Positions 1 through 46,079 are shown, counted from the first letter of the stretch. The stretch is 46,079 nucleotides of DNA from Parasitella parasitica NRRL 2501 (GCA_025201805.1 MU619302.1:125893-171971); one strand, 5' to 3'. The notes: generated from the sequence alone by a model not told the origin. Translations and numbers: made by a program.

Positions 1-39
1 TTCGTGTCCCTGAATTTGCATCAGTAGTTATACTCAAAA

Positions 40-1765
40 ATGGATCCTATTGAGCAAATGCGCCAACAAGTGTGCGAAGAACTGCACGGCGCCGTTACTA
101 TCATAGGCAAGTATCTGATGGATTGAGTGAAAAGCAGATCACGAATTTTGCACATGCTACGCGTTCGCTTTCCTCAGTAAAGTTTACCATATACATTCCC
201 AAAGTATTAACCTTTTTTTTTCCCGCTTATGGCTGTGTTCAGTTTTAGGTGCCTCGGGTGATTTGGCAAAGAAAAAGACATTTCCTGCCTTATTTGGTCT
301 GTTCAGAAACGGGTTCCTGCCTGCTAACACCAGGATATTTGGCTATGCTCGTACCAAGATGGATCATGATCAATTCATTGAGCGTGTTACCTACTATATC
401 AAGTCGAAAGGGTATGAAGGTCAATTGGAGGAGTTCAAATCCATCTTGGCCTATTTGCCAGGACAGTATGACGATGATGAATCATTTATCAACCTGGACA
501 AGGCCATTCGTCAGAGCGAGGAGGGGCGCGAGATTGAGGTTGGTAAAAGACATCGTGTGTTCTACATGGCTTTGCCTCCTTCCGTCTTCATTCCTGTTGC
601 CAAGGGACTAAAGAAAAACGCTTATGCAAAGGAAGGCCTCAATCGCATCGTTGTCGAGAAGCCTTTCGGTGAAGACAGCGAATCTTCAACTCGTCTTGCA
701 AAGGAGCTGGGGGCCTGTTTCACAGAAGAAGAGGTATGTGTGTATCCAGATCAAATGATGAGAGGCTGGTAGAGTGGTAACTGACGCACAATCTAGACCT
801 TCCGTATCGACCACTATCTCGGTAAAGAAATGGTCAAAAATGTCATGATGGTCAGATTCGCCAACATATTCTTTTCGCAAATTTGGAACCGTGCCAACAT
901 TGACAACATTCAAATTACATTTAAAGAACCGTTTGGCACTGAGGGTCGTGGGGGCTATTTCGACGAGTTTGGAATCATCCGTGATGTGATGCAAAACCAT
1001 TTGTTGCAAGTGCTATCTTTGATTGCCATGGAGCGTCCTATCTCGACCGACGCCGAGGCAATTCGTGATGAGAAAGTCAAGGTGCTCAAGTGCATTCCTC
1101 CTATCTCTGTTAATGATGCGCTTCTCGGCCAGTACGTTGCAGCCAATGGCAAGCCCAGCTACCTCGATGATGAGACTATTAGGAACAAGGATAGCCTGAC
1201 GCCTACTTTTGCCGCTCTTGTTCTGTTTATCCAAAACGAGCGCTGGGAAGGCGTCCCGTTTGTTTTGAAGGCTGGTAAGGCGTTGAATGAGGCCAAAGTG
1301 GAGGTTCGTATCCAGTTTCGCAATGTTGCTGGTTCTCTTTATAAGAATGCTGCCCGCAACGAGCTCGTTATGCGTGTGCAGCCGGACGAGGCCGTCTACA
1401 TCAAATTCAACAACAAGCAGCCTGGTCTTTCTTACCAAACCATCCAAACTGAACTGGATTTGACCTACCACAGCCGTTACACTGATTTAGCCATCCCTGA
1501 CGCTTACGAGTCTTTGATTCTGGACGTTTTGAGAAATGACCATAGTAACTTTGTTCGTGATGATGAATTGGAAGCTGCTTGGAAGATCTTTACTCCACTG
1601 TTGCACAAGATTGATGCACATCACCAAGACATCAAGCTGTCCAATTATGAATATGGTTCCAGAGGCCCCGCTGAGCTGGATGACTTTATGAAAAAGTATG
1701 GTTATGATCGCTCCAACGTCAATTATAGCTGGCCTGTTCAGAGTGTTGCTCCCCACAATGATTAA
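40..1765 (+). CDS. ZWF1: Glucose-6-phosphate 1-dehydrogenase (3 exons: 40-106, 243-733, 797-1765)
   Basis: Spliced translation gives the NADP-binding [22 protein letters not shown], the catalytic-region [11 protein letters not shown], and [20 protein letters not shown]. Intron 107-242 is GC-AG; intron 734-796 is GT-AG. Confidence 0.97.
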
Positions 1766-2576
1766 GCAAAGGCGCATCTGCTTTCTTGGTATAATAAAGT
1801 CATGTAAAATAATAATAATTTTTTTTTTTTTTTTTTTTTTTTTTTTNNNNNNNNNNNNNNNNNNNNNNNNNNNNNNNNNNNNNNNNNNNNNNNNNNNNNN
1901 NNNNNNNNNNNNNNNNNNNNNNNNNNNNNNNNNNNNNNNNNNNNNNNNNNNNNNNNNNNNNNNNNNNNNNNNNNNNNNNNNNNNNNNNNNNNNNNNNNNN
2001 NNNNNNNNNNNNNNNNNNNNNNNNNNNNNNNNNNNNNNNNNNNNNNNNNNNNNNNNTAAAATAAAAAATCGGGTTCCAGGCTGTGCATGTTGTGAAACTT
2101 GAGATTCTAATCATCTGCCGTAAAAGTTGTGCGGTGGCTGTCAGACGTGGTGGCCATCTCAGCGGCGTATACAGATCAGTCAGTGTTATGTTATTAGTTT
2201 CAAACGGGACCCCGTAATAAATGCAGTCAGCAACCAATGTTTGCTGGTCTGTTTTATTATGTTGGACAAAGAAAGGTAGTTTGTGTGTGATTAGAAATGT
2301 AGGGAATGAAAGTATATAGTTGTTATGATACATGATATAAATGGCAATGTTACAATCAAGCATGTGTATATTTTAGGAATAAGAATGAGTGGTGATAAAT
2401 GATAGTTTTGCGTCCATAGATGTAGTAAAATAAAAATAAAAAAAAAATGGTAAATAATGTGGGGTATATGATATTCTTTTGTAGATATTTGGCTTAAATT
2501 AAAATTGACATGTTAACAAATAGGAAGAAGGAAAAAAAAAAAAAAAAGGGATTCATAAGGAGAGAAATCAAAGGCT

Positions 2577-4036
2577 TCAGAAACTCCATTTTGGTTTCTC
2601 AAGGTCTTTGCGCAGGTGATACGTATGACGAGGAGAGGAGGCCCTCTTTTGCGATTGCTGTTGAGGCGGCGGTGGAGGGCTGAATGGTCTCGAAGACGAT
2701 ACCATGACGGGAGGTGATGATTGACGAGAGAGAGTTCGAGACATTTTTACGCTACTGGCTGAGCCTTTTGAGGACACTGAGGAAGCATCGGACACACGTC
2801 TGAAAGGAGAGGATGCTCGCTTTGTATGTGCATTATTACTATGCATGTTGACGATAGATGAAGGCAAAGTCTTTACTGTTAATTTGTGTAATGTTTCTTT
2901 TATGAGGTTAGTCATTTTCAGCGAATCTGGAAGCAAATAACACATACCCTCAACATGCAATTGCTTGTCCACGGAGGAGTAGCTGTAGTCTTGCAAAACT
3001 TTGCCAGACTGTTTTGTCTTTTGTAATAATGCAACCTCTGCCTGCAAAATCAAATTCTCCAGCATTGATTTTATACGCTGAAATACCTGGTCCTGCTCGA
3101 TTTCTTGGTCTTCGTGCACAACAGTGTTTTCATCGTCGTCGAATAGGAACTATATGCGAGAGAGAAAGAGAAAATTGAGCGCAAATCCAGTATACTTTTG
3201 TATGCCTGCTTACATCTTCCACGTGTTTATCTGATACGGGCGTCAGGGGCCCTTCATTCCTATTAGATAAAATTATACATGAGCCTACATGATATTTATT
3301 AATAAAGTCATTATTTACATTTGTAATCGTTTCTGCAACTCGACAATCTGTGCTGTTTGTTGTCGAAGCTTAGCTTCTAGAGTGGTGTTTAATACCAACA
3401 ATGATGCTTTCTCTATTTCGAGATCGGCAATCTATAGCATTTTGAGATAATAAAAAAAAAAGGCAGGCTTACTTTGCGGTTCGCTCTTGCTTCATCCAGC
3501 CATGCATTTTCCTCTGTGATACTGCCGCCTTTATTCACAAATTCTCCTTTGCCATTCATGATGGTTCCATGCTTGATCTTGGCCACTACCTTTACCACTG
3601 GCTCCTCCTCCTCCTCCTCCTCCTCCTCCTCTTGCTCAAGTTCTTGGTCAGTTTCATCCAACCCATCGATGCTGCTATTCAAGTCGTCTTCATCGTCGTC
3701 TTGATTGCGATCTTGGGACGAGGCTGATAATGTTGAAAAAAAAGTTGATTTTGACAAGTTTGAGTTGCTTCTTGGCCTCTGCAAAAATCGATGAGGGTTC
3801 ACACCCACGATGTTTGTTGGTTTGAATGAAGACCAATTATTCTGAAAGTAATTTAGAGTCGAGGAATTTACAATAGTAGGGCTATGTGTGAATGAACTAT
3901 TTGATACTGTTGACGGCGGGGAGCAAGAGGAAGCGGTCGATGAAGAATAGGAAGAGTCATGTCGTTGTATCAGAGGAGATGAAGAGGGTCTTATGATATT
4001 TAAGGCCTTGGGAAAATGCAGTTCTTTGAGAGACAT
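2577..4036 (-). CDS. Uncharacterised fungal protein: Ser-rich and acidic N-terminus, central coiled coil (multi-exon)
   Basis: GT-AG introns (e.g. 3432-3472) join WLDEARANRK|IADLEIEKASLLVLNTTLEAKLRQQ, a motif type I recall from conserved fungal hypothetical proteins. The start is next to an N-gap, so the ATG at 4036 is uncertain. Confidence 0.8.
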
Positions 4037-4243
4037 GAAGAAGATATANNNNNNNNNNNNNNNNNNNNNNNNNNNNNNNNNNNNNNNNNNNNNNNNNNNN
4101 NNNNNNNNNNNNNNNNNNNNNNNNNNNNNNNNNNNNNNNNNNNNNNNNNNNNNNNNNNNNNNNNNNNNNNNNNNNNNNNNNNNNNNNNNNNNNNNNNNNN
4201 NNNNNNNNTGCAAATAGTGTATGAATGTAAACAAACACCACTT

Positions 4244-5914
4244 TTATTTCCTTCTTTTCTCTCGGTGTCCACTAGTTGATCCTGCGTTACTACCAGATCG
4301 TTTCTATGTTTTACGTTTGAGTATTAACAGCAATCACAAATCAGTCTCCTAGGTTACCTTGACCTTGTGTTCAACTTCGGTCTTGTCCACCACTTTTTTG
4401 AGTTCAAACATGCTCAAGATTGAATTCTGTAGGTGCTCAAATTTAGTACAAATCTGTTGCGTAGCCATGATGGGTCTGGGGCCTGCTCCAAAGCGTTAGT
4501 TTTTGATAGCTTCAAACGCAACTTGATGCTGTACAATACCAATTCCTAGCTCCTCTAATACTTTGATGACCTTGGGCTGCATAGTAGGCTTCACGATAGG
4601 CAGCTTCTGGCTTCGAATGTAAACGCCGGGTGTAAGCTTCTCTTTCTTGTTTTCATGAGCATCAACTAAAACGAGGAAGAGAAGGTTAGATTAGCAGATT
4701 CTTGTGCGTCCTTGGTACTTACTGTCCATAAGATGATGAGATGATGCACTCGATAATTTGCGTCCTTTCTTGCTGTCATCATGAATCGACTTTTTCTTTC
4801 TCTATTGAAATTGTCAAAAACACACAAATACACACACACACACACACACATTCTGTTGTGCAATACAGGAAACAAACCTTCAAATCGATACCACCTGCTG
4901 TACCACCCGTGATTCCGATGCCTCCAGGTGAAGACGACGATATGCCTGGGCTGTTCAACTGATGTGGAGTATTGGGTGTCGATGGCATTTGCTGGATCTG
5001 CTCCAGCTGCAGAGAATTTAACAAGCTCTCTCTTTCCTTTGATAATTTTGCTTCGTTCTGTTCAATACGCTTGGCCTCTACAAACAAGGCTTCTTCTTCC
5101 TCAACTTGCTCTTTTGAACGGCTGAATAGCGTGATTAATGCATTCTTTCGCTCTGTCTCTCTCGTCTTGTCAAAGCTGTATTGCTGCACTAAAGACTGTC
5201 GGTCTGCAGTGTATTCCCCTGATAGGTATTTTCCTTGCAAAATCAGCTTTCTGTAGACGGAATAATATCTATCTTTTAAATCCTCCATGGTCCTTGCTCT
5301 GTTGAATTCGTATCTATCTTCAATCACCGGAAATCGAAGATCGTAGCGTCTACATAAATCGAATAGATAGTCTGTCTCCTCTTTACTCCAATCTGTGTCG
5401 GTCAAGTATTTCTCGTAATCCTCGTCGGAATACTGGATAATGTCGATTACTTTGTTGAATTTAGCAAAGGCATAGTCTATGTTTCAAGCGTCAATCATCA
5501 TTTCTTGGTTGTCAAAGGGCGTCATTTACCCTCGTTCGATTCACTAGACTTGATCCAATGACTCAACACTAGATCATCTGCTCTCGCAGGATTGGTAAAA
5601 GGCTGATAAATCCTAATAACATGTTAGATGGATATAGTAGGCAGCATAGAGTGCTCACCATGGAGTCGCCTTCTTTTTTGTCTGGTATTTTGCTTTATAC
5701 GTTGGCTTAACAAACGCTACTGGCGGCGCTCCACCTATCAACGAATATAGCTCTCGACTGATGCCATCTAATTTACATTAGAGAAACGCACTAGACGTGT
5801 ATTCAATCAATCAATCTTACCAGGCCTTTTCTCTGCGACAGTTTTTGGCTTCTTTTGTGCTGGCTCTGCTGCAGCACTGATTTGTAATATATCGCGAATA
5901 TCTGAGCTACTCAT
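4244..5914 (-). CDS. SWC4: SWR1/NuA4 subunit Swc4 (DMAP1/Eaf2), SANT domain
   Basis: MSSSDIRDIL...KRPDGISRELYSL N-terminus; SANT region WSKEETDYLFDLCRRYDLRFPVIEDRY...MEDLKDRYY; last exon 4303-4244 ends HREKRRK*. Confidence 0.93.
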
Positions 5915-6084
5915 TTTGTGTTGTTATATGGAATGAACAATTTTTTTTTTTTTTTTCCCCTCTCTTTGTTGTTTGAACATGGTAAATCACACAACACCTT
6001 CAAGGAGTCACAATCAATGCGGCTATTTAATAGAATTCAATGTGATTCTGATGCTCTCGACTTCTCTCCCATATACTAGAAACC
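5915..6084. promoter_or_regulatory. Compact bidirectional promoter between SWC4 and SEC39
   Basis: Only 170 bp separate the divergent ATGs (5914 and 6085); contains a poly(dT) tract at 5940-5956. Confidence 0.6.
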
Positions 6085-8932
6085 ATGACAGATTCAGAAA
6101 AGCCTACAACAAGAGATTTCTTGATTCATCTGAATCAAGGAAACTTTCAGGCCGCAATAGACCTGGCCGACGACTTGGATCTGGACAAAGACTTGGTCTA
6201 TAAAGCACAATGGACTAAACGCATTCAAGAACGCGGCCCGCAAATACAACAAACGGATGTAGAGCTATTAAATCATATCAAAGACGACGCCTGGGTCATG
6301 AATCATTGTCTCGAAACCTGTGTCAATCAATCCAAAGTTCAGCAGCAAATTCTGGACATTGGCGGATCACGTATCCAGACCCTCACAGCTCCCATCATTG
6401 CAGAGAAACTCAACAACAAAGCCGACATGACAGCCAAGGACAAAACCTTATTAAGATGTCGATGGTACTTTCTTAAATACAAGGATAGGCTAAATACGTT
6501 TGCAAAGATATGGCCCAGTCTGTCGTCCTTTGTGCATCAGCAAACAGGTGATGCCTCATTTTCAACAGCGTATGCTCAGTTTCGAGACAGCAACCTTGTG
6601 GCTCAAGCTATTGAATTTGCTCGTTCAGAAAACAGCGTAGCTTTAGATGCCATGTTTATGCACCATAGTTCTGATGTGCTCGAACAGCGCTTGTTCATCT
6701 TGTCTCAAATCCCTGAAACTGCAGATCCAAGCCGATTTGACCTGCCTCATGTCACACATGATCGTGAAGACACTTGGCTTGAAGAGCCATGGCGGAAAGA
6801 GCAGGATCCCGTAGAGGCAGATTGGGTACAGGACCTGATCCGTTTGCAGGTACTAGAGGAAACAGAGTATTTGGATCGATTAAAGGGAGGCATACACGCA
6901 ACAACATATCCTACTTCGGCGGCGGTTATTGCAGAGTGGTACATGGATCGTGCTCACGCTGCTGATCGCATTGGTCTAAGCAGTAATGCGTTGGAGATTA
7001 GTCGGTATGCACAAGTGATGGGTATCACAGGCATCGAAAAGCAAATATCAGAGTACGAGTGGCTTTGTAAATACGTCTACACAGCAAATTGTGCATCGCA
7101 GCAAGAGGAGTCATACGTGAATTTAGAAACGTTCCAGCAAATGTCCAGCTACGAGATTCTGCAAGGGCTGTTGAGCAATACCAATGGGGCAGTGATAGTC
7201 GACGACATGCTGAGATTAGCCTTGCCTTGGATCGAATTTGCCAAAAAGAGGAACCGCGACGACGAGGATGACAGAGAAAAAGAGTTTCTACTTTATCGCT
7301 GGTTGTTGGATCCTGCTGTCGTGGACAGCCATTTGGATTGGTGCTGTGCAGTGTTTGAGAACTCAAAGCCAACCTTTGAATTGTCGGATCGTATTATTAA
7401 AGACGACCTTGATCTCTCGCGACTGGTGTTGGCTATCGTATATTCTGCAAATGGATCGATGGAACATCTTGTGCGCTTGTTTGAGTGCTTGCCAATTTTT
7501 GATGACATTGATGAAAACTCAAACGATCCCGTAGACATGGCTGATTTCATACACAAAACAGATTCCCCGATGGCTATATTTACAGAATTGCAATCCGTGG
7601 GTGCATTTGGACTAACGCAGATGATGGATAAACTGCAAAATCACCTGGGGTCGTCAGAGGTATTGCACAGATATCGCACTATTGTTCCTTTAAAATGGTA
7701 CTTGGAACAGCAATCAGTCGAGTCTCAGCGTCAGCTATGTATCCGTATGTCCTCTCAAGCCGCTGGTGGTGTAGAGTCTGGTGGTGCTAAATTTGATCGC
7801 GACGACGATTGGCGAGAACTTTTGGATGATATGGTTCGCTTAAATGGACATGGGCAGGGCATATTTGGAAAATTAGACAATACTGAAATCTTGGAGATTT
7901 TTTTCAGCTCATTACTGAGATGTGGTCGTAAGTATCTGAAGTAGGCATTTTTTTTTTTTCAAGGATTCACATTGCCGGTAATGACATTTGTCGCGCATAG
8001 GATTCAAACTTGCAAAAGAACTCATTTTGGGGTCCAAAAGAATCATGGATATAACAAAAGCTGAACATTTGGTAATTGATGCTGAACGAGAGTTCTTTGA
8101 TAACGCCACATCTGGCAACATGAACTCTGGCAGCTTGAAACAAGCTTGGGATTGTCTGAAGATTTTGCCTCCAACCACTGAAATCAAAAAAGAAATTGAT
8201 CTTATTCAAGCTACACACTCCCTCATCTACGAGTACAAGGTACAAGATCGCCCTGGGATCTCACTCATGCCCATCCAAATCCGACAATCAAAGAATCGAC
8301 TTGAACTTGTCTCCAAACTGATCAATAGCAAAGCTGGAATGTATCAACGCCATGAGCAAGTGCTGGATTTGGTTCGAAAATTAGGCTACGGTGATGACTT
8401 ACTCGCCAAGATAAAGGCGTTATCCATGTTGGCTAGTGCAGCCCTTGTAGAAGAAGATTACTTGACATCATACCAACTGTGTCAACTTACCGTGAAAGCC
8501 GCACTTGACAAAGACAACAAAAGTCCAAAGGCATACAGAGATGAAATCGATCAGTCAGCTTGGCAAATATGCTTCAATTTGGGCAAAGTAGAGGCGTTTG
8601 AGGATATTAGCCGTCGCTTGAATGTTTTGGCTATGGCCATGACCCTGAGCCCAGTGGATTATATCTCTGATGTGTTGGTGATTTGGAGAAAATTGGACGA
8701 AAATTTACCAGACCAGATTTCTTTGGCTCGATTAGGCATAGAGAATGGCACTGATGATACTAACATGCGGCCAACTGACAAGGGATGGCATGCTTTGCTG
8801 CACTGGAGTGATTATTTGACATCAGGGTCTGAGCCCGAGGGTTCTAAAGCAGGAGAGCCAAATGAGGCAGGCAGCAGCAAAAGAAAAAGAGATATTATTC
8901 GTGAAACTGTTGGTGGTTGGCTTTTTCAGTAG
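6085..8932 (+). CDS. SEC39: Sec39/NBAS-like subunit of the Dsl1 ER tethering complex (intron 7928-8000)
   Basis: Motifs LDLDKDLVYKAQW, RLFILSQIPET, EIFFSSLLRCGRFKLAKEL, AEREFFDNATSGNMNSGSLKQAWDCL, DLIQATHSL and MPIQIR are typical of Sec39/NBAS. Confidence 0.88.
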
Positions 8933-9117
8933 TGGATACCCCCCTCTCCCCCCTTTCTCTCTATTTTTTTTTCTTCTTCTATTATGAATAAAAGAAATTC
9001 TAGAGTGATTACTAGGTAATAATACAATGGAATTAATTTGTCAAGAAATTGTATGCAAAAAGAGACTAATGATAGAGTAGTTTTACTCAATCACATGTAT
9101 ATGTTAGAACAGCCCTT

Positions 9118-10225
9118 GGTATTGTTTCAGATTTGGAAGAATATATTTTACTTATAGATGAAGTTGTGTAAAAATAAATTTTGAGGCCGTATTATACTGT
9201 CTTTTCAGCTATCGATTCATATTGAGACATACCCAAGTTACGTATTGGGATGATGTTTTGCTCCTCAATTGAAAATAAGTGGTGCACTCAGTTTCAGCAA
9301 CAAAATAGGCTGTAGATTTAATCTCAGCAGTGTGTTTCCATTTGGCCCAAACCAAAATCAAGAAATTTTTGCATACTTCATTGCTAGATACCTCAAGGAA
9401 TTATTAGGTATATTGGATATGCGTATTAAATGTTTTATAACAAAACCTAAATTCTGCATTTAACCATGTAAATTACAAGGCTGTAAAAAGATCTTTTTTT
9501 ATTACCAATTTTCAAATATTCAAAAAACGCCTTTTTTGATAGTTTTTGAGTGATAACAAGCATATTTTGAAATCATTTGGCTCTATAAAGTTGATCAAAC
9601 AAATCAGCATGTCAATACCTACACATCAATACTTTATTTACAACTGTAGCTTTATTACATCTGCCAAAAATCAAAATCTTGTCTCGACTAAAATGAATCT
9701 ACAATTTTCCGGTCCTATGTCTAGAGGGCCAAAATGAAGCCATTCAAAAGGGTAAAAATCAATTCCGTTTTTCGAGATTTTTTCGCTCAAAAATTGGTAT
9801 TTTTTGACCAAACAAAAACCTTTCGGTAGCTATGTTGTAGCTCTATTTTGGTATTTCTATACCATGTATCTTTATATACCGTTTATTGCTCTAAAAGCGA
9901 TGAAAATAAATTAAGCCTCTGCTAAAAACATATGCAAAAATATTTTTTTCTACATATCTATCTAAAAACTTATACATCTATTAGAGAATCAAATTTCAAA
10001 AAGATCTTAATAAAAACTCAAGCCAAAGTGTCTTAGTGGTTTGTCGAGAAACAGGCTGACCAAATTTACCGTAAAAAGACAAAATTGGCTTAAGCTTGTC
10101 GAATTCGAGCTTGACTACGACATATTCAATACCAGTAGCTGTACCAAAACGTGCCTTACTACATTACTTAAGAACTTGAACTTGATTTAATTGCAAAATT
10201 TGGTACTTGTTATAGGAATATATGC
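9118..10225. repeat. Copy 1 of a diverged ~1-kb non-coding AT-rich direct repeat
   Basis: Aligns by eye with 10597-11596. Shared blocks: tcagctatcgattcatatt (9205/10685), gttttgctcctcaattga, caacaaaataggct, gccattcaaaagggtaaaaa, gctcaaaaattggtatt, gcctctgctaaaaacatatg. Confidence 0.85.
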
Positions 10226-10596
10226 TGAAAAATATGCAAAATCTGCAAAATCTGGTTTTGGCAAAATCTCGACAGCAAAGATAGATATCGAGAATTGAAA
10301 TACGTATTGAGGTACAGTTATCATATCAGTACTTGGTTGTATACTTGCCTTGGACCCCAAATCCGTACCTAGAAATGACCCTGAAGGTCGACCCAAAGTT
10401 GAAAACTGAAAATTGAATACAGGGTTTGAGGTCCAAACAGAGCAAAATGAGAAAAGTGGCGATCAGTGGATGAGACTTGAGTATGTTTTAGAATGGTGCA
10501 AAAGAACAAGATTTTGGCTCAAGGTTGTGTGTCTATTGCTTAATAGTTTGTAAAGATATTAGAGATTGCAAATGATGCCTTTAAGCGGAGAAAAGG

Positions 10597-11596
10597 GTGA
10601 TATTTCAGACTTGCTAATATTTATTTCATCCAAAAATGAAAGTATGCAAACATGTGTTTTTTTGAGGCCATATTATACAGTATCTCAGCTATCGATTCAT
10701 ATTAAGAAATAACCAGATTGCTTATGGAGTTCAAGTTTTGCTCCTCAATTGAGAATAAGAGGTGGACTCATTTACAACAACAAAATAGGCTCTAAATTGA
10801 ATCTCAGCAGCGTGTTTCCATTTGGCATAAACCAGATTCGCAGTTTTTCTTTGCATAGTTCATTGGTAGATATCTCAAGAAAGTAATAGGTATATCGGAT
10901 ACGCGTCCTGAATGTTTTATGACAATGAATAAATTCTGCATCCAGCCATATAAACTAAAAGTCTATACAAACATATTTTTTTATGATTAATTTTCAAATA
11001 TTTAAAAAACGCCCTTTTTGATAGTTTTCGAGAAAAATCAAGCATATTTTGAGCATATTCAGCTCTATAAGGTTGACCAAACAAACCATCCTGTCAATAC
11101 CTACACGCCAATATCTTGTTCATAACTGTAACTTTATTATTTCTGCCGAAAATTGAAATTTTGTCTCGACCAAAATCAATCAACATTTTTTCGTCCCTAG
11201 ACTTGTAGGGCCAACATGGAGCCATTCAAAAGGGTAAAAAACCATGCTGTTTTTTGCTCAAAAATTGGTATTTTTTGACCAAACAAAAACCATTCCGTAG
11301 CTATTTTGTAGCTCTATGTTTATATTGCTATATCATGTATCTTTAAATACTATTTTTTTGCTTTGAAAGTTATAAAAATAAACCCAGCCTCTGCTAAAAA
11401 CATATGAAAAAGTATTTTTCTTCTACATTTATGTCTAAAAACTAACACATCTAATAGGGAACTAAGTTATAAAAAGATTTTAATAAATGCTCAACTCAAA
11501 GTATCCTAATGGTTTATAAAGAAATAGGCCAGCAAAATTTAGTATGAAAAGACAAAATTTATGATGCACCTGCTAAATTTGGGTACTTGCTATAGG
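10597..11596. repeat. Copy 2 of the diverged direct repeat (offset ~1480 bp)
   Basis: Same blocks in the same order as copy 1, with an internal deletion near the 3' end (aaaagacaaaatt ... ggtacttg.tatagg). Confidence 0.85.
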
Positions 11597-11948
11597 CACT
11601 TTTGCCATAGCACCTTACTTGTGGTCGAAAGTGAATAGAGGACAAATAAGCCAAAATAAATGAATAAATACCATTTATGTACATACTCTTATACAATTAC
11701 ACGTACAAGAAGGGGCTGCTGTTGTTTTGATTGATCTTTTCCTTATATTTCAAGTATCCCGCTGTACCATACGAAATGTCTGTATTCCATTGGTCTACTG
11801 TAGCATGAAATAAGCAATGTATCTGTTCCAGGCCAGCGCGTCACGGAACAACAAATATCATGTTTGCAACCTGTGAATAGATTATAATGATAATAAAAAA
11901 AAAAAAGGCGTTTTCTCTAGCTTGTAATAACGCAACAAAACATCCAAA

Positions 11949-14900
11949 ATGTTTTTGGAACAGATTTGCCCGGGGCAAGTCAACTCACAACCACAGGCGA
12001 TCCATACGTTTGTGTATAAAGAGGATAGGTTTATTGTAGGCACTCTATTTTTTTTTTTTTTTTTTTTTTTTNNNNNNNNNNGTAGTTCAACATCATTTGC
12101 GTAGGTTTATGCAACTGGTTCCAAAGTAGTTATCTATGCTGACCCTGACAACCTTGTGCAAATCATTGCGGCCTCTTCTATATTCAAGCGACAGCAGCAA
12201 CAGCAGCAGCAGCAGCAGCAGCAGGAACAAGAGCATTTTGAGCCAGTAAACGCCGTTGCGGGGAATAGCAATACTGGACAAGTAAAGAAAGAATTAAGGG
12301 AGAAGGACGAGATGGATGAAACAATGAGCTAAATGTGAGATTTCTCTAGATTGCGATTTCGTACTATGCTCAAGTAGCTGTATTGAAACCCTGTCAGCGG
12401 CAAGAGCAAATAGGCTGGGAATTTGAAGCATTGCTGGATACTTCACTAGTGGTTACTTGTTTAGATTGGAGCATTCAAAGTAGGATATCTTGAAGAAGAT
12501 AAGGCAAAAAGAAGTTTAACGCTTTTTGCCGTTTTGTAGATATTTTGCTCAGTGCAGGAAAAGAGATTAAACTGTGGAAATTTGACGAAAACGAGAGTAC
12601 ATGGCGTATTACGTGCAGTAAATCACCAGCAACAGATATCACACTGGCGAAATTTGAGCCTAAATCAAACGTATTTGCAACAATGTGCAAGGTTTGTGGG
12701 GCTATCTGTATACATTTGCTGAACCTCACCATTTAAATGCGTGCATAGTTTGATCGCCTGGTTACTATTTGGTACCCAACAAAAGATGACCACGATGCTC
12801 CTGCAGCAGCACACACCGCAAGCTACAATTTCACTCTAATATCACATCCAAAATATGTCACACATTTTGTTTGGAGACGTCTACCCGGCATCAATAGCCC
12901 AGAGAATGATTGCACACTCTTTACTATGGCGTGCGATGGAATTGGCCGTTTTTGGAGCCCCACCGACTTGGATCACCCTCAGTTTTTGTACATGTGCGCA
13001 GTGATTGATTCCAATCAGTCATTGGTGACAAGTTTAGTCGATGACTCTAACCACCGCCCTCAAGACTGCAGCAGTAGTGATGATGGCGAGACTGAAGATT
13101 TCTCGCCGATTCATTACATTGGCTGCGATGAACTGAGCAGCGCAGTGCACGCTAAGTTTAGGTCTCATTCGAAACATGAGCGATTTGATCAGCGAGTCGA
13201 GAGAATACGAGAGCGCGTAAGAGACACGCCTGACCTATTGTTCCGCATACAAGCAGATGGATCACTTACATTTTGGGGCGTCCAGCATTTGAATTCTGTG
13301 CCTCGCAGAATCCCAAGAGTGTTTGTTGTATTGCGAGTGGATAAAGCGATTGATCCATTGGATGTCATTTATTTTTTGAACCCAACTCTCATATTGCATG
13401 ATTATTCGCATATTCAGTCGGCATGTAAGTCTTGATTCTTCAGAGTGGGATAGTGGTGCTAAAAGGGTTTGTGTTAGCTACAATCAAGCCAATCGAACTA
13501 TCGCTCGTCGCAAGAAACCCTCATGGCCAACTTCGATGCTACAGTCTCAACCTGATTGACTTTCTTGATTCGACCTCATTTTCGCCCAGACTGCATTTGA
13601 AGTACACCTGGCTGGGACATCAGCACTCCATTTCAAAGCTGTATCAAACACAAAAAAACAGATTTTGCACGATTGGTGTTGATGGTCAAATTAACGTCTG
13701 GAAGTATGAATTGCGAGAGGTGTGTTGCATCTACTTGAAAACAACATGGCTGTGTAAACTGACAACTTTTTTGTTTTTGTTTTTATGTTGTCTTTGCAGA
13801 CTTGTGGTAAAATGACCACACAACTGCAGCTGGATTGTTCATTATTTGTTGAATCAGAGACACTATTAGCGGCCCCAGTCGACAAAGGTATATGTGTATA
13901 AATGCAAAACTCGGACTTATAATAGGCAGGTTGCTTACAGTAGAGTAGACAAATTCCTAGCTGTGTATGATGGCAAGCATGTCAAACTGTACGAATTCGA
14001 TAACCATGATAGCCATTTGCACCATAGCATCCAATGCGACAACAAGAGTGTGTTGGAGCTGTCATCATTGCATGTGTACAACTTTGATGACCCAGAAACA
14101 GGTGAAAAATCGTTTTTGTTGATTGGCGTATCCACAACTCTGAAGCAGATCAGCACCTGGCATCTGACACCCAATAGCCTCCATCACTTGGACATTGCCT
14201 TTCGAGGCACACAAACCATGCCCTGGTCAGCTGATCCGGACGTTGTTGGCTCAGCAAGCCAATGGGCCACCAATACAGCCTCCAAACTCTTTCACCGACT
14301 AGCCGCACAAAAGAGATCAGTGTTGGCAGTATCTCTTGGGTCAGAGATTATATTTTACAGTGCCAACACGGACAGCACAGAGATTGAATGGACCGCTTTG
14401 TACAGCATTGATACTTGCCTCGTGGCGTCTAAAATTTACCAGATCAAATGCGCCCCAAGCACCGTTGCACTTGTGTCGGGCGACGATCATAAAACACTGT
14501 CGATTTGGATGGAGATGCGATCTGGCGTTGCGCCTGGCTGCATCAAGACGTTTCACTTTAATGAGCCTGTTCGTGATATTGCTTGGAATGTCACGTCGGA
14601 CGCCCAGTTTATTTTGGCGATTGCATTTCCCAGGAGTGTTGGCATTTTCGGGCAAAAACGAGCTTCGAATAATGCGAACAATGATGATATCTGGACTTGC
14701 TACACCACATTTAAAGTCGATACGTGAGTATTTTCCTGGCGATAAGGCTGCTTCATCAACACGACTAATTTTTTGCGCAGACCAGAGGATATCACTGCGT
14801 TGGCCTGGGTTGATTGCGGTGTGCTGACAGTGGCTGCTGGAAACCAGCTTCGATGCTACCTAAAATGGCTCATAGGCAATGAAACGATATCCAGCGGTAA

Positions 14901-17900
14901 ATAACACACTACTGGCAATCCCAGTGTTTGTTTATACATACTAACTCTTTTGTTATGCAGACGTCAAAGTGCATGAAAATAGACAGATTGAGCCCATGTC
15001 TAGTATATTTGATATATCGTATGAAATGAATGGACCGTTGCCATTTTACCATCCAGACCATCTCATTCATTATATCATGTGGGGCAAAATGGACCTGGTT
15101 CATGATGTTTTGATCTCGTTAAACAATTTCTTTAAGCAATTTGTAGACGACGAAGAGAATACCATCAATGAATTTCCACCTCTTTCTTTTTCCAAGATGC
15201 TGAAGCTTCAAAATGTAATTTGTAGGTGCTGTATGCTGTTTGGATATTAACCACCATCCCCCCCCTTTTTTTTTTATGTAGAATAAACCAAACAAGAGTG
15301 CAAAGCAAGAATACAATCGATTATTCAAAGAAGATGACGATGACACAGAGAATAGTAGCAAGATGTAACTATGAGGCGTATCAACACTTGGCTGTAACGG
15401 CTAATATTTTTGCATTAGTCAAGACGATAGTGATGACGGTGTTCGATTGCTAACGACAAACGAAGCCAAAAACCTTGCACATTGTCTCAAAGTAAAGGTT
15501 TTGCCTGGCTTGAATGAAAACGAAAGAACTCACCTGATTGCTATGGTGGATACCATTGTTGAGGTATGTTGGTGGGGGGGGGGGAGGAGAGGGTGGTAAA
15601 AACATAATAATAGGTGACTTGGGCTGATAACCAGAAAAGATTGCTAGCCAAGGTGAATCACTGGATGAGAATGGTGCTCGGTTCACGGCATTGCTAGAGA
15701 ACCACTTTCATTTAAACAAGTCGCTACCGCAAGATCAACGACAGATGCAGCTGGAATGTCGGGACTTTGTTTGGGCTTTGCATAGTCAATCACAGGACTT
15801 GCTGTTGGAGAGATGCATACGACTTTGCGATAATAAACTTGTATGGGAAGATGCTCGTCATTTAGGTCTTTTCGTATGGTTGCAAAAGATTGATGTTGTG
15901 GTAAAGACATTCATTACATGCACAGCGAACTATTTCTGACACTCTTGCACTATCAACTAGAGAGACCAAATGTCCAACATTGCAAGAAACATTTATCTGT
16001 CCAAATCCAGTGAATCCAGAGATCCTGTGGATTGCACGTTATTTTACTTGGCTTTGCGAAAAAAGACGCTATTAGAAGGTTTATGGAAAACCGCTTCCTC
16101 TCACAAAGAACAAGCAGCCATGAGAAAGTTTTTGGCGAATGATTTCACTGATCCTCGGTGGCAAAGAGCAGCATCAAAAAATGCATTTGCATTGCTTGGA
16201 AAGCAAAGATTTGGTAAGTTTGCAAAGCTACCACAGCTGTCCATGACTAATAGCTATGATATAGAGTACGCTGCGGCGTTCTTTTTGTTGGCTGATAAAG
16301 TAAAGGATGCTGTCAGTGTTGTCTTGAAAAATATGAAAGACTATCAACTGGCGATAGCTATCTGTCGTGTCTATGAAGGTGATGACAGCCTTCTTTTGAA
16401 AGAGATTTTGGAGAACAGCATCATTCCCATGGCAATTGAAAATAACGATAGATGGTTGATAAGCATGGCGTATTGGTTATTGGGTAAACGCCGGGAATCT
16501 GTGCGTGCGATGGTTGTTCCGTTGAGTCAATTCACTGACAAGGATATTGACACTTCTGAAGCTGATTCTGCGGCCGTCGTCCATGATCCCAATGCCTTTA
16601 TCCTGTACCATCATTTAAAAAAAACCCTCGGGCAAGACCAGAAATCCATTGTATCCTACAACATTGAATACGGATTTTCATTGCTGGTATCTAGATCTTA
16701 CGAGCGACTGGGCTGTCCCTTGTTGGCCCTGTACATCCTTACGAGATTTTACATGAAACCACCATCCGCCAATACTGAAACACCTCCACAAGAATCAAGG
16801 CTGGAGAGAGCTCAAGATTTGTTTGGCTCTCCTGGTACAACTGCTTCGCCTGCTCATGCTTCTGATATCTTTGGTAGTGATGATCTACAAAAGCCCTCTC
16901 GTGCATCTGATCTGTTTGCTGATGATGACACTGATTTGTTTGCAGAGCCGCAAAAGCCATCCTATTCTAGCAATCTCTTTGACGACGACAATGACGATTT
17001 ATTCACTACAAAGAAACCTGCGGCCTCCTCTGGGGGTTTATTTGATGATGATGAAGATGATGATAATAACCAAGATTTATATGCAAGCACAAATGTCGCA
17101 ACTGCGACAGTCTCAGAGACAGCAGATGAAGAGTGCATTGACACATCAGAGAAGGAATACGATGGTTTGGATGGCTTTAAAGCATTGCTTGTTATTCGTA
17201 TGCTCCAGGTATGTATTGGCATAGTTTGTACACAAGGCAGTACGCTCATCTATTGGTAGACGTTTTTCCATGCTGCTACTGCGTTATACAATGGATTGCA
17301 ACAACCCGATGATGCGTACGAATGCGTGTATCGCTCTCACTTTTTGAGAAATCGCCAAGCATTGCTAGATCTGGGAGAATCAGTTAAAATTCCACCAGAT
17401 ATCTTTTCGCGCTTGTTAATGGAAAAAAGCATTGAAACGGATGTGTTCCCACTGTATCTGTACATTCTCAACGAAAGCATCCCCAAAGATTTTGACGTTC
17501 ATCAGTTTTTGAGAGCGTTCAAGGTAGGATGTTTTGAGGTGAATGAAATTGCACTCATGCCTCAAGAACTCGATTACGCCACGTTGGTGTTTGTTGAAAA
17601 CTGGACCGAGTAAGTAAACATAACCGCCCCACTCTCCCCCTCCCCTTTCTCCCTTAGAATGATATGCAAGCTCACTCATAAACGTGTGGTGTTGTAGACA
17701 TGTTATCGAAACGTTTCCTATCTGGAACGATTTACGTGCTCGTTATTGCAATCCGGAAACAGCAGCTTCAACAACGCGACAAATCGCTTTGACAACATTC
17801 CTTAGTAGCATCCTCATCGCCTTGCAAGAGCGTCATTACGAAAGCTGTTGGCCGTTGATATACCATTTCAAATTCTTTTTGGAGGCGCTCGGCTCAAATG

Positions 17901-18488
17901 AAAATGATGCAGCGCTTACAAATTGCTTTGCCCAGCTGAAAAAGAACGACGCCAAGATGGTTGATATGATGGCTGATGATTTCGAAAGCTTTTCAGAAGG
18001 AAGCATGTTTGGTTTCGATATGAATGAGGAGATATACAGACCCTTGCTGGATTCAAAGGATAAATCGGTAGGGGCTTATATCTTGGAGGTGGCTACATTG
18101 AACTATGTGTCATCTGCTATCGAACATGCGATGCAATGTCAAGGAAGGCATAGCAGCTTGAGCGGTAAGTCGAGTATGCTTCCCACGCGACCATGTTCTA
18201 AACATTTGTGTAGAGCAACTGTCAGACTTTATATGGACTACGCTGCTAGATCCGGTAGCGTACAGAGTGCACTGTTTGAAGGAAAAAATCTTGCTGGAAC
18301 TAAAGGACGATCTAACCCGCCGTGAGTATGCTGGCTGTGTGCGTATCGAGATGATCTAAAGATGCGTTGAATTAGACAATGTGTTGCGACAATTCAAGAC
18401 ACTTCGACAAAAGAAATACTGGCACTCTATAAAGAGCCTTAGTTCCTTTGACAGGCTTTTACCATTTGTGAATGCGGCAGTGAGTATT

Positions 18489-18520
<32 letters not shown>

Positions 18521-20549
18521 NNNNNNNNNNGGTATGATTCAAACCATATTCCTATGCTATCTTTCAGACATCTAGTATCAATATACTAGCCGACGATCAA
18601 TTTGACCAATTCCACAGCGTGTATCATTCAGCAAGCACCGTGTATGCGTTTAGTTTGAATTCGGTAAGTCCACAAGGCCACACAACAGCAGCAAAATCTA
18701 ACCTGCATTGAAATCAGTCTACAAAAGATACAATGGCAGTGTGCCTGAAGTCTGAAATTCAAGAGATTGATCTTACTAAAGCAATGAGCAATATCGGCAC
18801 TGTAAGTTTGTCCAGACGCCAATCAAACGAGTCGTTGACTGATCATGTACAAACTGCCAGCCTTTAATTAGAACTCGATCTGCGTCATCCTCTGGCCTTG
18901 GACAGGACCATCACATAGATAGCTATCCAGATACAGAAGAGGACGACACCGATTTATCCGACAATGATCATGATTCCGTCCATACCAACACGACAGTCAA
19001 GCAAGCTGTCCGTAAGCCCTTCCCAGCAGCATCTTCATCGCGCGTCTCTGGTACCTCTACGCCCCTCATTTCACCAGCTGGAAGCCGTACATTTGACGAT
19101 CACGCCCATAAAGTACCCCAAAGCTTGAACTTGGAACATTTGCATGATTCCCTGAGAAGATCGTTGACAAAGGGATCAGATAGCGCCAGAACACCAGCGA
19201 ATACTAGTCCCGCTCCTATTGACAATGCTGAAAGAGAAAAGATGGTCAGTCCGAGACTAGGAAACACATGCCATTAAATAACACTGTCATGTAGATATCA
19301 TTAAGACGTAATGTTTCTGCAAGCTGCGCAGAAACTCATCCTCAGTACCCATTTTGTGAGTAGTGTTTTTTTATGTATATATATATATATATACATATAA
19401 ATATATATACAATATACAACTGGGATGCTTACAATGGTTTTACAGATATCACTGGATGTGAGGTCAATCATGGAGGACCCAGTGCAATCTTGTGGCAGTT
19501 TGGACAGGAGAGAGAAATAGCCAGCTATTACGGATGTCAAGGAAAGGCGACTCGTATTCACTTTGATCAATTTGGACAAAAGTTTGGCGCAGGAGATACG
19601 TCTGGTAATCTATGTTTATGGCGGTTTGATGCCCATGCGCATTCAAACAAGCCCTATTATGTAATGTTGACCTCTTGTTTTTTTTCTTTGTTTGTATGCG
19701 TCCAGATACATGAATTTAACCAAAATATTTGCTTGATTTAGACGTTGAACTGCCATGCAAAGGCAACAAGGGATTTCACATTTATCGATTCCAGCAGCCT
19801 AATTGCTACAGCAGGGACGTCTGTCACGATGGGCCGAAGGTAAAACGTGAAACTATGCCAATTATTACAGACAAAACCAACTTTGAAAAGTAGTAAACGT
19901 GATCATATATGCTTGTGGGACACATTGCTACCGCCATCAAAGGCCATGGTTTCTGGTAAGTAACATTTGCACGCAACAAGGAACGACCCCTTCCCTTGTT
20001 AATAAACAATGCACATAGCGCTGCCTGGTCACGAAAGCGGTGCATATGCAATTACATATGAGCCAAACAGTCAATTACTATTTTCAGGCGGAAAAAAGGG
20101 GGAGATAGTTGTTTCTGATTTAAGACAACGTTCCACAACAATGCATACATTCACAGCGCATCAATCTAGAATCCGATCCATCACCATAGATCCACAAACC
20201 AAATCTTTGATTACTGGGTCGATTGATGGAGAACTCAAGGTACACTCAGGTCTGATTCCTTGACAAAGTGTTTACTAATCTTGCTGCGATAGATTTGGGA
20301 TGTCAGCACATACAAACTGCGTCAGTCATTTGATATACAACCAAGAAATCGATTCCTTGCACCGACATTTAACCGAATTCCAGTGAGTGTTTTGTTTTCT
20401 GTACATGTTTGTCCTATCAAATGCCAACTATTTTTTTTTTGTATTAGCTCAAAGCATTTGGCGTAACTCAAATAGAACTCTTCAACGACGATATTTATAC
20501 ATCTGGGCCTAATGGGATTATTAAATGCAAAAGGTCTTTTGTACATTAA
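11949..20549 (+). CDS. RAV1: RAVE complex subunit Rav1 / Rabconnectin-3alpha (DMXL-like), many exons
   Basis: Starts MFLEQICPGQVN; N-terminal WD40 repeats; LPFYHPDHLIHYIMWGK; Rav1p_C core LDENGARF...DFVWALHSQSQDLLL and RDPVDCTLFYLALRKK...FLANDFTDPRWQRAASKNAFALLGKQRF; C-terminal WD40 block ending KRSFVH*. Confidence 0.92.
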
Positions 20550-20752
20550 AATGTTTCTTGATATTCTTTTTTTTTATGCAAGGGGGGCAGTGATGATTAT
20601 TTTGTCTTGTAAAAAAATAAAAAATAGGGTAGATTTTAATCATTGTTGTTACTTGAGGGGGGATATATATATATAATGTAATGATTTGGTGGCGAGTTGC
20701 TGACAATATTAATAAAAAGGAGTGAAGAATAGCACGTACAATAATTTTTTTT

Positions 20753-21042
20753 TTATATACACAGGCCCCAAATTTCCATTTCCATGCATTGAAATTCTGA
20801 TTGCAAAGCTAAACTTTCGTTGTCGAACGTAGGGCACGTAGTGCTGTATCCTTTATCGAATTTAGAGTCTAGCCAAAGACCAAATTTGCCATCTCCCCCT
20901 CCTATGGCTATGAAATCTGAACATGACAACATCATGTAGTTATTTTTTCCTGTCCATGGGAATACTTTGATTTTAGGCTGTTGTTCTTGTTGTTGATTCA
21001 ATTTCCACAAGAAGCTGTTAGAGAGCCGTGCTGTTAGTAAAT

Positions 21043-21085
<43 letters not shown>

Positions 21086-22270
21086 AGTACATACCATTCT
21101 CCTGTGCCGTAATAATGACTTTGTGATGAAAACGGGTGTGATAGATAAGCTCCAAAAATCTAAATTAATTTAGCAAAGCAATCAAGCGGTGATGACTCGG
21201 GTAACTTACCTGTTCTTTTGCATCTTTTATAGTCAAAATACATGGTCCTTCGAAATCTTTCATACGGAAATAAAGAGTTCCTAGACTGACTCCATGCTGA
21301 TCCAGGCTATACAGCAGGTCCCACTTCTGCGCAATCCTAAATCTTCTGGGAATGTAAGGACGCACCTAAGCAGATAAATTGCATTAGCACGCAAAACATG
21401 CAAATTTCAGTAGTCCTACTCACCATTTCAGCTATTGTCTTTGTTAGGACGGCAGTGTTTGCATCGTATTGGCGGCCAGTCAAGCAGATGGATGGTATAT
21501 TGTCGAATTCATCAATAGACTTTGTCTTTAAGGTTGGTATTAAGCTAGCAATGACAAGTGCATCTACTGCAGCTGATGCTGTTGTTGCTTTGGTATTTGA
21601 GAGTGAAGATATAGAGCTGTCCATAGTGCCGCTTGAACTGCTTGCAGAGGACTCGGCTGAAGACACTGACATGGCATCGTCCTCTGGCACTTTTTGTTGC
21701 TGTTGATCCCATTCCATGACGGAAGAGGATATCATACAGGGTTTGGGTGTAACAATAGTGATGGTGGTGGGCTTTCTTGGTGTGGTGGAAACGGCGGCAG
21801 AAGCAGCTGAGATTTCAGCAGAAGCATAAGCATGTAATGTAGAATGTTGATGAGATGATGTAACTGAGCTTTTAGTAATTGACGTGGTAGATTTGGATTT
21901 ATGCCATGCTTTGGGTCTTGTCGTTACCGCTGCTGGGGCTGATTTTGTTGCTGTTGTTGTTGCTGTTGCTGTTGCTGTTGTGGGCACTGTAGATGATGGA
22001 CCAGCCAAACCTGATAATTGTGCATGTCGTTTTAAAAAAAAAGTAAATTCTTTTTATATGAAATATGTGCTACATACCTAGCAATTTACGTACAAATCTC
22101 ATTATAGGAGACGCATTGCTGTGGTGGTATTTATCGTCCTCTGTGATGGAGCGATGCAATGGGAACAAGCGCTCTTTATTAGTAGTGTATGAGAACGAAT
22201 GAGAATGATGGTGATGATGGCGATGCGTAGTACTCGAAGCTGTCGCAGAAGTCGAAGAGAGTCTTTTCAT
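20753..22270 (-). CDS. OXR1: TLDc-domain oxidation resistance protein (Oxr1-like)
   Basis: WDLLYSLDQHGVSLGTLY, IFGAYLS...YYGTGECFLWK and FPWTGKNNYMMLSCSDFIAIGGGDGKFGLWLD...CPTFDNESL...MEIWG are canonical TLDc motifs; low-complexity N-terminus. Confidence 0.92.
21046..21082. repeat. (CA)n microsatellite in an OXR1 intron; similar (CA)n at ~4829-4851 and (TA)n at ~19373-19410
   Basis: Directly visible. Confidence 0.9.
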
Positions 22271-22325
22271 AATTAGTTGGGGAAAAGAAAAGAAAGTTTT
22301 TTCTTTCAAACAACCCCCAAAACTC

Positions 22326-22394
22326 CTTTATATAGTATTACATGCATTGACAAGTTATATACATATTGCTTATGGCCCTTGTTCTCCTATTTTT

Positions 22395-22454
<60 letters not shown>
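22326..22454 (-). promoter_or_regulatory. TATA box plus long poly(dA:dT) tract upstream of OXR1
   Basis: TATATAAA on the minus strand ~60 bp above the ATG at 22270; uninterrupted T run of ~57 nt at 22398-22454. Confidence 0.5.
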
Positions 22455-22729
22455 CTGTTATATCGGCTAGATGCTTCATGTATTCCATGGAGAATATGGT
22501 ACCAATCAGATCCCCTATTTCAGATCATTATAATGAATATACACCCTCGACTCCTTTTTTTATACATTATTGTCCAAAAGCATTAAAAGTTATTCTGCAA
22601 TATGTACATTTATAGACTGCAGTTACACTCAGGAAGCAAAACATACAGACACACTTGCAAATAAATAAGCAACTTTACAGAGATTGAGAGAGAAAACATC
22701 ATCATGAGGTCATTTATTTTGTTACGAGA

Positions 22730-23634
22730 ATCGAGCGCTCCATCCGTTTTAATCAATTCACTCATACCAAAGCTTCTGCTGCAAATTTCTCAAGAATGAC
22801 CCTTTCAGATGCAGGGAAGCCTTGCTGGTAAAATGATGAATTTACCACCGTCCAAGCTGAGGACATTGGAGGGTATTTGTTAAGGAACAAAAACAAATTG
22901 GTAATATCCGTCTGTCTTTTGATTGATTTCTTCCTTCACATCATGACCAGCCTGATGATCCGTAATTAACAAAGTATGGTCGTCCAAGAATACTTGCAAT
23001 GCATTTCAAATGCTACGGATCATGGCCCAAGAGACTCTGTATAGTGTAGACGGGGCACTTTTCTGAAAACACGTTGCTTAGGACATCTGCACCACGTCGG
23101 TTTTGTGCAATGTGAGAGCCCAATCAAAAGATGCTTGCCAGTGTATAGAACATCCTCTCCGTCCAAAGTAGCCTCTGGATCAATCTCATGCATATGAACA
23201 GTGTCCTTGATGACAGGAACCTAAATAAAGCAACTTTCAGTATCACTTGGTAGAAAATTCCTATATTTATACAATCAACCTCCTTTAACGCCTTTTTCGA
23301 CACCAGAGACTTCCTTACGGCGAGATTCTGAACCGAGGAAATTGACGATTGCCTCGTCCTCAACGACAACTGCAATATCCTCGACGAAACAGCAGCCTAA
23401 TTTAATTCGTCAGAATCACGGTCCGGCAGACACAATGCAGAGCAAAAGATACTTACGAGAATGTCCTTCATCAGGTGGTATCTCAATCATTTGCTCGACA
23501 GGCTCTCTGATGATACCAACATAATCTTCATGTTGCTTCTTGGCCAAACCAATGTTGAAAGGATCATACTTCTTATCAAGTGAAGTGACACAGCTAGCAA
23601 AACTAGAAGGAACGTTGCGGACAATGGCGTACAT
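22730..23634 (-). pseudogene. Dimethylarginine dimethylaminohydrolase (DDAH/amidinotransferase fold) pseudogene
   Basis: Motifs YAIVRNVPSSF, KQHEDY, CCFVEDIAVVV, SRRKEV, ATLDG(E)DVLYTG, HLK and MSELIKTDGAL are recognisable. There are +1 frameshifts (~23295, ~23103 and more), in-frame stops (23013-23015, 22880-22882), and the catalytic Cys after DGAL is absent. Confidence 0.85.
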
Positions 23635-24339
23635 TTGGCTTGTACCGTATGATGGAAGCAGAGGGAGAAAAAAAAAGTAATATGTTCTAATGGTGAGCTA
23701 TTTATTCATAATTTTCAATTTAACATAATTGATGCGTATTTGGGAAAAAGGGAAGCCTTCATTGAAGTTGAGATCGAAGGTTTTTGCTAAGGCGTTTACG
23801 CGACTTGAATAAACGACGAAGTTTCAATAGAATATAAGTAAATAATACAATGGTTCCATAGTATAATAGCGCATTGAGGTCCATGTCTGCAAATGAATTT
23901 GATCAGATTATTGCCTGTTCTTTTGTACAAGTAGAATGTAAAGGATATCGATGGAAATCTTCACATATGTGTATTACTTTTTTATAGGATTTCGAAAGCC
24001 GGCACTTCTGAGTAGTGAACAAAAACAAATCATAAAATTCAAATGAACCGTAATATTTTAAATGAAGAAAACCATGCCATTAAAAGAAGCAACCTATTTT
24101 CTCGGGACAACTTGTCTCGCTTGATTCCCAACTTGGGCTTTTCAAAAGATTGAACTTAGCAAGGTTGCTTCACTTCTTTGCAACCAAAGACCCTCCGAAT
24201 CATCAGCAATCAAACTTGATACCTTGAGCCAATCTTGCTCCCGAAATTGCCCCTTTTCCTGTTCTCGACAGCAGAAGAAGTTACCATGATTGCTTTTTTT
24301 TTTTTTTTTTTTTTTTGAGTATAGCATCTTTCTTCTTCC

Positions 24340-24735
24340 TAATGTTAATTGTTACAGTCGGTACATCAAGTATAAAAAAAGAAAGTAGCCTGGTAGTATC
24401 ATGTCTGTAAAAAGAGCTGCAAAGCTTTATCAACTGATACTCTATATAAACTCTAATTGTCGTAAATCTGGACATAAATCTTATAAGTTCGTTTAAATGT
24501 CAATAATATAGTGCTACTAAGCAAGACGTATTTAAAGAAAACTTGGGTCAATATTTGAAAAGACTAATCCAAGGCCCCGCTTGTTGCGCTCGGGAATAAT
24601 ATGTTCAGAAGGGACATGGTCAAGATGAAAGGACTACGTTGCGGTGTAACTGGTATAATGTGGCGTTGCCTTGAAAGAAGGAGAAGCTATTGAGGATCTT
24701 CTTGTCTTAGAAATTGACGAATACTGTATCCAAGT
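24340..24735 (+). mobile_element. Degenerate Fanzor1 (eukaryotic TnpB-like RNA-guided nuclease) fragment, RuvC-II region
   Basis: 24568-24724 translates as SKAPLVALGNNMFRRDMVKMKGLRCGVTGIMWR/(+1)ALKEGEAIEDLLVLEIDEY. This matches the pattern P-x-x-x-FG-x-GMFGKD-x-VKLKG-x-RCGV-x-G-x-LWRALK...IDEY-x-TS that I recall from Mucorales Fanzor1. An upstream GT-x-KYKKRK-like remnant is also present. Confidence 0.65.
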
Positions 24736-26232
24736 TCTTTATTATCAATAAAATAAAACAAACTGATATTAGATTTTGGTCTTTCTTCATATCTTATAGT
24801 CCAACTTATTTTGATCACATCATATTTGAATTCATAGAATTTTGTCACGTCTGATGCTCAGTTGAAAGAAATCACTCGATAAAGCTTCACTCCAGCTGAC
24901 TGAATTTTTATTTGACGGGCATATCGCTCCAAAAGCTGTATCCTTGCGATATTTAATACTTGACCCAAGACCCATGATAAACGTCAGTCGTCCTCGATGT
25001 AGGTGCAGTTGACAGCTTTCATTTGTGCTGAGAAAACTGATGTCTCAAGAAGCTTTCATCATAGTTGTAAATAAGAATGTCTTTCTAAGACTTCGCAATG
25101 ATTAGGTCGAAACGACTCGGTTAACTGGCAATTCGAGGTGCAAAAAACAATCTAAATCATCGAAATCAAACCACACTAATGCCCATTAGTACAAGTAACC
25201 AGAGGAACATCCTCCCGTCTCTGTTTATAAATAAAAACGGTATACCATGTAAATTGAGATATAAGATATGATTATTAAAAAGAACATTTATTTGTAACGC
25301 ATGAATAAGATAAAACTATTTTTTTAATCAAGGCTTTAAAGGGAAGAGCCACCTTACTAGATTTGATTTCTCTTTTCATGTGAAGTTTATAAGGTTTGTA
25401 ATGTACGTTGAAAAATAATATAAACAATAGTACGAAATAGGGCGGCGTGCTTTGTTGTTATTATGTTCCTTCTAGCAGCGATATGCTTGATAACAGTATG
25501 TGGCTCAATGCTATGTGTATACGGTATCCTATTATTACATGTATATAATATCAGTTCTAGATCATTGAAAAGATTATTTACCCCTTGACACCTGTAGATT
25601 CTTTGTCTTTTTCCTCTCATTGATTTGAAACATATCAAGAAAATGAGGGATAATATTATTTCCAGGGACCTGAAAAGCGTGAAACAAATTTGGAGTTTTC
25701 TGTTTAACTATATACAAAAGACAACTGCAAACACACTGTGGGATATTAAACATATAATACATGTGAGTTATCGAATGCAACGGATTATTAAGTGAATTTG
25801 TGCGTGAGTGTGTTTTCGCTAGTAACTGTAAATGATTTCGTGCATTCATACTTGTACTGATTTGGGCACTGGATTGTGCACGAGCCTCGCAGATACATGT
25901 GCACAGAGTCAAGCAAAAGCCTGGATCGAATGGACATATATACCGTATATCAAACTCGTTGGCTGATTATTATTTTATTTCATTTTTTTGTTTTGCGAAT
26001 AATGCACAATCACTTCTTGTCCCATCGAAATAGCTCAACAATGACAAGTATTATAGAATCGAAATGAAATTGTACAACTTGCATCGTCTGATCAGAAAGG
26101 ACAACTAGAGTGTATGACACAGGCATCTATTTTTTTTCTCTCTCTCTTTCAGCTTCGTCATTTTCAAATCAACAATTATCTCCAAGCTAATCTATAATTT
26201 CTAAGTAATGCGAAGAAACCTATTTGTAATTC

Positions 26233-26265
26233 AGCTATCAACAAGCTATCAACAAGCTATCAACA
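26233..26265. repeat. 3 x 11-bp tandem repeat AGCTATCAACA (each unit has a GATA core, TGATAG, on the minus strand)
   Basis: Directly visible perfect tandem ~260 bp upstream of the ATG at 26523. Confidence 0.8.
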
Positions 26266-26522
26266 TAATCGTTCCCAAGTCTCGATGAGAGAAGAAACAA
26301 ACAATTCTTTTCCCATTTTAGTTATTAACTGCGGATGCGATACATGCAATCAATTGTTACACGATGCTAAGAGATGATTTTTGGAAATATAGGAGCAGTT
26401 TATAAATAAACCTGCTTGCTTTTTGTATTTCATTCTTTCTTTCACTTTCTTTTTTCTACATTATTGTTATTGTTATTATTACCAAATTATCATTATTATC
26501 ATTAATACAGAAATAAAAAAAA

Positions 26523-27880
26523 ATGACACTCACAATTGATGATGTTGTAACGCATTATGTTCTTTCAAGCCATCCTCGCAATGGTGCCATTATCGATGTA
26601 AAGGATAAAAAATCAGGAGAACTCCGTTTTATTAAAATCAGGCACAGGCTGTCCAAATTCTATGCTGTCAGTCTAGTCGACCCAGCTACATTTGAAGTGT
26701 GGGCAGAAACTCAAGTTAAAAGTGCAACGGCTAGAATCAAACCCATCATTCTTCATTTGGATAATAAAAAGGATACTTCTGTTGAATTGCGGGATACATC
26801 CCGCATTGGTTTTGAATGGTCTTTTACTTGGGAAGGAGAGAAATACAGATGGTAAATTGGTTTTTGTTTATTCAATATCCCATATTCTAAATATTTATAC
26901 CTTTCAATGCAGGGTACGTGAAAGTAGAATGAGTAATTCATTAGAATGTAGAGCTATTCGAAAGACTGGTAAGTGCTGTATTGGACATCTCGATTTTCTG
27001 GCATTCTAAAAACGAAAATTTTTTACACCTAGGTGATATTTGTGTCGCACAGTACTTGCCTCGTATATTGAAGGATGAATACTTTGGCATCTTTTCAGTG
27101 TTGGGGTATAACATGCTTCGCTGCAATCTAACCAAGTCTCGTGAGTTGGAACTGATCATGTTGATGTCTTTAATGACATTGCTTGATAAAGCAAATGATG
27201 GAAGCTGGAAGAGAGACCCAATTAGCAAAGGTGTTCAAGACGATTTGGCCAACGGAAGTAATAGTAATAGTAGTAGCAGCTTTGTATCACCCTCTACGAC
27301 TGCAACTACCAATGATTGCTATGAAGATCCAATTCCTAAAAAGTCTCAGCAAAGGAAGCACAAGGTTGAACTACTAAACGATCAAAAACTACAATGGATG
27401 CTAGAAAAGGATGTGCGCCGATCTCAAAAGCAGATACAGCTTGACCAAAAGCACCAAAAATCATCACTTAGTGCTGGGAATAGCCCTGCTCATACACCAA
27501 AAACTTCGCCCTTACCAACACCATCTACATCAACCAATGTGATAAACACTATCCTATCTCCTCGTCTGGCTCGTCAAAAATCTGCTGCAAACCTTACCAC
27601 TCCATTCAATGTCGCTGATTCTCCTACATCGCCTACATCTTCTAATGAAAGCAGCACAAACAGTGGTGGTGGTCGACTCTCTCGATTGTTCAGCACGCTC
27701 TCACAAGCGAAACAAACAAACGACATGGTTATTATCACCCCTGATGATTCACCTGCTGACGATTTCAACCATTTCTATCATCACCCCAACGATTCTCAAA
27801 CCAAAAAACAGCAGAAGCAGCAGAAGCAAAATCAGCAGCAGCAAAATCAGCAGAAGTTGCAGCGGCAAAGACAACGTCAA

Positions 27881-27946
<66 letters not shown>

Positions 27947-28444
27947 TTACAACAGCAGCAACAGTTACAGCAACTGCAACAACGACTGCTACTGCAACAA
28001 CAGCAGCAGCAGCAGCAAGCTCAAATAGATCAAGAGTATTACGAACAACATCATTTTAGCCTGCCCGCTGGTCAACTCTCCCGATTTGCTAACGAATTTG
28101 GGAATCTATCATTAAGCTCCAACACCTATGATAATCCGCCAAGTCTGCGAAATATTCGCTGGAATGCAGAACCTGTTGAAGTAGCACCTACAACAAACAC
28201 TTACATGTCCCCAAGAGTACCTCAGCAGCAACTGCAGCAGCCGCAATCCTATGCTCACCGCAGCAATAGCAATGGCAGAAGGCCGCATATGCTGAGGGAT
28301 CAGCAGCGAAGATTATCTGCTACAGAGTATCCCATGTACTACAATCCTAACCAACCACAGTATAATTACAATCGATATGCTTCTACTTCAGATTATTATG
28401 CACATCCATGTCATCAGCAACCAGCTTATGATTATTATCAATAA
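26523..28444 (+). CDS. Uncharacterised protein: globular beta-rich N-domain, then Ser/Pro-rich, polyQ and Q/N/Y-rich tail (3 exons)
   Basis: GT-AG introns at ~26852-26912 and ~26969-27032 join EKYRW|VRESRMSNSLECRAIRKT|GDICVAQYLPR; long open last exon; TATA-like tataaata at ~26401. Confidence 0.8.
27808..28020 (+). repeat. CAG/CAA (CAACAG)n polyglutamine-coding repeat
   Basis: Directly visible within the 26523-28444 CDS. Confidence 0.9.
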
Positions 28445-28869
28445 ACGCGCTCACTGCCACTGTGCTTTACATAGTTTGTTTTCTTATTTCTTTTTTTTTT
28501 TTTTGAGGGGGGGGGGGGAATTAAATCCGAGTTTTACTGTATTCAGGACATGTAGCGTGTGTACTTGACATCATAACAAGCATCGTAGCCTTCTCACGCT
28601 CAATCACAATTGCTAGTTGAGCAACATTTAAAAACAAACAAAAAAAAAAGTTTACTTTCGAAGATTCGGGTGTAAGAGGGTATCATATATCCATTAAGCA
28701 AAGTACGGGCAAAAACTATAATAAAGCCTCAGCTTTCATTTCCCTCCCCCCAAAAAAAAGTAACGTTTTCAACAATTACGCTGGATAATATAAACCAAAA
28801 GTATCGCGTTTGATAGTGGAACAAAACGTGCAGGAAACTATTCTTTTCGGAGGACTCATCAATATGCAG

Positions 28870-30390
28870 GTACTAAACTCTACAGACTCAGTATTATCGA
28901 ATGTGTGAAAGGCATAGTTTTCCCAGTACTCAAAAGCAGAAGGATTGGTCATGAGCCATATTCAAGTTGGTAACAGCATACAGCAAAAGCAAAGAGCCAA
29001 GAACATCCACAAACCCGTAAATGCAAGCAACAACATATATTTTGGCCATTGGGTCAACAGAGAAAAAACTCGTTTCCAAAGTAATCTCTCCAAACCACAG
29101 TGAGCGTACTTGAATAAGTAATCCCATACTCCAACGATGTACGCTGTAGACATTTCTCTGTAAACACCAAATCATCTTTAGTCAAATTCATCATCGAAGC
29201 TAATAATGAGAGTCTAAATAGCGTCAGCATTCTATTGATCCTCAGTAAATGTTCCCTCCGCATTCTAATCTCAACATAATTAATCAAATAGTGATATCCT
29301 TATGTACACCTAAACAAGTTGTTGGCGCTGGCGTAGGCCTTTTCTGGTGTAATCATTTGGTTCCAAAGTTTACCAGCAGATCACTTACTGGCTGCTACAA
29401 TGCTAGTAACGCTGGCTGCAACTGCATTGTCGCCATAAGTCGATAATGTATATATACCTGACAATGACATTTGAGGTGCTGCCATCGTTCAACCCGACAC
29501 CGATGTTATTGGTCCATTGTTTTCATTGTTTAAGGACGTAGAGAATTTGCTACCAATATTATCATTGATAGTTGATGTGGTAGTGGTAGCTGTAGCAACG
29601 GCGGCGGCGGCGGCGGCGGCGGCAGCAGCAGCAGTAGCAGTAGTAGTAGTGGTGGTGGTTGTTTTTATATCCCTGCTGAATGGAGAGGAGGAAGTTAGCA
29701 AAAAAAAACAAGATGTTATGCCCAAATATTATTCAGTGTATTTTCTAAAGTTGTTGCCAATGACAAACCCAACATATTTGATGAAATCGAATATTTCATA
29801 TCGCAATATTTATCCAAACCCGTTGTTATTGTAAACCATACTGCTGCTTCTATAGATTGTATTGTCATCTACTAGGCTTGATTATAAAGCGAGACATATT
29901 ATAACTTGTGAGTACATCAAGCCCATTGAATACCTGTATCCAAGAAATCAGGTGTTTGAAATGATGCTGTTGTTTCGGATCCAAACGGCGAGCTGGTCGT
30001 ATTAGGTGATTGTATGGATGATTGAGAACTACTACTCGCTGCAGCAACTATTAGGCAAATATTGAATAATCTGCATACATACACTTCTCATTTTGACCTA
30101 CTTTTAATGTTTTGCTTTTTTTTTCGTGCGTCATTTGTGCAAGTTGTAGCCTGATGCAGCGTTGGCAGGGTCGTAATAAAAAAAAAGCAAGGTATGAGCT
30201 TAGTTGCGTGTATTATCGCTATTTACATAAAAAATACGTTACAATCATCACAGGCTGAATGCGCATTTCGAAAGTAAAGCTAGTTGATACAGTCGATTGA
30301 GATTATAGAAAATCACTTTTTGGCAATGAATTCGAGCTCTAGCCGCCTTCTTTTTCGTTTGACAAGCAGGCTTAGTTTGTTCATTATTTG
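28870..30390 (-). pseudogene. ERT1/AcuK-type Zn2Cys6 gluconeogenesis transcription factor pseudogene
   Basis: Broken zinc cluster KKAARA(R)IHCQK|AHSACDD|RPCQRCI...TCTNDARKK at 30110-30356, with the first Cys changed to Arg, splice acceptors lost and frameshifts. The C-terminal family block GYHYLINYV...LASMMNLTKDDLVFTEKCLQRTSLEY...TVVWR...FSLLTQWP is spread over three frames. Confidence 0.8.
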
Positions 30391-31086
30391 TTGTAAATAT
30401 TTTGTATTGACTTAAAAAGAACAGAGGTTTTCAATGTAGTACTCACCACAAGCATGGTTCTCTTGAATAAGATACAGGAAGAAAAATTTGCTTGTTTCTT
30501 GTAACTTTTGTTCTTTTCCTTCATTAGATGCGCTAATATTTTTATTGCGCACATCGTTTGGGTTTCGTTTCGTCATGGTGAGCATCACAACAACTTGGCT
30601 CGTCACCTTGTCGGTGAAAATAGTAGTCCATGAAAAAAGGGGTGTTACCTCTCACAATTTGGAAAGAGAAGGCACTAGGATTAGCTTTAGACATACAAGT
30701 CGTTGACAAGAATGATCAACGATTAATAAATGAAAAAAATAACACACGAAAGGCCAATTGCTTGTTGGACTTTTTATGTTGAGACTCGCGCCCCATACTC
30801 ACTCGGCAGGTTTAATCGCATAAATGCAAGAGGAACAAGCTCTTATTAGTGTATGTCTCTTTTTTTTTATTATTTATTTAAATAGATAGATAGTATAGTG
30901 AGTACAGACTTTTTTATTATCAAAAATAGTGTCAGTATAAGTGGGAAAAGATATGAGAATGAAAAATGGTGTAAGGGAATAGAAAGATTAAAGTATATGC
31001 TTAATAGTTATGGCACTATTAGTTTAAAATAAACTAAGGAATAATATTAAATAAATAAACAGATGTTGACAATCATGTTTATATTT

Positions 31087-32766
31087 TTAATGGTCGGCAA
31101 CGCGGACATCGGCATCGTTAGCAATATTCTTGACTTCGGCGTCGTTAGCAACATTGTGGACAGTGTTCTTGGCCTTGACAGAAACACCGCTGACATCAAC
31201 AGTGCCACGACGTTGATGGCTGGCAACACCAACTTTNNNNNNNNNNNNNNNNNNNNNNNNNNNNNNNNNNNNNNNNNNNNNNNNNNNNNNNNNNNNNNNN
31301 NNNNNNNNNNNNNNNNNNNNNNNNNNNNNNNNNNNNNNNNNNNNNNNNNNNNNNNNNNNNNNNNNNNNNNNNNNNNNNNNNNNNNNNNNNNNNNNNNNNN
31401 NNNNNNNNNNNNNNNNNNNNNNNNNNNNNNNNNNNNNNNNNNNNNNNNNNNNNNNNNNNNNNNNNNNNNNNNNNNNNNNNNNNNNNNNNNNNNNNNNNNN
31501 NNNNNNNNNNNNNNNNNNNNNNNNNNNNNNNNNNNNNNNNNNNNNNNNNNNNNNNNNNNNNNNNNNNNNNNNNNNNNNNNNNNNNNNNNNNNNNNNNNNN
31601 NNNNNNNNNNNNNNNNNNNNNNNNNNNNNNNNNNNNNNNNNNNNNNNNNNNNNNNNNNNNNNNNNNNNNNNNNNNNNNNNNNNNNNNNNNNNNNNNNNNN
31701 NNNNNNNNNNNNNNNNNNNNNNNNNNNNNNNNNNNNNNNNNNNNNNNNNNNNNNNNNNNNNNNNNNNNNNNNNNNNNNNNNNNNNNNNNNNNNNNNNNNN
31801 NNNNNNNNNNNNNNNNNNNNNNNNNNNNNNNNNNNNNNNNNNNNNNNNNNNNNNNNNNNNNNNNNNNNNNNNNNNNNNNNNNNNNNNNNNNNNNNNNNNN
31901 NNNNNNACTACTGCAAGACCACGGCGGGCAACACGGACATTGGGATCATTAGCAATATTCTTGACTTCGGCATCGTTAGCAACATTGCTGACGGTATTCT
32001 TGGTGGTAACCTTAACGTTGCTGGCGTTAACAAGAGAACGCTTTTTGTTTTTACAGGGGCAATCTTCGTTGTCACCACCTTCGTTGTCGCCACCTTCGTT
32101 GTCACCGCCTTCGTTGTCACCACCTTCGTTATCGCCACCTTCGTTGTCACCACCTTCGTTATCGCCACCTTCGTTATCGCCACCTTCTTCACAGTCTTCA
32201 CCACCTTCGTTATCGCCACCTTCGTTATCGCCACCTTCATTGTCACCACCTTCATTGTCACCACCTTCATTGTCACCACCTTCATTGTCACCACCTTCAT
32301 TGTCACCACCTTCATTGTCACCACCTTCATTGTCACCACCTTCATTGTCACCACCTTCATTGTCACCACCTTCATTGTCACCACCTTCATTGTCACCACC
32401 TTCATTGTCACCACCTTCATTGTCACCACCTTCTTCACAGTCTTCACCATCATCATTGCCGCCACCATTATGGTCACCACCATTATGATCACCGCCATGT
32501 GCGTCACACCATGCTCTTTCTGCGTCAGAGAGGATGTTGATTTGCAGGCAATTGAGGACATCCTTGACTTGCAAATTATTAAGGAGGTTGGAAGCAGTGT
32601 TATCAGCATCGACGTTGGTGTCAGTGACTTTAGCAACAGAGCGACGTTGAACAGCGTTAAGGGCACCTTCGACGGCGTTCAAAGAGTTCTCAGCGTACAA
32701 AGAACGAGCAGAGACGGAAGCAACAATGGTTGCAACAAGACCAAGAGGAATAAATTTCATATGCAT
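31087..32766 (-). CDS. Secreted Kex2-processed repeat precursor A: signal peptide, (EGGDN)n spacer, tandem ~37-aa Val/Asn modules; partly in an N-gap
   Basis: Signal peptide [18 protein letters not shown]; dibasic sites QRR, KKR, ARR, QRR each precede a module; near-identical modules lie on both sides of the 31237-31906 gap; TATA-like element at ~32950. Confidence 0.85.
31237..31906. other. Assembly gap inside the repeat precursor A gene (other gaps: 1847-2056, 4049-4208, 12072-12081, 18521-18530, 36929-36938)
   Basis: Runs of N; most abut homopolymers, but this one is flanked by tandem coding repeats. Confidence 0.99.
32066..32430 (-). repeat. 15-bp tandem repeat encoding (EGGDN)n, about 15 + 8 units split by GEDCEE
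   Basis: Directly visible (ttcattgtcaccacc)n on the plus strand. Confidence 0.95.
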
Positions 32767-35287
32767 TTTGTACTTTTTTTTGATGTTGTCTAGTTGATGG
32801 GAAAAAAAAGGATTTCTGTATGAGTATTAGTAACCACAACTTATGATATTCAGATAGATGTACAAACCTCTATGGTTTATTAGATGTAAAGAAGATGATT
32901 ATTAAATGTAGAATTAAAACGAAAAGGAATTGACAATTGAAAGGGCTACTTTTATACTAAAATTCCATAGTTGGTTTCTCTGATCTTAACCTAGCTGTGG
33001 GTCGGGCTCACTCTATCTTGCTTTCTTTATTCTCTTCTCTATGCAGTGTTTCCCTTAAAACAACTCCTAGTGCTATATGGTGCATAAAAACTCCTTAGTA
33101 TAGCTAATTCTTATTTCCCAAATGGTTTCTGATTCCGCAAATCATAAGCTAGAGTTTGAAAGGGGGCATATAAGCACATGGTAATTTAAAAAGCTTGCAT
33201 CTTGTACTCTCTATAGCCGAAATGGAAATAAATAAACAAAAATCTACGTACATCAGACCGCAGTGATTTGCTAAATGATCATGCATCATGTAGTATAAAC
33301 CAGAATGAGTGCGGTCCTAAAGATAGATGTAGAGCTCATGCATCGGAAGGAATGGTTGGAAAAAAGTGACAGATACTGTGTGTAACAAATATAGCTGTAT
33401 GCAACAGGCGATCTACTTTCTTTGTTGTATGATAGACACACAAGGTAGTGCTCCCCAGCAGGCCTTACTTGTAGTTCACTGGTACGAGATACAACAAGAA
33501 ACTGTATCTTGCCACATCCAAATTCAAAGACTAGTAACAAGACCAAAAAAAAAAAAAGGCAGCTTCAGGAGTAGTATGTAAGAGTTGTTTGTTTACACAA
33601 ACACCCACAGGTCATGACAACAGTTCGTGAAGATCAATGTACGATTTTTCTATCTGCACAAAACTAAAAAGAAAAAAAAAAAAGGCAACGTTCTTTTTGT
33701 ATCTGTAGTGTATGTTTGATCATGGAAAATACCTAAAATCAAGAAAATGTCATGTATCTGGGTAACCATCGCTTGGATATTATGTGCCGTGCGCATGCGC
33801 TAACCAAGGACAATGAATATGAAAAACATAGTAGCACTTGACAGTATCATATAGCTGTCTACCAGATTAAATACACATATTATATGTCATCGTTGATACT
33901 CTGTAACATTAACGTGAATCCCTATTCTACATGGCTGTAATCCCTGCGTACAGGACATATAGATTGGCGAGGCACGTCTCCCTCTCTTCTTTGTGCATCT
34001 TGGGACGGATGATGATGGCTATCCTACTCAGCCAACGCTGTTTTTTTTTTTATTTCTTTGTCTGTCTGATGCATTAACAATTATAAAAAATAAAAGAAGA
34101 TCGAAATTGGCAATTTTCCATATATATCAAATGCAATTTACGCATGCACAGGGGAAAGGGGAAGTCTTGGGCTTTATAATATTATTTATAAATTGTACAC
34201 AATCGAAATAACAAGGTTCCATAAGATGAAATATCGACCAGCTTGGCCAATTGTGAAATATTTGACAACAATTGCTATGGTTTATTTGGTTTCATTAGAC
34301 AGCTGCGCAGTAAAAACGAATTCATCTATTCTTTTGTTGAATAAAAAGAAGAGACAGACAGCACCATCATGTACTCTTTCTCGTCTCCTTTCCCTCCTCT
34401 TTCTGTCTCCTTTTCTTAACACACCGAGTTTTGTTATTTTAGACTGTACATAGTAATATTCGCTTTTATCCTGTTTGATTTTCCCCTCTTTTTGTTTGTC
34501 AAACCAAGACGATGTTGTGAAACAAAATTGAAATAAAGAAAGTTGAAATTTTATCAAAATGTCATATGTGTTTGTTTATATTTCTATGAATATTCTTTGT
34601 TTAAAGCGCACATATACATGTATACTGGGAAGGTCAAGGGATATTCCAGGGAAGATCGTATCAGCTAAACGGCGGCACATCTGTACAACACTGTACGTGC
34701 ATGTAGTAGCATACATCACTTTCTTTGTTGGGACATTCCATTTCCGTCGTTTTTCCACTATCAGCTGAATCAACAACACTGTGAAAGGAGATATTATATA
34801 TAATGCAAAGAAACAATAATAAAGATACTATCGTGTAGTTGTATACGATGGCTGTCATTTTACTTTTTTGAATGTCGATCTTGGTCATGTGAATTCTTCT
34901 ATTTGTTAAGGCACACCTACTATTAGTGTTATACGCTTAGCATGTGGTGGTCATGAAATGCGCTTTTGTAGCTTTACAGTCTCATATTCCAAGATTGCCA
35001 ATGTTTGTATATCGTCTATTATAAAATAAAATAATTTTACTACAAAAATCAAGTTGCAAAAGTATGCACATATTGTGAGATTCAAAACAAGGAAGATCCC
35101 GCTGATAGACGTAAGCATCGAATAACATGTACTATACTGTATTCGTATACTCTATATATGTCATAATAAGTTTATTATTACAATAATAAAAATCTTTATT
35201 GATTAAAATGTGTATTTGAAATGATTAAAGTCGATAGAAAATGAATATAGTTATTGTTTAGTGATAAATGCAATAAGAGAAAATAGT

Positions 35288-36202
35288 TTAGATGAGGGCA
35301 TCAGTAAGTCCACCACGGTTGGATCCCTCTCCATCAGCATCACCAAGTACAAGGTCTCCAAGTGGAACACCCTGTAGGATACCTGAGCGCTTCATCATGT
35401 CACTTTTTGTCATTTGCTCATCAGCTTCTTCTTCATCCTCATCTTCATCTTCTTCGTATTCACGACGAGTAAGCTCTTCTTCATCGTCCTCATCCTCATC
35501 TTCATCTTCTTCATATTCACGACGAGTAAGCTCTTCTTCATCGTCCTCATCCTCATCTTCATCTTCTTCATATTCACGACGAGTAAGCTCCTCTTCATCG
35601 TCTTCATCCTCATCTTCATCTTCTTCGTATTCACGACGAGTAAGCTCCTCTTCGTCATCCTCATCTTCGTCCTCATCTTCCTCATATTCACGACGAGTGA
35701 GCTCCTCCTCCTCATCTTCTTCATTTTCTTCCTCATCTTCTTTGTTTGCAAGCTCCTCTGCAGCAGTACGACGCATCACCTTGCTGGCACTACTTTCATT
35801 GACTTCGTTTTCGTCGGCCTCTTCCTCATCAGCTTCATTTTCATTTTCATCAGCTTCATTTTCATTTTCATCAGCTTCCTCTTCATCAGCTTCATTCTCG
35901 TCCTCATCAGCTTCATTCTCGTCCTCTTCTTCTTCGTCAGGCTCATTCTCACTACGGCGAGCGTAATACATACTAGAACGACGGCGAATAGCATCAGCGA
36001 CCTTTCTACGAGACAGGACGCTACGCTTGGATGCAACAGTTGCATGAAGGTTATTGAGAACATTATGAACCTGAGCGTTATTGCCAATATTAGAGGCAGT
36101 ATCCTGAGCATCCACTTGAACATTGGTAGCTCTGACAGTGTCAGCAACAACAGATGCTACAGCAGCAGCAAGTAAACCGAGAGAAAGGAATTTGATTTGC
36201 AT
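35288..36202 (-). CDS. Secreted Kex2-processed repeat precursor B: one Val/Asn module plus tandem hyper-acidic peptides (304 aa, intronless)
   Basis: Signal peptide MQIKFLSLGLLAAAVASVVA; at least 10 KR/RR sites; four identical EYEEDEDEDEDDEEELT-RR units; TATATAAA ~70 bp upstream. Confidence 0.9.
   Translation of the reverse strand: MQIKFLSLGLLAAAVASVVADTVRATNVQVDAQDTASNIGNNAQVHNVLNNLHATVASKRSVLSRRKVADAIRRRSSMYYARRSENEPDEEEEDENEADEDENEADEEEADENENEADENENEADEEEADENEVNESSASKVMRRTAAEELANKEDEEENEEDEEEELTRREYEEDEDEDEDDEEELTRREYEEDEDEDEDDEEELTRREYEEDEDEDEDDEEELTRREYEEDEDEDEDDEEELTRREYEEDEDEDEEEADEQMTKSDMMKRSGILQGVPLGDLVLGDADGEGSNRGGLTDALI
35441..35705 (-). repeat. 57-bp tandem repeat (19-aa unit EYEEDEDEDEDDEEELTRR)
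   Basis: ttcacgacgagt recurs every 57 bp; differences among the four full units are synonymous. Confidence 0.95.
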
Positions 36203-37482
36203 GGTGATTGTTGTGTTATTATTATTGTTATATGAGTATAAAAATGAAGAATCAATGCAGATGGCATCTCTTTATATACTCGGTGTATAGGCTCTAATGT
36301 ACAGCGGTTTGATATACAATAACAAAAGGAGATTACAACACACACAAAAGAGTGCGAGTTGTGTATTAGCGCAATAGAGTCGAAGAATTGTATAATAATC
36401 ATGCGCTTAAGACGTTCAAGCATTTTGACGTGCAGCAACATATACATGTATATGTATACAGTGAGAACACTGCAATGGTCATGCCCCTCTTCCGGTTGTA
36501 CAACAAACCGAATTGGCTCCTTGTAGATAACACAGCCTCTAGGTGAAATGAGATGGCATCTATTTTAATATCGACTCTTTCCATTCGAATTTTGACAAGG
36601 TGTTTAATTGGAGCTTTATTCTGTTTATTACTTTTACAAAACACATGCGCAGTGGTTTTCGATACATGTTTTGTATGTGCATCATGCAAATAACACATTT
36701 ACAATGTACCATTAAAACCAAGCGGTTTTAACACGTTTGGTGTTGATATCATTAGAAGTTTGACAAAATGTATTTGGTGGCATAGCGGTGTATAGCGATC
36801 CCGGAATCAATTATTTTAGCACTAAAACTGTCATGTGGGAACAGTAGCAATCTTAACACTTTCTTCTTCTTGGCTCAAGGAGTGTGTGCATGTTGAATTA
36901 GGCTCACTAACTTTGGCTTTTTTTTTTTNNNNNNNNNNCTGCGAGTTGTGATTTCAGCCAAACAGTCGAAATCATAAATTGGATTATGCATGCGTTCAGA
37001 TCAAGATGTGTTGCTGGTGCATTTCTATATACTACTATCGTCACCTTCTTTGATTAATAATTTTGGCAGATTCATGGAAAAAGTAGTATACAGGTATTAC
37101 AATGTCTGTGCATAAAAAATCAGAGTTTATACTTTTCAACAGACAACTATGGGTATATACATATATAATATCTCCTAACCTACATATAATTCAGTACCTA
37201 GACTCCTTTCTTTGGCTTTTCGCTTCAAAGCCCCTGATTTCTTGCTACATGCAAAAGTACGAGTAAATCAATAAACAAATAAACAGGACGACGATCCTTC
37301 CTATTTATATAGCCTATCTCGTGATATGAAATGCAATGATCTGGATCCACAAAGCAGCAAGTTCTGATTAGATAATAAAGTTTATGCAAAGACACATGAG
37401 TACGTGTATTCCATCATACAAATATATGATCCTTCTAAAAATATAACCTCCAGCTTTATTTTGCATAGTCGCCACTTTTTGT

Positions 37483-39194
37483 CTAGATTATCGCTGATGG
37501 CTTTAGAGATTTGAACAGTTTTTGCATTTCAAAGAGGCCTAATTTAGCTATGATACGAATTAACATGCACTGCTCGGTTTATATAAACCATCTATTATTA
37601 AAGCTTACGTATCGGAATATGCATGGATAATACAGATCGGATCATGTCCTCTACTTGCTGAATTGCGTCTGTTTGGAAATAGACCAGTATCAAAAGAGGC
37701 ATCTCTGCAACTTTGGACTGTAATAACTGAATCAGTACCTTGGAAAGCTCGTTCTACGATACGTCTCTTTAATTCTTGTTTGCGATTGATATATTTATAG
37801 GTGCAGAATATACCTGTTTCCTCAAAAACTGGTCAGCAGATAGTAGGATCAAACACAGCAAGAGTTTAATTAGTCTAAGTGATAGCAAAGTCAGAATTTA
37901 TATCTTTGTAGGCACACTCGCACATATGAATACCTTTCCGACTTGGTCTTCTCTAGTAATTTGATACATGCAGTTATTTCAGATTCGCTGAGTTTTATAC
38001 CAAAGTATGCGATAATGCCAACCAATGCTCGAATAGCAAACGACACAGCGACAGGGTTCATCTGATCATTCAACTATCAATGCCACAGTAAACCAAATGT
38101 CAGATCTCAAGAGTCTTACTTTAGCATCAGCTTCAATGTCTGCCATTATGCGATTTTTCATCTTTACAAAGTATTGTCCACTATTGACTGATTGTGCTAA
38201 AAACCATGTTGATTTCGTATAAAATATGCCGTTTAGAAATTCAACCTATGACGAATAATAAGATTGTGTTCCACAGGTAGTGCTGGTTTTGCAAAACATA
38301 CAGTGTCACGGCAGTAAACCACCGTCAGTCGAGTAATTAGATCTGGAAGTATCTGCATCTCTGCCAGTTTAAATCTGGCCATGAACGCATACTCGGGATA
38401 TTCCTCAATGACCATGTATATCATTTCGCTTAAAGTATCGCACCCAAAGAAATGTTTGAATATTCATGCCATATTTTGTCTCTTTGTAAATAAATACCTT
38501 AGCTGTATTGAATATCTAGAATTCAGCTTATGTACACAGTGCAGTAAATGATCTATATACTAGCAGCCAGCGGTTATACTCCTTCTCGTCTTTTATACAC
38601 AACGTTGCTAACCTCTTTGTATGCAGTCTTGTTATGTTTTGCCAGCCCCTTGATGATTTCTAATCTCGTTGATAAATGAGCAAACCCTTCCAATAGATAC
38701 TAACACAATAAATCAGCCATTTGTGCGTACGATCTTGCTACGCCAATGGTGCATACCTTCCACGCTGTTATGTTTCCGCATTGTCCTTCAATATCATCAA
38801 ATAACTCGATAATTTCAATCACCAACATTCCATTTTCTTTCAAAAAGATCTCATTGTTGAGCAGCCGCGTCGCTGAACGTATACTTTTGTTGGCACGCTC
38901 GATTTGCTCTGTCTGGACTGTCAGCTGTATAAAGCAAAGCTCGCACAATAATTGGCTAGAGTTACCCGTGAGTTCGTGTATCTCCCTTTGCAAGTGTCAA
39001 AACTTACAGTTTCCAGTCTTGCTGTCCTATAGTTTTGTACTGGACCTTTTTGGAGCGTTAAAAGCTGCTGTGTGTAGTCTTTGGAGGGTTTACTGAGTAA
39101 AACTTACCAACGCTTCTTCAAAACCAATTTTGGAAGCAGTGTTTTTGAATTCGATATATTTGTTTGATAACTCTTGCACGGTTTGTGGATTCAT
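37483..39194 (-). CDS. INTS2: Integrator subunit 2 (INTS2) N-terminal-domain-like protein, ~11 small exons, ~375-380 aa
   Basis: Manual GT-AG splicing gives one open frame: MNPQTVQELS...YPEYAFMARFKLAEMQILPDLITRLT...DTVEFLNGIF...AIRALVGIIAYFGIKLSESEI...RLIKLLLCLILL...EMPLLILVYFQTDAIQQVEDMIRSVLSMHIPIPKLGLFEMQKLF. This is collinear with metazoan INTS2 as I recall it (EMLLLVAMYFHSNQLSAIIDLVCSTLGMKIVIK). Confidence 0.72.
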
Positions 39195-39571
39195 GTCGTC
39201 TTGGGAAAGTTAAAGACTCCACTCCCAACACAGTGCACCCTAATAATATTATAAATGGGCGCGTTTCAAAGACCGTACTTACAATGCCCATCATTCCAGG
39301 TTCTGGAAACCAGACCCAATGCATGCAACAAAACTTCAGATCTAACTTGAGAATCACCTAAACTTTTGAAAGAAATACACTTGAATTTATTTAGTTTGAA
39401 GATGTATAAAAATGAACGAGTTATTGTTGGATTTGAACGATAATCATTTGTGAGACGACACAGGTTGAACAAAACTGTTGTTTTACCCATTAAATTCACG
39501 AGTAATTATGAATGTTTTGTTCACTAGTATTACACTATTGTGTAGAAATTGTAAATAGCGTCATTTGGCGA

Positions 39572-40850
39572 TTATTTGTATTCTTGATCGGGCGATGACA
39601 CGAGTGGTATAGACGAAGCGTTGTATTTTTCGTTAAATTCAAATGATCCGACATTATCTGGAGAAGCAGATAGGCGCCTTTGAGAGCTGTAGTCGCTGGT
39701 TCGCATGTCGCTTTTGCTTGTAATACCAGAAGATTCATCAATGTTGAGGACTAAATCAGATATGGCATTAGTTGTGTCCTGCTCATTAAAAAATAAATTC
39801 AAGGAACCCAATGCTGTAGGGCTACGTGGAATAATTTAGTATCACATTAGCTTGATCAATGCATAAAACATACTTGAACAACACAGCCAGGAGGATTAAA
39901 GTTGTAGCAAATACTGTGTGATACAATGTGGCAGCAACCAAGGCCATTGTTGCGCCATAGCTATCAAAAGCAAGATCTCCCAAAAAAGTGTATACGTATC
40001 TAATAAACGTGAACAGCAAGGAGGTGATGATGCTGACTGACACGATCATGCGTATCTGGACAGTAGTGAGTGTTTTGCATCATTATGCTGTTTGAAGTTT
40101 TGTTACTTTGAATAATCCGTTTCTGATCTGCTCTACAGACGTTCTATTGCCAGCTTTAATTTGGTTGTACAAATGCTGTTTCAAGATCTTGATCAAGCGC
40201 AATCCTGCAACCAAGATCATAATAACCAGTGCCGGCCAATACAACAGCCATTGCATGAACAGCGTGTTAGAAAATGCTATGCTTGCTTCATTGTTCCCCA
40301 CAAATAAGGCAACAGCCGCTTCAATAGAGGCGGTGTTAGTGGTAATGAATGGCAGTACTATGAAAATGGTGCAGATGATATCGATCCCCTAGAGAAATTT
40401 GATTCAAGTTATCTCCAATGAGTTGGTTGCTCTAATTGCTTTTGTAAGATGGTCATATATAAATTTGTGCATAATGGGTGATATGGAGCTTACATTGCAC
40501 AAGCACAAATATCGAATCTAATCAGACTATGTGTCTAGTTCTTCACCATTTACCAGACCAATTTGCGATTTGCTCATTTTCATGCTATCTGTTTGGCATT
40601 GCTCATACAATCTGCTGCATACGTACATGTCACAAAGATGGACATGGCGGATATTTCTACGGGCGTTTTGGCAAAGAAAAGCAGCAGAATGTGTAGACAG
40701 TCGACTATCTTGCTAGATTAATATATTGGGGTGTGTTTAACAGGGAGGCCATAATTACGCAGGTTTGAGATGGATACAAATAGCGGCAAAGACTCAACTG
40801 GCTTTGGTCTGATGATGAATCGCAGTGGAGATTCGTAGTCAAATATGCAT
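39572..40850 (-). pseudogene. Disrupted multi-pass (7TM/GPCR-like) membrane protein gene of an uncharacterised Mucorales family
   Basis: The 3' exons (40388-39572) are intact with several TM helices. The upstream exon IFDY...RPKPVES abuts the LINE poly(A). The segment encoding DQFAICSFSCYLFGIAHT lies on the opposite strand, and there is a frameshift/stop near 40390. Confidence 0.65.
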
Positions 40851-41028
40851 GCTTTTTTGATTATTTTTTTTTAAAGGTTTTTATTGATTGCTCCGCGTAA
40901 AGAACAGTGATGAGACTGCCTCAAGAGACGGGCGCAAAATGATTTGGTAACTAATAAGATAATACATATGTCAAGGCTAAATAAACGGTTAATAAAAAAA
41001 GAACAAAAATAGGCTCATAAGAGCATGA

Positions 41029-44000
41029 TCACAACATTGTATGGACATGATCTTCATCGATACGTTTTGAAATATCGAGTCGGATACCGGCCAATACTGC
41101 TGCTGTGGTGAAGAGTGTGCGGTCAAATACAGTGCGAAAATGGGATCTCCAAATGTTGGCCAAGGTAATGAATACGATGACCGACGCTGGTACCCCATTT
41201 CGTTGACTGTACCGAATGTTGTAAAAATCAAACGATCTAATTGCCAGGATGATGTCGGAAATGGTGACAGTTGGCCAGAGAAACTCAAATATCACAGCCT
41301 GCCAAACTGATGCTTTGGCAGGGCAGTCAAACAAAAAGTGTTCACTGGAATCAACTGAGGAGGAGCAGATCATGCAAAGGTTGGAAGGATGGAGTTCCGG
41401 AAAGATACGGTTTAAACGGGCTTTGTGAGGGATGCAGTTGTTGATAAAGCGGTAGACTACATTTCTCTGTACCATCGTTAGACATAAACTCCAAAACAAT
41501 TGCCAGTGGGTGGACGCGATGGAAGACAAGTATGCTGGGGCGACAGTTGCGGAAGCACAGGCTTGTCGAAATGTCTTGGTAGTAATTTTAGTGACAAGAC
41601 CGACGTCTTGGAAGACTTCTAGCTGTTGAACAAAAGGCGAGAACAAAACTGGAGGTGGAGCATCTATTGGCGAGCCAGACGAATCCGAAGGCAGGCATAA
41701 TGGCAGAAAGAAGGTTTGAAGTTGTAGCTCACCTGATTGAATTCCTTGGAATATCTTTTTAGGTGCCTGCTTCCAGTGACGAAGAGTTGGGTCCTGCCAG
41801 TCTTTCCAATGAAGGAACCTACGATCAGGGTTGTATTGGAAGACATTAGCTACAGTCATCTCCTTCATTTTACTAGGGATTTGAAAGGAGTTGGACCTAT
41901 TTGGGTAGAAGACGGCAAGGAGAGGCAACACTAGCCCGGTGTTGTGGTTGATGGACACAGAGTCATAGTTGCGTGGAAGGGCATCAATGCACCGGTACAG
42001 AATGTCTATGGTGGAGATTCTATTCTTGCGTGTAAAGGTCTTACGCGTAGTTGGAAACAGCAGAGGAATTTGGTGGAATTCAGTGCGATTATGGTTTTGG
42101 ACGTGTTGAATGAGCATATTAATCAATGGATCCGTATCGGTCGAGGCCGAGGAAGTAGTGACTAATGGCTGCCCCCAACGAAAGTAAAGCGCCATGTATT
42201 GCGCAGGCACGTCTAGGACTCCAAGTCCACCTTGGTTCTTGGGCAAGGTCCATGTACTCCAGGGAATAGCGGGGAAGATGCCTCGTCGGAGGAATTGAAT
42301 CATGACACTAGTGATCTTGTGGAGGTCCTGTTGTGTAAGAGGGGTCACTCGAAGGATGTACCAGCATTTAGACAGGAGCAAGGTGTTGACCACAGTAGCT
42401 CTTCCTACAACTGACAATGAACGGGTAGTATGCAGCGTGGTGGCCGCCTTCAGCTTGTCGACAATCATGGTAATATGATTCGTCCGTTGGACTGTGCTCT
42501 GAATCAGAGGGAAGCCAAGGTAGACGATAGGAGCCTCATCGTGTCTCGTGTGGAGCTTGTGAATATGCATTTCTTCCAGTGGATGTTGCCAGTAGTTCCA
42601 GGTATCACGGCCAGACAGAGAGAAGGCTTCGACTTTGTTGTAATTGAACTTAGCGTTGGATGCCCTACAGAACAGGCCCATGTAGTACCGCAAGAGACGG
42701 AGATCAGCTCTATCGTGAACGAACACAAGAGCATCGTCAGCATATGCCAGCACTTTCGTTTGCATAGGCGGAACTGAAGTGGAAGCAATGGTGGAGGGAT
42801 GACGATGGAAGGTATATCCTGAGAAGTCCGTATCAGTGAGAATACCTTGAAGAAAAGGTTCAAAGGCTAAATCATAACATATACATGATAGAGGATCGCC
42901 CTGTTTGAAGCCTCTTAATTTGGGTATTGCCTCAGTAAAATAGCCATTGATGTTGATTTTGATCGTATTGAGCGCCATTAGGTTGTAAATGCACTGGATG
43001 ATGGTCTCGGGGAAGCCATAATGATTCAAAACCAGCTTGAAGAATGTTAGGTTAACGCGGTCATAGGCTTTTTCTTGATCTAACAATAAGCCTATATCTT
43101 TATCCAAGGTGGCAGTGCCTGTCTGCTGTTCAGCGATGTCATATTGACGTTGGGCATCTTCCATAATGAGTTGACAGCGGAGGCCATTCTCAGCAATGTA
43201 CTTGCCAGGGACGAAGCCAATTTGATTGCTGTTGATCAATTTCTTAGAAACCTCCATCATGCGTCGATTGAGGATACGAGTGAAGTATTTGTAATCACAA
43301 TTCGCCAGACTTAGGGGCCGATAATTCTTCATGTCCGAGGGGTCACCTTTCTTTGGGAGCAAAGTCATAATAGATTGATTCCAAGAATCAGGGAAGAGGC
43401 CCTTATCAAGAGCATCATTGAAGACAGTGGTCAAAAGTTCTTGATACGGAGGGAAGCGCATGACAAGATTGAGAACTTCGTACGGTAAGCCATCAGATCC
43501 AGGGCTGGAGTGCCGAGGAGACGATTTAAAGCCCTCTAAGATGTCCTCAAAATCAATCGGCGTCGTGAGCACTTCATGATCATCGGAGGTCAGCTTGAGT
43601 GCAGAAGGAATAGACCTAAGTAGCAACTCGATAGCAATGTAGTCCAGACGATCAGGTGTAAAAAGCTGTGAGTAAAAGGATGTGGCTATCTCCTGCATCC
43701 TGGATTGATCAGTGCAAAGGTCTTGGGTGACTGGGTCCCGTAACTCTGCAATGCTTCGTTGTTGTTCTCGTATGGTAGCAGAGCATTTGAGATATCCAGC
43801 GGATTTCTCCCCGTTCTCACGCCAATGCTTACCAGCTTTGAGGATTTCGATTTCGGCCAATGAGTCTTGTAAAGATCCAAGTTGCGTCTCAATGGTATCC
43901 AGTATTTCAAAATACAACCCACGGGTTTTCTTCAAACGATACATCCGATTGCGCTTCTTTTGCAGGTGTTTGATCTGTTGTTTGCGCCAATTGTTGTCCT

Positions 44001-44976
44001 GTAGCTGGAATGCTTTTGTAAACAGTTTGACTTCGGCTTTGACCCAATCCCAGGATTGTTGAGGGGTGGAGAAAGATTGTATGCTGTTAAATTCGTCCAA
44101 GTTGGAGTGCAAATGTGCCGCCAAGGCAGAACGATATTCAGGTCGGCTTGCAAGAAATGGATTAGCTTTCCAGGCACCTGGCCCTCTGCTGTATTGGTCT
44201 GTATACTGGAAAGAGATACCTAGTAGGGCATGATCGGTCCACTTGGTGGAAAGAAACTGCTGCTTTAAATTGTTGACTTTGTAATGGTCAGAAGAGCTAC
44301 AAAAGATGAAATCGAGGATGGATGATGAGTCTTTTGACTTCCAAGTAATCTGCTTTTGGTCCCGAAAGCAATCTACATAGAGGTTGTCTAGTAAAGAGAG
44401 CCATTCTGGAGGAGCAGATGTTAAGGTGCCATCCGGCCGACAATGGTTCTCATAGCTGTAATTAAAGTCGCCCATGATGAGAACTGGAGACCGTTGATTG
44501 TGGAGTGTGCGGTTGATTAAAGGCATGGCCAAGAGTGTGGAGTAAAAGGCGGAACGCTCGGAGTGGGTGTTGGAGCGACCATAAATATTGAGTAAAGTTG
44601 CAATGTTGGTGGGTGGAGTAGATGTTGAATCATTCTCTGTTGGTACTGTTGAAGTGAGTTGAATGTTTGCTAAGATAAAACGACCACTGTCGATACCATC
44701 TTGTAGAATATTAATTGAGTATTTGTTGTTAAGGACGACTATGCCACAATGAGGCGTCCAATGGCTGGAATTGGGGCGGTTGTGGATGTTGAATTGCATA
44801 TTGAATTGATCGATAGTGTCTTGAGTGTCAGCGTGGGTTTCCTGCAATACCAGAATGTCAAATTCTAAGGTACGGAGGTAACGGATAAATTTTTTTCTTG
44901 TGTTTAAATCTGATGTCTTTTTTAGGCCACGGCAGTTTAGGGTGGCAATGGATATACGGTGTTGGTTGTTAATCAT
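41029..44976 (-). CDS. LINE ORF2: AP endonuclease, reverse transcriptase, zf-RVT (1315 aa, intact)
   Basis: IATLNCRGL, LVLQETH, IMGDFN, LDFIF, TDH (APE); SPGSDGL, NYRPLSL, QIGF, LDQEKAYDRV, RGFKQGDPLS, YADD, YLG (RT); CMIC...EHFLFDC. Confidence 0.96.
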   Translation of the reverse strand: MINNQHRISIATLNCRGLKKTSDLNTRKKFIRYLRTLEFDILVLQETHADTQDTIDQFNMQFNIHNRPNSSHWTPHCGIVVLNNKYSINILQDGIDSGRFILANIQLTSTVPTENDSTSTPPTNIATLLNIYGRSNTHSERSAFYSTLLAMPLINRTLHNQRSPVLIMGDFNYSYENHCRPDGTLTSAPPEWLSLLDNLYVDCFRDQKQITWKSKDSSSILDFIFCSSSDHYKVNNLKQQFLSTKWTDHALLGISFQYTDQYSRGPGAWKANPFLASRPEYRSALAAHLHSNLDEFNSIQSFSTPQQSWDWVKAEVKLFTKAFQLQDNNWRKQQIKHLQKKRNRMYRLKKTRGLYFEILDTIETQLGSLQDSLAEIEILKAGKHWRENGEKSAGYLKCSATIREQQRSIAELRDPVTQDLCTDQSRMQEIATSFYSQLFTPDRLDYIAIELLLRSIPSALKLTSDDHEVLTTPIDFEDILEGFKSSPRHSSPGSDGLPYEVLNLVMRFPPYQELLTTVFNDALDKGLFPDSWNQSIMTLLPKKGDPSDMKNYRPLSLANCDYKYFTRILNRRMMEVSKKLINSNQIGFVPGKYIAENGLRCQLIMEDAQRQYDIAEQQTGTATLDKDIGLLLDQEKAYDRVNLTFFKLVLNHYGFPETIIQCIYNLMALNTIKININGYFTEAIPKLRGFKQGDPLSCICYDLAFEPFLQGILTDTDFSGYTFHRHPSTIASTSVPPMQTKVLAYADDALVFVHDRADLRLLRYYMGLFCRASNAKFNYNKVEAFSLSGRDTWNYWQHPLEEMHIHKLHTRHDEAPIVYLGFPLIQSTVQRTNHITMIVDKLKAATTLHTTRSLSVVGRATVVNTLLLSKCWYILRVTPLTQQDLHKITSVMIQFLRRGIFPAIPWSTWTLPKNQGGLGVLDVPAQYMALYFRWGQPLVTTSSASTDTDPLINMLIQHVQNHNRTEFHQIPLLFPTTRKTFTRKNRISTIDILYRCIDALPRNYDSVSINHNTGLVLPLLAVFYPNRSNSFQIPSKMKEMTVANVFQYNPDRRFLHWKDWQDPTLRHWKQAPKKIFQGIQSGELQLQTFFLPLCLPSDSSGSPIDAPPPVLFSPFVQQLEVFQDVGLVTKITTKTFRQACASATVAPAYLSSIASTHWQLFWSLCLTMVQRNVVYRFINNCIPHKARLNRIFPELHPSNLCMICSSSVDSSEHFLFDCPAKASVWQAVIFEFLWPTVTISDIILAIRSFDFYNIRYSQRNGVPASVIVFITLANIWRSHFRTVFDRTLFTTAAVLAGIRLDISKRIDEDHVHTML

Positions 44977-44978
44977 AA

Positions 44979-46079
44979 TTATAAATTGTTAGAGTTATTG
45001 GTGGAGGCTTCCGAGATTTTCAGGGCTAGATCTCGGGCTCGTGTGTCCATTTCTTGGCGGTGTGCTTCAGCAGTCAGTTTACGACTAACACTAACGTCTC
45101 CGTCCAGGGAGGTTTTATGGGTTTTAATGAGAGGAGAGTCCTCATCAAAGGATGGTTGTCTAGTAAGTTCTTTGCCAACAGATGATGGAGGCAATGCATT
45201 GGTCAAGGTACTACCTGGGGTAATCCCCGTGGTAGGAGGTGCATCTCCGGTCACCGTGGTAGGAGAACCAGGAGGATTGGGTTTATTAACAAAAGATTCA
45301 TGTTCTCCGTTACGGATGGGAGGAGAAGGAGTCAAAATGACAGCAGCCGAGGAATTGGCCACAATAGTGTCTTTAGGAAGAGACGTTTGAGTCTCATACA
45401 TCAGTGTATCTGAATCAGTCGATCTCTGCATGGCTTGCTCAGGGCCAGAGGCAGCAGATGGAGGAACAGCCAAAGTGCGTTCACTCATCTTCGTGTCAGC
45501 ATCCCTAGGCGTGACAACGGCTTGCTCAAGGCGGCTGCCAACTCCCTTGGAAGATGTTGAAGAAGTGTCTCTTCCCTTACCTTTGTTGCTGGTGCGAGTG
45601 TTCGAAGTGGGCTTCTTTTCCGCTGGCTTCTCTCAACAATACGCACCTTGTTGGCGTCATTAAGGCGAGGACAATTGCGCGCGATGTGACCATGTAGATT
45701 ACAATGATGACAGGTTATGTGCTTCTTATATTCAGGGCAATCAGCACGGCAGTGCCCAGGCTGTTGGCAGATGCGACAGAATTCTGGCATGGAATCCCAT
45801 TGCGCCAAAACATGACGATAGTACCCGTCATCCTCTTCCCAAGGAATGACGCGGGTCAATTCTTGATACTTGTGGTAACCATCGCATTTGGATGAAGAAG
45901 TACCATGTGGATGATCCGTGGACAAACAAACATTTTCAACAGTTCTCGGTTTCGTCTGATTGAGGGTGGCATAGCCCTTACCATGAAAGATACCGTTGAC
46001 CTGGGTGATGCCTAGATCAAGAACTTCACCATAAAAGGAAAGAATTCTCTTCATGTCCTGCATGACCAAGCGGGCAGGA
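44979..46079 (-). CDS. LINE ORF1 (gag-like, two CCHC zinc knuckles), 5'-partial, frameshifted at ~45630
   Basis: CRICQQPGHCRADC and CHHCNLHGHIARNC; the reading continues in another frame (KPAEKKPTSNT...MSERTLAVPP) to TAA at 44979. Confidence 0.85.

What the first reader, a model, noticed from the sequence alone, without database searches (positions are those of the whole stretch)
31087..36202. Tandem pair of secreted Kex2-processed precursors sharing a ~37-aa amyloid-like Val/Asn module: candidate repellent/functional-amyloid surface system in a Mucorales fungus
Seen: two co-oriented genes with related signal peptides ([18 protein letters not shown] / MQIKFLSLGLLAAAVASVVA). The same module is seen four times, each starting at a signal or dibasic cleavage site: [112 protein letters not shown] (gene A) and DTVRATNVQVDAQDTASNIGNNAQVHNVLNNLHATVAS (gene B). 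The module alternates Val and polar residues and has an internal 9-residue pseudo-repeat with aligned Asn pairs (NVAND/NIAND), the pattern of beta-arch/Asn-ladder amyloids such as curli and HET-s. Established: Ustilago maydis Rep1 is a Kex2-cleaved repeat precursor whose peptides form amyloid-like surface coats. Canonical 8-Cys hydrophobins are, to my knowledge, essentially a Dikarya feature. Inference: these genes make a self-assembling coat for aerial hyphae, sporangia or spores. A could be the bulk subunit and B a nucleator or modifier, with the acidic tracts keeping the precursors soluble until cleavage. I do not recognise a described family.
Basis: partly seen in the sequence, partly recalled or inferred. 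Interest (0 to 1): 0.9.

Follow-up and report, generated by a model that had tools for sequence, protein, structure and literature searches.

The report
Mucor-family secreted Val/Asn peptide precursors
Two neighbouring, transcribed genes of the mould Parasitica parasitica (Mucorales) encode secreted precursors that probably release a conserved 37-residue Val/Asn-rich peptide; the family is undescribed, found only in Mucor-like moulds, and may be a surface coat, but that role is untested.

Summary
Gene A (31087-32766, minus strand, broken by the N gap) and gene B (35288-36202, minus strand) both start with a signal peptide. They carry a gapless 37-residue Val/Asn module that begins at the signal-peptide cut or a dibasic site and usually ends at one.

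A profile built without gene A scores its three modules at 33-46 bits, against 13.5 at most for shuffles. The genome is Parasitella parasitica. It holds five such genes in two clusters.

A profile search of 1.84 billion proteins found 32 clusters. All named ones are hypothetical proteins of Mucor, Parasitella, Gilbertella or Backusella, plus doubtful Rhizopus contigs. The order B-then-A is kept in Gilbertella. Mucor mucedo has a gene with at least nine modules.

A public run covers only the two genes, not the 2.1 kb between them, and shows a GT..AG intron in gene A's 5' UTR, so both genes are transcribed. A contig runs in frame from 31236 into the gap and encodes part of a further module.

So this is an undescribed family of Kex2-type repeat precursors. 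The amyloid or hydrophobin-substitute reading is only weakly hinted (beta-type periodicity, no helix periodicity) and every structure prediction was uninformative.

The parts
32868..33063 (-). Gene A 5' UTR exon (upstream limit approximate)
   Evidence: The RNA-run contigs cover the bin 32867-33063 and join across the intron.
32816..32867 (-). Gene A 5' UTR intron, 52 nt, GT..AG on the minus strand. A minor alternative acceptor makes it 78 nt (32790-32867).
   Evidence: Joints 32815->32868 (contig depth 2086) and 32789->32868 (depth 135), with ends CT..AC on the plus strand. The bases were checked.
32707..32766 (-). Gene A signal peptide (20 aa, [10 protein letters not shown]...)
   Evidence: The same N-terminus is found in orthologs P0022, P0028 and P0031.
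32641..32706 (-). Gene A short pro-region ending in QRR
   Evidence: It is conserved in P0022.
32527..32640 (-). Module A1 (38 aa). No dibasic site follows it, so it stays joined to the spacer.
   Evidence: 46.1 bits against the independent profile; boundaries.
32038..32526 (-). Spacer: Cys-flanked Gly/Asp/Asn/Glu-rich tract with about 24 copies of a 15-nt (GGDNE) repeat, ending in KKR
   Evidence: Tandem repeat at 32064-32433, period 15, 24.3 copies. Translation. The same spacer type is in ortholog P0022.
31927..32037 (-). Module A2 (37 aa), between KKR and RR
   Evidence: (32.6 bits).
31909..31926 (-). RR site plus the first four residues (GLAV) of a further module that runs into the gap
   Evidence: GL-type module starts are seen in homologs.
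31237..31906 (.). Assembly gap (N run, length estimated). It hides at least most of one more module.
   Evidence: (loose end at 31236).
31207..31236 (-). End of the hidden module (KVGVAS) plus an HQRR site
   Evidence: The loose end continues it in frame.
31096..31206 (-). Module A3 (37 aa), 70% identical to A2
   Evidence: (36.6 bits).
31087..31095 (-). Last two residues (DH) and the stop codon of gene A
36143..36202 (-). Gene B signal peptide (20 aa, MQIKFLSLGLL...)
   Evidence: It is nearly identical in about 20 homologs.
36029..36142 (-). Module B1 (38 aa), directly after the signal peptide and followed by KR
   Evidence: (37.0 bits).
35954..36028 (-). Basic linker with four dibasic sites. 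The core RRKVADAIRRR is conserved across type-B proteins.
   Evidence: Compare P0001, P0006, P0009-P0013 and P0038.
35768..35953 (-). First acidic segment (ENEPDE/ENEADE type), ending in the conserved ...NESSxSKxxRR
   Evidence: The same ending is in P0001-P0004, P0006, P0010 and P0038.
35393..35767 (-). Second acidic segment with five 19-aa (57-nt) repeats, each holding an RR site
   Evidence: Tandem repeat at 35433-35742, period 57, 5.4 copies; dibasic sites.
35288..35392 (-). KR site, 32-aa Gly/Leu-rich C-terminal peptide, and the stop codon
   Evidence: The tail is conserved in P0033, P0006, P0011, P0009, P0012 and P0038.

Best explanation
The locus holds two members of an undescribed secreted prepro-protein family of the Kex2-processed repeat protein (KEP) kind. 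The named members come from Mucor and close relatives.

Proposed course of events:
1. The proteins enter the ER through a signal peptide.
2. A kexin-type protease in the late secretory pathway cuts at the conserved KR/RR sites, and a carboxypeptidase trims the basic residues.
3. This releases 37-38-residue Val/Asn/Thr-rich peptides: at least three from gene A, plus one module that stays joined to a ~160-residue acidic Gly-rich tail. Gene B yields one module, together with acidic pro-pieces and a Gly/Leu-rich C-terminal peptide.
4. The acidic tracts act as soluble pro-regions.

My most likely function: the peptide is a beta-structured building block laid down in bulk in or on the wall of hyphae or sporangial structures, working like the repellents of Ustilago maydis.

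Shown: the genes, the module, its conservation and boundaries, synteny, transcription and splicing.
Inferred: secretion and cleavage.
Speculative: self-assembly and a surface role.

I put about 0.8 on the processed-precursor part and about 0.35 on the whole statement including the structural role.
For: - The module is real and of fixed length. 27 modules from 4 genera align without a single gap over 37 columns, with T15 invariant and V10, N21, N30 and V36 at >=90%.
- The boundaries sit at signal-peptide or dibasic sites in most of 38 modules.
- In the M. mucedo gene, at least 9 modules follow each other at 39-42-residue spacing, most of them separated only by RR or KR.
- Kexin P-domains are at C3:74005 and C27:67085.
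- Transcription: run X1 covers only 31094-31290, 31882-33063 and 35231-36215 and has zero depth over 33064-35230. It shows GT..AG joints in gene A's 5' UTR. Contig depths are about 2800-9400 on gene A and about 95-140 on gene B; the tool warns that depth cannot rank genes.
- The family is small and lineage-restricted: 32 clusters among 1.84e9 representatives, and 5 genes with 7 assembled modules in this genome.
- The order type B then type A is kept in Gilbertella, and a three-gene array is present in M. mucedo.
- Selection is purifying but relaxed: between two P. parasitica assemblies the module has dN/dS 0.32 at dS 0.56, against 0.16 for a neighbouring housekeeping gene.
- Beta rather than helix: hydrophobicity power peaks at periods 2.25 (z 5.8) and 4.5 (z 5.3), and period 3.6 is depleted (z -3.7). 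Composition is N 17%, V 17%, almost no aromatic residues and almost no Pro.
- The architecture parallels Rep1: a signal peptide, 12 repeats, KEX2 cleavage into 10 peptides of 34-53 aa plus one product of 229 aa, and amyloid fibrils on aerial hyphae (PMC3133707).
Against: - There is no direct evidence of secretion, cleavage, assembly or location.
- The module is not hydrophobic overall (GRAVY -0.49 to 0.53, mean -0.04) and its net charge varies from -4 to +7. An amphipathic film-former is therefore not obvious.
- AF2 gave a pLDDT-60 helix for the single-module protein and a pLDDT-40 coil for a five-module protein.
- The beta-helix neighbours of the ESM Atlas model have TM 0.29-0.43 on a model of pLDDT 0.38.
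- Ten of 38 modules lack a dibasic site at their C-side.
- The growth stage of the RNA sample is unknown.
- HsbA proteins already explain part of surface hydrophobicity in Mucor lusitanicus (PMC13537970).
Confidence: 0.35

Rival explanations
1. The released 37-mers are diffusible signalling peptides (pheromone- or quorum-like), as proposed for most KEPs. The multi-copy precursors serve dosage, as in yeast alpha-factor.
For: The KEP architecture is classically linked to alpha-type pheromones, and surveys propose signalling roles for KEPs of early-diverging fungi (PMC6339444). The core positions are conserved across genera. Selection is purifying.
Against: - Copies within one precursor differ strongly: A1 against A2/A3 is about 27-30% identical, and the median pairwise identity is 38%.
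- The conserved residues are Val, Asn, Thr and Gly. That is a fold-type pattern rather than a charged or aromatic receptor epitope.
- At 37 aa the peptide is longer than the 9-24 aa class typical of pheromone-like KEPs.
- Net charge is not conserved.
- Mucorales use trisporoids as sex signals (stated in PMC6339444).
Confidence: 0.2
2. The peptides are antagonistic: antimicrobial, or host-directed in the mycoparasitic interaction of Parasitella. The acidic pro-pieces neutralise them until cleavage, as in many defence-peptide precursors.
For: Anionic pro-regions next to released peptides are typical of defence-peptide precursors (general knowledge). Three paralogs on C34 have net charge +3 to +5. 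An earlier first-reader note reads that trio as cationic peptides (s1-783525). The genes are highly transcribed.
Against: The window's own modules are neutral or acidic, -2 to +1. dN/dS of 0.32 shows no arms-race signal. The family also occurs in non-parasitic Mucor, Gilbertella and Backusella. There is no amphipathic-helix periodicity and no disulfide scaffold.
Confidence: 0.1
3. The acidic repeat tracts, (GGDNE)n in A and ENEPDE/EDEDE in B, are the working parts. They would be cation- or mineral-binding wall-matrix polypeptides, for example controlling the calcium oxalate crystals known on Mucor and Gilbertella sporangia. The Val/Asn module would be only a targeting or anchoring element.
For: The acidic tracts make up most of both proteins and are kept in orthologs, including the conserved motifs ...RRSENEPDEEE... 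and ...NESSxSKxxRR. Their nonsynonymous rate is low (dN 0.094; the ratio of 0.07 is unreliable because dS is saturated at about 1.3 and the repeats align uncertainly). Calcium oxalate spines on the sporangia of these genera are from my own knowledge (Urbanus 1978; Whitney and Arnott 1986-88, not retrievable here; one search found nothing usable).
Against: One paralog (P0008, 71 aa) has a signal peptide, a module and a basic end only, with no acidic tract, and is conserved in both P. parasitica assemblies. The M. mucedo and Gilbertella multi-module genes have little or no acidic spacer. The element common to all members is therefore the module.
Confidence: 0.1
4. The proteins are secreted or wall-bound intrinsically disordered polypeptides that are not cleaved at most dibasic sites. 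The module would be a repeat of an uncut protein.
For: AF2 and ESM models are low-confidence or disordered. Cleavage has not been shown.
Against: The exact coincidence of module edges with KR/RR in four genera, modules spaced by nothing but RR or KR, and a module that starts at the signal-peptide site are hard to explain without processing.
Confidence: 0.08

Closest known systems
Ustilago maydis Rep1 repellent precursor
   Same: Both have a signal peptide and a repeated peptide of similar size separated by KEX2-type sites. Both give one large product as well as the small ones: 229 aa in Rep1, and module A1 plus spacer (~200 aa) here. Both are expressed in a filamentous fungus in which hydrophobins are dispensable or missing (PMC3133707; PMC13514795).
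   Different: No sequence relation was found: the profile search returned only proteins of this family, and every named one is from Mucor-like moulds. The phylum is different. The peptides here are Val/Asn-rich and close to neutral in hydropathy. Amyloid formation, wall location and an aerial-growth phenotype are shown for Rep1 and untested here. Type-B genes have one module plus long acidic tracts, which Rep1 lacks.
Kex2-processed repeat proteins (KEPs) as surveyed across fungi
   Same: The defining architecture is the same: an ER signal peptide plus repeats separated by dibasic sites. Surveys counted 357 KEPs in 39 Mucoromycota strains, 8 of them in P. parasitica GCA_000938895.1 (PMC7329392).
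   Different: KEP is an architectural class, not a homologous family. This peptide family is not named or described in the surveys' text or in the supplement text held here. At 37 aa the peptide is longer than the commonest 9-24 aa class. Single-module type-B members would not meet a repeat criterion through the module.
Class I/II hydrophobins
   Same: The proposed role is the same: small secreted proteins, made in quantity, that coat aerial structures.
   Different: There is no 8-Cys pattern (0-1 Cys per module). There is no PF01185 or PF06766 match to these proteins or anywhere in the genome. The products would be released by proteolysis from a polyprotein.
Beta-solenoid functional amyloids (curli CsgA repeats, HET-s 218-289)
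   Same: Both have short pseudo-repeats with conserved Asn positions (N21 and N30, nine residues apart), Gly/Asn turns, alternating hydrophobic residues and no helix periodicity.
   Different: There is no Pfam match to Curlin_rpt, HET-s or any other family at E<=10. The repeat period (9) and length (37) differ. No structural model of usable confidence was obtained.

Membership tests
Kex2-processed repeat proteins (KEP, architectural class) | N-terminal ER signal peptide | tested here: met
   By inspection only, since no SignalP was available: Met and Lys, then a 14-16-residue hydrophobic core, then V-S-A or V-V-A before the cut. The segment is conserved in about 30 homologs.
Kex2-processed repeat proteins (KEP, architectural class) | Repeated peptide units separated by dibasic (KR/RR) sites | tested here: met
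   Gene A has at least 4 modules with QRR, KKR, RR and HQRR at their edges. Gene B has one module followed by KR, plus five 19-aa acidic repeats each holding RR. M. mucedo has a relative with at least 9 modules.
Kex2-processed repeat proteins (KEP, architectural class) | A kexin-type convertase is present in the organism | tested here: met
   PF01483 P_proprotein matches of 104 and 58 bits at two loci of G000.
Kex2-processed repeat proteins (KEP, architectural class) | Actual cleavage and release of the peptides | not testable with these tools
   This needs mass spectrometry of secreted and wall fractions.
Repellents (U. maydis Rep1) | Sequence homology to Rep1 repeats | tested here: not met
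   The profile search of 1.84e9 proteins returned only proteins of this family, and every named one is from Mucor-like moulds.
Repellents (U. maydis Rep1) | Peptides form amphipathic amyloid fibrils in the wall and make aerial hyphae hydrophobic | not testable with these tools
   There are only indirect hints. The oligomer prediction gave no verdict.
Hydrophobins | Eight conserved Cys in the hydrophobin pattern, or a Pfam PF01185/PF06766 match | tested here: not met
   Modules have 0-1 Cys and there is no Pfam hit.
Curli / HET-s type amyloid repeats | Match to the family profiles (Curlin_rpt, HET-s_218-289) | tested here: not met
   No Pfam family at E<=10 for either gene.
Curli / HET-s type amyloid repeats | Stacked beta-arch or beta-solenoid structure | tested here: inconclusive
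   AF2 gave pLDDT 59.8 (helix) and 40.0 (coil). A beta-type periodicity is present. The neighbours of the ESM Atlas model are beta-helices, but at TM<0.45.
RTX nonapeptide beta-roll | GGxGxDxUx consensus repeats | tested here: not met
   There is a nine-residue periodicity, but the consensus is h-h-N-x-x-x-V-x-x with no GGxGxD. There is no HemolysinCabind hit.

The most novel reading that the evidence does not exclude
The 37-residue Val/Asn module is a new kind of fungal functional amyloid, or a beta-solenoid building block about two rungs long. It would be released in bulk from gene A-type polyproteins and seeded or modified by gene B-type single-module proteins, and it would do in Mucor-like moulds what hydrophobins and repellents do in Dikarya: coat aerial hyphae, sporangiophores or spores.
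Probability: 0.17. Interest if true: 0.85.

Novelty: new variant of a known kind. Interest (0 to 1): 0.55.

Why it matters
Mucorales raise hydrophobic aerial sporangiophores and airborne or wettable spores, yet they appear to lack canonical hydrophobins. What coats their surfaces is poorly known. HsbA proteins were linked to surface hydrophobicity only recently.

This family is strongly transcribed, lineage-restricted and completely uncharacterised, and it yields fixed-length beta-prone peptides. That makes it a concrete, testable candidate for such a coat. Orthologs exist in genetically tractable and clinically relevant Mucor circinelloides.

Even if the coat idea fails, the family adds to the fungal KEP repertoire:
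- a conserved tandem of single-module and multi-module genes;
- chimeric precursors that also carry a second conserved peptide (the Gly/Leu tail).

It also shows that such genes are often broken or missed in assemblies and annotations because of their repeats.

Tried and rejected
- Pfam scan of both genes at E<=10: nothing.
- AF2 with a 22-row alignment on the 71-aa paralog: a single helix at pLDDT 59.8. I reject it as uninformative, because the helix period is depleted in the sequences.
- AF2 on the five-module P0027 with 9 rows: pLDDT 40, coil. I did not run fold searches on these models, because low-confidence models give meaningless matches.
- Complex prediction, four copies of module A3: no verdict (score 0.02, the alignment was not used). 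This is neither for nor against self-assembly.
- ESM Atlas on P0020: no model and no hit.
- Profile against PDB sequences: one chance hit at E 3.5.
- Word-based protein search with the M. mucedo nine-module ORF: nothing, because the candidates were swamped. The same search with gene A's N-terminus found only P0022.
- Supplement text of the KEP survey searched for module motifs: not found, though the held text may be cut.
- Paper search for homolog accessions: none.
- Exact look-up of the gene B protein in public assemblies, to reach an ungapped copy of gene A: not on record.
- BLASTP of type-B tails against the C25 repeat precursor: nothing with its default composition-adjusted scoring. An alignment without that adjustment, with a shuffle control, then showed similarity for four homologs but not for the window's own gene B tail.
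- Weak A4-profile hit on C11 (E 0.28): treated as chance.
- Reading the Rhizopus-labelled homologs as evidence for Rhizopus: rejected. They sit on contigs of 0.4-1.5 kb, and one shares a 90% cluster with a Mucor circinelloides protein.
The only intron found is in the 5' UTR, so the coding parts were always searched by reference.

Full report
**What is there**

Two ORFs lie on the minus strand.
- Gene A runs from 32766 down to 31087 and is interrupted by the N run at 31237-31906.
- Gene B runs from 36202 down to 35288 (304 aa) and is intact.

Both start with a typical signal-peptide-like segment. Neither matches any Pfam family, even at E<=10.

Gene A reads, in order:
- signal peptide, 32707-32766
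- a short pro-piece ending QRR
- module A1, 32527-32640
- a Cys-flanked tract with about 24 copies of a 15-nt repeat encoding GGDNE, ending KKR, 32038-32526
- module A2, 31927-32037
- RR, then the first four residues of another module
- the gap
- the last six residues of a module, then HQRR
- module A3, 31096-31206
- two residues and the stop codon

Gene B reads, in order:
- signal peptide
- module B1, 36029-36142
- KR and a basic linker with four dibasic sites
- an acidic segment ending ...NESSASKVMRR
- five 19-aa acidic repeats, each holding RR
- KR
- a 32-residue Gly/Leu-rich tail

**Is the module more than chance?**

Yes.
- The B1 segment alone finds three paralogs on another contig (E 5e-12 to 2e-7) and two gene A modules (E 0.006 and 0.03) in a six-frame search of the whole 32.8 Mb genome.
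- A profile built only from single-module proteins, with gene A and gene B left out, scores A1, A2, A3 and B1 at 46.1, 32.6, 36.6 and 37.0 bits. The best of 9000 shuffles of the gene A modules scored 13.5.
- Twenty-seven modules from four genera align over 37 columns without any gap. T15 is invariant, and V10, N21, N30 and V36 are at least 90% conserved.
Across the family it shows as the two conserved Asn nine residues apart and as raised self-similarity at shift 9, although shift 13 is equally raised.

**The gap**

The N run is an estimate, so the apparent 559-aa frame is not evidence.
- Both flanks encode modules on the same strand, and both are covered by contigs of the same RNA-type run.
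- One contig runs on from 31236 into the gap. Its first 30 letters read, in frame, as LQVKNVLNGA, which fits columns 23-32 of the module.
- That 30-mer is nowhere else in the assembly.
- The gap therefore hides at least one further module. No contig bridges it, so continuity is likely but not proven.

**Organism and family**

The 71-aa paralog is letter-identical to KAI8643334.1 of Parasitella parasitica, on a contig of 246,396 nt, which is the length of our contig C34. The window is therefore from P. parasitica (Mucorales).

The genome holds five family genes with seven assembled modules:
- A and B in the window;
- a trio on C34, of 259, 70 and 148 aa. An earlier first-reader note of this scan covers the same trio (s1-783525).

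The 70-aa gene is only a signal peptide, a module and a basic end. The module, not the acidic tract, is therefore the common element.

A profile search of 1.84 billion cluster representatives gave 32 hits (21 at E<=1e-10).
- The named ones are all 'hypothetical' proteins of P. parasitica, Mucor mucedo, M. ambiguus, M. circinelloides, M. bainieri, Gilbertella persicaria and Backusella circina.
- Hits labelled Rhizopus sit on contigs of 0.4-1.5 kb. One shares a 90% cluster with a M. circinelloides protein, so they are probably contamination.

Two architectures recur:
- Type B: MQIKF... signal peptide, one module, a basic linker with the conserved core RRKVADAIRRR, acidic tracts, KR, then a Gly/Leu tail.
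- Type A: [10 protein letters not shown]... signal peptide, a pro-piece, a first module joined to a Gly-rich spacer, then further modules separated only by dibasic sites.

**Boundaries and processing**

Over 38 modules in 30 proteins:
- the N-side is a signal-peptide end (21) or a dibasic site (11);
- the C-side is a dibasic site (24) or the protein end (4);
- most exceptions are the first modules of type-A proteins, which continue into the spacer.

In M. mucedo one gene carries at least nine modules at 39-42-residue spacing, most of them separated only by RR or KR. Kexin-type P-domains are present at two loci of this genome. This is the architecture of Kex2-processed repeat proteins. Cleavage itself is inferred, not shown.

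**Synteny**

- In Gilbertella a single-module gene lies 1.2 kb upstream of the four-module P0019, on the same strand. This is the same order as B then A here.
- In M. mucedo three family genes lie in a row.
- The C34 trio is kept in the second P. parasitica assembly.

**Expression**

One public run of 2019 holds the region.
- Laid on 30700-36600, its contigs cover only 31094-31290, 31882-33063 and 35231-36215. Depth is zero over the 2.1 kb between the genes. That stretch serves as the silent control.
- The run shows two joints, 32815->32868 and 32789->32868, with CT..AC on the plus strand. That is a GT..AG intron of 52 nt (or 78 nt with the alternative acceptor) in gene A's 5' UTR (bases checked).
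- The run is therefore RNA, and both genes are transcribed.
- Contig depths are about 2800-9400 on gene A and about 95-140 on gene B. The tool warns that contig depth cannot rank genes, so I take this only as 'gene A is abundant'.
- The growth stage of the sample is unknown.

**Structure and selection**

- AF2 gave no usable model: pLDDT 59.8 (a helix) for the 71-aa protein and 40.0 (coil) for a five-module protein.
- The four-copy complex job gave no verdict.
- The ESM Atlas's own model of P0019 has only beta-helix or solenoid families as nearest neighbours, but at TM 0.29-0.43 on a model of pLDDT 0.38. This is a hint only.
- From the sequences themselves, hydrophobicity power over the 27 modules peaks at periods 2.25 (z 5.8) and 4.5 (z 5.3), which are harmonics of nine. 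The helix period 3.6 is depleted (z -3.7).
- Composition is 17% Asn and 17% Val, with almost no aromatic residues and almost no Pro.
- GRAVY averages -0.04 and net charge ranges from -4 to +7.
- Between the two P. parasitica assemblies (dS about 0.56) dN/dS is 0.32 for the module, 0.18 for the linker, 0.37 for the signal peptide and 0.16 for the neighbouring pseudouridine synthase gene. This is purifying selection on a pattern, with no arms-race signal.

**Interpretation**

I am fairly sure (about 0.8) that this is an undescribed family of secreted, kexin-processed precursors, found in Mucor and its close relatives, that yield 37-38-residue peptides.

I favour a structural role in bulk (whole statement about 0.35) for these reasons:
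- fixed length;
- conservation of Val, Asn, Thr and Gly rather than charged or aromatic residues;
- strong divergence between copies in one precursor;
- variable copy number (1 to at least 9);
- variable charge;
- abundant transcript.

These features fit a beta-structured building block better than a receptor ligand or a cationic toxin.

The architecture also parallels Rep1 of Ustilago maydis: 12 repeats, KEX2 cleavage into ten peptides of 34-53 aa and one product of 229 aa, and amyloid fibrils on aerial hyphae (PMC3133707).

The context fits as well. No hydrophobin profile matches this genome (weak, because there was no positive control), and three Mucorales surveyed lacked canonical hydrophobins (10.1101/2022.08.19.504535).

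Against this reading, nothing here shows assembly, amphipathicity or a surface location. HsbA proteins already account for part of surface hydrophobicity in Mucor (PMC13537970).

The rivals are signalling peptides (0.2), antagonistic peptides (0.1), acidic cation- or mineral-binding matrix proteins (0.1) and uncut disordered proteins (0.08).

**Comparison with what is known, and novelty**

KEPs are a known architectural class and have been counted in Mucoromycota: 357 in 39 strains, 8 in P. parasitica (PMC7329392; PMC6339444). Neither survey describes this peptide in its text, nor does the supplement text held here. The homolog accessions appear in no paper.

The family fails the membership tests for hydrophobins, curli/HET-s profiles and RTX repeats, and it shows no homology to Rep1.

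I class it as a new variant of a known kind. The new features are:
- a new peptide family within the KEP class;
- a conserved tandem of single-module and multi-module genes;
- chimeric type-B precursors.

- Read laying was given 5901 letters.

Noticed in passing
G000:C25:255132-257577 (L021:1375-1692 and L022:1123-1959): A separate repeat precursor has three ~49-residue units that start KR-DLLGGGLPLVGDLLGG, and a single-copy paralog lies beside it. The Gly/Leu C-terminal tails of several type-B homologs (P0012, P0009, P0030, P0002) resemble this unit well above shuffles (z 5.5-6.7, 0 of 1000). The window's own gene B tail does not (z 1.0). Type-B proteins may therefore be chimeras of two peptide families.
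   Followed up: partly
window 35954-36028 and homologs P0001, P0006, P0009-P0013, P0025, P0038: The basic linker after the type-B module has a core (RRKVADAIRRR and close variants) that is conserved across genera and has the lowest reliably estimated dN/dS of the segments (0.18; the acidic tail's lower ratio is unreliable). This is more than a mere cleavage spacer needs. It may be a sorting or recognition element, or a released hexapeptide.
   Followed up: no
window 41029-44976 (-), also 44979-46069: A 1315-aa ORF carries endonuclease/exonuclease/phosphatase, RVT_1 and zf-RVT domains. It is a LINE-type non-LTR retrotransposon copy about 5 kb upstream of gene B.
   Followed up: no
window 830-1765, 6085-8932, 15970-17259: Ordinary housekeeping genes flank the locus: the G6PD C-terminal domain, Sec39 (two ORFs, probably split by an intron) and the Rav1p C-terminal domain.
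   Followed up: no
P0022, P0023, P0037 ('Rhizopus arrhizus G6F42') and P0032 ('Rhizopus delemar G6F58'): Family members labelled Rhizopus lie on contigs of 398-1535 nt. P0037 shares a 90% cluster with Mucor circinelloides EPB89770.1. These look like Mucor contamination in Rhizopus assemblies.
   Followed up: partly
P0038 (Mucor circinelloides CAO0793063.1, 371 aa): This gene model fuses a complete type-B protein to a second, degenerate-looking type-B copy (the P0016 sequence). M. circinelloides therefore also has tandem type-B duplicates, and one may be decaying.
   Followed up: no
L007 vs L031 (two Parasitella parasitica assemblies): The two assemblies named P. parasitica differ by about 15-24% at the nucleotide level here (dS about 0.56 in a housekeeping gene). 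That is much more than is usual between strains of one species.
   Followed up: partly
window 35768-35953 and homologs: The first acidic segment of type-B proteins ends in a conserved N-E-S sequon (…VNESSxSK..RR), a possible N-glycosylation site just before a dibasic site.
   Followed up: no
window 26981-28444 (+): A 487-aa ORF downstream of gene A has no Pfam match.
   Followed up: no
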